Source: an uncultured Spirochaetaceae bacterium
GTDB taxonomy: Bacteria; Spirochaetota; Spirochaetia; DSM-27196; PWMO01
Direction: 5' to 3'
DNA length: 56,539 nucleotides
NCBI GenBank assembly: GCA_964623865.1
Contig: CAZUVX010000013.1
Coordinates: forward strand, 1-56,539
Shown: positions 1 to 56,539 of the stretch, one piece after another
Position numbering within the stretch: position 1 is the stretch's first letter
Layout of the letters: each line of letters opens with the position of its first letter
The notes under the pieces: model-generated
Databases searched by the model: none
What the model was told of the DNA's origin: nothing
The model's input: only the letters and a program-made list of their open reading frames with translations
Made by a program: the position numbers and the translations under genes

Positions 1-83
1 CCCTACGCCGGAAAGCGTTCTGCTGCTTCATCCAACAAGCTTCGGGATACGTTACAGGCACCGCCCCTGGCTGCGCGAGCGTG

Positions 84-890
84 TCATCTTCGTGCAGGAA
101 CCGTGAAGAGAGTCCGGCGGTTGGCCAGAATGACGGATAGAACGCCGGCCGAAAGGATCACAGCAAAGACGGGAAGGCCCAACGGAAGGGACAACGTCGG
201 GAAGAGCCCCAGCGCAAGATTGCTGAAGAGGTGGTAGAGGATAGCAATGAGAATGCTCCGGCGGGCGCGAAGGTAGAGGACGGTATATACGACTGCCTGC
301 ATCGTCGTGAACAACATGTAGAGAACAAAGGGGAATTGCTGTTGCGTTGAACCGGGAATCAAGTACAGGGGAACATGCCACACCGTCCAGATGATCCCGA
401 TGAGAATGCTCGCCCGGAAGGGACTCATGACCACGACCAGGCGGTCCAGGGCGTAGCCGCGCCAGCCGAGCTCTTCTCCGAGGGGTCCGCCGAGCGCCAG
501 GACGTAGAGAATCCCCATCGGCAGGTAGAGGGGGTCGGCAACGAACACGGGGATCGGCCAGTTTCCGGTGGCTACCCCGTTTACGAGATAGCCGAACCCC
601 ACAGCCACGGGCACGAAGAGCACCGCGAAGACCCAGAGCCACGGCGCGCCGCTCAGCCGAACAACCCGACGCAGGAACTGCCCGGCCGTCGGCGCCTTCC
701 GTCTCATCGCGACAAAGCCCACCGCGGTTAGGGAGGGACCATAGGAGCCCACTACGCGAAGCACCCGGCCCGGAGCTGTCTCTTCGCCCGCGGCCTGGGC
801 CAACACAACCGCGGGAATCCACATGGCCCACGTAAACGAGAACGCCACAATGAAGAACAGGATTACATTGCGCCGCATGACACCTCCCAT
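84..890 (-). CDS. CPBP family intramembrane metalloprotease (CAAX protease / Abi-like)
   Basis: 268-aa multi-pass hydrophobic ORF with an EELGWRGY motif and downstream His motifs (WHVPLY, YHLFSN) typical of the CPBP/Abi family. Confidence 0.8.
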   Translation of the reverse strand: MGGVMRRNVILFFIVAFSFTWAMWIPAVVLAQAAGEETAPGRVLRVVGSYGPSLTAVGFVAMRRKAPTAGQFLRRVVRLSGAPWLWVFAVLFVPVAVGFGYLVNGVATGNWPIPVFVADPLYLPMGILYVLALGGPLGEELGWRGYALDRLVVVMSPFRASILIGIIWTVWHVPLYLIPGSTQQQFPFVLYMLFTTMQAVVYTVLYLRARRSILIAILYHLFSNLALGLFPTLSLPLGLPVFAVILSAGVLSVILANRRTLFTVPARR

Positions 891-1016
891 GACGCAGGTA
901 ACGACTTCCGTCGGCCGCGATATGATACCGTGGAAAGGGCATTACGGGTACCGGGCCCGCCTATGCGGTTGCCGCGCGTCAGCCCGCGTGGTACAGCTCA
1001 ACCGAAGGAGGCTCGT

Positions 1017-1527
1017 ATGCAACGGGAACACGATCTCCTGCTTCGAGAGCATCTGCGAATAGCCGTGAGCGGACACGGGGCGCACATCAGCATGAGCGAT
1101 GCGCTCCAGGGCTTTCCCCCCGAGCGGGCGGGAGCGCGGGTTGCGGGGATACATCACTCCGCCCGGGACCTCGTCTACCACGTGGATGTGGTTTTGCATG
1201 ACCTCATCGACCGGGCGGTCGCCGACGAGTATCACCCGCACGAGTACCCGAGCGGCTACCGGCCGCAGGATCACGCCCCGCCGAGTACGGAGGCGTGGCA
1301 TGTGAAGCTTCAGGCCCTCGAGGACGCTCTTGCCACCATTCGGTCCTGGGTGGACGACGAGACCCGGGATCTCCTTGCGCCGCTCGACCGAGGCGATGGT
1401 CACACGCTTTTTTCGGCAGATCATGCTCGCTGTGGATCACACGTCGTACCATTGTGCGCAAATGGTTGATTTGCGGATGCTTCCGGGGATCCCCGTCCGC
1501 GACTACCAGCGAACTGTGCCTGAATAG
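1017..1527 (+). pseudogene. DinB_2-like (DinB superfamily) protein interrupted by a 1-nt frameshift in a T6 run
   Basis: GAAGGAGG RBS then ATG at 1017. The frame of ORF 930..1469 and the frame of ORF 1330..1527 together give one DinB-like protein (...LDRGDGHTLF / RQIMLAVDHTSYHCAQMVDLRML). The frames join only if one T is removed from TTTTTT at 1408..1413. Confidence 0.6.
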
Positions 1528-1737
1528 TTGCCCGGCGGCCCATGAATCGTTGCCCCGGGGCCAGGGGTTGCGGGCTGAGCCTCCTGCGGAAGAGCCCGCT
1601 CCCGGTAGAGCTCCTCGGTGCACCACGAGACCCGGTCGACGCCCAAACCGGTGCAGACGTGCATCCACATTTGCGTCACCGGTAATCTGCTCGCCGCAGG
1701 ACAGAGGCGATGGTACACTGGACATGGAGGGAACAGC

Positions 1738-2175
1738 ATGGAAACCGTACGGGATATTCTGCAGCACAAGGGCCGCAAGGTTTACTCCATTCCGCCGGAT
1801 GCGACCGTGAAGGAGGCCCTTCTCGCAATGAACCGTCACAATGTGGGGGCTTTGCTCGTCATTGACGACAACCACAAAGTCGTCGGCGTATTCTCCGAAC
1901 GGGACTACGCCCGGCACATGATCGACTCGGACAAGGGCTCGGACTCCACCCGCGTCAGCGAGATCATGTCGAGGGAGGTTGCCGCCATTCCGGAGAACCG
2001 GACGATCGAGGAGTGCATGGCCGTCATGACGAAGCGGAGAGTACGGCATCTTCCCGTCTTCGAAGGCAATGAGCTGGTCGGTGTGGTCTCGATTGGTGAC
2101 GTCGTCAATGCCGTCATTCACCAGCAAGCCGTTGTAATCGACCAGCTCGAGCACTACATCTCGGGCAGTCTCTAG
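1738..2175 (+). CDS. CBS domain pair protein
   Basis: GGAGG then ATG at 1738. The 145-aa product has two CBS repeats (VGALLVIDDNHKVVGVFSERD and RHLPVFEGNELVGVVSIGD). The longer start at 1618 adds an implausible Arg/Cys-rich leader. Confidence 0.85.
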   Translation: METVRDILQHKGRKVYSIPPDATVKEALLAMNRHNVGALLVIDDNHKVVGVFSERDYARHMIDSDKGSDSTRVSEIMSREVAAIPENRTIEECMAVMTKRRVRHLPVFEGNELVGVVSIGDVVNAVIHQQAVVIDQLEHYISGSL

Positions 2176-2274
2176 CCGGGATAGACCGCGCAGGTGGCGC
2201 ACAATTCCTGTTGACGAGAGGGCATGACGGCGATACCGTATTCCTGACTACAACAATTCAGTAGGAGAACCGAA

Positions 2275-2688
2275 GTGTTCACTGTGTCGGCGAAGGGTGT
2301 GTACGGTCTCCTTGCGGTAGTGGAGTTGGCGCGCAACTACCGGGGAGCACCAATTCAGATACGGGATATTGCCCGGCGGCGCGGCATCCCGCAACACTAC
2401 CTCGAGCAAATCCTCGTCGTGCTCAAGAAGGCCGGCTACGTTGAGAGCTTTCGAGGCGCTCAGGGGGGATACGCCCTCGCCGGTGATCCGCGGGAGCTGA
2501 CCGTCGAAGAGGTACTCACAGCGCTCGAGGGACCGATTCAAGTCGTTTCCGACGATCGACGTGGCTCCTCCCTGGACTTCTTCTGGGACCGACTCCAGGG
2601 CGAGATAGGCACGCTGCTTCACGTGTCGATTGACCACCTGCTCACGGAAGAGCAGCGACGAAGTCAAAGCTTCGTCTACACCATCTGA
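2275..2688 (+). CDS. Rrf2 family transcriptional regulator
   Basis: GTG start after GGAG. The N-terminal winged helix (IQIRDIARRRGIPQHYLEQILVVLKKAGYVESFRGAQGGYAL) is typical of Rrf2/IscR/CymR. No Cys residues, so it is probably not Fe-S liganded. Confidence 0.85.
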   Translation: MFTVSAKGVYGLLAVVELARNYRGAPIQIRDIARRRGIPQHYLEQILVVLKKAGYVESFRGAQGGYALAGDPRELTVEEVLTALEGPIQVVSDDRRGSSLDFFWDRLQGEIGTLLHVSIDHLLTEEQRRSQSFVYTI

Positions 2689-2774
2689 GGAACCTGGAGC
2701 CCGGAAGATCCCGCTCCCCGGGCATCCGGGTCCGTACCGAGTTGCCGCACCTCCAGGTTGCCGCCTCAGAAGTG

Positions 2775-4808
2775 CTACCGTAGACAGTACACATCCCCGC
2801 CGATCACACCCGAGGTCTCGAAGGCCAGACGATTGACGCGCCGTGCCGCCGCTTCGAAGGTGTCGGGATGTGCCTCCAGGAACTCATTTACGAAGGCGCT
2901 CCCGCGCCGGCGCGCCAGACGTCCGGCAAGAGTTCCACGGAAGTACCCACGAACCCGTTCCTCCGGTTGTTGCAGGAGGTACCCCTGGAACTCGTTCACC
3001 ATGAGATATCGATCCGACGGGTCGTAGGTAAGGAACGAGAGGAGCTCGCGCCAGTACTCACGCTCGGCGGAGGAGAGGGCGTCCCATTGCGCGAAGACGC
3101 CCCGGCGAAAGTCCTGATCCGCGTAGAAAACGCCGTGAAAAGCTTCGTGCGTGAGCAGGAGCTGTCGGAGTACGGGGTATGACTCTCGGGAGATGCTGAG
3201 AATACCTCCGTCGCCCGGACGCACCGTGCCGTCGTCGTCGCCGCCGGCCGGTCGAAGGACGCCGTTCGCCAGGAGAACCTCCTTGAGCAGCAGCTCCTCG
3301 GCGTTCAGCTCGAACCCTTCGGCATCGGCCAGGTTGAAGAAATCGGCAAGTCCCTCCGGGCGATAGTTGTGCGCGTTCCAGCCGTGGAGACCCGTCAGCT
3401 CACGGTTGGTGAGAAGCTCGCCGCGGTAGTCCCGCTTCTCCGCGAAGAACGCCAAGCGCTTGAAGAAGCGCGATTGCGTGGCGTACGAACGCATGTCGAA
3501 GATGAGGATCTCCGGATAGAGGCTCCACGAGAAGAGCTCGAAGTCGCTCCGACGCCAGCTTGTCTGGGGATAGTGTTCGAGGATGACCCCGAGGTCCGCC
3601 GGAACAGGGGCGTAGGCGCCCTCCCCCAGGTCGATCGGCTTCACGCTCACCAGCCGAAACTCCGCCGGGAGCTCGCCAAGACGAAGCGTCGCTGGGGCGC
3701 AGCCAAAGGAGGCGCGGTGCAGGTAGACCGACCGCCCCCCGGGGCGCAGAGTCAGGGTGAGCTCTCCCGCAGGGTCCTCCGGGGTTGCATCTCCGGCGGA
3801 ACCCGTCGTGGCATCGGAGGCGGTTGCGTCGGTGGACCCCCCACTCGCTCCTGCGGCACCAGGGCCTGCACACGCGACCTGGAGCGGTACTCGCACAAGC
3901 ATCGCTTGGCCCGCTTCGTCGGTTGCACCGGGTCCGTCGCGGTCGGACGTCCCGGGCGCCGCGGTTTCATCGGGACCGGGGCCGTCGGCGGGGGTGGTCG
4001 GGCCGAAGGCGTAGGTGAGCTCCACAATCGAAGCCTCAGAAAGGTCCAGGCCAACCAGCACGTCACGAGGGGTTCCGCCGGGGGACGCCCCCTCCAATCG
4101 GCGAAGCGCCGTGCCGATCACCGCGTGGCCGTTCTCGAGGACGAATCCCGATTCCCCGGAGCGCAGACCCGCGAAGGTGAACACGGCTCCCTCGGACTCC
4201 GGCGCGGACGCCTCGGAAGCCGGTGAGTCCGTGTGGGAAGTGTGGATCGAGAAACCGGCCGGCGTCGCGTCCTCAGGAATCGCGACCCGGTATTCCCGAG
4301 GCCCCCCCGTGTCGGTGACACCACCCACGACGCGGTCGCCAATGGTTCCACCCTCTCCGTCGAACAACGTAATCCTCTCCACGCCGGCGTCGGGGTCTAC
4401 CCGAAGAGCGAAGTTGCTTCCTGCGGAGGCGGCAACGGGGCGTCGCAGCTCGTAATGCAGGATCGTGCCACCCGCCCCCGCCGACTCGGCGGCAACTTCC
4501 TCGCCGCCCTTCATGAGAATGGCGGTCTCTTCACCATCTTCACCGACAAAGGGCACGTCCAGGGTGTTTGCACAGCCGGTAACGACTGCAACCGATGCGA
4601 GGAGCACGAGCGGATTGATGCTGCGAAAGTACCGGCGCTCCCCGGTGAGAGGGCTCCCGGACCGGCGGTCCGCAGCCGGGGCCGTGGGCGCACCTGCCCC
4701 TGCGGTCTCCCGCAGGAGAATCCGGACATGACGCCGTCCGCCGGGGCGACGGGCAAAGGGGCGTAACGGAGCGCGACCGGGAGATCGCCGGGCGATGGTT
4801 CCCCTCAC
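2775..4808 (-). CDS. Large lipoprotein with a C-terminal HExxH (putative zinc-peptidase-like) domain
   Basis: 677-aa ORF with high GC3 coding bias. Lipobox LLASVAVVTGC lies after about 80 residues. HEAFH motif is encoded at 3135..3149, followed about 45 residues later by NEFQGY (possible third ligand Glu). The GTG start at 4808 overlaps the upstream stop (GTGA); the true start is uncertain. Confidence 0.6.
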   Translation of the reverse strand: MRGTIARRSPGRAPLRPFARRPGGRRHVRILLRETAGAGAPTAPAADRRSGSPLTGERRYFRSINPLVLLASVAVVTGCANTLDVPFVGEDGEETAILMKGGEEVAAESAGAGGTILHYELRRPVAASAGSNFALRVDPDAGVERITLFDGEGGTIGDRVVGGVTDTGGPREYRVAIPEDATPAGFSIHTSHTDSPASEASAPESEGAVFTFAGLRSGESGFVLENGHAVIGTALRRLEGASPGGTPRDVLVGLDLSEASIVELTYAFGPTTPADGPGPDETAAPGTSDRDGPGATDEAGQAMLVRVPLQVACAGPGAAGASGGSTDATASDATTGSAGDATPEDPAGELTLTLRPGGRSVYLHRASFGCAPATLRLGELPAEFRLVSVKPIDLGEGAYAPVPADLGVILEHYPQTSWRRSDFELFSWSLYPEILIFDMRSYATQSRFFKRLAFFAEKRDYRGELLTNRELTGLHGWNAHNYRPEGLADFFNLADAEGFELNAEELLLKEVLLANGVLRPAGGDDDGTVRPGDGGILSISRESYPVLRQLLLTHEAFHGVFYADQDFRRGVFAQWDALSSAEREYWRELLSFLTYDPSDRYLMVNEFQGYLLQQPEERVRGYFRGTLAGRLARRRGSAFVNEFLEAHPDTFEAAARRVNRLAFETSGVIGGDVYCLR

Positions 4809-5569
4809 AGCGCCACGATACTCCGGGCGAGGAGATTGGCCACCTCGCCCTTCTGGCTGGGCTTGAGAGAGGGGTTGGTTCGCAGGAAGCTGTCGAAGCG
4901 TCCCAGAAAGGAATCCGGCAAGGTGCGCAGCTCTCGCGTCTCGGCGGCGAGGAGCCGCCCTGAAGGCTCGAAACGGTGGTTGATCACAAACAGGACACTA
5001 CAGGCAGTGCGGATGAACCCTGAGGAGGAGATCAGGTAGAAGAGCTGATCCTCCCGGGCAATGGCTGCGTGAAGATCTCCGAGGAAGTGCTCCATTCGCG
5101 CCTGGAAGGCGGTTCGAAGCATGTTCCAGAAATCCTGGTTCAAGGCGTCCAGGTCCTTCCTCGCCTCGTCGATCCAGTCACTCCGCTTGAAGACCACCCG
5201 ACCATGGCGGAGGCGATAGAGCATGTAGGTCCCGGTATCCCGGAAGGCCCCTTCGGGAGCCTCTCCCGTGTGAAGCAGAGAATCGAAGTAGCTCTGGTCC
5301 TTGTACTCGATCCGGAAGGGAATGTCCCGCATGAGGAATCGATCCTTCCGGGATGCATGCAGACTCTCGAAGGCAACGGCCCCGGGGAAGAGGTCGCGCC
5401 GAGTGTGGCTCGGCGGGATGGCGCCGGTGCAATAGCAGTCTACGCTGATGAAGAAGTAGGGGTCGTAGAAGTCCTCGCCGGACTCGAGAAGGACGATCGT
5501 GTCGACGTCGTTCCACTTCGACAACACACCCGTAATCGTGTCTATGCTCTGCTCAATCTTGCGCTTCAT
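4805..5569 (-). CDS. Hypothetical protein (possible nucleotidyltransferase-like fold, low confidence)
   Basis: 254-aa ORF with ordinary globular composition and coding-like third positions. No motif I can assign confidently. Confidence 0.5.
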   Translation of the reverse strand: MKRKIEQSIDTITGVLSKWNDVDTIVLLESGEDFYDPYFFISVDCYCTGAIPPSHTRRDLFPGAVAFESLHASRKDRFLMRDIPFRIEYKDQSYFDSLLHTGEAPEGAFRDTGTYMLYRLRHGRVVFKRSDWIDEARKDLDALNQDFWNMLRTAFQARMEHFLGDLHAAIAREDQLFYLISSSGFIRTACSVLFVINHRFEPSGRLLAAETRELRTLPDSFLGRFDSFLRTNPSLKPSQKGEVANLLARSIVAL

Positions 5570-5645
5570 GACTGACTCGTAGGAGTAGCCTACCGTAACA
5601 ATCTAGGTCTTGCAACGTGGTCCCGGTCGGACTAGGCTTCCCACC

Positions 5646-6209
5646 ATGCACATCTACTGCGCGGCCCTCAGGCCGCCCGGCAATGTCCAGGCCCTTGTGC
5701 GGCCGCTGCAGGACCATCTCCTGACGCACCGCGGCTGGACATCCGTCCGCGCGTTCCCACCGCTCCTGCCCCTGGGCTACGCCCTTGCCGCGGAGGACCT
5801 GCCGGTGGCCCCTGAAGGCTCCCCGGAACTCGCGATCGGCGGCTTGGAAGTGGATCAGGATACCATCATTGCGCCGCTTCAAGCCCCGAAGGCGTTGTCC
5901 GCCCTTCACGCCGAGGTCTCGGAGTGCCTCCCCGGGGACGCAACGGCGATCCCGGAAGGGTTCCCCCGAATCGGGGCGGGGCTCTTCCTCGGGGTCAACG
6001 AAGGGCGGGTCGCCGCATCGGAGTTGCAGGACCTCCCGACAGTGGCGGTGACGCGGGTGAGGCAATGGTGGTACGTGGTGCTGAACCTCGAATATGAGGA
6101 GCCGGAGAGCTGGTGGAAGGCGTTGAGGTGGCGAGAGGTTGAGCGCATTCGGCTTCCAAAGCGCTCGGCCGACGGCGGAAAGGGGCAATCCCGGGCCCCC
6201 CTCGGTTGA
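5646..6209 (+). CDS. Hypothetical protein
   Basis: ATG at 5646 (MHIYCAALRPP...). High GC3 and a plausible globular sequence (WWYVVLNLEYEEPESWWKALRW). The opposing 5553..6356 ORF is an Arg/Pro-rich shadow. Confidence 0.45.
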   Translation: MHIYCAALRPPGNVQALVRPLQDHLLTHRGWTSVRAFPPLLPLGYALAAEDLPVAPEGSPELAIGGLEVDQDTIIAPLQAPKALSALHAEVSECLPGDATAIPEGFPRIGAGLFLGVNEGRVAASELQDLPTVAVTRVRQWWYVVLNLEYEEPESWWKALRWREVERIRLPKRSADGGKGQSRAPLG

Positions 6210-6273
6210 GGAAGCGTGGCAAGGCCGCGGCCGACTGAGCCGATCCGACCGTTGGAGACGGTTGACCGGCACA

Positions 6274-7947
6274 TCAAGCTGAGACGACGCGATTGCGGCC
6301 GCTCTCTTTGGCGTCGTAGAGAGCGCGGTCGGCCGCTTCCGTAATGTCGTTGGCATTGTCGTAGTGAGGGTAGGCCGCGAGACCGCAGCTCAGCGTAACG
6401 TAGAAGTCGCGACCTTCCGCGGTGTGCCGGATCCGGGCGAAGCTTTGACGGATCTGGTCCAGGATCTCTTTTGCGTCCTCGGGTTTGGTGTCCAGAAGGA
6501 TCACGCCGAACTCCTCTCCCCCATACCGACCAATGAGATCGGTCTTGCGCAGGCGCTCCCGGAGGAGGCGCGCAAGACTCTTGAGCACCCGATCACCCGT
6601 CAGATGGCCGTAGGTATCATTGACCAACTTGAAGTGATCCAGATCGATCATGGCGAAGGTAAGGCTCCCTTCGATCCGGCCGGCCCGTTGGATCTCGTAC
6701 TCGACCTTCTCAACAAGGTTCGAGTGGTTGAGGAGCCCGGTGAGAGAGTCCCGCTCCATGAAGAAGCGCATGTCTCGGGTTCGCTGCGCCCTCATCCGTA
6801 CCGCCGTCACCAGATACTCCGGCTGAACCGGCTTCGTGATGAAGTCATCACCCCCTTCGCTGATCGCCTGGAGCTGCTTCTCCCGGTCCTGCTCGACCGA
6901 TAGAAAGATGATGGGTATCCCGATGAAGGCTTCCTGCTGCCGAATGATCCGCGCGAGCTCAATACCATTGCATCCGGGCATGTACATGTCCATGAGGATG
7001 AGCTCGGGCTTCGCCTCGGTGAGCACCTGGAATACCTTGTTCGCCTCAGTTACGACGGAGGTGATCATACCTGCCTGCTGCAGGATGAGAGCCAGGAAGG
7101 AGACCTGTTCCGGGTCGTCGTCCACTACGAGGACGTGGTACGGCTCGTGTCGCGCGGTTCCCAGGATGCTCTCGATCTTGTCGACCAGACGCAGCATTTC
7201 CACCGGTGCCGGGAAGAAGGCGTCGCCGCCGCTGCGAACCGCCCGCAGTCTCTCTTCGAAGCTGTCGACGGCGGAAAAGAAGATGACTCCGGCCAGGGCG
7301 CTGCTGTCGTTCCTGAGAGCCCGTAGACGGAGCGCCACGTCCTCTTCGTCGGGGATCTCCCCGAGGTCCGCAACGAGGATGGCAAGGCCGTCGCCGCCGG
7401 CCGACAGAGCCTCCAGACCGTCGAGGCCCGTCAGACGCCGCACGGGAAACCCGAAGAAACCGAGCTGACTCTCAATGTCACCGACGTCTTCATCGCTCGA
7501 TCCGAGGACCGCGACGCAGTGCCTTGTGGCATCGGCACGCCTCTCTCCCTCTTCTCCGACCGGGAGAAGCAGGCCCTCGTCCTCAACATCATCCCCGTCC
7601 GTTCGGCCGGACCTCGTCTGCTCACGATATGATGATTCCAGCTCCCCGGCGAGCACCTTGATAGCGGCGACATCCTGATCTGCGATGGTTCGGCCACTCT
7701 TTGCGGCATCAATGATGAGGCGCTCGATCCGGCGCGCGTCCGTGGAGATGGAGTGGAAGCCGAAGGTGCTCCCGGATCCGGCCAGGCGGTGTGCATGCAT
7801 GCGGATCTCGTGTAGCGCGTCTGCCGAGGTGTGATCGGCTTCGAGCTTCTCAATGCCGCTGCGGATGGCTTGCAGCCGGCCGGGAAGCTGTTCCGTGAAC
7901 TGCATCGTCAGCTCCCGCAGCCGGTCACGAACATTGCGCGATAGCAT
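6274..7947 (-). CDS. Hpt - pseudo-receiver - receiver - GGDEF diguanylate cyclase
   Basis: Hpt motif MHAHRLAGSGSTFGF. A REC-like module lacks the conserved Lys (FFPAP). The canonical REC has VLVVDDD...LILMDMYMPG...ITKP. GGDEF domain with RYGGEEF, preceded by an RKTD (RxxD I-site) five residues upstream. Confidence 0.9.
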   Translation of the reverse strand: MLSRNVRDRLRELTMQFTEQLPGRLQAIRSGIEKLEADHTSADALHEIRMHAHRLAGSGSTFGFHSISTDARRIERLIIDAAKSGRTIADQDVAAIKVLAGELESSYREQTRSGRTDGDDVEDEGLLLPVGEEGERRADATRHCVAVLGSSDEDVGDIESQLGFFGFPVRRLTGLDGLEALSAGGDGLAILVADLGEIPDEEDVALRLRALRNDSSALAGVIFFSAVDSFEERLRAVRSGGDAFFPAPVEMLRLVDKIESILGTARHEPYHVLVVDDDPEQVSFLALILQQAGMITSVVTEANKVFQVLTEAKPELILMDMYMPGCNGIELARIIRQQEAFIGIPIIFLSVEQDREKQLQAISEGGDDFITKPVQPEYLVTAVRMRAQRTRDMRFFMERDSLTGLLNHSNLVEKVEYEIQRAGRIEGSLTFAMIDLDHFKLVNDTYGHLTGDRVLKSLARLLRERLRKTDLIGRYGGEEFGVILLDTKPEDAKEILDQIRQSFARIRHTAEGRDFYVTLSCGLAAYPHYDNANDITEAADRALYDAKESGRNRVVSA

Positions 7948-8063
7948 TCACACTCCCCATCCGGGATCGACGCGGTGACCGCGTCGCCCGGAACAGATAC
8001 CCCCGAACGCTTCAATATACGACTCGTGCATTCCACGCGCAACAGACGCCGCGCTCCCGGGTA

Positions 8064-8717
8064 TCACCCTTCGTCACTCCTAGTATCGGCATTGATGGCA
8101 TATGGGCAGACGTCGCGCAGCGGGCAGCGCGGGCAGGCCGGGTTGCGGGCGGTGCAGGTGTCCCTGCCATGGAAGTTCAGCTCCATTGACAGCGGCGTCT
8201 GCAGCTCCTCCGGAATGACTCCCGCAAGCTCCCGCTCGATCCTGTGGGGATCCTCCTGTGTCGTCAGACCGAGCCGGCGGGCGACGCGTCGGAAGTGTGT
8301 GTCCACAATCACCGCCGGCAACCCCTGCAGCGCCGCACGCACCACGTTGGCGGACTTCCGCCCGACGCCGGGAATCGTCATCAGATCATTCATGTCGATG
8401 GGTACGGTGTCGTCGAAGCGCTCGTGCACGGCCGCCGCCGCCGCGACAATGCTCTTGGCTTTGTTCCGGAAGAACCCGACCGAGTGGATCATGCCCTCAA
8501 CATCGGAGAGGCGTGCCCCCGCGAGGGCTGCCGGCGTCGGATAGGCTCGGAAGAGCGCCGGGGTCACCCGGTTGACTTGGGCGTCCGTTGTCTGGGCGGA
8601 GAGTATGACCGCAATGAGTAACTCGAAGGGCCATGCATACCGGAGCAGCGTTCGCGGCGCCGCGTACACCGCTGCCAGGCGTTCGTGAACGAGGAGGGCG
8701 CGCTCCCGGGGCGTCAT
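8064..8717 (-). CDS. nth: Endonuclease III (DNA-(apurinic/apyrimidinic site) lyase)
   Basis: Start taken at the ATG at 8717 (MTPRERALL...). HhH-GPD motifs (LMTIPGVGRKSANVV, VDTH) and a C-terminal Cys cluster (CTARNPACPRCPLRDVC). The 73-aa upstream extension in the ORF track is a repeat-derived artefact. Confidence 0.92.
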   Translation of the reverse strand: MTPRERALLVHERLAAVYAAPRTLLRYAWPFELLIAVILSAQTTDAQVNRVTPALFRAYPTPAALAGARLSDVEGMIHSVGFFRNKAKSIVAAAAAVHERFDDTVPIDMNDLMTIPGVGRKSANVVRAALQGLPAVIVDTHFRRVARRLGLTTQEDPHRIERELAGVIPEELQTPLSMELNFHGRDTCTARNPACPRCPLRDVCPYAINADTRSDEG

Positions 8718-8721
8718 GGTG

Positions 8722-9120
8722 CTACTCCACCGGGTCGGAATCGGCGTCCGCCGCGTCGCGGTGGGGATCCCGGCCCGCCGCGTCGCGGTGGGGATCCCGG
8801 CCCGCCGCGTCGCGGTGGCTGCGCCGCCGATGCTCCCGGTACCCCTCCCGTATGACGGCGAAGGAGACGCGCTCCGGCACGGGGTCGTAACCGCCGGTGA
8901 AGAGGCTCGAACAGCGGAAGACGCGGGCAATGCCAAGGGCGAGACCGTGCAGGACGCCGTGCTTCATGATGGCCTCCTGGGCGTATGAGGAGCACGACGG
9001 GTAGTAGATGCACGTCTGCGGAAGCAACGGCGAGATCAGGTATCTATACAGAAGGATCGGCACGGTTGCCACAGTTCGCAGGATCCGGAGCAGCCTTCCT
9101 CCGGTGGGGACGGAGCTCAT
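8722..9120 (-). CDS. yidD: Membrane protein insertion efficiency factor YidD with a repeat-containing C-terminal tail
   Basis: ATG at 9120. Core ILLYRYLISPLLPQTCIYYPSCSSYAQEAIMKHG matches the YidD family. The tail carries HRDAAGRDP x2.6, encoded by a 27-bp tandem repeat. Its stop lies 4 nt before the nth ATG. Confidence 0.85.
   Translation of the reverse strand: MSSVPTGGRLLRILRTVATVPILLYRYLISPLLPQTCIYYPSCSSYAQEAIMKHGVLHGLALGIARVFRCSSLFTGGYDPVPERVSFAVIREGYREHRRRSHRDAAGRDPHRDAAGRDPHRDAADADSDPVE
8748..8818. repeat. 27-bp tandem repeat, about 2.6 copies (CCGCCGCGTCGCGGTGGGGATCCCGGC)
   Basis: Identical copies at 8748..8774 and 8775..8801, and a partial copy at 8802..8818. In frame within the yidD 3' end (HRDAAGRDP repeats). 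Confidence 0.9.
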
Positions 9121-9133
9121 ACGCTGAATATCG

Positions 9134-9526
9134 CTACAGGGTGAACGGTTCGGGAAGGAGCTCCCGAAGCTCAACGGTCCGCTCGATACCGTCAACCGTG
9201 GCAAGGTGGATCTTGAATTCCGGCGAGCAGAACTCGGCGAGGACCTGGAGGCAGATTGCGCAGGGTACCGCCGCAGGCTTCGCATCCGTAACGAGAACCA
9301 TGAACTCCAGGTTCGAATCTCCGCGCGCCGCTACGGCGTTGAAGATGGCGACGCGCTCGCCGCACACGCCGGCGCCGAAGCTGGCGTTCTCAATGTTGCA
9401 TCCGCCGTAGATCGTCGCGTCACCGGCTGCCTTCACGGCGGCGCCAACGCGGAACTTCGAGTACGGCGCGTACGCCTTCTCCTTCATTGCCTTGGCTACA
9501 TCGAAAGCTGTTTGGGTGAAATCCAT
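9134..9526 (-). CDS. cdd: Cytidine deaminase
   Basis: 130 aa. The zinc-binding motifs VCGERVA and PCAICLQV are typical of homotetrameric cytidine deaminases. Confidence 0.9.
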   Translation of the reverse strand: MDFTQTAFDVAKAMKEKAYAPYSKFRVGAAVKAAGDATIYGGCNIENASFGAGVCGERVAIFNAVAARGDSNLEFMVLVTDAKPAAVPCAICLQVLAEFCSPEFKIHLATVDGIERTVELRELLPEPFTL

Positions 9527-9694
9527 ACGCTACCTTACCACAGACCGGCGACCTGCGTCGCCAAACGGCTGCCTCCATCAGCGCGAGGGACCGGCTTCCT
9601 CGAGCTCCCTCGTGATACGGTGAACACCTCGCCCATGAGCATCCGGCGTGACTCCCCGTTGTTCAATCCTCGTTCCATGACCCCGCCACGCTCG

Positions 9695-10459
9695 CTATCT
9701 CGTCTCCCGCGCCCGGGGAGCGTAGAAGATACTCTCGAGCCGGCTCAGAGCCCAGTCCACCAGAAGGGCCAGGAGGGCGGCGGTGACGGCGCCGGAGAAA
9801 ACGAAGGCGATATTGTCCCGCACCAGCCCGGCGATGATGATGACGCCAAGGCCGCCGGCACCGACGACGGCGCCCACCGTGGCCGTTCCTATGTTGATTA
9901 CCACCGAGGTACGGACCCCCGCGGCAATGACCCGCGCCGCCAGGGGCAGCTCCGAGAGAAAGAGGACCTGGAGCTTCGTCATGCCGATGCCCCGGGATGC
10001 CTCGGTGAGATCGGACGGAATAGCCTCCATGCCGGAGATGGTGTTATTGAGCACCGGCAGGATGCTGTAGATGAAGAGCGCGACAACGGTCGGCTGGAAG
10101 CCGAAGCCGAGAGCGGGCACGGCGAGGGCCAGAACCGCCACGGGAGGAAAGGTCTGAGCGAGCGAGCTGATGTCCTGGACAACGGACAGAAAGTCCCGCC
10201 CGACGGGGTGGGTCACGAAGACTCCCAGAGCCACCCCAACGAAGGTGGCGGCGACGCTGGAAACCAGGACCAGGACAAGATGCTCCCGGAGCAGCGTGCC
10301 AAGACCGGCTCGCGGGTAGAGATGTTGCTGAGCGTCCGGAAAGACGGCCTTGAGGAGCCCCTCCAGGAGCTCCTCATTGACGACGATGGTAGCGAAGAGA
10401 CCAATGATAACCAGAAGCGGGAGAACGCCGAGAAGGTGCCGGCCCAGGGTCTTCCGCAT
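9695..10459 (-). CDS. Osmoprotectant (glycine betaine/choline/carnitine type) ABC transporter permease
   Basis: 254-aa polytopic protein of the BPD-transporter family. Embedded in an OpuC-like four-gene unit, with an ATGA-type junction to the ATPase gene. Confidence 0.85.
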   Translation of the reverse strand: MRKTLGRHLLGVLPLLVIIGLFATIVVNEELLEGLLKAVFPDAQQHLYPRAGLGTLLREHLVLVLVSSVAATFVGVALGVFVTHPVGRDFLSVVQDISSLAQTFPPVAVLALAVPALGFGFQPTVVALFIYSILPVLNNTISGMEAIPSDLTEASRGIGMTKLQVLFLSELPLAARVIAAGVRTSVVINIGTATVGAVVGAGGLGVIIIAGLVRDNIAFVFSGAVTAALLALLVDWALSRLESIFYAPRARETR

Positions 10460-11562
10460 CAGTCCAGCCCCTCCTGGTTCAGCCGCTCAATGTCCATGAG
10501 CCGCACCTCGCCGAGAATGCGGTCCTCTTCGTCCAGGACCGGCACCGCCTTCAGTCCCTGCCCAAGAATGCGGGACAACGCCTCGCGCAGATCCGCGATG
10601 ATCCGAACCCCGACGTCTCCGGGCTTGACCGCGGTGATCCTCTCGGGATCGAGGTTCCCTTCGGCGTTCAGCTTCCGCTCGTCAAGCATGCCGACAAGGC
10701 GCCCATCATCGTCATGAATCCATAAAAGACCGACCCCGGAGGTGAAGGCGCCTCGTGTGGCCCCGGCAAGGTCGTCGCGCTTCATGAGAACCGCCTCGCG
10801 CAGGTAGTCCTCAACACTGAAGCAGGAGAGGCGCTTCAGTGCGCGGTCGTTGCCGACGAAGTCCCGGACGAACTGGTTGGCGGGACGCGCAAGGATGTGC
10901 TCCGGCGTATCGTGCTGCACGATCTCGCCGTCCCGCATGATGGCAATGCGGTCGCCGAGACGGATCGCCTCGTCGAGATCGTGGGTAACGAAGATGACCG
11001 TCTTGCGGAGCTTGTGCTGGAGGTTGATGAACTCGCTCTGGAGAACCTCGCGATTGAGCGGATCAACGGCGCCGAAGGGCTCATCCATGAGCATGGTCGG
11101 CGGATTTGCCGCCAGGGCGCGGGCGACACCGATTCGCTGCGCCTCACCACCGGATAGCTCCGACGGATACTTGAGTCGATACTGCGCGGGGTCGAGTCCA
11201 ATGGTTGCGAGCAGCTCATCCGCGCGCGCGTAGCGCTCCTCCTTCGACCATCCGAGGAGGCGCGGCACAATGCCGATGTTGTCGCGCACGGACATGTGGG
11301 GAAAGAGGCCCACGCTCTGAATGACGTAGCCGATGCCCCGGCGCAGGGTCTCGACGGATGCGTCCCGGACGCTTTGACCGCGAATGAAGATCTCTCCCGC
11401 AGTGGGATCCAGCATTCGGTTGGTCATCCGCAGGGTGGTGGTCTTCCCACACCCCGAGGGCCCAATGAGGACGCAAACCTCACCCTCCTCGACGGCAAAG
11501 CTGATATCCGACACGGCGGTGAAGTCGCCGTACTTCTTGGTCACCGAACGAAACTCGATCAT
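10459..11562 (-). CDS. Osmoprotectant ABC transporter ATP-binding protein with C-terminal tandem CBS domains
   Basis: Walker A GPSGCGKTT, signature LSGGEAQR, Walker B TMLMDEPF, and a C-terminal CBS pair as in OpuCA/OpuAA/ProV. Confidence 0.92.
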   Translation of the reverse strand: MIEFRSVTKKYGDFTAVSDISFAVEEGEVCVLIGPSGCGKTTTLRMTNRMLDPTAGEIFIRGQSVRDASVETLRRGIGYVIQSVGLFPHMSVRDNIGIVPRLLGWSKEERYARADELLATIGLDPAQYRLKYPSELSGGEAQRIGVARALAANPPTMLMDEPFGAVDPLNREVLQSEFINLQHKLRKTVIFVTHDLDEAIRLGDRIAIMRDGEIVQHDTPEHILARPANQFVRDFVGNDRALKRLSCFSVEDYLREAVLMKRDDLAGATRGAFTSGVGLLWIHDDDGRLVGMLDERKLNAEGNLDPERITAVKPGDVGVRIIADLREALSRILGQGLKAVPVLDEEDRILGEVRLMDIERLNQEGLD

Positions 11563-12740
11563 GCCAACTCCCTCTTCGATCCCCGCGGCGTGACTCTGTC
11601 GATGACAAGGCCGAGGATACGGTCCAGTGCGACCGCCATGAAGATGATGGGCAACACACCCATGACAATCAGGTCCGGCGCCGCCTGACCGAGGCCCTGA
11701 AAGACGAAGCGTCCCAGGCCGCCGGCCCCGATCAGCGCGGCGACGGCGGTGTTCCCCACCGCCTGCACGGCGGAAGTCCGAATGCCCGACAGGACTATCG
11801 GTATTGAGAGTGGAAACTCCACGAACCGCAGGAGTTGCCGCCGATTCATCCCCACTCCGCTTCCCGCATCTACGACGGCGTCGGGAATCACCGCGAGGCT
11901 GGTGTAGGCGTTCCGAACGATCGGCAAGAGGGCGTACAGAGTCAGAGCGATCAACGCCGGCGCATTGCCGATCCCTTGAATCCCCATCTGACGAAGTGCG
12001 GGGAAGCGCTGGGAGAGGTACGCCAGGGGTGCGATCATGAGACCGAACAGCGCCAGGCTCGGGATGGTCTGGATGCCGTTCACCACGACGAAGATCGGTC
12101 GCTCCAGGCGACTGCGCTTCCAGGCGAGAAGTCCGAGGGGCACCCCGATGATCACGGCAAAAGACACGGCGGTGCCGCTCAGATAGATGTGGTTGAAAAA
12201 CTCCCGCACGAAACGTTCCCGGCGATTGTGAAACTCCTTCAGGATAGCCAGGTCGTCCAGGCTGCCGAGAACCAGAAGCGCCGCCAGAATCACGAAGGGG
12301 GCAACGGAGATAATCGTTCGCGCCGTCGGTGATACGGGCGCGTTTCGGAGTGATCCGTCGACCAGAACGAAGCTGCTGAGCATGAGGAGCCAGAAGCCCA
12401 CCGACGGCGCGATCCGGCCGAACTCGAAACCCTCCCGCTCCAGAATGAATCCGGTGTTCGACAGAAGCAGGAGCGCCGCCGTGAAGATCACCAGACCCCC
12501 GCCGACCTTGGCGTATCGGATCCGGAGGCTCTCTCCCATGCGGGACAGGACCAGGCTCCCGAGAAGCGCCGCCGCCAAGACGCCGAAAAGGAGCGGTGCC
12601 GGAAGCTCCCAGAGGAAATGGGCCACTCCCTCAACGACCCGGTTCTCCTTGACGACCACGAAGGGAAAAAAAAGGGACACACTTCCGATGATTGCACCGA
12701 GAAGTGTGACCCGTTCAAATGACTGACTGCGCAGGTTCAC
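11559..12740 (-). CDS. Osmoprotectant ABC transporter permease with an extra N-terminal membrane domain
   Basis: The C-terminal half is a BPD-transporter permease; the N-terminal half adds further TM helices. The start is uncertain (GTG at 12740 chosen because it lies just downstream of the binding-protein stop; the ORF is open to 12827). Confidence 0.8.
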   Translation of the reverse strand: MNLRSQSFERVTLLGAIIGSVSLFFPFVVVKENRVVEGVAHFLWELPAPLLFGVLAAALLGSLVLSRMGESLRIRYAKVGGGLVIFTAALLLLSNTGFILEREGFEFGRIAPSVGFWLLMLSSFVLVDGSLRNAPVSPTARTIISVAPFVILAALLVLGSLDDLAILKEFHNRRERFVREFFNHIYLSGTAVSFAVIIGVPLGLLAWKRSRLERPIFVVVNGIQTIPSLALFGLMIAPLAYLSQRFPALRQMGIQGIGNAPALIALTLYALLPIVRNAYTSLAVIPDAVVDAGSGVGMNRRQLLRFVEFPLSIPIVLSGIRTSAVQAVGNTAVAALIGAGGLGRFVFQGLGQAAPDLIVMGVLPIIFMAVALDRILGLVIDRVTPRGSKRELA

Positions 12741-12756
12741 GTTCAATCGGTTCGGT

Positions 12757-13719
12757 CTAGTCCCGGTCGAGGAAGCCGGCATCCTCCAGATATTCCCGGG
12801 CAACCTGTGAGGCGTTGCGGCCCTCAACGGCGATCTGCGAGTTGAGGCCCTGCAGCCGCTCCAGGTCCAGGCTTTGGAAGACCGGGTTCAGGAGGTCGGC
12901 GATCTCGGGATACTGATCCATGATCTCGCCCCGCACCAGCGGCGCAGGCTCGTAGACCGGCATGACCCCCTGGGAGTCGCGCATCACTTTCAGGCCAAGA
13001 GCGGGGAGCTGACCGTCCGTGCCGTAGGCCATTGCCGCATTCACGCCGTCGGTCTGTCGCGCCGCAGCCTGGCTCGTTGTGGCGGTGTTCCCGCCGGAAA
13101 AGGTCAGCAACTGCGAGTCATCCAGATCGAAGTCGTAGGTCTCCTCGAAGGCCGGGAGAACATCCTCCCGACTCACGAACTCCTCGCTCGCCGCCAGTTT
13201 GAACTCACCACCGTCGCGGATGAATTCCGCCATATCCTCCAGCGTGTTGAGACTCTCCCGCTCGGCGAGGTCTTCACGGACGGCGATCGCCCAGGTGTTA
13301 TTGGCGGGGGCCGGCTCGAGCCACACCAGACCGTGCTCTTCCTCGTCCAGCTCCTTCACGGTGTCGTAGCCCTGCCGGGCGTTCTTCCAGACGTCCCCCG
13401 GGCTGTCGGGGTAGAAGAAGGCGCCGTTGCCGGTGTACTCGGGATAGACATCGATCTCGCCGCTGATGATCGCCTTGCGAACGACGTCGGTGGTTCCGAA
13501 CTCGGTATTGTCCACGACCTCGAAGCCGTCGGCTCGCAGAACCTGAACGACCATATTGCCGAGCAGAGCTCCCTCGGTATCGATCTTCGAAGCGACCACG
13601 ATTGGTCCTTTCGTCTCTTCCATCGCCTCCTCTTGCTCTCCGGCAGCAAATGCAGTCAGGGCGACGACAAGAAACAGCGCAGCCGCGAGGACCGGTCGCA
13701 GGAACGTCCGTGCGTTCAT
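12757..13719 (-). CDS. Glycine betaine/osmoprotectant ABC transporter substrate-binding protein
   Basis: AGGAG RBS and ATG at 13719. Signal peptide MNARTFLRPVLAAALFLVVALTAFAAG, then an OpuCC/OsmF-like body (VASKIDTEGALLGNM..., YPEYTGN). Confidence 0.85.
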   Translation of the reverse strand: MNARTFLRPVLAAALFLVVALTAFAAGEQEEAMEETKGPIVVASKIDTEGALLGNMVVQVLRADGFEVVDNTEFGTTDVVRKAIISGEIDVYPEYTGNGAFFYPDSPGDVWKNARQGYDTVKELDEEEHGLVWLEPAPANNTWAIAVREDLAERESLNTLEDMAEFIRDGGEFKLAASEEFVSREDVLPAFEETYDFDLDDSQLLTFSGGNTATTSQAAARQTDGVNAAMAYGTDGQLPALGLKVMRDSQGVMPVYEPAPLVRGEIMDQYPEIADLLNPVFQSLDLERLQGLNSQIAVEGRNASQVAREYLEDAGFLDRD

Positions 13720-13783
13720 AGTTGGACTCCTTTCAGTACGGTATTCTGGATGCTTCAGTCTAAAATACCGCGCATATGACCTA

Positions 13784-13812
13784 AGGATAGGGAGGCCTCT
13801 CGGGAAGGTCAA
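13784..13812 (-). promoter_or_regulatory. Sigma70-like promoter for the osmoprotectant ABC operon (TTGACC-17 nt-TATCCT)
   Basis: On the minus strand, TTGACC (13807..13812), a 17-nt spacer, then TATCCT (13784..13789). Followed by a 7-bp inverted repeat CGGTATT/AATACCG (13739..13770) in the leader. Confidence 0.4.
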
Positions 13813-13866
13813 ATTCACACGGCCCGCCGACGTGGCGACGCGGCCCGGCGACGTCGCGACGCGGGA

Positions 13867-15762
<1,896 letters not shown>

Positions 15763-15766
<4 letters not shown>

Positions 15767-17019
15767 TGCACGCTCACCTCCATGACGGAGTTGGCGGTGA
15801 ACCGCACCTTCTCCAGGTCCTTCGTTCGCAGCTTGACGCTGATCATCTCGGAGGGTTGCACGTGGTTCTTCTTGATCGAGCGCACCGGGACGTTATCAAT
15901 GGAGATATTGACCCGCGCGTTGTTCTTCACCACGAGGGACCGCATGTAGAGCTTGTCCGGTGCATCCGGATCGAACTGCGCGGGATTCACGTACTTGATG
16001 TTGGCGCCGGCGCGAATCTGCACCTGCCGCTTCGGACGCTTCCGCAGGAGATAGTCCGCGGCGTGTCCGCCGGTGCGCCGCGACTCCTCGGAGACGTAGT
16101 CAACCAAGTCGTGCACGTGCAGCACGTTCCCACAGGAGAAGATGCCGTCGACGCTGGTCATCATGGTCGAGTCCACCAGGGGTCCGCCGGTTTGCGGATT
16201 CAGCTCCACCCCCGCCGACTTGGAAAGCTCGTTTTCCGGAATCAGCCCGACCGACAGGAGGACCGTGTCACAGGCGATCTCGAACGACTGATCCGTGTCG
16301 GGAATGCCGTTCTCCAGCGGCGTGACCCGGACCCCCTCGACGCGCTCCTTGCCGTGGATCTCCGAGACGACGTGACTCAGGTATAGGGGGATCTGAAAAT
16401 CATTGAGACACTGGACGATGTTTCTGGTCAGGCCGGATGGATAGGGCTGGATCTCTACGACGGCGTGAACCTTCGCCCCGACCCAGGTCATTCGCCGCGC
16501 CATTATGAGGCCAATGTCGCCCGACCCGACCACGACGACGTCCTTTCCGGGGATGTACCCTTCAATGTTGACCAACCGCTGGGCAAGACCGGCGGTGTAG
16601 ACCCCGGCGGGTCTGGTACCGGGGATCCGGATGTTCCCCCGGTTGCGCTCCCGACACCCCATGGCCAGGATGACGGCCCGGGCGGAGATCCTCACCACTC
16701 CGTTGAGGGAGGAGAAGCACGCCGCCTCCTTCTGATCACCGTTGTCGGTGAGCTCTATCACGGTCGTGCTCAGAAAGACGTCGATTCCGGCGTCGCGAAC
16801 CTGGTCAATGAACTCCTCGGCGTACTCGGGCCCGGTGAACTCCTTCTTGAACTCCTGCAGACCGAAGCCGTTGTGGATGCACTGCAGGAGAATGCCCCCG
16901 AGACTCCCCTCCCGCTCCACGATCACCGGGGTGAATCCGCGACGGTGCACTTCCATGGCGGCGGCCATTCCCGCGGCCCCACCTCCGATTACCAGTACGT
17001 CGTATTCCAACTCCGTCAT
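15763..17019 (-). CDS. FAD/NAD(P)-binding pyridine nucleotide-disulfide oxidoreductase (NADH-oxidase-like subunit)
   Basis: ATG at 17019 overlaps the upstream stop (ATGA). Two dinucleotide folds (DVLVIGGGAAGMAAA and VVVVGSGDIG). Confidence 0.85.
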
Positions 17020-18449
17020 AGTCGTCCCACCAGTAGCTTGCTCCGGCCGCCCCGCTTCGTAATCTCCTCGGCGGACATGCCGGTCTCCCGCATGAGGATC
17101 TTCAAGACCTTGTAGGTGCAGAAGCCCCCCTGGCATCGCCCCGCCCTGGCGCGGGTGAAGAACTTGATGCCGTCAAGGGTTGTATGACCCCGCCGAATGG
17201 CTCGCAGGATCTCCGCCTCGGAAACCTCTTCACAGCGGCAGACGATCTCCCCGTAGGCGGGGTCCTTCGCCACGAGCTGGTCCGCTTCGTAAGGGCTGGC
17301 CCCGCGGATCCGCGCGACCCGGTCGACGTAGGGATCGAAGTCGGTCTTCTCCGTGAGGGAGCACCCCGCCGTCTTCAGGAGGTCCTTCACATACTCCGCA
17401 ATCGCGGGAGCAGCGGTGAGCCCCGGCGACTGTATACCGGCAACCTGAATAAGCTGAGGCGCCTTCTCGGAAACGGCAATGTAGAAGTCGCCGTCCGGAA
17501 GGACCGGGCGGAGACCGGCAAAGGAGGTGATCGCGTCGTTCTGGGAGACGACGGGCACCATCTTCCGGGCGGAGTCGAAGATCCGATCCAGCGCCTCGGC
17601 GTGGGTCGACGTATCCTCCTTGTCGTCAATGTCATCGGCGGTGGGCCCGATCAACACGGTACCCTCAACCGTCGGAATGACGAGCATGCCCTTGGAAACC
17701 TTGGTGGGCACCGGGAAGAGCACCCGCTGCGGAGCTGCCTGGGTCTGTCGATCCAGGAGGTAGTACTCCCCCTTCCGCGGCTTGATTTGGAACTCTTCGC
17801 CGCCGAAGATCCGGGAGATCTCATCGGCGTAGAGGCCGGCGGCGTTGACGACGTACCTGCCGCGGATGGAGCGGCCGTCCGCCGCATGGACCGTGTACAC
17901 GCCGTCGGCGAACGCCGCCCGTACCACCTGAAAGTCGGTGACGAGGCGGAGGCCGTTCTTCCGGGCGTTCTCCACCAGGGCAAAGACGAAGCGATAGGGC
18001 TCAATGATGCCGCCCCCCGGGGCGTACAGGCCGCCCACCACGTCCGCGTTGAGTTTGGGTTCGAGCTGAAGCATGCGATCCCGCGAGCACATCTCGATCC
18101 CGATTGCACCGTTGGTGACGCCCTGCTCGTAGAGATGATTGATGTACTTCATCTCCTCATCCTTGAGCGCCACGACGAGGATGCCGCAGCGACTGAAGGG
18201 GAAGTCCAGCTCCCGCCGGAGGCGGTCGAACATGACGTTCCCCTGCACCTCCAGTCGCGTCTTGAGGTAATTGGCGGGATGGTGGAACCCACCGTGAATG
18301 ATGCCGGAGTTCGCCTTGGAGGTTCCGAAAGAGACATCCGCCTCCTTCTCCACCAGGACAACGTCCAGCCGGTACGCCGACAGGGTCCGCGCAATTGCCG
18401 CGCCGGTCACTCCGGCTCCAATGATTACGACGTCTGCATCAACGCTCAT
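17016..18449 (-). CDS. FAD-dependent glycerol-3-phosphate dehydrogenase (GlpA-like) with a BFD-like [2Fe-2S] domain
   Basis: DVVIIGAGVTGAAIA FAD fold of the DAO family. C-terminal CRCEEVSEAEIL...RAGRCQGGFC BFD-like motif. Co-operonic with glpK. Confidence 0.88.
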   Translation of the reverse strand: MSVDADVVIIGAGVTGAAIARTLSAYRLDVVLVEKEADVSFGTSKANSGIIHGGFHHPANYLKTRLEVQGNVMFDRLRRELDFPFSRCGILVVALKDEEMKYINHLYEQGVTNGAIGIEMCSRDRMLQLEPKLNADVVGGLYAPGGGIIEPYRFVFALVENARKNGLRLVTDFQVVRAAFADGVYTVHAADGRSIRGRYVVNAAGLYADEISRIFGGEEFQIKPRKGEYYLLDRQTQAAPQRVLFPVPTKVSKGMLVIPTVEGTVLIGPTADDIDDKEDTSTHAEALDRIFDSARKMVPVVSQNDAITSFAGLRPVLPDGDFYIAVSEKAPQLIQVAGIQSPGLTAAPAIAEYVKDLLKTAGCSLTEKTDFDPYVDRVARIRGASPYEADQLVAKDPAYGEIVCRCEEVSEAEILRAIRRGHTTLDGIKFFTRARAGRCQGGFCTYKVLKILMRETGMSAEEITKRGGRSKLLVGRL

Positions 18450-20058
18450 CAGACCTTCCTTCCGTTGATCCGGACCGGGGCGCCGTGCCGGATACGTCGC
18501 CGTCCGGGTCGGCGTCGGACCGGGCGATGTAGGACTCCGAACCCCGCCGCGAGCCGCTCAGGAGCAGGCACACCTGCTGCGTCTCCGGCGCCATCTCGTC
18601 GGGGGAGCCCCCCCGGCGGCGACGTTCGAGCTCGTCTCGCAGAATTGCGTGGCGCTGCGGGGTAATGGGAAAGCGAAAGCCCACAAGAATCCCGAAGAGG
18701 ATCAGAACCGCGGGTCCAATCACAAAGAATACGCGCAGACCCGTCAAGGCCGCCTGGGGGACATCCGCCCCGGGAGCAAAGCCGATGATCTCCAGGACTA
18801 CGCCGACGAGCGGGAGCGCCAGAAGACCCTGCACGGCCTTGCGAGTCAGCGTCATGGCGCCCGAATACACTCCGGCGCGGCGCATACCGTAGAGGTACTC
18901 ATCGACATCAATGACTGAGGGGAGAATGGCCCAGGGCACCATGATCCCCGCCGACACACCCGCGCCGATCACGACGCAGACTGCGGCAATGGCGACTACC
19001 GAGGACTCCCCGGTCAGGCTCAGGCTCGCCAGGAGCCCGACCAACCAGATGGATAGGCCGACTACGTAGGCGCGCCCCTTGCCCCAGCGGTTGGAGATGG
19101 CCACATACACCGGCAACATGACGATCTGCGTCAGCAGGAGCGAGCCCATGGCGACGGAGTACAGGCTCTGTCGGCCGATGTAGTAGGTGATGTAGTAGGC
19201 AAAGAGCGCCATGAGGACGTCCACGGCGGTGTAGGAGAGAATGTACATGGCCACGTGAATGCGGAAAGAGCGGTTGGTGAAGATGCGGCCGAACTGCCGG
19301 AAGACATCCAGCGGCCCCGCTGCGCCGGTGGTACGGACCCGAACGGACTCCTGCGGCAGCTCCCACGTGCCGAGGAAGACCGGCAGCCACACCACCCCGT
19401 AGAGGACGGCGAAGGCAATACCCATCACCAGATAGCCGATCGACTGGTCGCCGCCGACGGCGTTGATGATGAGCGTGGGGATGGTTCCCGCCAGGAGGGC
19501 CGAGACCTGCGAAAAGATGATGCGCGTGCCGGACAGCCGAGTCCGCACCGCGTAGTCCCGGGACATCTCCGCGTTGAGAGCGGAGTACGGCACCATGACC
19601 ATGGTGAAGACGGTGCTGAAGAGCATGTATGCCAGGCTGTAGTAGATGAACAGGCCAACCTGGCTGCCGGAAGGAATGGGTAACCACAGCGCGGCAAAGC
19701 TCAGGATGATGGGGATGATCCCGATCAGGAAGTAGACGCGCCGGCGGCCGAAGCGGCTCTTGGTGCGGTCCGAGATGTAGCCCATCAGCGGGTCCGTCAC
19801 GGCATCCCACACCTTGCCGATGGCGAAGACCACTCCCGCCAGAGCCGGAGACATGCCCACGACCTCCGTAAGGAAGAAGAGAAAGAGCATGCCGATGAGG
19901 AGGAAGGAACCGCCCCCGTAGAGGTCGCCGATTCCGTAGGCCATGAGGTTCAGCGGACCGACTCGCCGCTCCCGACCGCCGTCATCCGGCCTTGCCCCGC
20001 CCGGAGCCGCCCCGCCCGGAGCCGCCCCGCCCTGGTCGTCGTTGCGTGTCCCGCTCAC
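18439..20058 (-). CDS. Glycoside-pentoside-hexuronide (GPH):cation symporter family transporter (YihO/YihP/MelB-like)
   Basis: AGGAG RBS then GTG at 20058, overlapping the GH31 stop (GTGA). MAYGIGDLYGGG...GKVWDAVTDPLMGYISDRTKSRFGRRR is the GPH signature region. 12-TM-like body and a long hydrophilic C-tail. The start is moderately uncertain. Confidence 0.85.
   Translation of the reverse strand: MSGTRNDDQGGAAPGGAAPGGARPDDGGRERRVGPLNLMAYGIGDLYGGGSFLLIGMLFLFFLTEVVGMSPALAGVVFAIGKVWDAVTDPLMGYISDRTKSRFGRRRVYFLIGIIPIILSFAALWLPIPSGSQVGLFIYYSLAYMLFSTVFTMVMVPYSALNAEMSRDYAVRTRLSGTRIIFSQVSALLAGTIPTLIINAVGGDQSIGYLVMGIAFAVLYGVVWLPVFLGTWELPQESVRVRTTGAAGPLDVFRQFGRIFTNRSFRIHVAMYILSYTAVDVLMALFAYYITYYIGRQSLYSVAMGSLLLTQIVMLPVYVAISNRWGKGRAYVVGLSIWLVGLLASLSLTGESSVVAIAAVCVVIGAGVSAGIMVPWAILPSVIDVDEYLYGMRRAGVYSGAMTLTRKAVQGLLALPLVGVVLEIIGFAPGADVPQAALTGLRVFFVIGPAVLILFGILVGFRFPITPQRHAILRDELERRRRGGSPDEMAPETQQVCLLLSGSRRGSESYIARSDADPDGDVSGTAPRSGSTEGRSDER
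19994..20035. repeat. 15-bp tandem repeat, about 2.8 copies (GCCCCGCCCGGAGCC)
   Basis: Copies at 19994..20008 and 20009..20023, and a partial copy at 20024..20035. Encodes GGAAPGGAAPGGA near the N-terminus of the GPH transporter. Confidence 0.85.
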
Positions 20059-22142
20059 CTGGAGTTCTCCTTTCCGGCCGTCTCTTCCTCGACGTAGGCC
20101 GGAAGGCCGGCGAAGAGATCCGCGAATTCGCTGTCCTTGCGGTAGTACACCGCCGGCCGCCCAACCGGCGCGGCAATCCGGTGCCACCCTCCCCGGTAGC
20201 GTTTGCCCGTCCACAGATGGATCCACTCGTCATCCGGGAGGTAGACCGAAATGGCGTGACGGAAGGGCCGCCGCACCGGCGCCACCATAAGATCCGCCCC
20301 GTACATGAACTGATACTTCATCCACTGGGAGCGGCGGTCCCGGGGGTAGTGGATGTATGGGTGGCGAATGGCCGGCAGCCCCTCCTCGACGTACTCCTGG
20401 ACCAGGCGCCGATGGTAGGGCTTGAGCCCGACGTAGACTGCGGTCATCCGCGCCAGGTGGCGCAACGTCCCGGCGTCGCTGTTGAACTGCCAGTTCACGT
20501 CGGGGCGGTTTCCCTCATGACTGCGCATGATCGGACCAAAGGCGGAGAGCTCCGCCCAGCGGGCGAAGAGCCGCTTTCCCCGCTTCACCCACCCGAGGGA
20601 GGTGTAGCCCCCAATGTCCGAGTGGGTGAACCCGACACCGCTCATCCCCAGGGAGATGGCGGCGGGGACAACCGTTGCCAGACCGTCGCTGAAGCTCCAG
20701 TTCACCAGCTGGTCCCCCGCCCAGTAGGCGGTAGCGTACTTCGACGCCCCGGTGTAACCCGCCCGCATGAAGAAGAGGATCTCCCCGAGCTTGCCGGCCT
20801 CGTCGATCGCTTCGTAATTGGCCTTCGCCCACATGGTGGGCCAGCGGTTGTGCGCCGTCTCGGGATTCTCCCCGGAGTAGAGGACGCAGTCCGTAGGGAG
20901 GTACTCCCCGAAGTCCGCCATCCATCCGGAGAGACCAATGTCGATCATGTTCTCCCTGATGACCGACTTGATCCACGCGTACGCCTCCGGGTTGGTCAGG
21001 TCGACGATCGCAGCGGAGAAGGTCGTAATGGGAATGTAGTAGTCCTCCCCGCTCGCCCGCTTGACGCAGTAACCCTTCTCCGACGCCTCGCGGTAAAGGC
21101 GTCCCTCAAGGGCCAGGTAGGGGTTGATGTAACCGAGAACCCGCACCCCTTCGGCGTTGTACGCGGCAATGGTGTCCGGTAGGTCCGGGTAGAGCGACTC
21201 GTCGTACTCCCAGTTCCACATGAGCTGGCGCCCGAAGGAGGTTTCCCGCTTGCCTTCCCAGTCCTGCGTCCACAGAGCGGTGACTTTGACGCCGCCGTTC
21301 AGGGCGTCCCGGTACTTCCGCGCAACCGCCTCGGTGCCGCCTTGCACGCCGAGGATCATGCCGTCGTGGATCCACTCCGGCAGCGCCGGAGCGCGGCCCA
21401 GCTCGCGCGAGATAAAGCCCACCGTGTGGCGAGGATCGTCATCATCGACATAAATCTTGACTGCTTCAGGAACCTCCCAGAAGTGAAGCTCCGCCCGATC
21501 CGCCGGGCGGAAGTTGAGCTCGGCGTAGGCCGAGGTGTAGCAGATGCAAGCCAGATTCGCCGACGTCACGAAGGTGGGCTGCGGGTAGTAGGTGTTGTAC
21601 CAGTGGCCGCCGGCGCCGGCGCGGAGGTTCGCCAGGACGGTGATCAGATCGTGGGCCCGGCCGATCCCCTGCTCCTGCACCCAGATAGGTACCTTGCGCC
21701 CCTTCATGTTCAGGAAGGTGTACTGCTCCCCGCAGCCGTAGATGCCCTTCGCCGGACCGGTGAGGATGGAGAGCCGGATCCGGTTCGTTCCCTCCGGGAC
21801 GTCGGCCACCGTGACCGTCGCGGTCCGACCCTCCGCCACGACGGTCACGGTTCCGGCGCCGGCAATCGAAAGCACGACCGTTCCGGCGGATTCCTCGTGG
21901 ATGGTGCACTCGCCGGCGTCGAACCGCTCGAGGTTGGTATCACGCACGGTGAAGTGACCCCGAACCATGTGGTAGACGCCGTCACCACGGCCGGCAACGA
22001 GAAGCGGCGCCTTCGGCGTGTGCCGCAGGATGGCGCGACCCCGGAACCACACCTCGACCACGTGTTCCGCACGCCGCACCGAGAGGCCCGGGAGGCTCTC
22101 CTCCGCAGTCGGTACCATTGCAGGGCTCCTGTCACTCTTCAC
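20055..22142 (-). CDS. GH31 glycoside hydrolase, YihQ-like (candidate sulfoquinovosidase)
   Basis: 695 aa. Catalytic segments GWMADFGEYLP and YWAGDQ, HSDIGGYT, and WTQDWEGKRETSFGRQLMWNW. This strongly resembles my recollection of E. coli YihQ, with a constant +5 residue offset for Q262, Q288, W304, D405, D472 and Y508. Alternative ATG start at 22118. Confidence 0.7.
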   Translation of the reverse strand: MKSDRSPAMVPTAEESLPGLSVRRAEHVVEVWFRGRAILRHTPKAPLLVAGRGDGVYHMVRGHFTVRDTNLERFDAGECTIHEESAGTVVLSIAGAGTVTVVAEGRTATVTVADVPEGTNRIRLSILTGPAKGIYGCGEQYTFLNMKGRKVPIWVQEQGIGRAHDLITVLANLRAGAGGHWYNTYYPQPTFVTSANLACICYTSAYAELNFRPADRAELHFWEVPEAVKIYVDDDDPRHTVGFISRELGRAPALPEWIHDGMILGVQGGTEAVARKYRDALNGGVKVTALWTQDWEGKRETSFGRQLMWNWEYDESLYPDLPDTIAAYNAEGVRVLGYINPYLALEGRLYREASEKGYCVKRASGEDYYIPITTFSAAIVDLTNPEAYAWIKSVIRENMIDIGLSGWMADFGEYLPTDCVLYSGENPETAHNRWPTMWAKANYEAIDEAGKLGEILFFMRAGYTGASKYATAYWAGDQLVNWSFSDGLATVVPAAISLGMSGVGFTHSDIGGYTSLGWVKRGKRLFARWAELSAFGPIMRSHEGNRPDVNWQFNSDAGTLRHLARMTAVYVGLKPYHRRLVQEYVEEGLPAIRHPYIHYPRDRRSQWMKYQFMYGADLMVAPVRRPFRHAISVYLPDDEWIHLWTGKRYRGGWHRIAAPVGRPAVYYRKDSEFADLFAGLPAYVEEETAGKENSR

Positions 22143-23374
22143 GTTGGTCTCTCCTTGGATACTTCACCGTCCCGGGCGGGGCTTGATGGCGAGCCCGGTG
22201 GAGCCCTTCGTGGCGACCTCGCCCCGTCGGGGCGCTTCCCCGCGTGAGCGGCCGCCGCCGGCGCGACCGGTGTGCCTCCCTGTCGTGCCGACTCTCGCGC
22301 GTCAAGGGAGATCTCGAGGGCGCATTGTGCATCCTCGAGGGAGCAGGCAACGGCGCCACCGTATTCCACCGTCCGGGCGAAGTGCTCGGTGTAGGCGCGA
22401 ATGCTCTCCGGCTCGGTTACCTCGGGTCCGAAGGTCCGCACGTGAGCGTCTTCGGGAGAATCCGACGAGGTGCCCCACGCAACCAGACCCAGGTGGTGAG
22501 CCTGGCCATAGTCCAGGCTGGTGTACGGCGCATCCTTGAGGCCGCACCACACCGTCCCGTCGGTGCCGTGCACCTGAATGGTGAGATTGAAGTCGAAGCC
22601 GGTAAGGGCGTGGGAGAGCTGCAGTATGCCGCCGTTCTCGTATCTACCGTTGATATACGCGACGTCTTCGTAGTCGAAATCGCGGTGGATGTCGTCGACG
22701 GTGACGCACTGCACTTCGGAGACCTCCAGGCGCGGAATGAACCGCGCCAAGTCCACCCAGTGAGAGGTCTCTTCGACAATGAGCCCACCCGAGAGCTCCT
22801 CGCGCTGGATCCACTGGTTCCACTTGTCCCGCTTGAAGGGTGTACGGAAATGGTACAGGGAGAATGCGCGAACCGTCCCGGTGAAGCTTTGCACCAGCTC
22901 CCGTACCGCCGTAACTGCCGGGTTGACGCGGAACTCGTATCCCACTGCGGCTCGGATACCCCGCTTCTCCGCGTCGCGTCCCGCCGCCACGACCGCGGCA
23001 GCGGCCCCTCGGGTCAACGCAATCGGCTTCTCCAGGAGAAGGTGCTTCCCCGCCTCGAGGACCTGCAGCGCCTGCTCGCCGTGCTGGTAGTCGGGAGTGC
23101 ACACACTCACCATGTCGATCTCCGGATCCGCGAGCACCTCATCCAGGGATTGGTACGTGCGCACCCCGAGGTCCTCCCAGGACGCGGCACGCTCCGTTTC
23201 CGAGAAGAGGGTCTTGAGATCCGGCATGCTGCCCTGGTCGAAGGTACCTCCGGGCCCGGTCAGTCGTTCAGGTTGCGCATCGCACACTGCGTAGAGATTC
23301 GCCTCCGAAGAGCGCAGGTATCCCGCGCAGTGTGCCAACCCAATGCCAAGACCCACTACTGCGGCGTTCTTCAC
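22139..23374 (-). CDS. Gfo/Idh/MocA family NAD(P)-dependent oxidoreductase
   Basis: GTG start overlapping the upstream stop (GTGA). N-terminal Rossmann fold (VVGLGIGLAH...VSVCTPDYQHGE...LLEKP) and a C-terminal alpha/beta dimerisation domain. Low-complexity Pro/Ala/Arg C-tail. Confidence 0.85.
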   Translation of the reverse strand: MKNAAVVGLGIGLAHCAGYLRSSEANLYAVCDAQPERLTGPGGTFDQGSMPDLKTLFSETERAASWEDLGVRTYQSLDEVLADPEIDMVSVCTPDYQHGEQALQVLEAGKHLLLEKPIALTRGAAAAVVAAGRDAEKRGIRAAVGYEFRVNPAVTAVRELVQSFTGTVRAFSLYHFRTPFKRDKWNQWIQREELSGGLIVEETSHWVDLARFIPRLEVSEVQCVTVDDIHRDFDYEDVAYINGRYENGGILQLSHALTGFDFNLTIQVHGTDGTVWCGLKDAPYTSLDYGQAHHLGLVAWGTSSDSPEDAHVRTFGPEVTEPESIRAYTEHFARTVEYGGAVACSLEDAQCALEISLDARESARQGGTPVAPAAAAHAGKRPDGARSPRRAPPGSPSSPARDGEVSKERPT

Positions 23375-24570
23375 GTCGGATTCTCCTCAATAAGGCGCCC
23401 ACACTCGGCGCGGATCTCCGCCACCCCGCGAACGTCTTCATCCGGGGCGCCGATGGCACGGAGTCGTTCCTCGAAGCGCGCCAGATAGGCGTCCAGGCGC
23501 CGTGAGTCGACGGGCCGGCTCGTCGGGCCCATGAGATCCTCGAAGGCGTCGTAGAAGACCGCATCCAGGACCTCCTCGGGCAGACGCAGCCCCGTCACGG
23601 TGGGCACGGCGGCCCGAGTCGGTTCGAAGGGGTTCTCGAAGACCGCGTCCGAGGTCAGGAAGCGCAGGAGGCGCCTGGTACCCTCGGCGTTCTCTTCAGG
23701 GCTGCGCCGCGGCAAGTCTTGGCGATGCCCGGGGAACCAGAAGCCGTCGCTGCCGAAGAGAATGCGATGCCGGAAGGTATGGAAGAAGGAGCGGGCATCC
23801 TCGTAACGGCGGTAGAGCTCCGCGTAGAAGTAGAGCCCCGGGGCGAGGTCTAGAACCGCGTTCGGGTAGCGATGCATGAAGGTGTAGAAAGAAGGAAGAT
23901 CGCCGGCACGGAAGAGCAGGTGCGGGAAGATGAAGGTCGTGTCGCCGTGCACCGCGCAGATCGCCGCGGCCTGGCGCTGCAGTTCCTCGAAGGAAGGTAC
24001 CCCGGGGGCGTCGTAGCGGATGCCGAGCTCCGCGTTGATCCCGCCGCTTTGCCCGCGCCAGAACAGCGGCGGGTCGGCGACGTGAATGACAACCGGCATG
24101 CCCAGTCGGCCCGCCTCGTGAAAGAGCGGCCCATAGGCGGCACCGTGCAGAGGCAAGCCGGTACGCGCCTGAAAGTGGGGCTTGCCCGCCCACATCTTGA
24201 TACCGTCGAAGCCGATTGCGTGCAGCTCCCGCAGTTGCGCCGCAAAGTCTACCTCGACGTCGGCGACCTGGTGGACGAGCCCGCTGTAGTCCAGGCCGCC
24301 GAAGGCGAAGACGCTCACCTCAGGGGCGACGTCGCTGAAGGGGTTGAAGCGGTTGTCCTTGTCGCCCTCAACGAGCTCATCCACAAGGGCCGGGGCGACA
24401 AGCTTGCCGTAGATGGCCTCCGGGTTGAAGTTCATCCGGTGGAAATCCGGCAGCGACACAATGCCGACCGCCTCCAGATTGAAGGCGTGAATGTACTCGG
24501 CAAAGGCCCGGATCTGCCGGTGATCGGAGAAGTGAACATGGGAGTCCGCCAGTGGTCGTAGTGAAAGCAT
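23371..24570 (-). CDS. Amidohydrolase-superfamily metal-dependent hydrolase (amidohydrolase_2-like; possible lactonase or decarboxylase type)
   Basis: 399 aa. N-terminal DSHVHF (HxH metal motif) and later VVIHVADP and FPHLLF segments. TIM-barrel hydrolase-like; its substrate is unknown. Confidence 0.7.
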   Translation of the reverse strand: MLSLRPLADSHVHFSDHRQIRAFAEYIHAFNLEAVGIVSLPDFHRMNFNPEAIYGKLVAPALVDELVEGDKDNRFNPFSDVAPEVSVFAFGGLDYSGLVHQVADVEVDFAAQLRELHAIGFDGIKMWAGKPHFQARTGLPLHGAAYGPLFHEAGRLGMPVVIHVADPPLFWRGQSGGINAELGIRYDAPGVPSFEELQRQAAAICAVHGDTTFIFPHLLFRAGDLPSFYTFMHRYPNAVLDLAPGLYFYAELYRRYEDARSFFHTFRHRILFGSDGFWFPGHRQDLPRRSPEENAEGTRRLLRFLTSDAVFENPFEPTRAAVPTVTGLRLPEEVLDAVFYDAFEDLMGPTSRPVDSRRLDAYLARFEERLRAIGAPDEDVRGVAEIRAECGRLIEENPT

Positions 24571-24571
24571 G

Positions 24572-25435
24572 CTACTTCAGTGCAAAGGATGGCCGCTGTG
24601 CCACCTCCGATGTCAGGGTGAGACCGGCATCCGGATGCCGCCGGGCGAAGGAAGCGGGGAAGCTCGGGGAAATGTCCCCGAAGAGAAGCTTGCGCACCAC
24701 CGCTCCCTGCCAGGGCCGATTCAGATAGATGCGCAGCTTCCGCGCTTCCATGATCTGCCGAAACCCTACGGTAACGGCTCGAGGCGGCACCCGCTCGAAG
24801 GCCCCCCGCAGGGCGGTGTTGGAGTTGATGGTGATCGTTTCCCGACTCAACGCGATCACCCGGGTTCCCAGTTGCAGAAAGTCCTCCGCCGAAAGCGCTG
24901 CCTCCGGCTCGTTGAAGGCCAGGTGTCCGTTGATGCCGACCCCGGCGTAACACACACGTGCGCCGCCGAGGTCGGCGAGGCGCCGGTCGTAGTCTTCGGG
25001 GTCCCTCGGGTCCGGGAAGTGAACCCGTTCCGCCGAGAAGCCTCCGGTGGAACCCAGAGGCTCAATCAGCTCCCGCCGAATGAAGCCGCGAAAGGAGAGC
25101 GGACTCTCTTCAGGGATCAGCTCGCCGTCGCCGTCCAGGTATTCGTCCATGAAGAAGAGATGGAGCCGAGAGAGATCAATGGGTCGCTGCTTCACCAGCC
25201 AGACGAAGCGCCGGTACTGGAAGACCGGGCCCACCGGTACAATGAACACGCACTCGCCCGGGGGGGTGCGGCTCCCGCCGGAGTCGCCGTCCCCTCCATT
25301 CGCCCCCTCGATCTCCAGGTACATGGCGAGGGCCATTCGATAGTAGAGATCAACGTCGCTGTCGACCACTTCCACGGGCAAAGGCAGGTCCCTCGCGCCG
25401 GTATGGATGTCGGTGTGGTAGATCTCCTCGCGCAT
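24572..25435 (-). CDS. NagB/glucosamine-6-phosphate isomerase-deaminase family protein
   Basis: ATG at 25435. Motifs FFMDEYL and GVGINGHLAFNEPE are NagB-type rather than 6-phosphogluconolactonase-type. The stop lies 1 nt before the next gene's ATG. Confidence 0.8.
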   Translation of the reverse strand: MREEIYHTDIHTGARDLPLPVEVVDSDVDLYYRMALAMYLEIEGANGGDGDSGGSRTPPGECVFIVPVGPVFQYRRFVWLVKQRPIDLSRLHLFFMDEYLDGDGELIPEESPLSFRGFIRRELIEPLGSTGGFSAERVHFPDPRDPEDYDRRLADLGGARVCYAGVGINGHLAFNEPEAALSAEDFLQLGTRVIALSRETITINSNTALRGAFERVPPRAVTVGFRQIMEARKLRIYLNRPWQGAVVRKLLFGDISPSFPASFARRHPDAGLTLTSEVAQRPSFALK

Positions 25436-25452
25436 GAGTGAGCCCTTCGTCG

Positions 25453-26310
25453 CTATCCCTTCACGGCCCCGGCGGTGAGGCCCTTGATGATCCGCTCGTG
25501 CAACAGGATGTAGACAACGATCATGGGAATGATGGCAATGATGATGGCTGCATACATGGAGGTGTAGTCGGTTCGGAACTGGCTCGTGAAGAACCGGATC
25601 CCGAGCTGGAGCGTTCGCGACCTCTCGGATGCCGTCAGGAGCAGGGCGTAGATGAACTCGTTCCAGGAGAAGAGAAAGGCGAAGGTTCCCGCCGTCACCA
25701 GCCCCAGCTTGGACAGGGGAAGCACGATCCGCGCGTACCGTTGGAAGAATCCGCACCCGTCAATTATGCTCGCCTCCTCCAGCTCCCTGGGAATGGTCTT
25801 CATGAACCCGTGGACCAGGAAGAGGGAGATCGGAATGTTGATTCCCGAGTAGGTGATGACCAGCGCCCAGAGGGTGTCGTACAGCCCCATGCTCATGATG
25901 ATGCGGAAGTACGGGACCATAAGCGCGACGATGGGCACCAGAACTCCCGCCAGTATCAGGTTGAGTAGCGCGTTCTGGAACTTGAAGACGAACCGCGAGA
26001 AGACGTACGCCGCCATGGAGACGACAACAAGGTTCACCACCGTTGAAGCACCGGAAACGAAGAACGAGTTCAGAAATAGTCGATGCAGTCCCGATATCTG
26101 TACCGCTTCCACGTAGTTGGAGAACTGCGGTACATCCGGCAGGCTGAACGGCTCGGTCTGCAGCTCCAAATTGGTCTTCAAGGAGCCCACCAGGAGCCAC
26201 ACCAGGGGCACGAAGGTGGTGAACAAGAAGAAGATCAGTACCGCCCACTTGGCGATCTTTGCGACGTAATCGGTTGCCGACAGTCGGCGCGTTTTCTTGC
26301 TACGTCCCAC
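25453..26310 (-). CDS. Carbohydrate ABC transporter permease (MalG-like)
   Basis: Six-TM BPD-transporter protein with an EAA-like loop (EASIIDGCGFFQRYARIVLP). Start uncertain (GTG at 26310 just after the upstream stop; the ORF is open to ATG 26379). Confidence 0.85.
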   Translation of the reverse strand: MGRSKKTRRLSATDYVAKIAKWAVLIFFLFTTFVPLVWLLVGSLKTNLELQTEPFSLPDVPQFSNYVEAVQISGLHRLFLNSFFVSGASTVVNLVVVSMAAYVFSRFVFKFQNALLNLILAGVLVPIVALMVPYFRIIMSMGLYDTLWALVITYSGINIPISLFLVHGFMKTIPRELEEASIIDGCGFFQRYARIVLPLSKLGLVTAGTFAFLFSWNEFIYALLLTASERSRTLQLGIRFFTSQFRTDYTSMYAAIIIAIIPMIVVYILLHERIIKGLTAGAVKG

Positions 26311-26320
26311 AACCGGCCCC

Positions 26321-27229
26321 CTACTGCATGGATTCCGCGACGGGGTCGCGTCGCCCGATAAACCGACGAACGAGGACAATGATCACAGCTCCCACTGCGA
26401 TCAGCGTTGCACCGATCGAGTTGGCCACACCGTACTCGAGACCGCTCAGCTTCCGGTAGAGCAACAGGGCCATGACGGAGGTCGTGTTCGCCGGACCTCC
26501 CCGCGTCATGAGAAAGGTCGCCTCGAAGTGGCGTAATCCGAAGGCGATCGCCAGAGTCATGGCGGTAACCAGCACCCCGCGAATCATGGGAATGGTGATG
26601 AACCGCTCCTGCTGCCAGACGTTCGCACCGTCGATCTCCGCGGACTCGTAGAAGGACTCGGGAACCGACATGGTCCCGGCCAGAATGATGATCATGAAAT
26701 AGCCGATGTAGAGGAGCTCCTGAAGGATCACCGCGGGCAACGCCGTCTCTACCTGCCCGAGCCAGTTGTTGGTCCACTCCTCCAGGCCGATCGCCTCCAG
26801 AAAGGCGTTGATGGCGCCGAACTCGGCGTTGTACAGAGCCAGCCACAACATGGCAATAGCAACCTTCGAAATGACATTGGGCAGGAAGTAGACGGTACGC
26901 AGCACCCGCCACGCCCGAGGCTTCCGCGCCAGTATCATTGCGACGGTCGCCGCCAGAAAGATCTGAACGAACCCCAGCGAGAAGGCCCAGATGAAGTTGT
27001 TCCGCAAGGAGAGCTGGAAGCTCTGGCTCTGAAAGTTGCGAACGTAGTTCTGCAAACCAAGGAACTCCGGCACTCCCACACCGTTCCACTGGGTGAAGCT
27101 TATGAAGAACACATAGATGAGCGGATAGATGAAGAACATCCCGTAGAGGGTCAGAATCGGCAGCAGGAAGAGGAGAATGCCCTTCCAGTTCAGTCTGAAG
27201 CTCGAAATCCCTTTACCCGTGCCCGCCAC
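26321..27229 (-). CDS. Carbohydrate ABC transporter permease (MalF-like)
   Basis: 302 aa with an EAA loop (ESAEIDGANVWQQERFITIP). CUT1-family architecture. Confidence 0.88.
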   Translation of the reverse strand: MAGTGKGISSFRLNWKGILLFLLPILTLYGMFFIYPLIYVFFISFTQWNGVGVPEFLGLQNYVRNFQSQSFQLSLRNNFIWAFSLGFVQIFLAATVAMILARKPRAWRVLRTVYFLPNVISKVAIAMLWLALYNAEFGAINAFLEAIGLEEWTNNWLGQVETALPAVILQELLYIGYFMIIILAGTMSVPESFYESAEIDGANVWQQERFITIPMIRGVLVTAMTLAIAFGLRHFEATFLMTRGGPANTTSVMALLLYRKLSGLEYGVANSIGATLIAVGAVIIVLVRRFIGRRDPVAESMQ

Positions 27230-27256
27230 GGCGTCCTCCCGTTCACGGAATCAGAT

Positions 27257-27284
27257 GGCCGGGGAGCCTTCCGGCTCCCCGGCC
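27257..27284 (-). terminator. Intercistronic 12-bp GC stem-loop between the binding-protein and permease genes (partial terminator / mRNA stabiliser)
   Basis: GGCCGGGGAGCC-ttcc-GGCTCCCCGGCC is a perfect stem. It sits directly 3' of the SBP gene on the minus-strand transcript. There is no U tract. Confidence 0.45.
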
Positions 27285-27326
27285 GATACCAACGCCCCGG
27301 TGGCGTTGACTCGTAATCAGCGTACG

Positions 27327-28598
27327 CTAATCGGTGTACTGCTGCAGGTTCTCGACGAACTCCTCGGGAGTCTGTCGGTCAAGCGCCATGGCGCCGAAGC
27401 CCTGACCGAGCTCTGCAATGAGGTCGACAGGGTAATTGGCCTGCATGTGCTCCACGGTGAATTCCGCGTTGCTGAAGGCCTCAATGAAGCGAGCCTGGAG
27501 CGGATCCACCTCGTCCTCGGAGAGGCTGTACTTGATGGCGAACATGGACCCGGCATCCAGGGAGATGCGCCGCACGTTCTCCGGATCAGTCATGAACTGC
27601 ATGAAGGCGACGACCGCCTCGCGCTTTCGCGGATCGTCGGTGTTCGCCGCGGCCAGGTTGGACAGGGGGAAGGAGATCTGGTGGCCGTGGAAGTCACCCA
27701 CCTGCGGTGCCGGAGTGAGGCGAGTTGCGTCCTTCACGTCGGGGGCCTGCTCTGCAACGTTACCGATGAACCAGGGCCCGTTGATGAAGATGGCGGTGCG
27801 CTCGGACATGTAGTGACCGCTGGACTCACCGGGGCCGGCGCCGACGGCGTCGCTCGTCGTGTAGTCCTTGAACATGCGCTGCATGATCTCGGCGGCTTCC
27901 ACGTACTGCGGATGCGACAGCGGGCGGTCCCACACATCGGGTCCGCCGATGCTGGCGAGGATGTGCGAGTACCAGAGCATGGAGGTCCAAGCGTTGGACC
28001 CGCCGGTCATCTGCGAGGTCGGTGCAATGTCGTTGGCTTTCAGATCCTCCGCCATTTCCCAGAACTCGTCGATGGTCTCGGGAAAGCTGTCCCAGCCCGC
28101 CTCGGCAAGGAGATCCTCGTTGTACCAGATCGGGGTAACGCCGACTTCGAAGGGTACGCTCTTCACGGCGCCGTCACGGGCCGCTCCCTCAACGGTGCCG
28201 GAAACGAAGTTGTCTCCCCAGTCCCCTTCCAGCTCTTCGGTGAAGTCGAAAAGCAGGTCGCCTTCGTAGTACTGAAAGGTCGTGGGGTCGGGATTGAAGA
28301 CAAAGAGATCCGGGACCTGGCCCGCCGCAATGGACGCGTTGATCTTGTCACGATACCCGTCGGTGTCGGGGTTCGCCTCGATCTCGACCTTATACCGGCC
28401 CTCGTACTCGGCGTTGAACTCCTCGACGAGAGTCTCAACGATCTCGGCCTTGGCGTCCTGGCCGACCCAGAAGGTCGGGAACTCGAGGACTACTTCGCCC
28501 TCTTCCTGCTCACCCTGCCCGGCGGCAAAGGCGGAGCCTAGACTAACCGTGAGCAGCACGAGCAGTGCCACCCCTACAGTTAGAAACCGCTTGTTCAT
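27327..28598 (-). CDS. Sugar ABC transporter substrate-binding protein (family 1 extracellular solute-binding protein)
   Basis: 423 aa. Signal peptide MNKRFLTVGVALLVLLTVSLGSAFAAG, then an acidic SBP_bac_1-like body. First gene of the transporter unit. Confidence 0.85.
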   Translation of the reverse strand: MNKRFLTVGVALLVLLTVSLGSAFAAGQGEQEEGEVVLEFPTFWVGQDAKAEIVETLVEEFNAEYEGRYKVEIEANPDTDGYRDKINASIAAGQVPDLFVFNPDPTTFQYYEGDLLFDFTEELEGDWGDNFVSGTVEGAARDGAVKSVPFEVGVTPIWYNEDLLAEAGWDSFPETIDEFWEMAEDLKANDIAPTSQMTGGSNAWTSMLWYSHILASIGGPDVWDRPLSHPQYVEAAEIMQRMFKDYTTSDAVGAGPGESSGHYMSERTAIFINGPWFIGNVAEQAPDVKDATRLTPAPQVGDFHGHQISFPLSNLAAANTDDPRKREAVVAFMQFMTDPENVRRISLDAGSMFAIKYSLSEDEVDPLQARFIEAFSNAEFTVEHMQANYPVDLIAELGQGFGAMALDRQTPEEFVENLQQYTD

Positions 28599-28712
28599 GA
28601 CACACTCCTTTTCGTGGTCGTGTTTGCGTCAGTTAAGCACGGTTCATATGGGCTGTCAAACTTTGGATGCACCGTGCAAATCCATATTGAACCGCGTTAC
28701 CAACGCGTGTTT

Positions 28713-29933
28713 CTATCCACCAACGGTGGAGAAAAAGCCGTCAAAGACCAGGTCCGCCGCACCTTGTCCGGCGATTACCGGATCGTACTCGTGCGGCACA
28801 ATGTCGCGTTGCACCGCCGCTGCGAAGGGCCTCAGGGAACCGAGACTCTCCCGTAGCGCGTCACACAGCACCTCCGACAACGCCTGGGAACGCGTCACAA
28901 TGAGAACCGCCTCCGGGTTGAGCGTGTTCAGCAAGCTGTACACCGCCGTAACCAGATGCGCCTTTGCTTCATCGAGGGTTCGCAGCACCTCCTCGTCTCC
29001 TGCAGCGAGGCGGGCGAAGAAATCCTCGATGCTGGGAACCTCCGCCTCCCGGCGCAGGACCTCCTCGCTGAGATAGGTCTCCAGACATCCCCGGCGCCCG
29101 CACCGGCACTCCGGCCCGGACGGGTCCACGACCAGGTGGCCCACCTCGAGGGCGGTCCGGTGGTGGTTCACGAAGAGCGCGCCGTTTTGAATGAAGGCGC
29201 CGCCGACGCCGGCTCGCAGCACCAGAGTGAGCACGGATCGGCGTCCCAGCACCGATCCGTAGCGGTACTCAGAAAGGGCAATCACCGCCGCGTTATTGTG
29301 AAGGTGCACCGGGACGCCGAAGACCTCCTCCAGGCGCTCCCGCAATGGGAAGCCGTCCATTCCGTCGATCCGCGGGTAGCGAAGAACGACGCCGGACTCA
29401 AGGTCCACCATACCCGGTGCGCCGACCCCGATTCCCAGGAGACGGTCGCGATCTATACCCGCCTGGTCAATCGCCTCGGTGATCAGCGCCTCGAGGCGCT
29501 CCAGGATCTCTTCGACTCCGGTGAGACCGTTGAGGTCCACAACATCCCGGTAGACCGGGGCTCCCGCGAAGTCGACCACCACGGCGGAGGCCGACCGCGA
29601 CCAGAAGTCCACACCTACTACGTAGAGGGCGTCGGGATTGACGCAGTAGTACGCCGGGCGGCGCCCTTTGCGCTCGCCCTCCGACCGCTCGACGGGCGGA
29701 TCCGACCGTTTCTCCCCCTGTCGCTCCGAGAGCCTCTCTGCGTCCTCGACACAGTTGCTGATGAAGCCCTGCTCCTCCAGGACCTGGAAGATGCGGAATA
29801 CCGTCGGCGGCTTGAGCCCGGTGAGCTGCGCAACCTGACTCTGGGACAATCCGCTCTGACGGCGGATGAGGCTCAACACCAGCTTCTCGTTGCGGGCGCG
29901 AATGTCGGCGCTGCGGAGGGGCTTCGCTTCCAT
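28713..29933 (-). CDS. ROK family transcriptional regulator
   Basis: N-terminal wHTH (RARNEKLVLSLIRRQSGLSQSQVAQLTGLKPPTVFRIFQVLEEQGFI). ROK glucokinase-like body with the zinc motif CRCGRRGCLETY. A charged low-complexity insert of about 35 aa lies between the two domains. Confidence 0.88.
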   Translation of the reverse strand: MEAKPLRSADIRARNEKLVLSLIRRQSGLSQSQVAQLTGLKPPTVFRIFQVLEEQGFISNCVEDAERLSERQGEKRSDPPVERSEGERKGRRPAYYCVNPDALYVVGVDFWSRSASAVVVDFAGAPVYRDVVDLNGLTGVEEILERLEALITEAIDQAGIDRDRLLGIGVGAPGMVDLESGVVLRYPRIDGMDGFPLRERLEEVFGVPVHLHNNAAVIALSEYRYGSVLGRRSVLTLVLRAGVGGAFIQNGALFVNHHRTALEVGHLVVDPSGPECRCGRRGCLETYLSEEVLRREAEVPSIEDFFARLAAGDEEVLRTLDEAKAHLVTAVYSLLNTLNPEAVLIVTRSQALSEVLCDALRESLGSLRPFAAAVQRDIVPHEYDPVIAGQGAADLVFDGFFSTVGG

Positions 29934-31279
29934 CAGCGGTTTCCCTCTCCCGGCGCAGCCCCGGGACGGATGCGTGCGACCGTGGCGTTGGCAATCGGCA
30001 TGACCGCCACGTGCGCGTCCGCCGGCAGCGCCGCCAACACCGCCTCCACTGCTTCCTGTGCGGACGGCATGGGCTCCAGCAGCAGTCGGCGCACTCGCGC
30101 CGGCTCCATGGTGGAAACGAGGATCACTCTGCGTCCGGCTGCGTCCCGGGCAATCTGGAACGCCTTGTGGGGACCTACGTGGAACCCCTCCCGGGCGAAT
30201 CGTTCCAGTACCTCAGCGTTGGAGGAGCACTCCCGCACCCACGTCTCGTACTTCTCGCTGCCGGTTCCCTCCGGGCACGCCGCAAGCAGGACAATCGGCG
30301 CACCGGGCGCTGCAATGAGAGCGGCGTGGGCCAGCGCTTTCTGGGCCTGGTAGAGATTGATGTCTTTGGGATGCCCCCCGGGGGACGCAATGACCGCATC
30401 TGCAGCGCGAGGAACCTCGACCTCGAAGATGCTTCGGGCAATCTCGACGCCGGCGCGCATGACCTCCCCCGGTCGTCCCGCAACGGCGTCGACGAGCTCC
30501 TTCTGGCGATTGAGAACTGCGTTGAGGGCAAGGTCGACCCGCACCATCGTCCCCATCTCCTCGACGTCGTCACGCGTCGGGTTGCCCGCCAGGTTGCCCA
30601 GGCGGGCCGCCTCATGGCTCATGAAGGCGTGGTTGTAGTCGACGGTCTCGAATCCGGCAAGGCCGATCACGGCGCTCTTCACGCCGCCGGAGTATCCCAT
30701 GAACTGGTGGGGCTCAATGTTCCCCACGACAATGCGCAGGTCCGCCTCCAGAAAGCGGCGGTTCATCCATACCGGCGTTCCCCGAGAGGTGGTGCCGACG
30801 CGATCCAGGTTCTCGGTGTCATACGCGTCGTGACTGACCACACGGTAACCCTCCACCACTTCACCGGGCAGGATTCCCGGGAACTCCCCGGGATCCATGG
30901 GCGCGTGGGTCCCCGTCGCAACGAGGAAGGTTATGTTCTCCGCGACAAAGCCGACGGCGTGGAGCTTCTTCAGGAGGGGCGGCAGGAGCACGTCGTGGGG
31001 GACCGGGCGCGTTTTGTCGTTCACCGCAATGGCGACGGTTTTCAGGCCGGCGAAGTCTTCCCAGGTAATGCAGCCGACCAGGGTGTCCAGCGCCTCTTCC
31101 ACGCGGCCCTGCGGATCCGCGGCGCCCTCCCGGGGCACCGGAGCCACCTCGCAGGCACGGAAGGAGGCGGGCAGCTCAACGGCTACCGTGTCGCGTCCGT
31201 AGGGCAGATGGAAACTCGCCGCGTCCACGTCATCCTCCCGGCCGTGGGCCGCGCCGGAGCGACCGCTGCCGCCCGACAC
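29933..31279 (-). CDS. LarA family (nickel-pincer nucleotide-dependent) 2-hydroxyacid racemase/epimerase
   Basis: 448 aa with motifs AVNDKTRPVPH, LVATGTHAP, NIEPHQFMGYSGGVKS, DYNHAF and INLYQAQKAL. As I recall them, these match the cofactor-binding and catalytic residues of lactate racemase LarA. Confidence 0.8.
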   Translation of the reverse strand: MSGGSGRSGAAHGREDDVDAASFHLPYGRDTVAVELPASFRACEVAPVPREGAADPQGRVEEALDTLVGCITWEDFAGLKTVAIAVNDKTRPVPHDVLLPPLLKKLHAVGFVAENITFLVATGTHAPMDPGEFPGILPGEVVEGYRVVSHDAYDTENLDRVGTTSRGTPVWMNRRFLEADLRIVVGNIEPHQFMGYSGGVKSAVIGLAGFETVDYNHAFMSHEAARLGNLAGNPTRDDVEEMGTMVRVDLALNAVLNRQKELVDAVAGRPGEVMRAGVEIARSIFEVEVPRAADAVIASPGGHPKDINLYQAQKALAHAALIAAPGAPIVLLAACPEGTGSEKYETWVRECSSNAEVLERFAREGFHVGPHKAFQIARDAAGRRVILVSTMEPARVRRLLLEPMPSAQEAVEAVLAALPADAHVAVMPIANATVARIRPGAAPGEGNR

Positions 31280-31301
31280 GGCCCCTCCGTTCCGGCACGT
31301 C

Positions 31302-32453
31302 CTATGCGCTCCGGTACAGCTTCGTCAGCACGAATTCGTTGTGACGAAGCGCTTCGGCCGAAGTCAGTCGGCCGTTGATGGTTCGGTACATGACGTCCAT
31401 GACCGCATCCGCCGCCTGGTCCAGGTTCATCTCCAGACGCAGCATGCCGGTAAGATCGACGTCAATGTGCTCGCTCATGGTCTCCACCGTCAACGGGTTC
31501 GCCGAAATCTTCATGACGGGAATGATGGGGTTGCCGATGATGTTGCCCTGCCCGGTCGTGAAGAAGTGAAGCACCGATCCCCCTGCCGCGCACAGTGTCA
31601 CCTGCTCGGCGGCGGCGCTCGAGCTGTCCATGAAGTGGAGCCCCCCGGCCCTCGCCGGTTCCTCCGCCGGTTTCAACACCGAGGTCACCTGGTTGTTCCC
31701 GATCTTCTCGACGTTTCCAAGGGCCTTCTCTTCGATGGTCGAGAGACCGCCCCGGATGTTTCCTTCGGTGGGCTGAGAGCCCAGGAGGTCCGCGCCGGTA
31801 CCCGTGATGAAGTCCTGGTAGTCCTGGAAGGTCTTCATGAAGTCGGCCTTGACCTCTTCAGTGATACACTTGTCGGCAATCTTGTCCTCTGCGCCGGTGA
31901 CCTCGCTGGTCTCGCCGAAGAAGGCAGTCGAGCCCTCCGCGAGCATGCGCTCCAAGGTGCGGCCGATCGCCGGATTGGAGGCGAGCCCCAGCGTCGTATC
32001 GGACTCGCCGCACTTCGCGCTCACCCACATATCCTTCAGAGAGATAGGTTCCCGCTTTCGCTCGCTCGCCCACTGCACCAATTGCCGCGCCTTCTGCGCC
32101 GCTTGATAGATCGTCTTCAGGTCCCCGGCGCGCTCAATGCTGAAGGACTCCACGGGCTTGCCCGTCGCAGCGATCCCATCGGCAATGCGCTTGGTCCAGT
32201 TCGGCTCAATGCCGATGACAATCGCCGCGGCAATGTTGGGATTACGCCCCGTACCGATGAGCGTCCGGAAGGTGAGCTCCAGGTCCTCACCGAACTGCAG
32301 ACGTCCGTACGGATGGGGAAGCGCCATGACGTCGCGAATCAGATAGGACACCCCTTCCGCGGCGGCGTTGGAGATATCGTCCACAGGGATGACTGCAACG
32401 TAGTTGCGCACCCCTACTCGTCCGTTCTCGCGTCGATATCCGGTCAGTTCCAT
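31302..32453 (-). CDS. UxaA family dehydratase/lyase large subunit (SuyB-like; candidate (2R)-sulfolactate sulfo-lyase beta subunit)
   Basis: ELTGYRRENGRVGVRNYVAVIPV..., the UxaA C-terminal family over its whole length. GAGGTGGG RBS and ATG at 32453 sharing a TAATG junction with the small subunit (alternative GTG at 32462). Confidence 0.75.
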   Translation of the reverse strand: MELTGYRRENGRVGVRNYVAVIPVDDISNAAAEGVSYLIRDVMALPHPYGRLQFGEDLELTFRTLIGTGRNPNIAAAIVIGIEPNWTKRIADGIAATGKPVESFSIERAGDLKTIYQAAQKARQLVQWASERKREPISLKDMWVSAKCGESDTTLGLASNPAIGRTLERMLAEGSTAFFGETSEVTGAEDKIADKCITEEVKADFMKTFQDYQDFITGTGADLLGSQPTEGNIRGGLSTIEEKALGNVEKIGNNQVTSVLKPAEEPARAGGLHFMDSSSAAAEQVTLCAAGGSVLHFFTTGQGNIIGNPIIPVMKISANPLTVETMSEHIDVDLTGMLRLEMNLDQAADAVMDVMYRTINGRLTSAEALRHNEFVLTKLYRSA

Positions 32454-32749
32454 TACGCCCACCTCACACTCTTAACGTTCTGGGTATGGACGTGGTCGCC
32501 GGTGGTGATCTTCCTGGTCGCCCGTCCAATGCTCCGTCCGTACTTCACTACGTCTTTGCCTTCGTCGATGTCGCGCAAGGCGATCTTGTGCCCCAGGGGA
32601 ATCTCCTCGCCGGCAGTAACGGTCGCAATCTCCTTGCCGTCCAGCGTCACCGCCTTCACCGAGGTCCCCGCTGCGACGTCCTGCACCACGACGGCCACAT
32701 CATCGTTGGCCTCGTGCATGAGTGCACCGTGCTTCATAGCTGTTGCCAT
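32453..32749 (-). CDS. SAF-domain small subunit of a split UxaA-family enzyme (SuyA-like)
   Basis: 98 aa. DDVAVVVQDVAAGT...EIPLGHKIALRDIDEGKDVVKYGRSIGRATRKITTGDHVHTQN is the UxaA N-terminal/SAF pattern. The start may instead be the second ATG at 32737, which has better RBS spacing. Confidence 0.75.
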   Translation of the reverse strand: MATAMKHGALMHEANDDVAVVVQDVAAGTSVKAVTLDGKEIATVTAGEEIPLGHKIALRDIDEGKDVVKYGRSIGRATRKITTGDHVHTQNVKSVRWA

Positions 32750-32761
32750 CCTCCGTGATTA

Positions 32762-32790
32762 TTGACCACAATGTTTTTGTTTCTTACAAT
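32762..32790 (+). promoter_or_regulatory. Sigma70-like promoter for the transaldolase-aldehyde dehydrogenase operon (TTGACC-17 nt-TACAAT)
   Basis: TTGACC at 32762..32767, a 17-nt spacer, then TACAAT at 32785..32790, inside the only AT-rich patch of the 198-bp divergent intergenic region. This implies a 5'UTR of about 150 nt. Confidence 0.55.
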
Positions 32791-32797
32791 AAGAAAC
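32779..32797. promoter_or_regulatory. Perfect inverted repeat GTTTCTTA-caa-TAAGAAAC (candidate repressor operator)
   Basis: 8+3+8 perfect palindrome overlapping the -10 of the predicted tal promoter. It lies in the leader of the divergent suyA-like operon. Confidence 0.5.
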
Positions 32798-32841
32798 TAA
32801 TAAAGGTGTACCGGTGTTCGGAGGAATTGTCAAGGGCAGTG

Positions 32842-32881
32842 CCCGGGTAACCTGGATTCCCGGGTAACCCGGGATCCCGGG
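32842..32881 (+). repeat. Cluster of four CCCGGG palindromes including a CCCGGGTAACC direct repeat, in the tal 5' leader
   Basis: CCCGGG at 32842, 32859, 32868 and 32876. CCCGGGTAACC at 32842..32852 and 32859..32869. The copies are mutually complementary, so alternative hairpins are possible. Confidence 0.6.
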
Positions 32882-32947
32882 GAGCCTCGGCACCGGTAGC
32901 CGGTCGGCACCGAAGCATGAGTCTGTTTCCCATAAGGAGTACGCGAC

Positions 32948-33592
32948 ATGAAGTTCTTTCTCGACACGGCCATGGTAGATGAGATCAAGGAGGCGGCCCG
33001 CTGGGGCATCCTCGACGGCGTGACCACCAATCCAACGCATGTTTCAAAGACCGGGCGCACCGTCTCGGACCTCTATCCGGAGATTGTGAAGCTCGTCGAC
33101 GGCGACGTCAGTCTGGAGACGATCGGCCTCGACGCCGACACGATCGTCAAGGAGGGGCGCGACCTCGCAAAGGTCGGCGACAACGTGGTCGTAAAGGTTC
33201 CGGTCATGAAGGAGGGTCTTGTCGCCGTGAAGCGGCTGGCAGCCGAGGGAATCCGAACCAACGTGACCGTCAACTTTCAGCCCGTTCAGGCCCTCATGGC
33301 GGCCAAGGCGGGGGCCTCTTACATCAGCCCCTTCGTAGGTCGCCTCGATTACGTGGGCCACGACGGCATGGAGCTGGTTGAGCAAATCCGCCAAATCTAC
33401 GACAACTACGGCTACGAGACGGAGATCATTGTCGCCGCGGTACGGCACCCGCTTCACGTCGTCCAGGCGGCACTGATCGGCGCCGAAGTGTGCACCATGA
33501 ACTTCGACGTAATGAGCAAGCTCTACGATCACCCGCTGACCGATCAGGGCATCGAGATGTTTCTGGAAGACTACAAGAAGGTGCCGAAGTAA
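32948..33592 (+). CDS. Transaldolase, TalC/Fsa subfamily (candidate 6-deoxy-6-sulfofructose transaldolase)
   Basis: AAGGAG RBS. 214 aa, MKFFLDTA...DGVTTNP, Schiff-base Lys in VVVKVP. Glu in SLETIG and Phe in SPFVGRLD indicate the transaldolase rather than the F6P-aldolase subtype. Confidence 0.88.
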   Translation: MKFFLDTAMVDEIKEAARWGILDGVTTNPTHVSKTGRTVSDLYPEIVKLVDGDVSLETIGLDADTIVKEGRDLAKVGDNVVVKVPVMKEGLVAVKRLAAEGIRTNVTVNFQPVQALMAAKAGASYISPFVGRLDYVGHDGMELVEQIRQIYDNYGYETEIIVAAVRHPLHVVQAALIGAEVCTMNFDVMSKLYDHPLTDQGIEMFLEDYKKVPK

Positions 33593-33601
33593 GGGGGCCT
33601 C

Positions 33602-35035
33602 ATGGACACGAAGAAGCTGTATCTCAACGGCGAATGGGTCGACACCGGCAACTACTTCACCGTCGTCGATCCGGGCAATCGGGAGGAGGTTGCCCGGGTC
33701 GCTGCGGCGGGACCCGAGCTTGCCAAGAAGGCCGTGGACGATGCCTGGGAAGCCTTCGCCACCTGGCGACGCCTCACCGGGATCAAGCGGGGAGACTACC
33801 TCCTCGCGGTTGCCGAGTGCCTGGAGCGCCGCAAGGATGAGATCGGCAAGACCATCGTTCGGGAGAACGGCAAGCCCCTCGGCCAGGCCGTCGGTGAGGT
33901 GAACGTCGCGGTAGACCATCTGCGCTGGTTCGCCGAGGAGGCGCGCCGGGGGTACGGACGGATCATCCCGCACCAGGCCGACGGCAAGCGCCACCTGGTG
34001 CTCAAGCAACCGGTGGGCCCGGTCGCCTGCATCTCTCCGTGGAACTTCCCGCTTGTGCTGTCGGTGCGGAAGGTCGCCCCCGCCCTGGCGGCGGGGTGCA
34101 CAGTGATCCTTCGGCCCGCAACGCAGACCCCGCTCTGCAACGTTGCCCTGGCTGAGTGCTTTGACGAGGTCGGTATCCCGAAGGGAGTCTTCCAGCTCAT
34201 TGCAGGCCCGGCGAGCAAGATCGTCGGCGAGTTCATGGACCACCCGAACCTCCGCAAGATCTCCTTCACCGGATCCACCGAGGTGGGCAAGAAGCTGCTG
34301 CAACAGTCGGCGAAGACCGTGACGAAGCTCTCCCTTGAGCTCGGCGGACACGCCCCCGTAGTCGTCTTCGAAGATGCGGACCTGGACACGGCCGTCGAGG
34401 GCGCACTGATCACCAAGTTCCGCAACACCGGCCAGTCGTGTATTGCTGCAAACCGGATCTACGTGCAGCGCTCAATTTACGAGGAGTTCCTGAAACGCTT
34501 CGGGGAGAAGGCATCCAGGATGAAGGTCGGCTACGGCCTGGATGAAGGGGTCGAGATCGGCGCCATTGTAGATGAAGAGGGCCTCAAGACCGCCCTGGCA
34601 CACATTGAGAACGCCAAGGAGTCAGGGGGTCGCGTCATCGCCGGAGGAAGGGTCGTCGAAGGCGCAACGGGCAACTTCCTCGAACCCACCGTCATTGCAG
34701 ATGTTCCCGACACTGCCGCGTGCATGCGCGAGGAGACCTTCGCCCCGATCGCACCGGTCGTCGCCTTCGACACCGAAGAGGAGGCGATACGGCAGGCCAA
34801 CAACACGCGCTACGGTCTTGCCGCCTACTTCTACACCCAGGACATCAATCGCGGTTTCCGCGTCGCCGAGGCCCTGGAGGCCGGTACGGTCGGCTGGAAC
34901 GACGCCGTTCCCTCGACCAGCAACGCCCCTTTCGGCGGCTTCAAGGAGAGCGGCCTGGGCCGCGAGCTCGGACAGGAGGGCATGGAAGCCTTCATGGAGA
35001 CGAAGCACGTCTCCCTGGGCGGGGTGGACGTGTAA
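33602..35035 (+). CDS. NAD(P)+-dependent aldehyde dehydrogenase, GabD-like (candidate sulfolactaldehyde dehydrogenase)
   Basis: 477 aa. ALDH motifs FTGSTEVGKKL, ELGGHAP, catalytic Cys in GQSCIAANR, and EETFAPIAP. Starts 9 nt after the transaldolase stop. Confidence 0.9.
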   Translation: MDTKKLYLNGEWVDTGNYFTVVDPGNREEVARVAAAGPELAKKAVDDAWEAFATWRRLTGIKRGDYLLAVAECLERRKDEIGKTIVRENGKPLGQAVGEVNVAVDHLRWFAEEARRGYGRIIPHQADGKRHLVLKQPVGPVACISPWNFPLVLSVRKVAPALAAGCTVILRPATQTPLCNVALAECFDEVGIPKGVFQLIAGPASKIVGEFMDHPNLRKISFTGSTEVGKKLLQQSAKTVTKLSLELGGHAPVVVFEDADLDTAVEGALITKFRNTGQSCIAANRIYVQRSIYEEFLKRFGEKASRMKVGYGLDEGVEIGAIVDEEGLKTALAHIENAKESGGRVIAGGRVVEGATGNFLEPTVIADVPDTAACMREETFAPIAPVVAFDTEEEAIRQANNTRYGLAAYFYTQDINRGFRVAEALEAGTVGWNDAVPSTSNAPFGGFKESGLGRELGQEGMEAFMETKHVSLGGVDV

Positions 35036-35138
35036 GCCCGCCGCCGGGCTGAGCGCCCGGGCAGCAGTGCGCACGCCGCCGTGCAGGCAAAGGCCGACTG
35101 CGGCGGCGTATCTGCGGTCGCGGGCGCCCGTCAGGGTT

Positions 35139-35172
35139 GCCGGGGCTTCCGCGGAAGCGGCCCAGCCCCGGC
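35139..35172. terminator. GC-rich nested hairpin between the convergent aldehyde dehydrogenase and TauE genes
   Basis: GCCGGGG...CCCCGGC outer stem enclosing the palindrome CTTCCGCGGAAG. Located in the 141-bp convergent gap. No U tract. Confidence 0.4.
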
Positions 35173-35176
35173 AGCC

Positions 35177-35923
35177 CTATAGCCCCGGCACTATCGCACT
35201 CGCGACCAGATACAGCCCCACGACAACGAGAGCCACGTCCGTTACGGTCTTGAAGCGGGCGGCGTCCACCTTTCCGGAGAGCCGCGCACCCAGAAAGACT
35301 GAGGCCAGGACAACGGGTATGAACGGCGCCGACCGCGCCGCAACGGATGCGTTGATGCTTCCCGCGACAATGTGGGTCGCCAGGATTCCCACACTCATGA
35401 CGACGAAGTAGAACTGTACATTGGACTTCGCGCGCATCCGGTCGGGATCCGAGGCGTACAGGTAGGCCACCATACCCGGGCCGGGCGTGGCGAAGGCGCC
35501 GCCCAGCAGTCCCGCGATAAGCGTGAAGATGTAGCCGACTCCGCGCTTCCCCAGTGCCCTCCGGGAGCGCTCCACCATTGTGATGTTCCAGATGATGAGC
35601 ACGATCACCACCCCACCGAGCACGCCGGTTATGACCTCCTGAGGCAGCGAATAGAGAAAGAGTGCACCCAGGGGCAAGACCACCATTCCCGCCACGCCGA
35701 AACGAAGAATCCGGCGGTACTCGACCCCGTGACGGTGGAGGAAGAAGTTGTAGAGCACCACCGCCCCGCCGGGCAGGATGGCCATGCCGACCGCCTCAGG
35801 GGTCGGATAGACCACGGCGAGGGCCGGCACGACGATCAATCCGTAGGCAAAGCCGGTGAGGCCTTGGACGAATCCCCCAAGGAAGTAGAGGCCGGCAGTG
35901 AGCAGAATGAGCGAAAGGTCCAT
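35177..35923 (-). CDS. TauE/SafE family sulfite/organosulfonate exporter
   Basis: ATG at 35923. 248 aa with 7-8 TM helices. Gly-rich helices (FLGGFVQGLTGFAYG, LIAGLLGGAFATPGPG) are typical of the TauE/SafE family. Confidence 0.85.
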   Translation of the reverse strand: MDLSLILLTAGLYFLGGFVQGLTGFAYGLIVVPALAVVYPTPEAVGMAILPGGAVVLYNFFLHRHGVEYRRILRFGVAGMVVLPLGALFLYSLPQEVITGVLGGVVIVLIIWNITMVERSRRALGKRGVGYIFTLIAGLLGGAFATPGPGMVAYLYASDPDRMRAKSNVQFYFVVMSVGILATHIVAGSINASVAARSAPFIPVVLASVFLGARLSGKVDAARFKTVTDVALVVVGLYLVASAIVPGL

Positions 35924-35951
35924 GTGCAAAGCCTCGTTGCGGTCGGACCCG

Positions 35952-37325
35952 CTACCGCCACCCGATCCGCAACTGCCGCGCCAGCTTCTGCAGCAGTCCA
36001 CGATGGTGCCCCTGCACGACACACATATGGTGCGGCATGCCGGCGTGGAGCATCTCCTCGAACCACTCGTTCACATCGACTTCGGTGATTTCCGCGAGAC
36101 CGTTCGTAGCCATGATGTGACGCTTGGGCGTGACGGTGCGGCCCTCGAGGGCGGTCATGTGGTAGAAGCCGTCGGTACGCCACATTCGGAAAATGGTGAC
36201 GGGCATGTCCGCCTTGATAGTGGCTTCCACCACTGCGGGGAGCCGGTTATTGAATTGAACGCCAATGTGCGGGCCGAGCTCCGTCCCCACAGGCTCGCAG
36301 AGCTCGAAGGGTGCCGCCCCGGTATGCCAGATGCCTATGTGCCTCGCGTCATGCTCGAGCCAGTCCGACAGGTAGACCGGACCAATTCCCAGGTCCTCCG
36401 CAATGAGACTGCACAGGGCGCCGTCGACATCTCCCTCCATGGCGATCGCCTTCCCCTCGGAGACGTGCCGTGCGAGGGCCAGGTAGGGCCACTGCTTCAT
36501 GACCGTGGGGAGGTCCGGCCAGTCCCGGAACGCGAGGGCCGAGGAGGCCTCGTTGGTGAGATACTCCTGCATGGCAAGGTAGTACCGCGCCTGTAGAGGC
36601 AGCGCGGATTCGTCGGCATCCCGGTAGGGCAAGCCCAGGGACTCGAAGGCCGAGACCTCGGCGGCGACGGCATCATCCTTCTGGTTCTCTACCCGGCCGA
36701 GAAACTCCTGGACGCTCTCGTGGTAGAGCTGGACTCCGAGCTCGTCATTGAGATCAATGGGGTCGGCGTGGAAGTCCACGAAGCCGGGAGCGTGATACCC
36801 GACCAGCGCCACTTTGCCGCGGCGCAGGTCCGTTGCCGCAACGACCAGGCGGACCGCCTCTTCCAGACGGCCGCGTACCGCCGAGTCGCCGGGATCGCCG
36901 TAGACGAACTCGAAGGGGCGGTTGAGATGGCGCAGCGTTGCCGCCATGACGTGGGTACCGACCAGGGAGTTCGCGCTGATCATGGAACCCTCCTCCTTCT
37001 CCGGCGTCGCCCAGAGAACGAGGGGGCGGTTCCACACCTGCGCGAGCACCGGCGCCAGGCGACCGTCACTGATGGTCGGTTGCGTCACCACGACGGTGTC
37101 GACGCCGGCAGCCTCACACTCCGCGAGAGCCGCCCGCACGCCGGCGTCGTCGGCAATGTTGTCGGAAGGGATGGTCACCCCGAAGGGCGCCTCCCCCGCG
37201 TACGCCCGAAGACGCTTCTTGATCTCGGCGCCCCAGTCGGGGTCGAAGCCGGGCCGCTTCCTGCCGAGGAGGAGCAGTCCGACTCGTCGAGTTGTCAGGT
37301 TGTCACTGTGCTCTCCGGTTGCCAT
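35952..37325 (-). CDS. L-fucose/L-arabinose isomerase family protein (candidate sulfosugar aldose-ketose isomerase)
   Basis: 457 aa. N-terminal Rossmann-like domain and a C-terminal domain with AMEGDVDGAL and GIWHTGAAP segments resembling the metal-binding regions of FucI/AraA-like isomerases. Operonic with the TauE gene. Confidence 0.7.
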   Translation of the reverse strand: MATGEHSDNLTTRRVGLLLLGRKRPGFDPDWGAEIKKRLRAYAGEAPFGVTIPSDNIADDAGVRAALAECEAAGVDTVVVTQPTISDGRLAPVLAQVWNRPLVLWATPEKEEGSMISANSLVGTHVMAATLRHLNRPFEFVYGDPGDSAVRGRLEEAVRLVVAATDLRRGKVALVGYHAPGFVDFHADPIDLNDELGVQLYHESVQEFLGRVENQKDDAVAAEVSAFESLGLPYRDADESALPLQARYYLAMQEYLTNEASSALAFRDWPDLPTVMKQWPYLALARHVSEGKAIAMEGDVDGALCSLIAEDLGIGPVYLSDWLEHDARHIGIWHTGAAPFELCEPVGTELGPHIGVQFNNRLPAVVEATIKADMPVTIFRMWRTDGFYHMTALEGRTVTPKRHIMATNGLAEITEVDVNEWFEEMLHAGMPHHMCVVQGHHRGLLQKLARQLRIGWR

Positions 37326-37338
37326 GCATGTTCCCTTT

Positions 37339-37357
37339 GTTTCTTTCGGTAAGTAAT
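37339..37357. promoter_or_regulatory. Degenerate second copy of the GTTTCTT...TAAG operator-like motif
   Basis: GTTTCTTTcggTAAGTAAT lies 14-32 nt upstream of the isomerase ATG (37325). It shares the GTTTCTT half-site and the TAAG core with the 32779..32797 palindrome. Confidence 0.3.
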
Positions 37358-37421
37358 TAATGTGTTCGGGTGCAGTGTAGTGCAGGTGGGTGCGACAGGT
37401 AAAGGGTCTCGGGCGCGGGCG

Positions 37422-39086
37422 CTACCGCGCCGCCGGCAGCGCCGTCACCGGCGCGACGCCGGTGGGAACCGTGTAGATGTAGTTCGGCTGGGCGTAGCGC
37501 ACCTCGGGGCGCGCCGCCAGGTCACGGATCACCGCCACGTGGTCTGCACCCGGCGCCAGGCGCGCCCGCAGACGCCGCGGATCTTCACCAACAATCTCGG
37601 CAACACCTTCGACCGCCTCGGCAACTCCCCGGCGCGCAGGCGCAACTTCGTCGGGAGCCAGGCGCTCCTCCCACAGGGCGAGCACCACACTTCCTGCATC
37701 ATAGTCGATGCCTACGTTCGCCGTTGATGCCGGCAGGAATGCTCCCTCGCGCTGCAGGATCGGCCGTCCCATGGGGCCCGATCCCGAGTTCCCGGTGCCT
37801 GCGGCGCCGTCACCGTCCGCCCCGCCTCCGTCCCCGCCGATCGGCGCCACTCCGTAGTCGTCCGTCGCGCGGATGAGGTACTCCAGCGCCGCCCGGGCGT
37901 TGATGATTCCGTGACCGTAGTACTTATCGTGACCCGGCTCGCCGGCGTCGTCGACTGTTGCCAGCAGAATGTCGTACACCTCATCCTGGGTCAGCTCCGG
38001 CGCATAGCTGTACAGCAGCGCCACCACCCCCGCAACGTGAGGAGTGGCCATTGAGGTGCCTTGTTGGCCGGTGTAGGCGTCAATGATGTCGCCCGCGCCG
38101 TCGCAGGGGTGCGGCGGGTCGGAGCCGAAGACGACGCAGTCGATGTCGCTGGTGCTCCATACAGGGTCACTGCCCGCGCCCCCGGGCGCTGCAAAGTCGA
38201 GTTCCGGACCAGTATTGGAGTACGGTGCCCTGTCACCGTCCGGACCAACCGCCGCAATCGCCAGGGTGTTGTCGTACCGTGCCGGAGCGAGCACGCCACC
38301 GGCGGTCGTATCCGTACCGCCCAGGGTATTGCCCGCCGCAGCGATTACCGTAGCGCCGGCATCCACAGCCGCCTGAACTGCCTCGTAGAGTTTGATGTCG
38401 CCATCTTCGACGACGCCGCCCAGGCTCAGATTGATCACCTTCGCAGGGGCTCCGGTGAGAGGTCGAGCTCCGGAGTGGTCGGAGACGTCGCCGCCGACTG
38501 CGTAGAGGATCGCTGCCGCAATGTCGTCGGTGGATCCCTGTACGCAGTCTGGAGAAGTGCAACCGGGAGGAGCCCCGAGGGCGCGGAGCGGCATGGCCTC
38601 TACCACCGCGGGCCGGTCGGAATCCCCAATTCCTGCTACCCCTATTTCGTTGCCCGTGATCGCCACCAGGGTTCCCGCCACATGCATTCCGTGGAAGGCG
38701 GTTGCGCTGTAGGGGCCGTCGTCGGTGGCGTCGTTGTCATCTTCGAAGAAGTCCCACTCCTCGACCCGTCGTCCGGGATCCAGATCCTCATGCTCCCGAA
38801 TCCCCGTGTCGATCACGGCCACTCGCACCGTTTGCGGCGTCCGCGGGGGGCCGCCGGGGGTGCCCGCCTCGCGCATGATGGACCATGCGCCCGGTACATC
38901 GATCAGGTCGTAGTGCCATTGCAGGTCGTAGTACTCGTCGTCGGGGATGTACTTAGCCGGGGCGGTGTAGGGCTCGTAGCTCCGGTTCTGCACGAAGAGC
39001 GAGTCGTTGCAGCCGGCAAGGAGGCCGGCCGTCGCCACCAGCAGGGCCGCCGCCCCCACGTGGGCGGCGCAGCGATCAGTTCTCAA
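37422..39086 (-). CDS. S8 family (subtilisin-like) serine peptidase, probable lipoprotein
   Basis: Catalytic triad motifs VAVIDTGI, HGMHVAGT and GTSMATPHVAG. Lipobox LLVATAGLLAGC. Start uncertain (TTG at 39086 or GTG at 39059; the ORF is open to 39368 but that region overlaps the OmpA-like gene). Confidence 0.85.
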   Translation of the reverse strand: MRTDRCAAHVGAAALLVATAGLLAGCNDSLFVQNRSYEPYTAPAKYIPDDEYYDLQWHYDLIDVPGAWSIMREAGTPGGPPRTPQTVRVAVIDTGIREHEDLDPGRRVEEWDFFEDDNDATDDGPYSATAFHGMHVAGTLVAITGNEIGVAGIGDSDRPAVVEAMPLRALGAPPGCTSPDCVQGSTDDIAAAILYAVGGDVSDHSGARPLTGAPAKVINLSLGGVVEDGDIKLYEAVQAAVDAGATVIAAAGNTLGGTDTTAGGVLAPARYDNTLAIAAVGPDGDRAPYSNTGPELDFAAPGGAGSDPVWSTSDIDCVVFGSDPPHPCDGAGDIIDAYTGQQGTSMATPHVAGVVALLYSYAPELTQDEVYDILLATVDDAGEPGHDKYYGHGIINARAALEYLIRATDDYGVAPIGGDGGGADGDGAAGTGNSGSGPMGRPILQREGAFLPASTANVGIDYDAGSVVLALWEERLAPDEVAPARRGVAEAVEGVAEIVGEDPRRLRARLAPGADHVAVIRDLAARPEVRYAQPNYIYTVPTGVAPVTALPAAR

Positions 39087-40311
39087 GAATCGTGATCTCC
39101 ACGCGGCGGTTCCGGCGCATGCCCTCCTCGGTGGCGTTGTCGGCGATCGGCTCCCGGGCGCCCATTCCGCGATAGAGGAGGCGCGAATCATCGCGGACCT
39201 CGGTCTCCAGGAGGTACCGGCCGACAGCGCCGGCGCGTTCCTCCGAGAGTCGCTGCCGCCCTTCGGCGGTTCCGGCGAGGGCCGTGTGGCCGGTAATGAG
39301 GATGTCCCGCTCGGGATATTGGCGCAGGATGTCGCCGATCCGGTCGAGCTTCTCCTTTTCCGAATCACGCAGCAAGGCGGAGTCCGCGGGAAACTGTATG
39401 TCCTGCAGCGTGATGGTCACGCCCCGGTCGTCGGCGCGGACGTCGGTGTCGGGCACCTCCAGCTCTTCGAGATCCTTCTGGATCTGATCGGCTACCTTTT
39501 CACGCTCCAGGGGAGTCGACTCGACCACCTCCGCCTCGGCACTTCCCTCGAAGGTCATGCTCCGGCCGTCGGAGAACTGAAACATGAAGTAGTAGTCCTC
39601 CTCGTACGCGTGGGGTCGGCCGAAGTCGCGATCCCAGTACATGATCTGGTCGGAGGTGCCGGTAATGACAGTCGCGTAGAGGGGCGCGTCGGGGCGCGCT
39701 TCGGGCCGGTAGAAGACATTGTATTCGATGGAGAAGGCGGGGTACTCCGTATCCTCGTAGGTTCGCTCCCCCAGATACTCGTACGTGACCGGTATGGGAA
39801 ACGTAACGATTCCGGCTTCTCCGAACTCCGGGAATAGGTCGTGAATCTCCTTGCCCTCGTGCACCCAGGTTTCGCCCACTCTTACGGGCGAATCCGGAAA
39901 AACCGGCACGTCAATGACCACGGGCACGATCTCCTCGGGGGAGATGTCGTAGCGGCCCCGGGCGTCGCGCCAGTAGTCGCTGGAGTAGTCCTCGCCGTAC
40001 TCGTAGACACCGGTGGAGGTGGAGCGCTCGCTCGAATGCTGATAGAGGACGCTGTGGAAGCCGCGGCCCTCGGATACGTCCTTCACCGACACGGAGATCC
40101 GATTGAGAATGTCGGCGCTGTGCGAGTACGTCCCGTTTACGCTGACGATCTGGTCAACCTGAGAGAGTATGCGATACTGCTCCCCCGATCTATACCGAAA
40201 CTGGAAGAGCTCACTCTCTCCGTCCTGGTCGGACTGCGTCCAGGCGAACCCGGCGACGGCGACCAGGAAGGCCGTGAGCATCGACATCTTGGATAACAGG
40301 GTTCGATTCAT
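39076..40311 (-). CDS. OmpA/MotB C-terminal domain protein (periplasmic/outer-membrane associated)
   Basis: ATG at 40311 gives the signal peptide MNRTLLSKMSMLTAFLVAVAGFAWT. C-terminal OmpA-like domain (ITLQDIQFPADSALL...ITGHTA...RRNRRVEITIL). Confidence 0.85.
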   Translation of the reverse strand: MNRTLLSKMSMLTAFLVAVAGFAWTQSDQDGESELFQFRYRSGEQYRILSQVDQIVSVNGTYSHSADILNRISVSVKDVSEGRGFHSVLYQHSSERSTSTGVYEYGEDYSSDYWRDARGRYDISPEEIVPVVIDVPVFPDSPVRVGETWVHEGKEIHDLFPEFGEAGIVTFPIPVTYEYLGERTYEDTEYPAFSIEYNVFYRPEARPDAPLYATVITGTSDQIMYWDRDFGRPHAYEEDYYFMFQFSDGRSMTFEGSAEAEVVESTPLEREKVADQIQKDLEELEVPDTDVRADDRGVTITLQDIQFPADSALLRDSEKEKLDRIGDILRQYPERDILITGHTALAGTAEGRQRLSEERAGAVGRYLLETEVRDDSRLLYRGMGAREPIADNATEEGMRRNRRVEITILEN

Positions 40312-40415
40312 TGTGTTCAACCTACTGCAGAAACTAGTACACTCCAACTAGAACGCATCGGCGCTTTCTTGACAAAGGGTTAGCCGAGCGATAGCGTTCT
40401 ATAATGTAAGCATTA

Positions 40416-41660
40416 ATGTTGGAGCTTACTGGGGAAAAAAGCGTGGCCTTAGAGCAACAAATCACCGACGGCCTGGAGAATCTTCATAAGGCCTCCCCAA
40501 GACGGATCCGGAAACTCCTGTCTCCCGCTCAGGGTGCCATTGTCAGGCAGGTCGCCCGACGACGGGACGTCGTAGTCTACACCGGATCCGGGGATGCTCG
40601 GTATGAGCATCTTCTCCTACCCCCACTCGTGACCAACCGCAAGCCCGAGCCGAACGTTCAAGCCGTTATCATGACCGGAAGCGCGGAAACCGTGAGGAGC
40701 ACCGCTTCCCGCGCGCAACGCGTCATGGGGAAACAGGGACCCCGCACCGGTCGAACCCGTGTTGTATCCCTGGGTGCAGGTGAAGCTCCGCGAAAGGAGG
40801 CGGAGCGTATTGCCGAAAGCCCGGACATTGTTATCGGTACAACTCAGCGAATCATCGACCATATTCGGCGGAACAATCTCGACCTGTCGCGCGTACGGAT
40901 TTGCGTGGTGGATGAACCGGATGAAGACGAGGCGGGCCGCTTCAACGCCGACCTCGAATACATCTTTTCCAAGATTGCCGCAACGCCGCAATCGGTCGTG
41001 TTCGTCTCGGAGCCGAATGAGCAAGCCGCCGCAGTCATGGAACTGCTGCGACGTCCGGCTATTGTCGATCTCACGGAGCTCGGCGAGGAGTCGCGAAACG
41101 GGGAGACCAAGGAACATACCACATCACAGGAGGGTGCCCCCGTGTACGATCAAGACTACAAGCACCTGTTTTCGGACGACGACCTGAAGGACTGGATCAA
41201 GTCCGTTCTCTCGGAGATTCACGACGAGGAGGATCCCGATGAGATGGATGCGTACCGCAAGATTATCAAGAAGTACGTGCCGTTCTTTCGCCGCGGTTAC
41301 TTCACAGCCTACCTGCTGAAGCAACTCAGAGAGAAGGAGGGAGGCGGCACCTCCTCGCGATCCCCCCGTCGGCGCGCCGCAGCCGGCGGCGGCGCGAGCG
41401 CTGGTGAAGCCAGGGAAGGCTACAAGACGATGTTCGTGGGCGTGGGAAAGAACCGCAAGGTCTTTCCCCGCGACATGATCCAGCTCTTCTCCAACGTGGA
41501 CGGCATCACCGGATCGGACATCGGGCAGATCAAGATCCTCGACAACTACTCCTTCGTCGAGATTACCGACGACAAGGCGGAGAGCGCCATTGCGGAGTTG
41601 AACGGCAAAGAGTACCGCGGCCGCAAGCTCAACGTGAACTACGCCCGGAAGAAGGACTGA
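40416..41660 (+). CDS. Degenerate DEAD-box domain-1 protein fused to a DbpA-type RNA-binding domain
   Basis: Remnants of the DEAD-box motifs: TGSGDA (Walker A Lys lost), DIVIGTTQRIIDHI (Ib), VVDEPDE (II), VSEP (III). No RecA domain 2. Acidic then Arg/Gly-rich linker. C-terminal MFVGVGKNRKVFPRDMIQLF...KLNVNYARK resembles the DbpA/CsdA RBD. Confidence 0.7.
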   Translation: MLELTGEKSVALEQQITDGLENLHKASPRRIRKLLSPAQGAIVRQVARRRDVVVYTGSGDARYEHLLLPPLVTNRKPEPNVQAVIMTGSAETVRSTASRAQRVMGKQGPRTGRTRVVSLGAGEAPRKEAERIAESPDIVIGTTQRIIDHIRRNNLDLSRVRICVVDEPDEDEAGRFNADLEYIFSKIAATPQSVVFVSEPNEQAAAVMELLRRPAIVDLTELGEESRNGETKEHTTSQEGAPVYDQDYKHLFSDDDLKDWIKSVLSEIHDEEDPDEMDAYRKIIKKYVPFFRRGYFTAYLLKQLREKEGGGTSSRSPRRRAAAGGGASAGEAREGYKTMFVGVGKNRKVFPRDMIQLFSNVDGITGSDIGQIKILDNYSFVEITDDKAESAIAELNGKEYRGRKLNVNYARKKD

Positions 41661-41663
41661 CCC

Positions 41664-41688
41664 CTCGGAGGCGCCGCGCGCCTCCGAG
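41664..41688. terminator. Perfect 11-bp stem-loop between convergent genes (bidirectional terminator candidate)
   Basis: CTCGGAGGCGC-cgc-GCGCCTCCGAG starts 4 nt after the DbpA-domain gene stop. No U tract, as is common in GC-rich genomes. Confidence 0.5.
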
Positions 41689-41723
41689 CCGCGCGGTGTG
41701 GGTGCGCCGTCCGCGCCCGCGCC

Positions 41724-42914
41724 CTACCGGAACAGCAGACTCACCACGAGAATGAGCAGATAGAGGTTTGCCAGCAGCGCCGCGAGGATGCACGCCCCCG
41801 CGGAGAGCTCCATGATGCGAGCGCGACGCTGACTCGCCTCCGAGAGGAACTCCGGATCACCCGGCAGGGCCACACGCTCGGCCATGGGATCCTGGGGCGG
41901 CGCGGGTAGCTGCGTCGCCTCGGCAGGCTTCCGGTCGTGCACCGTACCGAATACGATCGCCCGGTCGCCCGGCTCGGTTGCAACGGATGGCCGGCGCCAC
42001 AGCAGAGTCGTATCGGACTCCAGCTCCGACGCCGGATACTCCCGCCGGACGTACGGCTCGCCGTCGGGAAGGATCGTTTCGGTGAAGCCGGGCGGCCCGT
42101 ACCGCAAGGGGAGACGCAAGAGATCCCGCTCGGCGCGCAAGGTGCGCCCGATCCGCCACAATCGCCGATACAGGAAGAAGAGGATCACTCCGGGCGGTGC
42201 CAGGATTGAGAGGGGCAGAAGCCCGAGCGCCGCCGAGAGGAGCCCGGCTATGCGCGTGAGCGGCGAGCCAATGTAGAAGTAGGCCAGAATGAAGAGGGAG
42301 AGGCTGCCCGCCGCAAGGGCGATAGGCGTGACGCTGTTCCAGTACTCGTTCTGCTGGCGGCCGTCCCGAATGGAACGAAACACCAGCGTCTCGTCCGGCC
42401 CGTCATACATGATGACGAAGGGCTTCGATCCATCGGCACCCTTGAAGACGGCGCGCCCACGCTCACCGAAGAGGCTTCCCGCTACGAACATGCGCGTCCC
42501 CTCCGGCAATGAACCGACCTTCTTCCAGGTGGTTGCCATCGGTACCTCTCCCTGATCGGCGTGGAGGGACAGGCGTTCCCGCCCGGCCGCAGCGTTAACG
42601 GGGCCTCCGGGCACCATGTAGACGGGGGCATCCGTAAGCTCAACGGCAATGCTCGCACGACCATCCGTGAGCCAGGCAATGCCGTCTCCCTGAATGGATT
42701 CGAGACCGCCGAAGAAGCGGTACCACCCGATGAAACGCTCCCGGCGCGCGCGGCTTCCAACGAGGACCTCCGGGTATCCCGCCGTTGCATACGTCGATGC
42801 CGTCGTAATGCGCCGCCTGAAGACGCGCCAGCGGTGCCGCGCCAGAAAAGCGCCGATGCCGGGGATCAACAGGAAGAAGAGAAAGGCAACCAGGAATACC
42901 AGGACGAAGTGCAT
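41724..42914 (-). CDS. Hypothetical integral membrane protein
   Basis: ATG at 42914 (MHFVLVFLVAFLFFLLIPGIGAFL...). N-terminal TM, central soluble region, 2-3 further TM helices and a C-terminal TM. No recognisable family. Confidence 0.55.
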   Translation of the reverse strand: MHFVLVFLVAFLFFLLIPGIGAFLARHRWRVFRRRITTASTYATAGYPEVLVGSRARRERFIGWYRFFGGLESIQGDGIAWLTDGRASIAVELTDAPVYMVPGGPVNAAAGRERLSLHADQGEVPMATTWKKVGSLPEGTRMFVAGSLFGERGRAVFKGADGSKPFVIMYDGPDETLVFRSIRDGRQQNEYWNSVTPIALAAGSLSLFILAYFYIGSPLTRIAGLLSAALGLLPLSILAPPGVILFFLYRRLWRIGRTLRAERDLLRLPLRYGPPGFTETILPDGEPYVRREYPASELESDTTLLWRRPSVATEPGDRAIVFGTVHDRKPAEATQLPAPPQDPMAERVALPGDPEFLSEASQRRARIMELSAGACILAALLANLYLLILVVSLLFR

Positions 42915-43071
42915 ATCCTGATCAATTCTACCGCATGCGCCGCCGTGGTGGACAGAGAGACATTGCAGCGGCATCGGCGCGTTCATACAGGGGCGCGTCG
43001 CCGCCGGCGCCGGCGGACCATCGGATCCGACACTTGTTGAAAGAGCCCAGATAGGATACGATTTTCGGACC

Positions 43072-43746
43072 ATGGTAGAACGTATCGTTGTCGGAGCATT
43101 GCACACGAATGCCTATGTGGTTTCCACCGGTCGCAAAGAGTGCATCCTGATCGACCCCGGCGACGAGGCGCAGACCATCTACCGGCGCTTGACCGCCCTC
43201 AACATGGTGCCCCAGGCGGTGCTGCTGACCCACGGTCACCTGGACCACACCGCGGCAGCCCTGGGCATTCGCGAGTACTACGACCACGACATACAGATAG
43301 GGATTCACCGGAAGGACGCCCCTCTCCTGTCCGCCGACTCCTTCGAGCGGCACAAAGAGATGTTCGAGACCATTGGCCCGGAGGGCCTCGAGTTGTTCGA
43401 GCGGCTCTACGTCGCTCTGCCGCCCCCGGACTTCTACCTGGAAGAGGGCTCCAAGGTAATGGAAACCGACCTGACGGTGATTCATACCCCGGGCCACACC
43501 CCGGGAAGCATCTCCCTCTACAGCGAGCAGGATGAAGCGCTCTTCTCGGGCGATACGCTCCTCTTCAAGTCCGTCGGGCCGACCGAGAGCAAAGACAGCG
43601 ACCACGACGCTCTGATTGAAAGCATTACCAAGAAGCTCTTCGAGCTGCCCGACAGCACCCGCCTCTACCCGGGCCACGGTCCCTACTCCACCCTGGAGCG
43701 AGAGAAGCGCAACAACATTGCGCTTCGGGAAGAGGGCGTTATTTGA
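43072..43746 (+). CDS. MBL-fold metallo-hydrolase (glyoxalase II-like)
   Basis: 224 aa with LLTHGHLDH (HxHxDH) and HTPGHTPGS motifs. Confidence 0.88.
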   Translation: MVERIVVGALHTNAYVVSTGRKECILIDPGDEAQTIYRRLTALNMVPQAVLLTHGHLDHTAAALGIREYYDHDIQIGIHRKDAPLLSADSFERHKEMFETIGPEGLELFERLYVALPPPDFYLEEGSKVMETDLTVIHTPGHTPGSISLYSEQDEALFSGDTLLFKSVGPTESKDSDHDALIESITKKLFELPDSTRLYPGHGPYSTLEREKRNNIALREEGVI

Positions 43747-43749
43747 CTC

Positions 43750-44133
43750 CTACACGAGCAGGCTGAAGAGGAGCCCCCCGTCGCCGGCGGAAACCGGAGC
43801 GTAGCCGGAGGGTTTGGTGTGTACGGCTTTGTCGTGCAGCTGTTCGGCCAGTGCCATGATCTCTTGTTCCATGGGGCGGGATTCCGTTGGGCGGGTGAAG
43901 CGCGGATCCTGCGAGAGCCGGTCCAGGAGATTGTCGATCATCTTCACCTTATCCAGGCTGAGGCCGGGCTGATTCCGGGATGGGATGCCGCGAACGTGCT
44001 TGAAACGAACGTACCCGAGGCTCGGATTCACCGGCACCCGCACACCCCCGAGGGCGTTGCGCTGCCGGAGAACCGCGTTCAGAGAAAGCGGGCGGGCGAA
44101 TTGAATGCTCGTAGATGAAACGCTTGCACTCAT
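43750..44133 (-). CDS. Hypothetical protein
   Basis: GGAGGG RBS then ATG at 44133. 127 aa. Downstream of, and co-directional with, the DksA-like gene. No recognisable motif. Confidence 0.4.
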   Translation of the reverse strand: MSASVSSTSIQFARPLSLNAVLRQRNALGGVRVPVNPSLGYVRFKHVRGIPSRNQPGLSLDKVKMIDNLLDRLSQDPRFTRPTESRPMEQEIMALAEQLHDKAVHTKPSGYAPVSAGDGGLLFSLLV

Positions 44134-44179
44134 TCCTTCGATCCCTCCGTCTTGATTATCGGAGAGACCGGAAGGAGTA

Positions 44180-44536
44180 TTAGCGGTTCTTGCGCTCCAG
44201 CTCCGTCTGGTACTCGACACAGTACAGAGCGTATGGAATGGCCTCAAGCCGCTCCTTGGGAATCGGTTTCCCGGTCTTGAGGCAGTAGCCGTAGCGTCCG
44301 CCGTCGATCCGCGCCAGGGCCGACTCGATAAGGCGCAGTCGCTTCATCTCCTGCGCGCCGAGCGCATCCAGCGTCTTCTTGTCGATGTCGCTGCTGGCGA
44401 TATCGACCAGGTCCTTGGAATTGTCTGATTCGACCAGCTCTCGAAAGTCGGAGTCCTCCGCCATGAGGTTCTGCAGTATGTCTTCCTTCATGGTAAGCAG
44501 CTTCTTACGCATGCGTTCCACGAATCTCTTGTCCAT
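44180..44536 (-). CDS. DksA/TraR family protein with a degenerate (two-Cys) zinc finger
   Basis: ATG at 44536. 118 aa. Coiled-coil N-terminus, then YGYCLKTGKPIPKERLEAIPYALYCVEYQ, where the 2nd and 4th Cys of the CxxC...CxxC finger are Thr and Tyr. Confidence 0.8.
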   Translation of the reverse strand: MDKRFVERMRKKLLTMKEDILQNLMAEDSDFRELVESDNSKDLVDIASSDIDKKTLDALGAQEMKRLRLIESALARIDGGRYGYCLKTGKPIPKERLEAIPYALYCVEYQTELERKNR

Positions 44537-44740
44537 GAACGACTCCTTGACGCAACCGACCCCCGACAGAATCCACGTCGCGTTCAGATTCGGTCCGGCT
44601 AAGTGGCCATGAAATATGGGTAAAAGCACTTCAAAAGTCAATACGCTCACGCGGAAAAAGCAGTGCGGACGCCGCCTGCAACGCCCGGAGCGTGTCCCCG
44701 GGAGGTGACACGCTCATCCCCTGCGCCGCCGCCATTGCGC

Positions 44741-44770
44741 TTGACACAGCGGGGACGGTGAACCTATTGT
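44741..44770 (+). promoter_or_regulatory. Sigma70-like promoter upstream of infA (TTGACA-18 nt-TATTGT)
   Basis: TTGACA at 44741..44746 and TATTGT at 44765..44770, about 80 nt upstream of the infA GTG. Confidence 0.4.
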
Positions 44771-44851
44771 TATCACGCTCACCACGGGGGGCGGCCGGTA
44801 TGGGCGCTTCACCTGAAGGTGGGCCGACAATCCCTGCAATCAGGAGGACGC

Positions 44852-45070
44852 GTGGCAAAAGAAGATGCAATTGAAGTAGAGGGTATTGTGAAGGAATCCC
44901 TTCCCAATACCATGTTTCGGGTCGAGCTCAAGAACGGCCACGTTATTCTTGCCCACCTCTCCGGTAAGATGCGGAAGTACTACATCCGCATTGTCCCGGG
45001 CGACAAGGTAAAGGTCGCCCTCTCCCCCTACGACCTCACACGCGGTCGAATAATCTACCGAGAACGCTGA
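44852..45070 (+). CDS. infA: Translation initiation factor IF-1
   Basis: AGGAGG at 44842..44847, then GTG at 44852. The 72-aa product [69 protein letters not shown] is canonical IF-1. Confidence 0.95.
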
Positions 45071-45546
45071 CGAACCATAACCCACACCGCTCCGGTTCCG
45101 CCGTCTCGTCGCTCCGGTGTTCCCATTGCGCCGGTAAGGGGATGATCCTGGAGCAATCGGTGTATTGCCCGCCGCAGCACCGCCCCTTGTGGTGAGTGGA
45201 GTCCTTTTCCGTAAATCACGAGAACCTTGCGAAATCCGCGTCGCGCCGCCTCCCGGATGAAGCTGTCGGTGCGGCGCTCCGCTTCAGGGCGGGTAAGGCC
45301 GTGGAGGTCGAGGGTGTCCTCGATGGGAAGACGTTTGGGCGCGGGATGAGGGGGGCCACCGTGAGCATCGACCTCGGGTCTATTGCCTGAGTCCCCTGCC
45401 GTTTCCTCTTTGTCGACGTCGGCCGGGGGAGGATGCTGCTCCAGAAACGACTCGAGGGCTTTGCGGGTCACATTATGGTGATTGGGCCGCTTCCGGTGTT
45501 CTTGGTCCCACTGTCTCAAGATTTCGCCGAAGTCGTACGGGGTCAT
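45055..45546 (-). CDS. Smr domain-containing protein
   Basis: ATG at 45546 overlaps the upstream stop (ATGA). C-terminal [40 protein letters not shown] is the Smr/MutS2-C pattern. Confidence 0.82.
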
Positions 45547-47663
45547 GACCGTCCCTCCGGCAGCGTCCGGGCAATGACGTCCGAATCGCGCGTCCATCCT
45601 TCGACGCCGTAGCCGGTGCGTATCAACACGTAGCTCCGATACCGCGCCACCGGCATGACGGCGGTACCCGCAGGCAGGGATAACCACGGTTGAGCTTGAT
45701 CGTCAGGTATCTTGGTAATCGGTGCCTGGGTAACGGAGACGACGGCGACGTTGCGGCCACGGGTGTAGAGACTGTACGCGAAAGCGCCGCCGATGAGCAC
45801 CATGATCCCCAGAGTCAGGGACAGTACAATGGCCATGACGCCGCGGCGAGTTCGCCACAGCAGGACGGTAAAGACCGCGGCGACGTACACCAGGGCGATC
45901 AGGATCACCGCGAAGTAGTCGGGATGGGGAAAGCGCATCGGCTCCACCTGGCGCTCGAGTCCCGCCCGCTGCTCCACTGTCTGCAGCACCTCCCATCCCC
46001 GGTGGAAGTGAGGGGCAAGGCGCACGCTCTCCCGGAGGTGGAATACCGCCTCACCGGTCCGCCCCGCCCGGGCATCGGCAAGGGCGAGGTTGTAGTGAAT
46101 GCCGGCGTTTTCGGGTCGCTCCTCCATGGCCTCCATGAAACGACTTCTCGCCGCGGGGTAGTCCCCGTCCTCGAAGGCCGCCGCTCCCGCCTCCAGCATG
46201 TCCACCGGCACCGGCAGGGTCGCGGCGACGAGGAAGAGCACGCTCCCTCCCAGGAGGGCGGCGAGTCGCGGCACGCGCCGGCGCAGGATCGCGAGAACCG
46301 GGATTGCCAGTACCGGTGGCAAGGCGATCAGGTAGAACCAGGGTCGCCTGTAGAGATCAGACGACTGCAAGCTCTGAATCTCCTCCACCGTCAAGAGTTC
46401 CAGGGGCGCCGCCTCCGTACCGTCTTCGCCGGTGTCGCCGGCGACGGCCAGACTGTTCAGGAGAAAGGTTTCCCCGGAAGCCTGTCGAACCTCGCCGCTT
46501 CCCGGTTCGAGGTACGGGAAGGCCGCCACGGAGAGCTCCCGCGCCCCGCTTTCCCGGGGGGTTACGCGGTACCGAGCGGTCCTGCTACCACGATACCCGT
46601 CCTCAGACGGCGTGACGTCGGTGGAAGTGCCTGTTTCCGTGATTACGAGGCCCTCCCCTGCCACTTCGGGAAACTGCAGGAAGAGCAGGTTCCCGGTCCC
46701 TTCCACCCGCACGGTCAGCGTTGCCGACTCTCCCACCGGCAACTCCCTGGGGTCGAGGTGGGCGCTCATGTGGAACGTACCGACGGCTCCGGTCTCTGAG
46801 ACCGACTCCGGGAGGGGTGAGACCGAGAGCTCCGTAGAGTCGACCGATCGTTGCAGCCCCTGCGCGGCGACGACGCCGTCGGGGATCTCTACGTCTCCGC
46901 TCAGAGTCGGTGTGAAGAGGTACGTCGCGGCGGGGTATTGGTACAGGGTCTTTCCACCTACCGTCCTGGTTTCCACGGAGCCGAGACCGCGGACCTCCTC
47001 CAGGAGGGCATCTGAAGGCGCCCCGACCTCTACGTTCTCCGGGAGGACGAACTCGGTTATGCCGGAAACCTCCAGATAGAGGGAGACGGTCTGACCGACG
47101 TAGACCGTCTCTCCGGGGGTCGTCCAGGAGGCATCGAAGGGCACCTCGCCGCCGGCGCTTCGGGGTATCTCCAGGAGGTGCGGATCGGTTCGGAAAGTGC
47201 CCCATGGGGCATCCAGCCGTACCGCCGGGATGACCGCACGTCCCGCCGACCGGAGCACAAGCGGCATCTCGATCTCCACGACACTGCGATTGCCGGCACC
47301 GACTTCCCGTCGGACGCGCCGGACCTCCTCTTCCGGGTCGAAGTCGACCCGCGGTGGAAGCGTCGGTAACGTGATCTCGACCTCGTCGCGGATCTCCTCC
47401 GCCTCCACGTCCGACGGCACCGAGACGCTCATGACCAAGCGTGCCGTCTCACCGGGAACCAGATCATCCGCCTCAATGGTGGAACGGATGAGCCGCTCGG
47501 AATCCTCATCCGCCTGGGCGGCGGCGGGTGGTGCGGAAACCAGCAGCACCGGCAGGAGCAACAGGGCGGCAAGAATCGTCACGCACCGCGGAGCCGGTTG
47601 CGCCAAGAGGAGCTTCCCGCGCCGGCGGCCCGGAGCCGGCGGAGGCCACCGATCCGGCGGCAT
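45543..47663 (-). CDS. batD: BatD-like protein fused to a TPR + SH3b (BatE-like) C-terminal module
   Basis: Signal/TM region, long beta-rich BatD-type ectodomain, TM helices, TPR segment (IHYNLALADARAGRTGEAVFHL) and a terminal SH3-like segment (SYVLIRTGYGVEGWT). Last gene of the Bat operon. Start at ATG 47663 (alternative 47729). Confidence 0.7.
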   Translation of the reverse strand: MPPDRWPPPAPGRRRGKLLLAQPAPRCVTILAALLLLPVLLVSAPPAAAQADEDSERLIRSTIEADDLVPGETARLVMSVSVPSDVEAEEIRDEVEITLPTLPPRVDFDPEEEVRRVRREVGAGNRSVVEIEMPLVLRSAGRAVIPAVRLDAPWGTFRTDPHLLEIPRSAGGEVPFDASWTTPGETVYVGQTVSLYLEVSGITEFVLPENVEVGAPSDALLEEVRGLGSVETRTVGGKTLYQYPAATYLFTPTLSGDVEIPDGVVAAQGLQRSVDSTELSVSPLPESVSETGAVGTFHMSAHLDPRELPVGESATLTVRVEGTGNLLFLQFPEVAGEGLVITETGTSTDVTPSEDGYRGSRTARYRVTPRESGARELSVAAFPYLEPGSGEVRQASGETFLLNSLAVAGDTGEDGTEAAPLELLTVEEIQSLQSSDLYRRPWFYLIALPPVLAIPVLAILRRRVPRLAALLGGSVLFLVAATLPVPVDMLEAGAAAFEDGDYPAARSRFMEAMEERPENAGIHYNLALADARAGRTGEAVFHLRESVRLAPHFHRGWEVLQTVEQRAGLERQVEPMRFPHPDYFAVILIALVYVAAVFTVLLWRTRRGVMAIVLSLTLGIMVLIGGAFAYSLYTRGRNVAVVSVTQAPITKIPDDQAQPWLSLPAGTAVMPVARYRSYVLIRTGYGVEGWTRDSDVIARTLPEGRS

Positions 47664-47677
47664 CAGGGGGGCCCCGA

Positions 47678-48313
47678 CTACCAGTCGGGTCCGGTGGACG
47701 GTTGCTGTGTCTGGTCCGGAGCAATCCACTGCACCTCCTCCTTTCGACGAACGTATTCGAGAATTCTCACCGCGTCGCTCGATAGCTCCGTGCGCTCGCC
47801 CTGCTCCTCCTCGGCGGGTTCACGGTCCCCTACTCCCTCGCCGGCCTCGATCTTGCGGAGGGCGAGCTCCAGATTGCGCTTCGCCGGGACGCTCCCGCTG
47901 TTGATGATGAGGGCCTCCCGAAAGTGGCTGTATGCCTGATGGTACCGGCCGAGCTCGTAGGCCATAACACCCCTGTTGAAGGCCACTGCAAAGGCGAGAT
48001 CACCCTCCTCCGCCTGCTCCGCGGAGTCCCACATTTCCACGGCCGCATCAAACTCGCCCAGGGAGTGGTACACGTTCCCGAGATTGTACGCGATCCACGG
48101 ATCGTACGTTGAGCTCTCCCAGTGGTCCAGGTAGTGAAGGGTCGCCGCCTGGTAGTTCCCCTGGTCGAAGGCGTGGTTCCCCCGCAGCACCGCAAGGTGA
48201 GCCGACGAGATGTCGCAACCGCCAAGGAGCACCCCTCCTGCCAGGATGATCGCCGCCACGACCGGAATGGGGAGCGCCGCAGGCCCCCGGCGCCTCAGAG
48301 TACTTCTCGCCAT
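47678..48313 (-). CDS. batC: TPR-repeat protein BatC-like
   Basis: 211 aa. N-terminal lipobox-like LLGGC, then TPR repeats (AYNLGNVYHSLGEFDAAVEMW, AFNRGVMAYELGRYHQAYSHF). Positioned after two vWA genes. Confidence 0.75.
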   Translation of the reverse strand: MARSTLRRRGPAALPIPVVAAIILAGGVLLGGCDISSAHLAVLRGNHAFDQGNYQAATLHYLDHWESSTYDPWIAYNLGNVYHSLGEFDAAVEMWDSAEQAEEGDLAFAVAFNRGVMAYELGRYHQAYSHFREALIINSGSVPAKRNLELALRKIEAGEGVGDREPAEEEQGERTELSSDAVRILEYVRRKEEVQWIAPDQTQQPSTGPDW

Positions 48314-49278
48314 CTCACCACCCGCACGGCAATGTGAAGTGCAAGGAACGCCAGTGCAACCAGGAGGAACCCCTGATAGCGTTCCACCGCAACGAGACGG
48401 AACCCTTCGGACTCGCGCCGCGCGCGGTACTCGGAAAGGCCCCGGATCAGGCCGGAGAAGACGTCGGCCTCGGTCATGGAGTAACTGCCGCCCTTCGTTT
48501 CCCGGGACACCTCCCGGAGGAGGTCGGGCCGCGCCGCGGTTATCACCGGCTCGCCCCGCCTGTCGGTAAGCAGGTCGCCCGACGCCAGGGTGACCGTTGT
48601 TCCGTCCGCTGTTCCGGCAACAACGGTGAAGATCGGAATGCCCTCGTCTCGGGCGTCCTCGGCGACAACGAGGGGGGATCCGCTCAGGGTTTCGCCGTCG
48701 GTTATCAACACAATGGCGCGGTTCCGGCCACTTCCGTCGGGGAAGGATTCGAGAGCCTGGCGGAGACCCGCCTCGACGTCGGTTCCACCCGCGGAGGTGA
48801 GACCAGGTCCCACACTGCGAATGAACGACTCGATGGCGGCACGGTCCTCGGTCATGGGCACCAGGGCGAAGGCACTACCCTTGAAGACGACGACGGCGAA
48901 CCGCGCATCCGGAAGGTCCTGGACCATGCTTCTGAGCAGCTCCTTGGACCGCTCGATCCGGGAAGGCCGGACATCCGCGGCAAGCATGCTTCGGGATACA
49001 TCCACAGCCACAACGACATCCAATCCGCGACGATCTTCCTCAACGGAGCGCCGGCCCCAGGTGATACCCGCCGACGCGAGAACCGCAAAGACGACAAAGA
49101 TGACCAGGAAGAGCGAGGAAAAGAACCACTTCACCAGGAGCACGTTGTGAACGTCCCGGCGACGAGGGCCGTAGATCCTCCGCAGGTCGCGCTCAGCCAG
49201 CCGGTACTCCCGGAGCTGGGTGTAGATCAGCGGTACAAGAACCACCAGGATGATCAGCGCCTCGGGATGCTGTACCAT
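48295..49278 (-). CDS. batB: vWA domain membrane protein BatB-like
   Basis: ATG at 49278 overlaps the batA stop (ATGA). Two N-terminal TM helices and a vWA MIDAS motif (VVVAVDVSRSM...LITDGE). Confidence 0.8.
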   Translation of the reverse strand: MVQHPEALIILVVLVPLIYTQLREYRLAERDLRRIYGPRRRDVHNVLLVKWFFSSLFLVIFVVFAVLASAGITWGRRSVEEDRRGLDVVVAVDVSRSMLAADVRPSRIERSKELLRSMVQDLPDARFAVVVFKGSAFALVPMTEDRAAIESFIRSVGPGLTSAGGTDVEAGLRQALESFPDGSGRNRAIVLITDGETLSGSPLVVAEDARDEGIPIFTVVAGTADGTTVTLASGDLLTDRRGEPVITAARPDLLREVSRETKGGSYSMTEADVFSGLIRGLSEYRARRESEGFRLVAVERYQGFLLVALAFLALHIAVRVVRWREVL

Positions 49279-50279
49279 CACAATACCTCCCGGAGCAGCC
49301 ACTTGCGAATCAGGACGTCCAGTCCGATCGCCGCGAGGCCGAAGAAGATGACCGGCCGATGGTGCGGAGTCGTCTTCACATCGATTCTGACGCGTTTCTC
49401 GACCGTCTCAATGGAGTCAATTGCCTCGAAGACGCCGGCCAGGGTCCCGCTGGTACCGGCGTAGAAGTATGCGCCTCCGGAGCTCTCGGCGATCCGGCGG
49501 AGGAGCTCCTCGTCAAATCCTCCCTGGAAGGTGCCGCGAAAGGTCTGCCCGGTATCCGGATCGGTGAACTCCAGGCGGGTCTCGTCGGTGTTACCAATAC
49601 CGATTGCGTAGATGCGAATGCCAAGCTGATCGGCCACGGTTGCGGCGGTCTCCGGAAAGATCTCGCCGGCGTTGTTCTCTCCGTCGGTAAGGAGGATGAC
49701 GACCTTCTCGGAGGCCGAGCTGGAGGAGAGGTGCAGGCTCGCCAGGGCCAGCCCCATGCCGATCGCGGTGCCGTCCCCGAGAGACATGATCTGCAGCCCC
49801 TCCAGCGCCCGGAGAACCTCCTCGTAGTACGTCGTGGGTGGCACCCGCAGCGTCGCCTCCCGACCGAAGCTGACAAGCCCGATCGGGTCGTTCTCCCGAC
49901 GCTCGACGAACCGCCGAATGACCTCCCGGGCAGTCTCGAATCGGTTTTCCGGTACAAAGTCCCGGGCCGCCATGCTCGGAGACTCGTCCAGCACGATCAT
50001 GATGTCCACGCCCCGGGTCAGGAACACACGCTGACGCTCCACCGTTGCGGGCCGCGCCGTCGCAACAATCAGCGCGGATACCCCAACCCAGAACGACAGG
50101 ATCCCGATTCCACGAAGGAGTCGTACGCCCCGATACCGCGGCGTGAAGCCTGTGCCGCCCCAGACGTGGAAGGGAAAGGCGACGTTGCCGCCGCGGTTGC
50201 GTCGAAAGTGCCGGAAGAAGATCCCGACCGGAACCAGCACGAGAAGGGCAAGGAAGAGGGGTTCACGAAACACCCACAT
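49278..50279 (-). CDS. batA: vWA domain membrane protein BatA-like
   Basis: GGAGGG RBS and ATG at 50279. N-terminal TM helices and vWA MIDAS (IMIVLDESPSM...LLTDGENN). Confidence 0.8.
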   Translation of the reverse strand: MWVFREPLFLALLVLVPVGIFFRHFRRNRGGNVAFPFHVWGGTGFTPRYRGVRLLRGIGILSFWVGVSALIVATARPATVERQRVFLTRGVDIMIVLDESPSMAARDFVPENRFETAREVIRRFVERRENDPIGLVSFGREATLRVPPTTYYEEVLRALEGLQIMSLGDGTAIGMGLALASLHLSSSSASEKVVILLTDGENNAGEIFPETAATVADQLGIRIYAIGIGNTDETRLEFTDPDTGQTFRGTFQGGFDEELLRRIAESSGGAYFYAGTSGTLAGVFEAIDSIETVEKRVRIDVKTTPHHRPVIFFGLAAIGLDVLIRKWLLREVL

Positions 50280-51180
50280 GCTCTTCCCTCCTTCTTCGCT
50301 GCCGGTGCTCCACATTCTCGACCACCCGTCGTACCGCCTCCAGGTGCTGTCTGCGCTTCTTGACCGTCGATCGGCCTCGGGCGAACTTCACCAGGTCGCC
50401 ATGCTTGAACAGGTCGATGAGAACATCCCGGTCCGCACGCTCTTCAATGATCCGATCCAGGAAGCCCCGGAGCTCGGCGGTCGTGGCGGACATGCAGTCG
50501 GTGCTGAGCTTCTGCGAGATATAGCGGCGCAGATCCTCCTGCAGGGTGATGTAGAAGTCGCGTCCCCTCATGGATTCCATCTCCGCCGAGAGCTGTCGAA
50601 GGGCCTTACGCAATCGACGGGAGGGTTGATTCGCTCGATACTGCGCCACGATTTGCCTGATCCGGTTTCTGCCGAAGCGCACGAAGACCAGCCAGAGAAG
50701 CGGCACCATTACCAGTGCCGTAAGAACCCCGGCAATGAGCAGGTTCGTTGAGGGAAGCACCGCCTGGTCACGCAACGGCGACAACTCCGGGCTCTCCCCG
50801 AGTATGCTCTCCACGAAGATGTCGAACCCCTGGATCGTAATGTCCCCAATGCGTATCGGCGGAAGGGCAAGGGTCCCCTGGCGAAACGCCGTGAACTCGA
50901 CGCGCACCTCCGCGTCCTGACCTTCCTGAGCCGCGGTGATCGAGTGGATGCGTCCCCAGAGCACGCTGGGCACGGGGGCCGTTGCCGGAAGGGTGACCCC
51001 CGGGTCCAGACGCAGCCGAAGGCGCAACTCCACCACGTCTCCCACGTAGAACACCTGAGGCAGGAAGGTGGCGTCCCGCACGGAGTAGGCGTCCTGGGCG
51101 CGCCCCTGCGGTGTCGCCCCCGCGACCATTACGAGACACACGAGGGCGACGACGAATCGACGGCGGAAGCGCCAGGTCAT
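50263..51180 (-). CDS. Bat-operon-associated membrane protein (DUF4381-like position)
   Basis: ATG at 51180 overlaps the DUF58 stop (ATGA). Signal peptide, one central TM helix and a cytoplasmic helical tail. Sits between the DUF58 and vWA genes, as in Bacteroides and spirochaete bat loci. Confidence 0.55.
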   Translation of the reverse strand: MTWRFRRRFVVALVCLVMVAGATPQGRAQDAYSVRDATFLPQVFYVGDVVELRLRLRLDPGVTLPATAPVPSVLWGRIHSITAAQEGQDAEVRVEFTAFRQGTLALPPIRIGDITIQGFDIFVESILGESPELSPLRDQAVLPSTNLLIAGVLTALVMVPLLWLVFVRFGRNRIRQIVAQYRANQPSRRLRKALRQLSAEMESMRGRDFYITLQEDLRRYISQKLSTDCMSATTAELRGFLDRIIEERADRDVLIDLFKHGDLVKFARGRSTVKKRRQHLEAVRRVVENVEHRQRRRREEHVGVS

Positions 51181-52046
51181 CGGCGTCGCCTCTGGAAGAA
51201 CTGCAGAAGTGTTGCGGCGGGATCGTCGTCGGTTCCGACTTCCAGGGTGGAGACGTTCCGGCGCCGACACTCCCGGCGCCACTGCCGGCGCTGTTCCGCC
51301 CAGTAGTCGTGATACTGCTTGCGAAAGCGGCGTGAACGGCCCGGAGCGAGGATGGTCCTGCCGGTCTCCGGGTCTTCCAGCCGGAAGAGCCCGGTTTCCG
51401 GGAAGAGCTCATCCACCGGATCGACAATGCGGACCGCGATCACATCGTGACGCCGAGAGAGCAGGGAGAGCTCCTTCAAGTACCCGGTCGTCTTGAAGTC
51501 GGAGAGAATGACACAGATGCCGCGCCGCTTCAAAGCCTCGCCGGCGGTGCGAAGCGCCAGGGCCAGGTCCGATCCGCGACCCTTCGGCTCGAAGCGCACC
51601 ATGTCCTGAATCAGCCGAAGCGCGTGCTTCCGCCCCTTCACCGGGGGAACCCAGTGCTCGATTCCGTCGGTATAGAAAAGCGCGCCCATCTTGTCGTTGT
51701 TCTGTGCCGCTGCGAGTGAGAGGAGCGCGAACAGCAGGCGCTGAACCCCCAGGCGCGTCTCCTCGGCGGTGCCTCCGCGCATGGATGCGGACATGTCTGC
51801 AAGCAGAAAGAGGGTGAGCTCGCGTTCCTCCCGAAACACCTTCGTGAAGGGCGTGCCCAGTCGCGAGCTGACATTCCAGTCTATCAATCTGGCATCATCG
51901 CCCTCGACGTATTCACGGACCTCGTCAAACTCGATCCCCTGTCCTTTGAAGACCGAACGGTAGTTCCCCGCCAGAAGGCTCTCGACGAGCTTGTGCGATA
52001 TGAGCTGGAGTCTGCGAGCGGTCTGGTAGACGCGATTCTGGTCCAT
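51177..52046 (-). CDS. DUF58 domain protein (MoxR-associated, vWA-like)
   Basis: ATG at 52046. Motif NYRSVFKGQGIEFDEVREYVEGDDARLIDWN is the DUF58 hallmark. Follows the MoxR ATPase. Confidence 0.85.
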   Translation of the reverse strand: MDQNRVYQTARRLQLISHKLVESLLAGNYRSVFKGQGIEFDEVREYVEGDDARLIDWNVSSRLGTPFTKVFREERELTLFLLADMSASMRGGTAEETRLGVQRLLFALLSLAAAQNNDKMGALFYTDGIEHWVPPVKGRKHALRLIQDMVRFEPKGRGSDLALALRTAGEALKRRGICVILSDFKTTGYLKELSLLSRRHDVIAVRIVDPVDELFPETGLFRLEDPETGRTILAPGRSRRFRKQYHDYWAEQRRQWRRECRRRNVSTLEVGTDDDPAATLLQFFQRRRR

Positions 52047-52053
52047 GTCGGCT

Positions 52054-53043
52054 CTATGGAACCGGCACCGCCGACAGGAGGAATCCCACCACATCGTCGG
52101 CGGTGAGCTCGTCGGATTCAGCCTCGTATGAGAGGATTATTCGATGCCGAAGCACCATTGGTGCGATGGCCTTCACATCTTCCGGAACGACGTAGTGTCG
52201 CCCCTCGATGAGGGCTCTCACCTTTGCACTGCGGTAGAGATAGATCGTGGCCCTGGGGGACGCCCCGAACTCGATGTACCGGGAGTAGGTGTGGACGTTG
52301 CGGTTGCGCTCCCGGGACGCCGTTACCAGTGAGACAATGTACTCCTCAATGCGCTCGTCCACGACAACCTTTGCCGCCGTCTCCCGGAGCCGGCGGATGT
52401 GGGGGCGAAACAGCACCGGAGTGAGGGGTATCTCCTGAGGAATGCCGATCCTCCGCAGGATTGCGAGCTCTTCATCCCGGTTCGGATACTCGACGTGAAG
52501 CTTCATCAGAAAGCGGTCGAGTTGCGCCTCCGGTAGAGGGTAGGTTCCCTCGTGCTCGATCGGGTTTTGCGTAGCCAGAACGAAGAAGGGCTCGGCGAGA
52601 GGATAGGTGGAGTCCCCAATGGTTACCTGACGCTCCTCCATCGCCTCCAAAAGGGCGCTCTGCACCTTTGCAGGGGCGCGGTTGATCTCATCTGCCAGGA
52701 CAATGTTGGAGAAGATGGGTCCCTTCCGCGGGACGAACTCTCCGGTCTGCTGGCGAAATACCATGGTTCCTACGAGATCGGCCGGAAGGAGATCCGGAGT
52801 GAACTGGATGCGCTTGAAGGTCGCGTCGATGACCGCCGAGACCGCTTTTATTGCAAGAGTCTTGGCGAGGCCTGGAACCCCCTCCAGGAGCACGTGCCCC
52901 CCCGCCAGAATGCCGGTAATCAGGCCCTCGACCATGTCTTCCTGACCGACGACGTGCTTGGATATTTCCTTGCGCACCCGCGTGATCATCTGGGATGCGC
53001 GCTTTACTTCGAGTTCGAAGTCCTGGTTTTCTGCTTGGTTCAT
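52054..53043 (-). CDS. MoxR-like AAA+ ATPase
   Basis: 329 aa. Walker A-like LLEGVPGLAKT, Walker B LADEINRA and the MoxR-family C-terminal lid. Confidence 0.92.
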   Translation of the reverse strand: MNQAENQDFELEVKRASQMITRVRKEISKHVVGQEDMVEGLITGILAGGHVLLEGVPGLAKTLAIKAVSAVIDATFKRIQFTPDLLPADLVGTMVFRQQTGEFVPRKGPIFSNIVLADEINRAPAKVQSALLEAMEERQVTIGDSTYPLAEPFFVLATQNPIEHEGTYPLPEAQLDRFLMKLHVEYPNRDEELAILRRIGIPQEIPLTPVLFRPHIRRLRETAAKVVVDERIEEYIVSLVTASRERNRNVHTYSRYIEFGASPRATIYLYRSAKVRALIEGRHYVVPEDVKAIAPMVLRHRIILSYEAESDELTADDVVGFLLSAVPVP

Positions 53044-54329
53044 GTGCGGTAGTCTGCGTTCTTTCTTATGTAATCGTGGGTCAGATCGGTTCCCAAAACC
53101 GTAGCCTCCTCGCAGCCGGCGCGCAGGTCCACGGCAATCTCGACGACGCGCTCATGCTGCGGGAAACCTTCCACCCCGGGATCCATTCCGGTATCCGCGA
53201 GATACTCGCACAATCTCGCTTCTTTGTCACGGTCGAGATGAAAGACGCCGTCCCTGAAGATGGTTTCCGCCCCAAGGCTTACCGTCATGCGCCCGGCGTC
53301 GATGACAATGCTGTTGTTCCCCGCCGCATCGCCGAGGGCTGCGATGATGCGCCCGACGTTGGGGTCATTGCCGTACACGGCGGTCTTCACGAGGGGGGAG
53401 TTGCACACGGCCTTTCCGAGGAGCAGCGCATCGGCACGCCGTGCGGCGCCGTACACGCGGACCCGCAGCACATGACCCACCCCTTCCCCGTTCCGGACAA
53501 TGTCGTCGGCTAAGCCGGCGCAGACCTGCCGCAGGGCCTCCCGGAAGCGCTCACGCGGAACCGCCGTCTTCCGACGCGAGCTCCACGCCAGAACGGTATC
53601 GCTTGTGCTTTGATCACCGTCGATCGAAATGGTGTTGAACGTCTCCGCCACCACCGCGGCAAGATCCTCCCGGAGGGCGTTCCGCTCCACGTCCAGGTCG
53701 GTAGTAATGAAGGCGAGCATGGTCGCCAGATTGGGCTCCACCATGCCCGCGCCCTTCGCCACACCGACGATGCGCCCCTCCCCGAGGTCGACGGACTGAA
53801 CCTTCGGGAAGGAGTCCGTCGTCATGATGGCCTCGGCGACCTCCGGCGGATCAGCGCTCCCAAGAGCGTCGACGAGGTCGGGTATGGCCGCGCGCATCCG
53901 ATCCACGGGCAGAGCCCAGCCGATCACCCCGGTGGACATGGAGAGAAAGGGCGCGCCCTCCGAACCGTTCCCCCCCACCAGGCGACCTGCATCCGCCGCC
54001 AGGAGCTCGGCGTCTTCAAGACCGGTCGGGGAACAGACGTTGGAAATCCTGTTGTTCACCAGTACGCCCTGGAGGGTCGGCTCCGCCAGATGGCGCCGCC
54101 CCAGGACCACCGGCGCACCGGGGAAGGCGTTCCGGGTGAAGACCGCGGCAAAGGCGTCGGTGGGCTCTTCCGCGGCAATGAGGGCGAGGTTCATTCGATA
54201 CGGTGCGTCGCCGGGACGCTCGTCCGCGGTGAAGGTGATGTGCGTCGTGGCGGCCGAAAAGCCGTCGGGGAAGGGCCCGCGTCTTGCCAGAGCCTCTCGG
54301 TACGCCGTCTCGCTGTCGTGATTCGCCAT
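53040..54329 (-). CDS. argJ: Bifunctional glutamate N-acetyltransferase / amino-acid acetyltransferase (ornithine acetyltransferase)
   Basis: 429 aa with GFSAATTH..., KGAGMVEPNLATMLAFITTD (autoproteolytic Thr site) and a C-terminal ADYRT-type end. Confidence 0.92.
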   Translation of the reverse strand: MANHDSETAYREALARRGPFPDGFSAATTHITFTADERPGDAPYRMNLALIAAEEPTDAFAAVFTRNAFPGAPVVLGRRHLAEPTLQGVLVNNRISNVCSPTGLEDAELLAADAGRLVGGNGSEGAPFLSMSTGVIGWALPVDRMRAAIPDLVDALGSADPPEVAEAIMTTDSFPKVQSVDLGEGRIVGVAKGAGMVEPNLATMLAFITTDLDVERNALREDLAAVVAETFNTISIDGDQSTSDTVLAWSSRRKTAVPRERFREALRQVCAGLADDIVRNGEGVGHVLRVRVYGAARRADALLLGKAVCNSPLVKTAVYGNDPNVGRIIAALGDAAGNNSIVIDAGRMTVSLGAETIFRDGVFHLDRDKEARLCEYLADTGMDPGVEGFPQHERVVEIAVDLRAGCEEATVLGTDLTHDYIRKNADYRT

Positions 54330-54399
54330 ATCCCAAGGTGTAACGGGTTCCTCGCCTCCGTGGCAAGGTCTGCGGGTTTCCGGCTACACTCCGGGAATC

Positions 54400-55128
54400 A
54401 TGCCTGAGCAACGTGTCGAACGCATTCTGACCGCCGGACGGCGCCTCGCCGACGCCGTGGACCGCCTCAGCTTCGGCCCGCCGGTAACCCACATCTACAA
54501 TCCCCTTGACTACGCATGGTCTCCGTTCCGTGCGTACGTTGAGCGGTACGCCGCCACCGCGAAGCGAGTTCTCTTCCTGGGGATGAACCCCGGACCCTGG
54601 GGTATGGCGCAAACCGGTATACCCTTCGGCGAGGTCACCATGGTTCGCGACTGGATGGGCATTCACGAGGCCGTGGACTCGCCCGCCGGCGCGCACCCTC
54701 GGCGCCCCGTCGACGGCTTCGACTGCCCCCGCAGCGAGGTGAGCGGCCGCCGTTTGTGGGAACTCATGCACCACCGCTTCGGATCGGCGGAAGCGTTCTT
54801 TCGGGAGCATTTCGTCGCGAACTACTGCCCGCTGGTGTTCATGGAAGAGAGCGGACGCAACCGTACCCCCGACAAGCTGCCCCGGCGGGAACGAGACCCC
54901 CTGTTCGTTCTCTGCGACGACCACCTCGAAGAGACCATCCGGCTCCTGGAGCCGGAAGTGCTGATCGGCGTCGGCAGATTCGCGGAGGCGCGCCTTCGGC
55001 ACGTCGTGCCCGCCCGCGGGACTCCGCGGATCCTGTCGATCCTCCATCCCAGCCCGGCGAGCCCCCTCGCCAACCGCGACTGGGCAGGCACGGTGACGAA
55101 GGCACTCCAGGAGGCGGGGGTCTGGTAG
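54400..55128 (+). CDS. SMUG1-type (family 3) uracil-DNA glycosylase
   Basis: LFLGMNPGPWGMAQTGIPFGE and HPSPASPLANR match the SMUG1 motifs GMNPGP(F/W)GMAQTG and HPSP(R/A)NP as I recall them. Confidence 0.8.
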   Translation: MPEQRVERILTAGRRLADAVDRLSFGPPVTHIYNPLDYAWSPFRAYVERYAATAKRVLFLGMNPGPWGMAQTGIPFGEVTMVRDWMGIHEAVDSPAGAHPRRPVDGFDCPRSEVSGRRLWELMHHRFGSAEAFFREHFVANYCPLVFMEESGRNRTPDKLPRRERDPLFVLCDDHLEETIRLLEPEVLIGVGRFAEARLRHVVPARGTPRILSILHPSPASPLANRDWAGTVTKALQEAGVW

Positions 55129-55242
55129 ACAGCGACGGCGAAGAACGGTGGCGGAGAACGACGGCGGAGACGGTGGTGGTCTCGCCGGGCCGGCGGATCC
55201 GCCGGAATCTCTCCATGCCATCGGTCCCCCACACACCTCCGG

Positions 55243-56445
55243 TCACGGCGCATGCAAGACCGCGTACAGTGCAAAGTGGTCCGACACACCACGCCGGGCG
55301 TACGACTCATAGCGAGCCGGCGCACCGTCCTCGCCCGCCCAATCGGTGACCAGGTGCGCGGATCCGTAGACCAGTGCCTCCCGCCGTTCTCGTGTCCGAC
55401 CTCGGCCGGCGCGCCTGCCGAGGATCGGGACACCACCGCCGGGGCTTGGCTCACCGTCGAGGCTTGGCTCACCGCCGGGGCTTTCACCGTCGGCGCCTGT
55501 CTCACCGTCGGCGCCCGGCACCTCCGCATGCCGGCCGAATCCGTCCGGGAAGAAGCCCGTCGAGAAGAGCAGGTGATCGATCCGCGTGGCCCGGCCACGA
55601 AAGACGTAGCTTCCACCCTCGATCTCGCTCCAGGGGGAATAGAGAATCGGCGGATCCTCGGCGGCGATGTCCCGTTTCGACGCGGCCGCCCCGAGGCGCA
55701 CCACCCGCAACGCGGCGTCGCCTCCGGGCCCCAGGATCGTCGAGTCCTCGGAGATCTCTTCGTTCAGGTCGCCTGCCACAATGACGCGAGCGGCGGGATC
55801 TGCTTTCAGGATGGACTCTGTCGCCCGCGCAGCGGCCCGAGCCGCGAGACGCCGAAGATGTGCCGTCGCCTCTCGTCCCTCCCGGGCCGACTTCCAGTGC
55901 GCCGCAATCACCCGGACCACGCCCCCGGGCGTATGAACGGCAACCTCCAGCATGCCGCGGAGCGACCCCACCGCCGGGTCGTCCGGCCCCGGCCACACAT
56001 CCAGGCCGTGCACCACCGCCGCATTCAAAGGGAATCGCGACGCAATGCACACCGACATGGCGGACTCGCCGGGAGCACAGACACGGTGAGGATACATCCC
56101 CCTGCCGACACGCTCGCACAGATCGGCCAGGACGTCGGGGCCCTCGATTTCCTGCAGGGAAAGGATATCCGGAGCACCGGCGGGCGTGAAGGCGCGCAGG
56201 TGCGTGGCCAGGATCTCCAGACGCTCCCCGTACGCGGCGTCGTTCCAATCGGAGGTGTAGGGATTGAACTCGGAAAACTCGCCGCCGTCGTACTCCCCGT
56301 CGAAGAGCGTCTGGACGTTGAAAGTGGCAACGGTAACGGTGCGCCCTTGCGTGCGCCGTACCTCCGTCAGGACGCGACGACCCGTGGAGAGGACGAGCCC
56401 CACCGCCAGGAGTACAAGTACCGCCGGCCGAACAAATCGTGACAT
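55243..56445 (-). CDS. Secreted endonuclease/exonuclease/phosphatase (EEP) family protein with a low-complexity insert
   Basis: Signal peptide MSRFVRPAVLVLLAVGLVLS. EEP motifs (VATFNVQTLF, LSLQEIE, GDLNE, SDHFALYAVL). Gly/Glu/Pro/Ser-rich insert encoded by degenerate 18-bp repeats. Confidence 0.8.
   Translation of the reverse strand: MSRFVRPAVLVLLAVGLVLSTGRRVLTEVRRTQGRTVTVATFNVQTLFDGEYDGGEFSEFNPYTSDWNDAAYGERLEILATHLRAFTPAGAPDILSLQEIEGPDVLADLCERVGRGMYPHRVCAPGESAMSVCIASRFPLNAAVVHGLDVWPGPDDPAVGSLRGMLEVAVHTPGGVVRVIAAHWKSAREGREATAHLRRLAARAAARATESILKADPAARVIVAGDLNEEISEDSTILGPGGDAALRVVRLGAAASKRDIAAEDPPILYSPWSEIEGGSYVFRGRATRIDHLLFSTGFFPDGFGRHAEVPGADGETGADGESPGGEPSLDGEPSPGGGVPILGRRAGRGRTRERREALVYGSAHLVTDWAGEDGAPARYESYARRGVSDHFALYAVLHAP
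55440..55515. repeat. Degenerate 18-bp coding repeats (GGCTTGGCTCACCGTCGA-like)
   Basis: GGCTTGGCTCACCGTCGA / GGCTTGGCTCACCGCCGG, followed by two CTCACCGTCGGCGCC-like units. Encodes the GETGADGESPGGEPSLDGEPSPGG insert of the EEP protein. Confidence 0.7.
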
Positions 56446-56539
56446 GACACGCCTCCCAAAGATGGAAGTGGCGACGGCTCATGCCGTCGCCACGTATCAC
56501 GTCGCTTTCCGCCCTGCTGATTCAGCGGTCATGCCTCAC

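Follow-up and report, generated by a model that had tools for sequence, protein, structure and literature searches.

The product of sulfoglycolysis is (S)-sulfolactate, and the sulfolactate sulfo-lyase SuyAB is (R)-specific. SuyAB of this family has been validated biochemically (Burrichter 2018). Among the LarA homologues, whose promiscuity can extend to 16 substrates and which include hexonate epimerases, the LarAH5 group comprises only one characterised enzyme, Mar1 of Desulfitobacterium hafniense. Mar1 is NPN-dependent and racemises malate in vitro with a KM of 55 mM and a kcat/KM of 0.39 s-1 mM-1, about 470-fold below the efficiency of Mar2, the characterised malate racemase of LarA group 6 (malate activity of group 4 is predicted only). 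The authors themselves doubted malate as the native substrate, and tartrate, the alternative put forward by them, is apparently even poorer for Mar1. All members of group 5 (19/19) were associated with COG2721, the UxaA/SuyB family, and 26% with TctC/TctA; the listed context COGs do not include lar biosynthesis genes (Desguin Table S1). D. hafniense DCB-2 performs sulfolactate respiration.

Here, a window of 56,539 nucleotides from an uncultured Spirochaetaceae bacterium was analysed, in which a LarAH5-type gene follows suyAB. The encoded LarA homologue is probably an NPN-dependent sulfolactate racemase that is co-transcribed with suyAB, and most likely it converts (S)-sulfolactate to the (R)-form needed by SuyAB. 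An earlier note on this DNA had considered such an enzyme as undescribed, and neither a LarA-type sulfolactate racemase nor a link between LarA and sulfolactate was found in the searchable literature. If this function is correct, sulfolactate racemisation would be an enzyme activity not described there.

Anatomy of the suyAB-larAH operon

The three adjacent genes reported in the earlier note, coding for a 98-aa SAF protein, a 383-aa UxaA-type protein and a 448-aa LarA homologue, are present on the minus strand (Table 1), and the junctions read there hold true as well. suyA and suyB overlap by one base (TAATG); the 383 aa of SuyB are counted from the ATG at this point, while the mechanical open reading frame comprises 386 aa if begun at an upstream GTG. 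The GTG of the LarA homologue lies exactly 22 nt past the suyB stop codon, and its TGA has one base in common with the ATG of the ROK/HTH regulator gene. No terminator was found between these four genes in the window sequence, and they are predicted to form one tightly packed operon. The ROK gene directly follows the LarA homologue in eight Spirochaete relatives, too.

While the reading frame of the LarA homologue stands, the start assumed in the earlier note may not. Since residues 1–16 showed a pLDDT below 50 in the AF2 model and the alignments of homologues start near residue 20, translation may actually start from a GTG at 31228, with GGAGGA in front of it. Both suyB, with a dN/dS of about 0.03 compared to its closest relatives, and the LarA homologue, with 0.13–0.16 compared to its three closest relatives, are under purifying selection and are real genes, far beyond chance. 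In the intergenic region upstream of suyA, promoter-like hexamers were observed on the plus strand, and inverted repeats were found. The palindrome TTTCTTAttgTAAGAAA and CCCGGGTAACC-type repeats, read directly from the sequence, are possible operators.

Table 1. Coordinates of the operon and of the surrounding genes in the window.
Feature	Coordinates	Strand	Basis
suyA, small SAF-domain subunit of (2R)-sulfolactate sulfo-lyase, 98 aa	32453..32749	-	Pfam SAF, identity to known SuyA, overlap with suyB
suyB, large UxaA-type catalytic subunit of sulfolactate sulfo-lyase, 383 aa	31302..32453	-	Pfam GD_AH_second and GD_AH_C, SuyB orthology
LarAH5-family LarA homologue, 448-aa ORF from GTG, proposed NPN-dependent sulfolactate racemase	29933..31279	-	Pfam Lar_N and LarA_C, NCBIfam NF052595
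ROK-family transcriptional regulator with N-terminal winged HTH, 406 aa, last gene of the operon	28713..29933	-	Pfam ROK and HTH_24/MarR
Divergent intergenic region, suyA/transaldolase gene	32750..32947	no strand	Read from sequence; possible operators
TalC/FSA-type transaldolase, proposed sulfofructose transaldolase (sulfo-TAL step)	32948..33592	+	NCBIfam TIGR00875, context
Aldehyde dehydrogenase (SSADH/GabD-like), proposed sulfolactaldehyde dehydrogenase giving (S)-sulfolactate	33602..35035	+	NCBIfam SSADH subfamily
TauE/SafE-family sulfite exporter	35177..36022	-	Pfam TauE, E 7e-28
Distant homologue of sulfoquinovose isomerase SftI	35952..37325	-	NCBIfam NF048012, below threshold
Carbohydrate ABC transporter: substrate-binding protein (27327-28598), permeases (26321-27229 and 25453-26379)	25453..28598	-	Pfam SBP_bac_1, BPD_transp_1
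NagB-like isomerase/deaminase, conserved, no assigned role	24572-25435	-	
Amidohydro_2 protein, conserved, no assigned role	23371-24570	-	
GFO/IDH/MocA oxidoreductase, conserved, no assigned role	22139-23374	-	
YihQ-type GH31 sulfoquinovosidase	20055..22142	-	NCBIfam PRK10426, PDB 5aed
GPH-family glycoside:cation symporter, candidate sulfoquinovose or sulfoquinovosyl-glycerol importer	18439..20226	-	NCBIfam TIGR00792

SuyB matched Pfam GD_AH_second with an E-value of 1e-34 and GD_AH_C with 3e-79. It is 58–61% identical to the SuyB proteins of the hpsNOP-suyAB cluster of C. pinatubonensis and the suyAB-exporter cluster of Paracoccus, whereas the identity to other UxaA proteins falls to 39% or less. 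SuyA showed an identity of 40–49% to SuyA of Cupriavidus, Paracoccus and Desulfitobacterium, and relatives of SuyB carry the JGI name '(2R)-sulfolactate sulfo-lyase subunit beta'. By these comparisons, the UxaA-type protein is a true SuyB orthologue and the SAF/UxaA pair a member of the SuyAB orthogroup, not of the altronate/galactarate dehydratases, in line with what had been supposed for it before.

The surrounding sulfoquinovose cluster

Judged from its gene content, the window comprises a complete sulfoquinovose cluster, in which sulfolactate would be produced and sulfite exported. The sulfoglycolytic setting, on which the earlier note had relied, is found in the window with YihQ, transaldolase, aldehyde dehydrogenase and TauE. 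The YihQ-type protein reached 861 bits in PRK10426 (cut-off 553) and matched the E. coli sulfoquinovosidase YihQ (5aed) with an E-value of 1.5e-202, while the symporter, with 227 bits in TIGR00792, was slightly short of the cut-off of 231. The SftI-like protein lies below the threshold of NF048012 (155 bits, cut-off 700); its gene is conserved in Spirochaete relatives, and the ABC transporter genes are kept in relatives as well. The transaldolase passed TIGR00875 with 304 bits (cut-off 246), but it is nearer to generic transaldolases (PDB 1vpx, 263 bits) than to the SF-TAL of B. megaterium (8bc3, 159 bits), and its proposed role originates from the genomic context. The aldehyde dehydrogenase showed 557 bits to the NCBIfam SSADH subfamily and PDB matches to SSADH-type enzymes including 8c54; orthologues occur alongside suyAB-larAH in related loci. 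The NagB-like, Amidohydro_2 and GFO genes are conserved in five of the eight Spirochaete relatives. As the earlier note had stated, the window contains no SlcC/ComC pair, and it lacks any SlcC/HpsOP-like dehydrogenase as well: a homology search yielded no Ldh_2/ComC, HpsO or HpsP homologue there, and the family scans no such domain.

Conservation and proposed role of the LarA homologue

In Pfam, the LarA homologue matched Lar_N with an E-value of 8e-54 and LarA_C with 1e-15, and it showed 532.9 bits in NF052595, "LarAH5 malate racemase" (cut-off 462), compared to 553 bits for the Desulfitobacterium orthologue. Its identity to Mar1 is 40% only, and the PDB match to Mar2 has an E-value of 3.5e-71. 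The AF2 model, with a pLDDT of 90, showed TM-scores of 0.87–0.93 to LarA-family structures. The motifs named in the earlier note (NDKTRP, ATGTH, EPHQFMGYSGGVK, NH and YQAQK) are all contained in the translation, and in the alignment they map onto D72, R75, H108, H174, K184, H200, Y294, Q295 and K298 of L. plantarum LarA (numbering of Desguin 2020 Dataset S2), all of which are conserved. On this basis, the protein keeps all catalytic and NPN-binding residues of LarA, and a LarA fold is predicted for it. The position after the catalytic His (Q192 in the window protein) is Gln in 77/77 suyB-linked homologues and Tyr in all 12 sampled members of LarA groups 4 and 6. Altogether, the signature reads Q, F ... 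H, K, and the GHK lysine, for which binding of a second acidic group is assumed, is retained.

The survey of LarA homologues beside suyAB, which had been suggested earlier, revealed a recurrent linkage. The upstream sequence was long enough in 68 genome loci, of which 35 had a SuyB orthologue and 13 a related UxaA paralogue directly upstream of the LarA homologue; among well-flanked Desulfovibrionales-type metagenome loci, 20/25 comprised a SuyB orthologue in varying gene order. Most of the surveyed relatives, from six phyla, adjoin suyAB, genes of sulfoglycolysis, or genes for TctABC transporters or sulfite export, again in varying order, with AOR, ALDH, transaldolase, GH31, YeiH and TauE as recurrent neighbours. 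The loci of sulfite reducers are devoid of sugar genes and pair the LarA homologue solely with SuyAB, a TctABC transporter and a ComC-like dehydrogenase. The LarAH5 protein of D. dehalogenans, 92% identical to Mar1, lies in the cluster SAF-SuyB-LarAH5-TctCAB-GntR-Ldh_2, and the best model for the Ldh_2 protein is a sulfolactate dehydrogenase. No UxaA-family gene was found nearby for about 30% of the relatives with adequate flanks, and in the reverse survey a LarA homologue within 6 kb was missing for one of three SuyB orthologues checked. The protein belongs to the LarAH5 group. A phylogenetic placement had likewise been suggested in the earlier note; the LarA tree did not separate suyAB-linked from unlinked genes. 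The case for a sulfolactate racemase is strengthened, since the one characterised LarAH5 enzyme racemises malate very poorly and its physiological substrate is in doubt, and since the group is completely associated with COG2721 and the suyAB link recurs across phyla despite shuffled gene order.

We infer the substrate, the direction of the physiological flux and the residue roles as follows. Sulfoquinovose freed by YihQ would be converted to sulfofructose by the SftI-like isomerase, cleaved to (S)-sulfolactaldehyde by the transaldolase and oxidised to (S)-sulfolactate by the aldehyde dehydrogenase. In the LarA homologue, C2 would transiently lose a hydride to the NPN tethered by Lys201 and thus be oxidised, giving bound sulfopyruvate, and return of the hydride to the opposite face would lead to (R)-sulfolactate, with His125 and His191 as acid/base pair. 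Arg91 would hold the carboxylate, while Lys372 of the GPHK motif and Gln192, which is specific to the group, would hold the sulfonate. Finally, SuyAB would form pyruvate and sulfite, the latter leaving the cell via TauE.

Alternative functions and the effect of sulfite

The name of the LarAH5 family given by the NCBIfam curators, the score of 533 bits in it, the malate activity of Mar1 and the conserved GHK lysine would all fit a genuine malate racemase for the use of D- and L-malate, placed by suyAB without functional meaning. This is nevertheless very unlikely given the kinetics of Mar1 and the doubts of its authors, the Gln instead of Tyr in every suyB-linked homologue and a suyAB linkage kept across six phyla; moreover, malic enzyme, malate transporter and fumarase are not linked to the LarA homologue. 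It is unlikely that the protein is a racemase or epimerase of another 2-hydroxy acid from the same catabolic clusters, such as a different sulfonated hydroxy acid, tartrate, 2-hydroxysuccinamate or glycerate. The promiscuity of LarA homologues, the relatives without nearby suyAB and the three conserved genes without known role point in this direction, but the route via transaldolase, SLA dehydrogenase and SuyAB passes through no 2-hydroxy-carboxylate other than sulfolactate, tartrate is apparently poorer than malate for Mar1, and the partners in sulfite reducers include no sugar genes.

Galactarate dehydratase was the sole NCBIfam and PDB match of the UxaA-type protein, and LarA-family hexonate epimerases exist; the pair could accordingly be read as a sugar-acid dehydratase fed by a C2 epimerase, comparable to gluconate/mannonate epimerases. 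Given a galactarate dehydratase score of 130 bits, where the cut-off is 731, the clear orthology to SuyB of hps/suy clusters, the adjacent TauE or YeiH sulfite/sulfate exporters and the missing GntE signature (E, V, A, H), this is extremely improbable. That the LarA homologue is an intact but inactive relic, carried along with suyAB in an organism unable to make NPN, would agree with the absence of larB, larC and larE from the window and from 86 related loci (1.37 Mb). Still, purifying selection and the conserved cofactor-binding residues make it highly improbable, and lar biosynthesis genes are likewise not listed in the context of group 5, although Mar1 is NPN-dependent.

For the proposed sulfolactate racemase, its location has to be considered. 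Sulfite is a known inhibitor of LarA. Since it is the product of SuyAB, the LarA homologue would have to work where an inhibitor is being formed, unless rapid removal keeps sulfite away from it. According to the titles of the PDB entries 6c1w and 8ezf, sulfite forms a covalent adduct with NPN in lactate racemase. TauE was observed beside the LarA homologue in two further loci (L171 and L172) as well.

Operon structure and sulfoquinovose context

Four closely packed minus-strand genes span 28.7-32.75 kb of the window and encode a SAF protein, a UxaA-type protein, the LarA homologue, which is probably a sulfolactate racemase dependent on the nickel-pincer nucleotide cofactor (NPN), and a ROK/HTH regulator, all with strong Pfam scores (Table). 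The gene junctions described in the earlier note could be retraced in the sequence: suyA and suyB overlap in a TAATG junction, the LarA homologue follows 22 nt beyond suyB, and its stop codon has one base in common with the ROK start. Since residues 1-16 of the LarA ORF showed a pLDDT below 50 in the AlphaFold model and homologues begin at about residue 20, the GTG at 31228, with GGAGGA just 5' of it, may be the true start.

Table. Coordinates of the operon, of other features of the window and of example genes from surveyed loci
Feature	Position	Strand	Description
suyA, SAF protein	32453-32749	-	98 aa; Pfam SAF
suyB, UxaA-type protein	31302-32453	-	383 aa; Pfam GD_AH_second + GD_AH_C
LarA homologue	29933-31279	-	448 aa; Pfam Lar_N (E 8e-54) + LarA_C (E 1e-15)
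ROK/HTH regulator	28713-29933	-	406 aa; Pfam ROK + HTH
Intergenic region, divergent suyA/transaldolase	32750-32947		palindrome and repeats
Transaldolase	32948-33592	+	TalC-type
NagB-like protein	24572-25435	-	287 aa
Amidohydro_2 protein	23371-24570	-
GFO/IDH/MocA protein	22139-23374	-
Glycerol genes	13867-18449	-	glycerol kinase (849 bits), type 2 glycerol-3-phosphate oxidase-like flavoprotein, FAD/NAD oxidoreductase, DUF1667 protein
Bat-type operon	45543-53043	-	MoxR AAA ATPase, DUF58 protein, two VWA proteins, TPR proteins, BatD-like protein
UxaA paralogue, example	L018:8762-9931
Aldehyde:ferredoxin oxidoreductase, genome locus	L060:12558-14564
Aldehyde:ferredoxin oxidoreductase, further locus	L171:687-2405

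A scan of the operon for promoters and terminators gave no signal exceeding shuffled expectation. The intergenic region upstream of suyA contains the perfect palindrome TTTCTTAttgTAAGAAA and several direct and inverted repeats of the CCCGGGTAACC type, which may serve as operators of the co-transcribed ROK regulator. The gene order of the window is shared by its closest relatives, uncultured Spirochaetaceae MAGs, whose LarA homologues are 85, 75 and 69% and whose SuyB proteins are 93-96% identical to those of the window. Elsewhere on record, an identical LarA protein occurs only on one 6.3-kb Logan contig. The dN/dS of the LarA homologue (0.13-0.16) indicates purifying selection, the constraint being weaker than that on suyB (0.03).

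A sulfoquinovose cluster surrounds the operon on both sides. The same strand carries, downstream, genes for an ABC transporter, a NagB-like protein, an Amidohydro_2 protein, a GFO/IDH/MocA protein, YihQ and a GPH symporter, together with glycerol kinase and glycerol-3-phosphate oxidase-like genes, and divergently upstream those for a TalC-type transaldolase, an SSADH-like aldehyde dehydrogenase, a TauE sulfite exporter and a distant SftI-like isomerase. The YihQ-type sulfoquinovosidase scored 861 bits with PRK10426 and matched E. coli YihQ (5aed) with an E value of 1.5e-202. The isomerase gene product reached 155 bits with the SftI model (cut-off 700), and the transaldolase is nearer to the housekeeping TalC type (1vpx, 263 bits) than to the SF-TAL of B. 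megaterium (8bc3, 159 bits). Either a specificity for sulfofructose may have evolved separately in this enzyme, or it may be misassigned. Both assignments are putative and rest on conserved context rather than on score. From its gene content, the cluster is predicted to encode a sulfo-TAL-type pathway that leads to sulfolactate and continues, within a single organism, with desulfonation and export of the sulfite.

The NagB-like protein gave no Pfam match even at E 0.01, carries the motifs DEYL and GINGHLAFNEP, and has glucosamine-6-phosphate deaminases as PDB matches (E 1.4e-14). Its gene lies between those of the ABC permeases and those of the Amidohydro_2 and GFO/IDH/MocA proteins, with which it forms a trio kept in Spirochaete relatives. 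Its product might replace the isomerase or act on a sulfosugar that is aminated or acetylated. A role of the GFO/IDH/MocA protein as NAD-dependent sulfoquinovosidase was rejected, as its PDB matches include no solved sulfoquinovosidase. The position of the glycerol genes beside the sulfoquinovose genes fits a use of sulfoquinovosyl-glycerol with catabolism of both halves. The Bat-type (aerotolerance-like) operon is unrelated to the racemase finding.

Assignment of the SAF/UxaA pair and of the LarA homologue

The reading of the SAF/UxaA pair as (2R)-sulfolactate sulfo-lyase SuyAB, proposed in the earlier note, was borne out by an identity of 58-61% to the SuyB group of Cupriavidus, Paracoccus and Desulfitobacterium. 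The pair shows the split organization of SuyAB, in which a small SAF subunit accompanies a UxaA-type subunit of ~42 kDa, with a SAF protein of 98 aa, a UxaA-type protein of 383 aa and overlapping genes, and close relatives of the UxaA protein are annotated as '(2R)-sulfolactate sulfo-lyase subunit beta' by JGI. Compared to 72,556 plasmids and chromids, SuyB showed 57-61% identity to a few proteins, found in Paracoccus, Sinorhizobium, Cupriavidus, Rhodococcus and Methylobacterium, after which the identity falls to 39% or less. The match of Cupriavidus pinatubonensis lies in the locus hpsN-hpsO-MFS-(hpsP)-suyA-suyB and that of Paracoccus versutus adjoins a sulfate-exporter-family gene; such loci are known from the degradation of DHPS and cysteate via SuyAB. 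In an all-against-all comparison, the UxaA proteins fell into two clean groups, the SuyB orthogroup with 58-78% mutual identity, containing the proteins of the window, Desulfitobacterium, Cupriavidus and Paracoccus, and a separate UxaA paralogue clade, which is 34-41% identical to SuyB. An assignment as altronate or galactarate dehydratase was rejected on the basis of a galactarate dehydratase score of 130 bits against a cut-off of 731, which marks a distant relative, and of the orthology to SuyB. SuyAB enzymes are defined by an Fe(II)-dependent formation of sulfite and pyruvate from (R)-sulfolactate only. No SuyAB structure was found in the PDB; the SuyAB of Desulfovibrio sp. DF1 has been validated (Burrichter et al. 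2018).

The LarA homologue comprises the Lar_N and LarA_C domains and the LarA fold, its AlphaFold2 model having a pLDDT of 90 and Foldseek TM scores of 0.87-0.93 to 9eid, 2yjg and 5huq. The LarA motifs quoted in the earlier note are present in the translation and align to the catalytic and cofactor residues of L. plantarum LarA. The catalytic His pair H108/H174, the cofactor tether K184 and the Ni ligand H200 are all kept as H125, H191, K201 and H217, and D72, R75, Y294, Q295 and K298 correspond to D88, R91, Y310, Q311 and K314. The catalytic and cofactor residues are likewise kept in nearly all of the 80 relatives (two alignment rows lost). With 532.9 bits, the protein exceeds the cut-off of 462 of the LarAH5 equivalog model NF052595 (553 bits for the D. 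dehalogenans orthologue), and it lies below those of the LarAH6 (Mar2) model (427 bits, cut-off 500) and the NCBIfam LarA model (292 bits, cut-off 460). The LarAH5 signature is present with PHQF (Gln/His-Phe after the catalytic His) and GPHK (G-x-H-K), as is the adjacent COG2721 gene in the form of suyB. The best match among solved structures was Mar2 (E 3.5e-71, 35% identity).

All 77 suyB-linked homologues have Gln directly after the catalytic His, where all 12 sampled proteins of LarA groups 4 and 6 have Tyr. This position, Q192 in the window protein, is the only one of the pocket that divides these proteins, and a search for further specificity positions between them revealed no clear 'sulfonate signature'. 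The Gln/Tyr difference was earlier taken as a sign of altered specificity (Desguin et al. 2020). A smaller, hydrogen-bonding residue at this place would suit a bulkier tetrahedral sulfonate. The pocket retains the Lys of the GHK motif, proposed as binder of the second acid group of malate, and the Gln preceding the catalytic Lys. In a neighbour-joining tree, suyAB-linked and unlinked LarA homologues formed no separate clades, the three contexts being interspersed.

Recurrence of the suyAB-LarAH5 linkage

In published data, all 19 group-5 genes have COG2721 ('altronate dehydratase', the UxaA/SuyB family) as a neighbour, and 26% of them have TctC/TctA transporters (Desguin et al. 2020, Table S1), the group including Desulfitobacterium, Desulfovibrio, Desulfomicrobium, Desulfohalobium, Desulfomonile, Moorella, Anaerolinea and others. 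A suyB more than 70% identical to that of strain DF1 was described for D. desulfuricans, Desulfomicrobium baculatum, Desulfomonile tiedjei and Desulfitobacterium hafniense (Burrichter et al. 2018), which are the same taxa as in LarAH5 group 5. Sulfolactate respiration has been reported for D. hafniense DCB-2, the strain of the LarAH5 enzyme Mar1. In D. dehalogenans, whose LarAH5 is 92% identical to Mar1, the locus reads SAF-UxaA-LarAH5-TctC-TctA-TctB-GntR-Ldh_2; the UxaA protein is a SuyB orthologue (58-62% identity) and the best NCBIfam model for the Ldh_2 protein is sulfolactate dehydrogenase.

The proximity of LarA homologue and suyAB noticed in the window recurred in a survey of 80 genome loci from Chloroflexota, Spirochaetota, Verrucomicrobiota, Planctomycetota and Acidobacteriota. 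Among the 68 loci with at least 2.5 kb upstream, a SuyB orthologue lies directly upstream in 35 and a UxaA paralogue in 13, each accompanied by a SAF gene, and about 30% of the relatives with adequate flanks have no suyAB nearby. Other recurrent neighbours in the genome loci encode aldehyde:ferredoxin oxidoreductase (AOR), aldehyde dehydrogenase, transaldolase, GH31/GH4 glycosidases and YeiH-type exporters. A metagenome survey comprised 80 Desulfovibrionales-type loci, several on contigs from the human gut, with the LarA gene before, after or apart from suyAB; 25 had at least 4.5 kb on both sides, and these showed a SuyB orthologue in 20 and TctC/TctA in 16 cases. In a reverse search from SuyB, two of three orthologues had a LarA homologue within 4 kb, which in one case was followed by TauE. 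None of the plasmid and chromid records with a SuyB orthologue carries a LarAH5-type gene, and the SuyB neighbourhoods of Cupriavidus and Paracoccus contain HpsN/HpsO-type dehydrogenase genes instead. This distribution fits LarAH5 and the Hps dehydrogenases being alternative solutions to one stereochemical problem.

The 13 loci with the UxaA paralogue in the place of SuyB (L008, L015, L018, L031, L036, L043, L044, L049, L053, L069, L073, L074, L079) belong to Chloroflexota. The paralogues share 68-84% identity and have a SAF partner; L015 and L018 also encode an SLA-dehydrogenase-like ALDH, and L018 a YeiH-type exporter. The clade may represent a second type of lyase for sulfolactate or a related sulfonate.

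An AOR gene adjoins the LarA homologue and suyAB in L060 and 15 other genome loci and occurs in about 15 metagenome loci (including L089-L092, L096, L099, L107, L108, L113, L133, L135, L144 and L147) and in L171. The pattern recalls the AOR that DHPS induces in Desulfovibrio sp. DF1 and points to a ferredoxin-linked oxidation of sulfolactaldehyde in anaerobes. The human-gut contigs L124, L150 and probably L125 contain LarAH5 and TctC/TctA, together with suyAB in L124 and L150; in the available part of L125 no suyAB was detected. The proposed racemase may contribute to the formation of H2S in the gut when sulfolactate or DHPS is supplied by the diet. In L170 (ctg316464), suyAB and the LarA homologue adjoin genes for a PFK-type kinase, a Cgl0159-like aldolase-fold protein and a GFO oxidoreductase, so that the racemase/lyase module seems to combine with varied sulfoglycolysis front ends, kinase/aldolase-like as well as transaldolase. 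L086 (Neomoorella thermoacetica, orthologue of Moth_1926) has no intact suyAB beside its group-5 LarA homologue; the only call there is an 85-aa GD_AH_C fragment, which lies on the other strand and overlaps the start of the LarA gene. The locus may be decayed or have a different role.

Sulfolactate inversion and the malate racemase name

Sulfoglycolysis keeps the stereocentre of the sugar and leads to (S)-sulfolactaldehyde and (S)-sulfolactate, whereas SuyAB is (R)-specific. Since the route gives (S)-sulfolactate and SuyAB takes the (R)-form, a racemase would be needed, and sulfolactate, the sulfonate isostere of malate, is the only 2-hydroxy-carboxylate of the inferred route. No inversion has been described other than by the SlcC/ComC pair or, at the preceding step, by HpsO/HpsP. 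In agreement with the earlier note, a SlcC/ComC-type pair is absent from the window: neither tblastn nor family scans detected an Ldh_2, HpsO or HpsP homologue, tblastn covering ComC-type Ldh_2, HpsO and HpsP, and domain scans covering SlcC.

In Chromohalobacter salexigens, SlcC/ComC likewise convert (S)- to (R)-sulfolactate for SuyAB, but as two NAD(P)-dependent enzymes, unrelated to LarA, with free sulfopyruvate as intermediate (Denger & Cook 2010), whereas the LarA route would require a single enzyme without nicotinamide cofactor turnover. HpsO/HpsP of Cupriavidus pinatubonensis solve the mismatch upstream of SuyAB, beside an orthologous suyAB (57.7% identity), but are a dehydrogenase pair acting on the diol sulfonate instead of the acid. 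CuyB of Bilophila wadsworthia (J Biol Chem 2024) is also a dedicated racemase before a stereospecific C3-sulfonate sulfo-lyase; it is, however, an amino-acid racemase on cysteate, from another protein family and with other chemistry.

The LarAH5 name implies malate as substrate. It originates from one enzyme, LarAH5/Mar1 of Desulfitobacterium hafniense (Dhaf_4417; Desguin et al. 2020, Sci Rep 10:18123), for which a KM of 55 mM and a kcat/KM of 0.39 s-1 mM-1 were determined on L-malate, compared to a kcat/KM of 185 for Mar2; its authors themselves questioned malate as the native substrate. In the 2024 follow-up, in which the string 'sulfo' does not occur, an enzyme with the same malate efficiency (390 M-1 s-1) appears even poorer on tartrate. 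Mar1 shares with the window protein the NCBIfam family, the Q-F loop, the GPHK motif, the place beside a SuyAB orthologue and the NPN-dependent 2-hydroxyacid racemase chemistry proposed here, but the two are only 40% identical, and their contexts are a sulfolactate uptake/respiration cluster for the Mar1 type and a sulfoquinovose cluster in the window. Only malate and tartrate were assayed with Mar1, and the substrate proposed here departs from the published name. Mar2/LarAH6 of Thermoanaerobacterium thermosaccharolyticum (6d6z, 7s91) has the same fold, catalytic residues and Q-K and H-K motifs of the pocket for acidic side chains; it differs in having Tyr where every suyB-linked homologue has Gln, a sub-millimolar KM for malate and a malic-enzyme context. 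No malate-metabolism genes were found in the window by family scans, and the context expected of a malate racemase is thus missing. For the window protein, a new substrate specificity within a known superfamily is a well-supported prediction from sequence and gene context, and we lean, with somewhat less confidence, towards the whole LarAH5 family, Mar1 included, being sulfolactate racemases.

The earlier note was not aware of a described LarA-type sulfolactate racemase, and full-text searches, with subscription-only literature outside their scope, showed no link of LarA or the nickel-pincer cofactor to sulfolactate or sulfonates. In the sulfonate papers examined, 'racemase' refers to the title of Denger & Cook (2010) or to the SlcC/ComC pair, and a 2026 survey screens genomes for sulfolactate use by SuyAB, SlcC and ComC only. 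The anaerobic DHPS-to-SuyAB pathway was published without a stereocentre-inverting step, and the text does not mention a DUF2088/LarA gene beside suyAB of strain DF1 (Burrichter et al. 2018). In June 2026, NCBIfam still named the LarAH5 family malate racemase.

If the assignment is true, nickel-pincer chemistry would extend to sulfonates, with this protein as its first example on an organosulfonate, and one enzyme would replace the SlcC/ComC pair. It would close the unaddressed gap from the (S)-DHPS and (S)-sulfolactate of sulfoglycolysis to the (R)-specific SuyAB in Chloroflexota, Spirochaetota, Verrucomicrobiota, Desulfitobacterium and Desulfovibrionales including human-gut sulfidogens, and supply the missing inversion step of the anaerobic pathway. 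Furthermore, the orphan LarAH5/Mar1 would gain a physiological substrate, and the NCBIfam equivalog name would, should the whole family share the activity, be wrong for thousands of proteins and need correction. Sulfoquinovose production is put at ~10 Pg per year, and its C3 products DHPS and sulfolactate are described as major sulfur-cycle currencies and gut H2S sources. A gap in anaerobic and single-organism mineralisation would be filled, and organisms fully mineralising sulfoquinovose alone could be better predicted.

With LarB, LarC and LarE of L. plantarum (plasmid pLP12-1) as queries, none of the NPN synthesis genes larB, larC and larE was found in the 56.5-kb window or in 86 related loci. 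Sulfite is an inhibitor of LarA. In the lactate racemase structures 6c1w and 8ezf, according to their PDB titles, a sulfite-carbon adduct is formed on the nickel-pincer cofactor. This raises a question of mechanism: because the cofactor reacts with sulfite, the product of the next enzyme SuyAB, a racemase coupled to SuyAB must tolerate its own inhibitor. Such coupling may become workable through the adjacent TauE exporter or, in sulfite reducers, through dissimilatory sulfite reductase. The sulfite adduct could be a built-in feedback or the reason for the adjacent TauE exporter.

Follow-up and report, generated by a model that had tools for sequence, protein, structure and literature searches.

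In Bacillus aryabhattai SOS1 and B. megaterium DSM 1804, the sulfoglycolytic transaldolase (sulfo-TAL, SFT) pathway is encoded by sftATXGIFDE, whose products include SqvA/SftT, SftI, SftG, SftD/SlaB and SftE. Sulfoglycolysis yields S-sulfolactate, and the sulfo-lyase SuyAB takes the R form. In Chromohalobacter salexigens, SlcC and ComC form a two-dehydrogenase 'racemase' that is found with SuyAB and the SlcHFG transporter, a TTT system known as a sulfolactate importer. Paracoccus wurundjeri has a tandem pathway of sulfofucolysis, SlcC/ComC and SuyAB (bioRxiv 2023.08.01.551581).

Here, we analyzed a DNA stretch of 56,539 nt (the window) from an uncultured Spirochaetaceae bacterium of hypersaline microbial mats. 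The original prediction had assigned a transaldolase (Tal), an aldehyde dehydrogenase (ALDH) and a TauE/SafE exporter to the lower sulfo-TAL pathway, and all three genes were found (Table 1). The trio probably (at roughly 0.7) forms the core of a sulfo-TAL pathway within a ~24-kb sulfoquinovosyl-glycerol island, a pathway that would continue past sulfolactate via a LarAH5 racemase and SuyAB. All pathway steps were deduced from sequence and gene context.

Table 1. Features of the island and the matches that define them.
Feature	Position	Strand	Details
Glycerol kinase GlpK	13867..15381	-	FGGY_N/C; NCBIfam GlpK 849 bits (cutoff 498)
Three-gene glycerol-3-phosphate dehydrogenase/oxidase-like set (DUF1667; Pyr_redox_2; DAO+BFD)	15374..18449	-	Pfam; NCBIfam type 2 glycerol-3-P oxidase 320 bits, under cutoff 460
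GPH/MFS_2 symporter	18439..20226	-	MFS_2 286 bits; TIGR00792 gph 227 bits; true start probably near 19970
GH31 sulfoquinovosidase, YihQ type	20055..22142	-	NF007746 861 bits (cutoff 553); E. coli YihQ 5aed 678 bits
Gfo/Idh/MocA	22139-23374	-	no role in scheme; travels with Tal clade
Amidohydro_2	23371-24570	-	no role in scheme; travels with Tal clade
NagB-like protein	24572-25435	-	no role in scheme; travels with Tal clade
Carbohydrate ABC permeases (BPD_transp_1)	25453-26310, 26321-27229	-	Pfam
ABC solute-binding protein (SBP_bac_1)	27327-28598	-	Pfam
ROK-family transcription regulator, N-terminal winged helix	28713..29933	-	ROK 134 bits + HTH_24; NagC/Mlc-like
LarAH5-family nickel-pincer (NPN) 2-hydroxyacid racemase	29933..31279	-	NF052595 533 bits (cutoff 462)
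SuyB, (2R)-3-sulfolactate sulfo-lyase large subunit	31302..32453	-	GD_AH_second + GD_AH_C
SuyA, small SAF-domain subunit	32453..32737	-	SAF; 94 aa
Divergent control region, tal/suyA	32738..32947		consensus matches
TalC-type transaldolase (Tal)	32948-33592	+	214 aa; Pfam TAL_FSA 180 bits; TIGR00875 304 bits (cutoff 246); distinct clade
GabD-type NAD(P)+ aldehyde dehydrogenase (ALDH)	33602-35035	+	477 aa; Aldedh 552 bits
TauE/SafE anion exporter	35177-35923	-	248 aa; PF01925 98 bits
L-fucose/L-arabinose-isomerase-like protein	35952..37325	-	NF048012 (SftI) full-length match, 155 bits, below cutoff 700

The transaldolase clade and its dehydrogenase partner

As had been described, exactly 9 nt (33593-33601) separate the Tal stop from the ALDH start, and the TauE gene converges on this pair, with 141 nt between the TauE and ALDH stops. 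The TauE gene itself lies 28 nt downstream of an isomerase gene on the same strand. The residues named in advance as diagnostic, E57 (SLETIG), K83 (VVVKVP) and F129 (SPFVGR), are all present; together with D6 they place Tal in the transaldolase type and rule out the FSA type. The ALDH has the expected intact catalytic pair, E246 and C280 aligning with E261 and C295 of the Rhizobium leguminosarum sulfolactaldehyde dehydrogenase 8c54, and its proposed anion-binding pair R156/R274 aligns with R171/R289. In sequence, the ALDH is indistinguishable from a succinate-semialdehyde dehydrogenase: it scores 481 bits against E. coli GabD and 443 bits against RlGabD, and the Arg pair is common to them. We propose that Tal is a 6-deoxy-6-sulfofructose transaldolase and the ALDH a sulfolactaldehyde dehydrogenase.

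Relatives that are at least 63% identical to Tal group in one clade (neighbor-joining bootstrap 74/100), with hosts among the Spirochaetes, Planctomycetes, Verrucomicrobia and Acidobacteria; the sequence itself was found in microbial-mat and hypersaline-lake metagenomes. We compared 77 related loci, 22 of this clade and 55 housekeeping. An ALDH homologue follows Tal at 15 of the 22 clade loci, spread over four phyla, and at 0 of the 55 housekeeping loci (Fisher p = 4.8e-11). The pairing is far beyond chance, and it makes very improbable the reading in which a pentose-phosphate Tal and a succinate-semialdehyde dehydrogenase merely happen to lie near sulfonate genes. That reading draws on the best solved matches, a housekeeping Tal and E. 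coli GabD, on the general-family names that NCBIfam gives to both proteins, and on the lack of a second tal within the window. Against it also stand the remaining island genes, which are sulfonate-related, and four otherwise invariant Tal residues that are replaced exactly as in characterized sulfofructose transaldolase (SF-TAL).

These four replacements, L31H, D135 to A/N/S/Q/Y, S164A and P185 to N/A/S/G, occur in 22/22 clade members and in 3/3 SftT-type proteins (including BmSF-TAL, 8bc3), at positions invariant or nearly so in the 55 housekeeping Tal. S164A corresponds to A170 in the published W-A-R sulfonate motif. The alignment with SftT/SqvA suggested at the outset shows that Tal is not an orthologue: identity is 39%, and Tal scored 263 bits against the housekeeping T. 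maritima Tal versus 159 bits against BmSF-TAL. The clade is 39.3% identical to SftT, which in turn is 40.3% identical to housekeeping Tal, and an exclusive grouping of clade and SftT had a bootstrap of 1/100. Since there is thus no exclusive common ancestry with BmSF-TAL, the shared changes look convergent, the clade being separate from the Firmicutes/Chloroflexi SftT type and having apparently acquired the same phosphate/sulfonate-site changes independently. Tal would then represent an unrecognized type of sulfofructose transaldolase. It retains R132, the canonical phosphate-binding residue, in place of which BmSF-TAL carries W138; hence, given its greater overall likeness to housekeeping Tal, it could act in the pentose phosphate pathway as well, or even chiefly there. 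The segment TNVTVNFQPVQAL does differ from canonical TalC-type enzymes, as noted previously, with V108 and N109 departing from L and C/V/I. The idea that this TNVTVNF segment takes part in sulfonate recognition fared less well: it is a clade signature, yet it is absent from characterized SF-TAL, and the changes held in common are H31, non-Asp135, A164 and non-Pro185.

The surrounding island, probably for sulfoquinovosyl glycerol

The genes around the trio suggest the upper part of the pathway. The GPH symporter, the ABC system or both would import sulfoquinovose (SQ) or SQ-glycerol; the symporter is a candidate for the role of YihO/SftA, and SftA of the Bacillus cluster is likewise an MFS symporter. 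The ABC genes (25453..28598) include no ATPase gene, and no informative solved relative of this transporter was found. The YihQ-type GH31 would free SQ and glycerol, the latter passing to GlpK and on to the glycerol-3-phosphate dehydrogenase. The fucose-isomerase-like enzyme, a distant relative of SftI, would convert SQ to sulfofructose (SF). Homologues 54-55% identical to it belong to sulfo-TK clusters in the cultured spirochaetes S. africana and A. americana, where the same isomerase is thus combined with another C-C cleavage module; in S. africana the pairing with the ROK regulator recurs.

Gfo/Idh/MocA, Amidohydro_2 and the NagB-like protein are three conserved island genes outside the proposed scheme.

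The GH31 keeps the catalytic Asp residues, with D405, D472, W304, Y508, Q262 and Q288 all conserved in the YihQ comparison, and Gln (Q306, next to R305) replaces the sulfonate-binding Arg301; two homologues from other loci have Ser-Gln there. This substitution would fit a sulfosugar or sulfoglycoside other than SQ or SQ-glycerol, with Tal acting on a different sulfoketose, or a partly different SQ route that involves the three genes without a role. Those genes have homologues at six other loci (L008, L011, L012, L013, L016 and L093) and are conserved beside the Tal clade in three phyla and on a sulfo-EMP2-like contig; at two loci (L017 and L031) a Gfo-family gene follows Tal in place of the ALDH, and a pathway for sulfofucose that ends in SuyAB is already known. 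We nevertheless regard a different substrate or route as improbable. All other sulfosugar-site residues of YihQ are kept, the isomerase family is common to the spirochaete sulfo-TK clusters, transaldolases require the 3S,4R ketose configuration, which sulfofructose has, and cyanobacterial mats contain SQ as their dominant sulfosugar.

A predicted racemase and sulfo-lyase beside tal

Directly upstream of tal and divergent from it lie suyAB and the LarAH5 gene. The suyA stop and suyB start overlap by 1 nt. SuyB shares 58% identity with its counterpart in the hpsNO-suyAB cluster of C. pinatubonensis and 60% with that in the suyAB-exporter cluster of P. versutus, both known degraders; identities to other members of the UxaA family stay below 40%. 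LarAH5 keeps HQFMG..GGVK and the catalytic His and Lys, and is 40% identical to Dhaf_4417/Mar1 of Desulfitobacterium hafniense. Mar1 racemizes malate in vitro with a KM of 55 mM; its authors themselves doubt malate as the native substrate, and the group is always linked to COG2721. This high KM and constant linkage make 3-sulfolactate the likely native substrate. A 92% orthologue of characterized Mar1 is located in suyA-suyB-larAH5-tctCAB, and of six sampled contigs with LarAH5 homologues (52-59% identity), five place them in sulfoglycolysis clusters alongside SuyAB or ComA and one shows no sulfonate context. LarAH5 is hence a likely candidate for a 3-sulfolactate racemase, which, if true, would answer the open question of the natural substrate of this nickel-dependent racemase. 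The window carries no larB, larC or larE for NPN cofactor synthesis.

From SF, Tal would form a Schiff base at K83 and pass C1-C3 on to either glyceraldehyde-3-P or erythrose-4-P; the products would be F6P or S7P together with (S)-sulfolactaldehyde. The ALDH would oxidize this aldehyde to (S)-sulfolactate, LarAH5 would invert C2 to give (R)-sulfolactate, and SuyAB would cleave this to pyruvate and sulfite. TauE would release sulfite, or sulfolactate on overflow.

Because suyAB and the racemase gene adjoin tal, the end product that leaves the cell is probably not sulfolactate, in contrast to the original prediction. Desulfonation of the C3 sulfonate most likely takes place inside the cell, and TauE, which may carry sulfite and/or sulfolactate, then more plausibly exports sulfite. 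In the classical arrangement TauE would instead expel sulfolactate, and SuyAB with LarAH5 would serve, under separate regulation, to scavenge external sulfolactate. B. aryabhattai excretes sulfolactate, with the TauE-type SftE as predicted exporter; here TauE is co-transcribed with the isomerase and not with suyAB, and seven Tal-ALDH clade loci have no SuyAB in the available sequence. We consider this arrangement unlikely. On the strand opposite to tal, suyA starts 210 nt away from it, with one control region common to both, and the island contains no dedicated sulfolactate importer such as the TTT system of the Desulfitobacterium cluster. Tal and SuyAB adjoin at 9/22 clade loci across phyla (SuyB near 0/55 housekeeping loci, p = 3.1e-6), and sulfite needs an exit, for which TauE/SafE is the family proposed. 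By consensus match, the control region contains a sigma-70-like promoter, TTGACC-17-TACAAT (32762-32790, + strand), whose -10 element is covered by the perfect palindrome TTTCTTA-caa-TAAGAAA (32780-32796), and AAGGAG precedes tal; these presumably serve as promoter, regulatory palindrome and ribosome-binding site.

If the pathway is true, no oxygenase would be needed to use all six carbons, and one gene island would take sulfoquinovose, an abundant plant and cyanobacterial sulfosugar, to pyruvate and sulfite. The sulfo-TAL assignment itself is strongly supported by the YihQ-type GH31, the SftI-like isomerase, the importers, cross-phylum synteny and the active-site substitutions common with SF-TAL; it falls short in sulfolactate export, SftT/SqvA identity and the TNVTVNF segment.

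Comparison with described pathways

The island follows the logic of the Bacillus sulfo-TAL cluster with nearly all of its parts: an importer of the MFS type, a GH31 sulfoquinovosidase, an SQ isomerase resembling fucose isomerase, a small transaldolase of the decameric type, an ALDH, and TauE for export. It differs in its non-SftT Tal (39%; R132, not W138), its isomerase, only distantly related to SftI (155 bits, cutoff 700), the lack of DUF4867 (SftX) and a ROK rather than a GntR regulator; an ABC system, glycerol genes and the SuyAB-LarAH5 desulfonation module are added, and the host is a spirochaete. Compared with BmSF-TAL (PDB 8bc2/8bc3/8bc4; W-A-R motif), Tal shares the D6, E, K, N and S catalytic/sugar residues, H31, R166 (R172) and A164 (A170) at the canonical phosphate-binding Ser, and both have lost the second Asp after GR/GW (Y135 here, N141 there) and Pro185 (N185 here, G191 there). 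It differs from BmSF-TAL in keeping Arg where the latter has W138, and in being nearer to housekeeping Tal overall.

As in P. wurundjeri (bioRxiv 2023.08.01.551581), one organism would take a sulfosugar through sulfolactaldehyde, S-sulfolactate and R-sulfolactate to SuyAB cleavage and TauE-type sulfite export. There, sulfofucose is degraded by an Entner-Doudoroff-like route, and inversion proceeds via sulfopyruvate through two NAD(P)-dependent dehydrogenases, whereas here SQ would pass through a transaldolase, and inversion would fall to one LarA-type racemase. SlcC/ComC of C. salexigens likewise supplies R-sulfolactate to SuyAB, and at some other Tal-clade loci the genes next to SuyAB are Ldh_2 (ComC-like) or 2-Hacid_dh rather than LarA; the window has neither of these dehydrogenases, and the LarA homologue occupies that place. 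With Mar1 (Dhaf_4417, named nickel-dependent malate racemase), LarAH5 has in common the NCBIfam family, the HQFMG..G.K loop, the GPHK motif and an adjacent COG2721 protein. This neighbor, orthologous to SuyB both in Desulfitobacterium and here, suggests 3-sulfolactate as the substrate.

Gene layout of the sulfosugar island

A long array of sulfosugar-related genes, the island, has the transaldolase (Tal), the aldehyde dehydrogenase (ALDH) and the TauE/SafE exporter at its right-hand end. The GC content of the window is high (60-68%); genuine genes were chosen via third-position GC and compared with the gene calls of an identical public contig. The original prediction of a transaldolase, an ALDH starting nine nt further on and a convergent TauE exporter was correct in every detail. 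The remainder of the window contains housekeeping genes unrelated to the island, and a search of the window for a second tal found none. Downstream of the island, a BatD/TPR/VWA/DUF58 gene set resembles a Bat aerotolerance operon and appears unrelated to the finding.

Features of the island and adjoining sequence, from left to right
Feature	Position	Strand	Remarks
Glycerol kinase		-	leftmost gene of the array; 849 bits
Glycerol-3-phosphate dehydrogenase-like set, three genes		-	left of the symporter
GPH/MFS_2 symporter		-	left of GH31
GH31 glycosidase	20055-22142	-	YihQ sulfoquinovosidase model, 861 bits (cutoff 553)
NagB-like, Amidohydro_2, Gfo/Idh/MocA oxidoreductase	22139-25435	-	left of the ABC genes
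ABC solute-binding protein and two permeases		-	left of the ROK regulator
ROK regulator		-	left of the LarA homologue
LarA homologue	29933-31279	-	next left of suyB, 22 nt downstream; NF052595, 533 bits
suyB	31302-32453	-	GD_AH, 383 aa; 1-nt overlap with suyA
suyA	32453-32737	-	SAF, 94 aa
tal-suyA intergenic region	32738-32947
Palindrome	32780-32796		TTTCTTA-caa-TAAGAAA (7-3-7)
Repeated CCCGGGTAACC motifs	32842-32880		shortly past the palindrome
tal	32948-33592	+	214 aa
ALDH	33602-35035	+	477 aa
TauE/SafE	35177-35923	-	248 aa
L-fucose-isomerase-like gene	35952-37325	-	TauE co-oriented, 28 nt downstream
BatD/TPR/VWA/DUF58 set	45543-52094	-

The intergenic region between tal and suyA carries a sigma-70-like promoter. 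Its perfect palindrome covers the predicted -10 hexamer of tal; as a candidate operator it might be bound by the ROK regulator. No intrinsic terminators were found between ALDH and TauE. The window DNA was detected in metagenomes from microbial mats and hypersaline lakes, solely in DNA runs, with no RNA runs among the matches. Such habitats are rich in cyanobacterial sulfolipid. Identical copies of the Tal protein were found in MAG contigs, and the nearest genomes, at 96% and 88% identity, come from uncultured Spirochaetaceae.

The transaldolase, its partners and its active site

Tal scores above the curated cutoffs of the TalC/MipB small transaldolase models (PF00923, 180 bits, cutoff 27; TIGR00875, 304.4 bits, cutoff 245.95). 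Residues D6, E57, K83, N105, S127 and F129 are present; D6, E57, K83 and F129 align to 1vpx and 3s0c and are kept in all members of the Tal clade (Tal and its 21 closest relatives). The predicted diagnostic residues E57, F129 and K83 were thus confirmed in alignments. A Glu in place of Gln and a Phe in place of Tyr distinguish transaldolase from fructose-6-phosphate aldolase; Glu57 and Phe129 hence place Tal among the transaldolases.

The ALDH (Aldedh, 552 bits) has the intact catalytic pair that had been read from its sequence (C280/E246), equivalent to C295/E261 of RlGabD; W147-N148-F149, with the oxyanion Asn, is also present. R156/R274 correspond to R171/R289, the Arg pair proposed for sulfonate binding. 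E. coli GabD (481 bits) and the sulfolactaldehyde dehydrogenase of Rhizobium leguminosarum (8c54, 443 bits) rank as its best solved relatives. True succinate-semialdehyde dehydrogenases carry the same residues, so that sequence alone cannot settle the substrate. The exporter matches PF01925 over profile positions 3-237 of 237 (98.3 bits, cutoff 32.6). As in a sulfo-TAL cluster, the ALDH adjoins the transaldolase and an exporter, here the convergent TauE, accompanies them.

The genomic context of Tal was analyzed in 80 loci from GTDB genomes. The Tal clade (NJ bootstrap 74/100) includes Spirochaetes, Pirellulales and other Planctomycetota, Verrucomicrobiota and Acidobacteriota. An ALDH follows Tal in 15/22 clade loci versus 0/55 housekeeping loci (p = 4.8e-11), and SuyAB adjoins it in 9/22 versus 0/55 (p = 3.1e-6). 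Isomerase, GH31, NagB-like and ABC genes recur in the clade loci and are absent beside all 55 housekeeping Tal. In some Planctomycetota loci of the clade (L014, 9376-10197 and 13735-14808; L031, 4739-5716) a xylose-isomerase-like TIM-barrel gene separates tal from the ALDH, and an Ldh_2 (ComC-like) or D-2-hydroxyacid dehydrogenase gene adjoins SuyAB where LarAH5 would otherwise stand. The ALDH position behind tal is taken by a Gfo gene in L017 and L031. When plasmids were searched for a Firmicutes sft cluster, tblastn of Tal and the isomerase against PLSDB returned only housekeeping or pentose-phosphate contexts, e.g. E. gilvus pCR1A.

Two SftT-type transaldolases (in contigs L089 and L091) were met during sampling of LarA contexts. 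A PDB query with that of L089 gave the solved SftT/SqvA-type enzyme BmSF-TAL (8bc3) as top match, together with its full alignment. The 55 housekeeping Tal were then aligned with the 22 clade sequences and with 3 enzymes of SftT type. Precisely four positions that are (near-)invariant in housekeeping Tal (L31 in 54/55; D135, S164 and P185 each in 55/55) were altered in both the clade and the SftT-type enzymes. H31 and A164 occur in 22/22 clade members and 3/3 SftT-type enzymes; residue 135 is non-acidic and residue 185 non-Pro in all clade members and in the SftT-type. S164 is the canonical phosphate-binding Ser (TalB S226). For BmSF-TAL a sulfonate-orienting W-A-R motif (W138, A170, R172) has been published, A170 and R172 being assigned to it here by alignment. 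A164 and R166 of Tal correspond to A170 and R172, and where BmSF-TAL has W138 the clade retains Arg (R132 in Tal). That R132 and R166 are kept makes sense: the phosphate groups of GAP/E4P and F6P/S7P have to fit into this pocket too. The canonical R132 together with the overall likeness to housekeeping Tal makes a dual role of the enzyme possible.

Alignment with a characterized sulfofructose (SF) transaldolase bore out a shared active-site signature, but not orthology. Tal matches the housekeeping Tal of T. maritima with 263 bits and BmSF-TAL with 159 bits and, judged by overall similarity, is not an SftT/SqvA orthologue. Mean identity to SftT is 39.3% for the clade and 40.3% for housekeeping Tal, and an exclusive clade-SftT grouping arose in 1/100 bootstraps. 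As the clade is no nearer to SftT than housekeeping Tal is, the shared substitutions look convergent. The TNVTVNF segment, linked earlier to sulfonate recognition as a speculation, was rejected as the sulfonate determinant: SftT-type enzymes have the canonical L-V/I there, so that V108 and N109, although clade-specific, are unlikely to be key determinants. Synteny and active-site signature are two independent lines that point to SF as the Tal substrate. The clade appears to represent a second, convergent lineage of putative SF transaldolases, new relative to the searchable literature, and the four common substitutions offer a testable rule for sulfonate versus phosphate specificity.

SuyAB and the LarA homologue

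Left of tal, a small SAF protein and a large GD_AH protein are encoded by translationally coupled genes, as in the SuyAB reference architecture (~95 aa and ~385 aa). The large protein is 58% identical to a C. pinatubonensis protein of an hpsN-hpsO-...-suyAB locus and 60% identical to a P. versutus protein whose gene is followed by a sulfate-exporter-family gene; identity falls sharply, to <40%, for other UxaA-family proteins. By these similarities the split SAF/GD_AH pair is SuyAB, its large subunit being an orthologue of the SuyB proteins from established sulfolactate/DHPS degraders. The substrate of SuyAB is (R)-sulfolactate, whereas sulfoglycolysis gives the S form; known systems invert (S)-sulfolactate with two dehydrogenases, SlcC and ComC. 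Tal-clade loci without LarA have an Ldh_2 (ComC-like) or 2-Hacid_dh (D-2-hydroxyacid dehydrogenase) gene beside SuyAB. The alternation of these dehydrogenase genes with LarAH5 beside SuyAB is a pattern of non-orthologous replacement.

The LarA homologue belongs to the LarAH5 family (NCBIfam NF052595, 'malate racemase, LarAH5 family', cutoff 462) and is 40% identical to Mar1 (Dhaf_4417) of Desulfitobacterium hafniense. All motifs are present (ATGTH, EPHQFMGYSGGVK, NH, GPHK), with the two catalytic His residues, the Lys/His that bind the nickel-pincer cofactor (NPN) and the group-5 HQF loop kept; the group-5 signature is a Gln next after the second catalytic His (LarA paper). The NPN-synthesis genes larB, larC and larE do not occur within the 56.5-kb window. 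The family carries the name 'nickel-dependent malate racemase' in NCBIfam. With L-malate, Mar1 was reported to have a KM of 55 mM (kcat/KM 0.39 s-1 mM-1); the values for Mar2 are 0.38 mM and 185. Table S1 of Desguin et al. (2020) records a link to COG2721 'altronate dehydratase' for 19/19 cases of group 5, and the same adjacency was found here, with LarAH5 beside suyB. The string 'sulfo' is absent from both LarA papers.

The neighborhoods of LarAH5 genes argue for a sulfonate substrate. A 92% orthologue of Mar1 sits in the arrangement suyA-suyB-larAH5-tctC-tctA-tctB, and the SuyB encoded there is 58-62% identical to SuyB of the window, Cupriavidus and Paracoccus. The known importers of sulfolactate are TTT systems (SlcHFG), whose genes follow the same C-A-B order, and D. 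hafniense is reported to respire sulfolactate. LarAH5 homologues of 52-59% identity lie in sulfonate clusters in 5/6 contigs, the exception (L088) having no sulfonate context. One contig reads GH31-SftT-MFS-SuyAB-exporter-LarAH5 and another, sulfo-EMP2-like, PFK-aldolase-GH4-SuyAB-LarAH5; two have ComA (phosphosulfolactate synthase family) and one a different GD_AH protein. By inference, LarAH5 enzymes would act as racemases of 3-sulfolactate, which is the sulfonate isostere of malate. The reading of LarAH5 as a nickel-pincer 3-sulfolactate racemase that, with SuyAB or ComA, permits oxygenase-free mineralisation of sulfoquinovose (SQ) or sulfolactate in one organism has, in our estimate, slightly better than even odds (about 0.55). 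LarAH5 would then be a one-enzyme substitute for the SlcC/ComC dehydrogenase pair, and LarAH5 plus SuyAB (or a ComA-type enzyme) would have been added onto sulfo-TAL, sulfo-EMP2 and sulfolactate-uptake modules. A literature search of journals other than subscription-only ones returned no report of a sulfolactate racemase, and this role of LarAH5 appears new relative to the searchable literature. The island thereby gives a concrete candidate answer to a question of the LarA field, the native substrate of LarAH5/Mar1.

In Dehalobacterium formicoaceticum (L096, 6521-10757) two identical suyAB copies flank LarAH5 on either side, followed by tctBAC. The sulfoglycolysis clusters in contigs L091 (339-10263) and L093 (527-7626) have ComA and LarAH5 but lack SuyAB; they share a conserved protein of ~334 aa without a Pfam match (74% identical between the two), and L091 also carries GAPDH-like and PGK genes. 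This suggests an alternative desulfonation route that passes through phosphosulfolactate and gives PEP and sulfite, possibly with substrate-level phosphorylation. In L089, with SftT-type sulfo-TAL, SuyAB and LarAH5, no ALDH is present and an aldehyde:ferredoxin oxidoreductase (AFOR) gene lies downstream (11388-13286), which may provide a ferredoxin-linked step of sulfolactaldehyde oxidation in an anaerobe.

Predicted pathway and comparison with known systems

Besides its match to the sulfoquinovosidase model, the GH31 protein matches E. coli YihQ structures with 678 bits. The catalytic D410/D477 and W309/Y513 are conserved, as are all other SQ-site residues except one: Q306 stands at the sulfonate-binding Arg301 of YihQ, with Arg305 beside it (GRQLMW versus GKRVMW). 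GH31 homologues of loci L008 and L013 have Ser-Gln at this site. With Q306, the sulfonate pocket may be a variant one or the specificity may have shifted.

The isomerase matches the SftI model NF048012 over its full length but weakly (154.6 bits, below the cutoff of 700), and among solved structures only arabinose isomerase (26 bits). Its homologues are common in Spirochaetes. Isomerases of 54-55% identity occur in the cultured Spirochaeta africana (CP003282.1, 140818-162242) and Alkalispirochaeta americana (FTMS01000014.1), each with the same ROK regulator, and the S. africana locus also holds the ABC genes. Beside both lie a split transketolase, an RpiB-like isomerase, an ALDH, an ADP-forming CoA ligase, a Na_sulph_symp transporter and exporters, including TauE in S. 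africana, an apparent sulfo-TK type layout. Coupling of the same isomerase to either known SF-cleaving module supports a role in isomerisation of SQ to SF, and the two species could serve as laboratory models of spirochaete sulfoglycolysis.

The solute-binding protein found no match to the SQ-glycerol binder SmoF among solved structures. The Gfo/Idh/MocA protein was considered as a GH188 NAD-dependent sulfoquinovosidase, a reading that found no support: its matches to 8qc2/8qc3 are weak (33-37 bits) and rank below many other Gfo enzymes. Together with the Amidohydro_2 and NagB-like genes (NagB-like: no Pfam match; NCBIfam NagB, ~90 bits), it travels with the Tal clade in Spirochaetes and Pirellulales. 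Related loci of the three genes are L011 10672-12554, L012 8522-9175 and L093 7626-8489; the NagB-like gene lies directly behind tal in L011 and L012 and occurs also in a sulfo-EMP2-like Chloroflexi contig. All three are conserved but have no place in the proposed scheme.

In this scheme, every step of which we infer, an SQ-type substrate would be taken up and hydrolyzed by GH31, the freed glycerol passing to GlpK and glycerol-3-phosphate dehydrogenase. The isomerase would convert SQ to SF, and Tal, via a Schiff base at K83, would move C1-C3 onto GAP or E4P and set free (S)-sulfolactaldehyde, which the NAD(P)+-dependent ALDH would oxidise to (S)-sulfolactate. LarAH5 would yield (R)-sulfolactate by NPN-mediated hydride shuttling, SuyAB would cleave this to pyruvate and sulfite, and TauE would carry sulfite out of the cell. 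The island predicts an oxygen-independent single-organism route in which all six carbons are used and sulfite is released.

About 10 billion tonnes of SQ are produced per year. In current models sulfoglycolytic bacteria excrete a C3 sulfonate, which a second organism must desulfonate (2026 review), and complete SQ catabolism in one organism is undemonstrated except by oxygenase routes (same review, July 2026). If the LarAH5 reading is true, complete mineralisation of SQ or sulfolactate without oxygenases would be open to single organisms, among them anaerobes like mat spirochaetes, Chloroflexi and Desulfitobacterium. A BLAST search seeded with SftT/SqvA at 40% identity cannot separate the Tal clade from housekeeping Tal, so sulfo-TAL capacity is probably under-counted; this would probably affect Spirochaetes, Planctomycetes, Verrucomicrobia and Acidobacteria.

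Sulfo-TAL itself is known, with bioinformatic reports extending it to Thermotogae and Chloroflexi, and for sulfofucose a pathway that ends in SuyAB has been described. The putative joining of an internal desulfonation module to sulfo-TAL appears new relative to the searchable literature. Compared with the B. aryabhattai sftATXGIFDE cluster, the island presents a parallel set of importer, transaldolase, GH31, isomerase, regulator, ALDH and TauE exporter.

Follow-up and report, generated by a model that had tools for sequence, protein, structure and literature searches.

The 56,539-nucleotide stretch of DNA analysed here (the window), from an uncultured Spirochaetaceae bacterium, contains a sulfoquinovose (SQ) island with genes for a YihQ-type sulfoquinovosidase, an MFS_2 transporter, an ABC importer, a ROK regulator, LarA, SuyAB, a transaldolase (Tal), an aldehyde dehydrogenase (ALDH) and a TauE exporter, and the island appears to carry SQ through to pyruvate and sulfite (Table 1). 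At its border, adjoining a subtilase gene, lies the gene for P0001, the sole credible aldose-ketose isomerase of the island. The first-pass annotation described a 457-aa protein at this place and left the strand unstated; the reading frame is real, runs from an ATG start to a TAG stop and lies on the minus strand, the plus-strand reading being ruled out by an internal stop codon. The two segments quoted there are both present, AMEGDVDGAL at residues 295-304 and GIWHTGAAP at residues 331-339. The predicted supplier of the isomerase substrate, the island's YihQ, scores 861 bits on NF007746 (PRK10426; cut-off 553) and is 45.7% identical to E. coli YihQ; it keeps W304, D405, D472 and Y508, and has RQ in place of the E. 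coli K300-R301 pair.

Table 1. Genes and sites of the sulfoquinovose island that bear on the isomerase, in window coordinates
Feature	Position	Strand	Evidence
Isomerase gene, 457 aa (P0001)	35952..37325	minus	ORF, Pfam PF02952, NF048012, AF2, Foldseek, ligand alignment
TauE/SafE sulfite or sulfonate exporter gene, 248 aa from ATG 35923, second operon gene	35177..35923	minus	PF01925, 98 bits
Spacer, isomerase stop codon to TauE ATG, 28 nt, holds GAGG	35924..35951	minus	
Operator-like box, degenerate copy of the tal-promoter palindrome	37339..37357	.	motif match, conservation
Perfect palindrome GTTTCTTACAATAAGAAAC, reference copy of the operator-like motif, suyA/tal divergent control region	32779..32797	.	
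Candidate promoter TTTACC (37398-37403), 18 nt, TACACT (37374-37379)	37374..37403	minus	conservation
FSA-type transaldolase, predicted sulfofructose transaldolase	32948-33592	plus	
GabD-like aldehyde dehydrogenase, predicted sulfolactaldehyde dehydrogenase	33602-35035	plus	
GH31 YihQ-type sulfoquinovosidase gene	20055..22142	minus	NF007746
ROK regulator gene	28713-29933		
NagB-like protein gene of the ABC operon	24572-25756		

The isomerase and TauE genes probably form a two-gene, co-transcribed operon, with a gene order that is kept in the related loci L008 and L009 and with no terminator-like site found between the two genes in a terminator scan. The 28-nt gap first reported is exact if TauE begins at its ATG 35923, with the GAGG ribosome-binding site inside it; in favour of that start, tblastn matches to the 248-aa form begin 30-33 nt past the end of the isomerase in L008 and L009. 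The promoter is proposed from conservation, both blocks being kept in three related contigs in an alignment of upstream regions, because a consensus promoter and terminator scan gave nothing at threshold, the candidate isomerase promoter included. The operator-like box reads GTTTCTTTCGGTAAGTAAT and is placed between the -10-like hexamer and the isomerase ATG, 14-32 nt ahead of the start codon. The degenerate operator copy of the first-pass annotation is real, agreeing at 14 of 19 positions with the tal palindrome, which is itself conserved in L008, L009 and L040. Searched with a pattern that combines the two sites, the whole 56.5 kb gives no further site even at 2 mismatches (0.12 sites expected by chance, for a pattern derived after the fact). 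The box is kept upstream of the orthologues in L008, L009 and L039 although the flanking sequence has diverged, and a related box stands ahead of the SBP-permease-isomerase operon of Spirochaeta africana.

Profile searches, suggested earlier as a check of the fold, place P0001 among the FucI/AraA-like proteins, with SftI as the nearest curated family and without a match to PF07221. PF02952 (Fucose_iso_C) scores 34 bits in Pfam, above its cut-off of 29.3, and AraA_central 23 bits, below its cut-off of 24. By far the top NCBIfam match is NF048012, the SftI SQ isomerase model (154.6 bits, E 3e-45), which aligns end to end, over model positions 9-438 of 443; the second-best match is AraA (E 5e-8). 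At 155 bits against an equivalog cut-off of 700, P0001 is thus an SftI homologue outside the narrowly defined equivalog group, whose canonical representative P0200 (from a cluster that includes the 'sulfoquinovose isomerase' of Shouchella patagoniensis) reaches 738 bits. The cut-off is reached in none of the sampled spirochaete genomes, where the highest score is 272 bits. Since spirochaete relatives with clearly non-SQ contexts (PfkB-Iso-KduI-FGGY) score 240-272 bits, above P0001, the model match by itself is not diagnostic of an SQ isomerase and was dropped as such. In public annotation, members of the P0001 clade are called merely 'L-fucose/L-arabinose isomerase family protein' or 'sugar isomerase'.

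The AF2 model of P0001 (pLDDT 92.9, pTM 0.91) was matched by Foldseek to AraA (TM 0.80-0.84, E down to 1e-27) and to FucI (TM 0.76-0.80); a search of PDB sequences gave AraA as the sole match and no SftI/SqvD structure. The early placement in the FucI/AraA family therefore stands, and the 'two-domain' layout does not, the fold being made up of N-terminal, central and C-terminal beta-rich parts. As judged from sequence alignment, E297, D321 and H433 are the predicted metal (Mn2+) ligands: they align with E337, D361 and H528 of E. coli FucI and with E306, D334 (the neighbour of ligand E333) and H450 of AraA, and this triad is invariant across all the clades examined, including the canonical SftI P0200. 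Otherwise P0001 is only 17-19% identical to E. coli AraA and FucI and shorter than both (FucI is much longer, at 591 aa), and AraA His350 is not conserved at the aligned position, an invariant H334 lying four residues upstream. P0001 does not pass as a bona fide AraA or FucI: the AraA equivalog model gives 31.9 bits where 622 is required, the FucI models give no match, and the neighbours are TauE and subtilase genes, in contrast to AraA and FucI genes with their ara or fuc pathway partners.

An SQ isomerase of the FucI family, the SftI/SqvD type, has been known since 2020. SftI of Bacillus aryabhattai SOS1 and SqvD of B. megaterium DSM 1804 and B. urumqiensis are one and the same FucI-family enzyme (PF02952, NF048012), and P0001 resembles them in size class (about 440-460 aa), fold family, end-to-end homology, the Glu/Asp/His triad, the residues F27, D28, R267 and T407, and its place in the pathway, ahead of a sulfofructose transaldolase or transketolase, near YihQ and TauE-type exporters. 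The homology to the SftI model, the fold and the triad thus make the 'non-YihS isomerase' of the first-pass annotation one of this published kind and not a new enzyme type, contrary to the novelty that the phrase implied. It differs from SftI/SqvD in its identity of only 25% to the canonical representative, in the absence of the DUF4867 (SqvB/SftX) partner, in ROK rather than GntR regulation, and in being found, with its clade, in high-GC halo- or alkaliphilic-type spirochaetes. No DUF4867 gene was found in the bacterium's own 93%-complete genome, either by PF16161 or with a canonical DUF4867 protein as query, nor by tblastn in the window and all loci of the P0001 clade. DUF4867 is the usual partner in Firmicutes clusters, common but not universal, and tblastn did find a copy in L046, a locus of the other SQ-linked spirochaete clade (clade A).

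Clade A, a group of short FucI-like proteins from Spirochaetota for which no published name was found, occupies the same slot with the same transketolase and transaldolase modules and, unlike P0001, reaches 190-235 bits on NF048012. Its isomerases are about 22-24% identical to P0001, while the neighbouring cluster parts resemble those of the window far more closely (YihQ 42-54%, MFS_2 43-49%, ABC importer 48-60%, ROK 40%); such isomerases amid neighbours at 40-60% indicate that the isomerase type was exchanged between otherwise related clusters. F27, D28, R267 and T407 are common to the P0001 clade, clade A and canonical SftI, whereas clades from non-SQ contexts have other residues there; R22, also considered as a signature residue, was dropped because its column is unstable between alignments.

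P0001 belongs to its own deep, mainly spirochaete clade of the short FucI-like family that includes SftI/SqvD. In the maximum-likelihood tree, from IQ-TREE 'quick' searches, this clade sits on a long stem outside a group made up of the canonical clade, clade A and the non-SQ clades, with deep supports of 80-88; in an AU test, a tree forcing the SQ-linked clades together was 15.9 lnL worse (p = 0.059). Most likely the clade is a distant, so far unnamed branch of the SftI/SqvD type. Less probably, the short FucI-like scaffold was recruited to SQ separately in this clade, so that SQ specificity would have arisen a second or third time in the family; the clade would then have converged on D28, R267 and T407 as substrate-pocket residues, would work without a DUF4867 ring-opening partner, and would have displaced the other isomerase type in spirochaete SQ clusters that are otherwise orthologous.

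The AGE-fold YihS of E. coli (PF07221) carries out the reaction predicted for P0001, SQ to sulfofructose, with an unrelated fold, and has a metal-independent mechanism and a 2-epimerisation side reaction (PMC9594981). As first noted, the window holds no YihS-type gene, and no YihS orthologue, such as had been named as a possible refutation, was found elsewhere in the genome, which is 93% complete. The single PF07221 match in the genome, on another contig (C4), has N-acylglucosamine 2-epimerase as its best model, aligns with E. coli YihS over 59 residues only, and has LacI, FAD oxidoreductase and sulfatase genes as neighbours; its model assignment, lack of similarity to YihS and sulfatase/LacI context rule it out as a YihS. 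A 511-aa FucI-like paralogue on contig C66, adjoining NAD synthetase and ABC genes, was likewise set aside as remote, its identity being 23% in the multiple alignment and 29% across the part that matches; in the columns of D321 and H432 it carries Asn. SqwI, which had been offered for comparison, is no SQ isomerase but an RpiB-type sulfoerythrose isomerase (PMC9594981).

Gene contexts of the orthologues were taken from the contigs that encode them and from genome searches; the related-locus search of genome contigs gave only two close relatives. A sulfofructose-cleaving module, either a transaldolase or a split transketolase, stands beside the P0001-clade gene or within about 10 kb of it in eight of the eleven contexts (the window, L008, L009, L036, L037, L040, L041 and L043; L038, L039 and L042 are unlinked). 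The same island is present in L008 and L009, at 91% and 85% identity, while L040 (65%) has a Tal-ALDH-ROK-SuyAB-LarA cluster and L041 (59%) a Tal-ALDH-Iso cluster together with a transketolase cluster; in all four the isomerase orthologue co-occurs with the pair of transaldolase and GabD-like ALDH. The orthologues of Spirochaeta africana and Alkalispirochaeta americana (54-55%) adjoin a split transketolase, RpiB, ALDH and an ADP-forming CoA ligase. The isomerisation of SQ to sulfofructose is the only step common to the transaldolase and transketolase routes. Among long-contig orthologues in other settings, the closest (L039, 83% identity) has no SQ genes within 10 kb, and two clade members at 52% identity lie in unrelated contexts without SQ neighbours. 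A tblastn search of plasmids found no canonical SftI, only remote family members.

The fold, the intact ligands, SftI as the nearest family and the linkage of orthologues to transaldolase or transketolase modules all support the assignment to SQ isomerisation made at first from context, and P0001 is most likely a metal-dependent isomerase of FucI/AraA fold that converts SQ, a sulfosugar of plants, to sulfofructose. That it instead handles a non-sulfonated sugar (L-fucose, D- or L-arabinose or a related deoxy-sugar) and merely lies at the edge of the SQ island is quite unlikely. The short FucI-like proteins form a large family of mixed function, with spirochaete members in PfkB-KduI-FGGY, FbaII-FGGY and ALDH contexts, and the border position next to a subtilase gene, like the L039 orthologue and the two 52% members, would suit such a role; against it stand the operon-like arrangement with TauE, the operator-like box shared with the tal promoter and conserved even in L039, the linkage to Tal or transketolase in most contexts, the absence of fuc or ara kinase or aldolase genes nearby, and the failure of the AraA and FucI models.

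It is also unlikely that P0001 acts on another sulfosugar, for instance sulfofucose or sulforhamnose, or serves mainly to interconvert fructose-6-phosphate and glucose-6-phosphate after the transaldolase. SftI itself interconverts these two phosphates (PMC7491151), the altered K300-R301 pair of the island's YihQ could hint at a variant substrate, and the P0001 clade is distant from the characterised enzymes; yet the downstream modules are those typical of sulfofructose-based routes, the YihQ passes its model and keeps W304, Y508 and both catalytic Asp, and without P0001 the island has no enzyme that makes sulfofructose. Very unlikely is a merely auxiliary role for P0001, with SQ isomerised by the NagB-like protein or by the AGE-family protein encoded on C4. 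NagB-type enzymes do carry out ring opening and aldose-ketose chemistry on 6-phosphosugars, and a NagB-like/Amidohydro_2 pair accompanies the ABC importer in L041 and L043, but in A. americana and L040 the isomerase accompanies the cleavage module while NagB-like genes are absent within 10 kb, and in S. africana it fills the slot right after the permeases; the AGE-family gene is present in the genome, but in its sulfatase context and not as a YihS orthologue.

With P0001 as the SQ isomerase, the YihQ-type sulfoquinovosidase of the island would release SQ, P0001 would convert it to 6-deoxy-6-sulfofructose with a divalent metal required, and the FSA-type transaldolase would split the product into sulfolactaldehyde and a C3 unit ending as fructose-6-phosphate. 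If P0001 works as FucI and SqvD do, the open-chain sugar would react by way of a metal-bound ene-diol, with E297, D321 and H433 holding the metal. The isomerase-TauE operon would have its own promoter, with an operator-like box related to that at the transaldolase promoter, and the related boxes suggest a probable joint induction of the opening and final steps of the route.

The known chemistry of sulfoglycolysis is unchanged by this finding. Within the SftI/SqvD enzyme type, D28, R267, T407 and F27 may, on the pattern of conservation among the aligned sequences, define sulfosugar specificity. Annotated as a generic sugar isomerase, the P0001 clade causes SQ-degrading spirochaetes of saline and alkaline habitats to be missed by surveys that use YihS or the narrow SftI model. 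With the clade recognised, the isomerase step of the island is accounted for, and the assignment is testable in the cultured carriers of the orthologue, Spirochaeta africana and Alkalispirochaeta americana.

The 457-aa isomerase P0001 is the sole clear aldose-ketose isomerase candidate within the sulfoquinovose (SQ) island tabulated below. The first-pass annotation located its reading frame correctly, on what proves to be the minus strand, and both peptide segments it quoted, AMEGDVDGAL and GIWHTGAAP, occur in the protein; a plus-strand reading of the interval is ruled out, as a stop interrupts the frame. The 28-nt gap it reported to the exporter gene holds if TauE starts at ATG 35923, a start that is supported because tblastn matches to the 248-aa form begin 30-33 nt past the end of the isomerase gene in two related contigs (L008 and L009). 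This spacer contains GAGG, and a scan of it found no terminator-like site between the two genes. A subtilase gene lies 5' of the isomerase gene across a 96-nt gap.

Features of the window and of loci with P0001 homologues (identity to P0001 in brackets; Iso, isomerase gene; Tal, transaldolase gene)
Locus	Feature	Position	Strand	Remarks
Window	glpK	13867-15381
Window	Glycerol-3-phosphate-dehydrogenase-like pair	15763-18449	minus	Beside glpK; DAO/BFD and Pyr_redox_2 proteins
Window	MFS_2 transporter	18439-20226
Window	YihQ-type GH31	20055-22142	minus	PRK10426 861 bits, cut-off 553
Window	Gfo/Idh/MocA, Amidohydro_2, NagB-like genes	23371-25756 (Amidohydro_2 and NagB-like)	minus
Window	ABC importer, then ROK regulator, then LarA-like, SuyB-like, SuyA-like genes
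Window	FSA-type transaldolase, GabD-like aldehyde dehydrogenase			Divergent from LarA-like/SuyB-like/SuyA-like genes
Window	TauE and isomerase			Convergent to transaldolase/aldehyde dehydrogenase pair
Window	TauE/SafE gene	ATG 35923	minus	248-aa product
Window	P0001 isomerase gene	35952-37325	minus	ATG 37325, TAG 35952, 457 aa
Window	Operator-like box	37339-37357
L008 (91%), L009 (85%)	Island identical in kind to the window's
L040 (65%)	Iso, Tal-ALDH, ROK, SuyAB-LarA			Molybdenum oxidoreductase in TauE's place
L040	DAO/BFD, Pyr_redox_2, DUF1667 set	6253-9592		Directly upstream of Iso
L040	Molybdenum oxidoreductase	11534-12610		Oxidored_molyb, Mo-co_dimer; sulfite-oxidase-like
L041 (59%)	Tal-ALDH-Iso, orthologous ABC importer, split transketolase-RpiB-ALDH cluster
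L041	Tal-ALDH-Iso, split transketolase-RpiB-ALDH, Fe-ADH, TRAP transporter	7022-21422		Within 15 kb; 5.05-Mb genome
L041	NagB-like, Amidohydro_2	1733-3617
L043 (55%)	Iso-ROK, ABC importer, transketolase gene			Transketolase at locus edge
L043	NagB-like, Amidohydro_2	1108-3364
Spirochaeta africana (55%)	SBP-permease-permease-Iso, then ROK and full sulfo-TK set			Set ends in ADP-forming CoA ligase, sulfonate symporter, TauE, MFS_2
A. americana (54%)	Iso			Immediately before same transketolase set as S. africana
L039 (83%)	OmpA-subtilase-Iso	10001-12293		Only this synteny retained
L042 (52%)	Iso			Neighbours unrelated
L038 (52%)	Iso, then EamA, DUF3604, GHL10, mechanosensitive channel genes	10001-20263		Neighbours unrelated; Planctomycetota-labelled
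L083	Remote family member and neighbours	2257-15802		Plasmid NZ_CP128401.1

The GH31 of the window keeps W304, D405, D472 and Y508 (E. coli numbering). Its FGRQLMW segment corresponds to FGKRVMW of E. coli YihQ, so that Gln takes the sulfonate-binding Arg301 position and an Arg stands one residue before it. The NagB-like/Amidohydro_2 pair, which follows the ABC importer permeases, is a conserved, unexplained module in three SQ-linked loci. The glycerol-3-phosphate-dehydrogenase-like set is consistent with the glycerol moiety of sulfoquinovosyl glycerol being used.

The earlier assignment of P0001 to a FucI/AraA-like family held up in both profile and fold searches. In Pfam, Fucose_iso_C is slightly over its cut-off and AraA_central slightly under; by far the top NCBIfam match is NF048012, 'sulfoquinovose isomerase SftI' (model positions 9-438 of 443, E 3e-45), with AraA the runner-up at 5e-8. 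At 154.6 bits, the NF048012 score falls short of the curated cut-off of 700, and P0001 is outside NCBI's narrow SftI equivalog group. An AlphaFold2 model with 40 homologues as input is confident (pLDDT 92.9, pTM 0.91), and with it Foldseek retrieved L-arabinose isomerases first (TM 0.80-0.84, E down to 1e-27), then D-arabinose and L-fucose isomerases (TM 0.76-0.80), and no comparable fold beyond these. In multiple alignments E297, D321 and H433 of P0001, invariant across all clades examined, match E. coli FucI E337, D361 and H528, reportedly identified as Mn2+ ligands by Seemann and Schulz in 1997, as well as AraA E306, D334 (beside the ligand E333) and H450.

In B. aryabhattai, SftI has been shown to turn SQ into sulfofructose and, in addition, F6P and G6P into each other (Frommeyer et al., PMC7491151); a review that calls this enzyme SqvD places it in PF02952, the family of FucI, with conserved Mn2+ ligands (PMC9594981). 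'SqvD' carries two meanings, the FucI-type isomerase (PMC9594981, PMC12890257) and the DUF4867 protein (PMC11968277). The non-YihS SQ isomerase proposed by the first-pass annotation is therefore of a published type: the proposal is supported as a prediction, but the kind of enzyme is not new.

Among 1.84 billion representative proteins searched, full-length members of the P0001 clade (clade B) come out at 36-85% identity and at least 257 bits and, across a clear gap, the next full-length proteins at 25-32% identity and at most 142 bits. Among the latter is the canonical SftI representative P0200 (738 bits on NF048012), whose cluster includes the PGAP-named 'sulfoquinovose isomerase' of Shouchella patagoniensis and whose context, GntR-DUF4867-SSF-GH31-Iso-PFK-FbaII-ALDH, is a textbook sulfo-EMP2 cluster; P0001 shares 25% identity with it over 409 residues (E 1e-35). 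In an IQ-TREE quick search, with long branches involved, support was 99 for the canonical clade, 100 for clade A, a second SQ-linked clade of short FucI-like isomerases from Spirochaetota, and 98 for the P0001 clade (stem 1.48), which fell outside the group of canonical clade, clade A and non-SQ clades, with deep nodes at 80-88. The AU test did not reject clades A and B as one (p 0.177), and a union of all three SQ-linked clades was near rejection (15.9 lnL difference, p 0.059).

None of the proteins in 401 sampled Spirochaetota genomes passes the SftI cut-off (top 272 bits); 52 of these genomes have matches at E <=1e-30, with up to four copies each. Many of the matching proteins belong to clade A, about 22-24% identical to P0001, and all 14 sampled members of that clade lie in MFS_2-Iso-YihQ(-symporter-transketolase-RpiB) or Iso-YihQ-Tal clusters, the GH31 proteins of which exceed the YihQ model's cut-off with about 920 bits and retain Arg at the Arg301 position. 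In one genome (G323) a clade-A isomerase only about 25% identical to P0001 stands among genes orthologous to those for the importer (48-60%), ROK (40%), YihQ (42%) and MFS_2 (47%) in the window; the isomerase type has thus been swapped between related clusters.

Homologues at least 50% identical to P0001 are abundant, the named ones mostly from Spirochaetaceae, S. africana and Alkalispirochaeta, and carry no label more specific than 'L-fucose/L-arabinose isomerase family protein' or 'sugar isomerase'. The gene is linked to a sulfofructose-cleaving module in eight of the 11 contexts examined, window included. The oxidoreductase in the TauE slot of L040 suggests that sulfite is oxidised there rather than exported, and L041 looks like the bifurcated sulfo-TAL/sulfo-TK arrangement described for Faecalicatena. 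On a plasmid of Ca. Chlorohelix allophototropha (L083), a remote relative (27.6% identity) is preceded by a PPi-type phosphofructokinase-family gene. Nearby are an SSADH-like aldehyde dehydrogenase and a nitrite/sulfite reductase, together with siroheme genes and an ABC sugar importer, and the locus may be a sulfo-EMP2-like cluster that also reduces sulfite, in a phototrophic member of the Chloroflexota.

That P0001 isomerises SQ to sulfofructose is, as a prediction, quite probable. The smaller remainder is split among action on another sugar, on another sulfosugar or in another role, and an SQ step performed by another protein. For another sugar speak the contexts of other clades (PfkB-Iso-KduI-FGGY, Iso-FbaII-FGGY, Iso-ALDH); the SftI model is not diagnostic under its cut-off, because one clade of non-SQ context scores highest on it. 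In favour of the SQ reading, F27, D28, R267 and T407 are common in the alignment to the three SQ-linked clades and different in the non-SQ clades (the R267 column holds Lys in the KduI-context clade and Asp in the ALDH-context clade), and these four residues are candidates for recognition of the sugar's sulfonate end. Another sugar could also be read from L039, with no SQ genes within 10 kb of an 83%-identical orthologue, set against the linkage in eight of the 11 contexts. A class II fructose-bisphosphate-aldolase-family gene is convergent to the isomerase in L039, and such an aldolase adjoins it in L042; L038, which also has a glycyl-radical enzyme and likely activase, could be another sulfonate-related setting.

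Elsewhere in the source genome, which is 93% complete at 3.5 Mb in 142 contigs, there is one PF07221 (AGE/YihS-family) gene, on contig C4, and a remote FucI-like paralogue on contig C66. The former is best fitted by the N-acylglucosamine 2-epimerase model, aligns with E. coli YihS over only 59 residues, and neighbours LacI, FAD oxidoreductase, sulfatase and sugar-binding protein genes; in the latter, Asn occupies the D321 and H432 columns. Neither the Pfam model nor a canonical DUF4867 query found DUF4867 in this 93%-complete genome, and the same query recovered a copy in another spirochaete locus.

The degenerate operator-like copy that had been noted at the P0001 gene is real: the box GTTTCTTTCGGTAAGTAAT is identical at 14 of 19 positions to the perfect palindrome GTTTCTTACAATAAGAAAC of the promoter region of tal, the gene for the predicted sulfofructose transaldolase, and is conserved in relatives. 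A pattern from both boxes has no further window match at up to two mismatches (0.12 expected), an absence that is weak evidence on its own given the post hoc pattern; conservation is the stronger evidence. The isomerase upstream regions of the window, L008, L009 and L039 share three blocks amid diverged sequence: CCCTTTACC, CTACACT 17-18 nt onward, and TTACTTAC[C/G]GAAAGAAA. A related box lies upstream of the S. africana importer-isomerase operon, and three loci, L008, L009 and L040, keep the palindrome itself where their tal promoters lie. L039 retains its box, with no SQ genes within 10 kb. The blocks are consistent with a promoter and an operator directly downstream, in a regulon common with tal, for which the ROK protein suggests itself as candidate regulator.

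The description that fits P0001 best is that of a deeply divergent member, in a clade of its own, of a known kind of SQ isomerase, the FucI-fold SftI/SqvD enzymes. Among its linked contexts the cleaving module varies, transaldolase or transketolase, and the isomerase is constant, which is the expectation for the sole step common to both routes.
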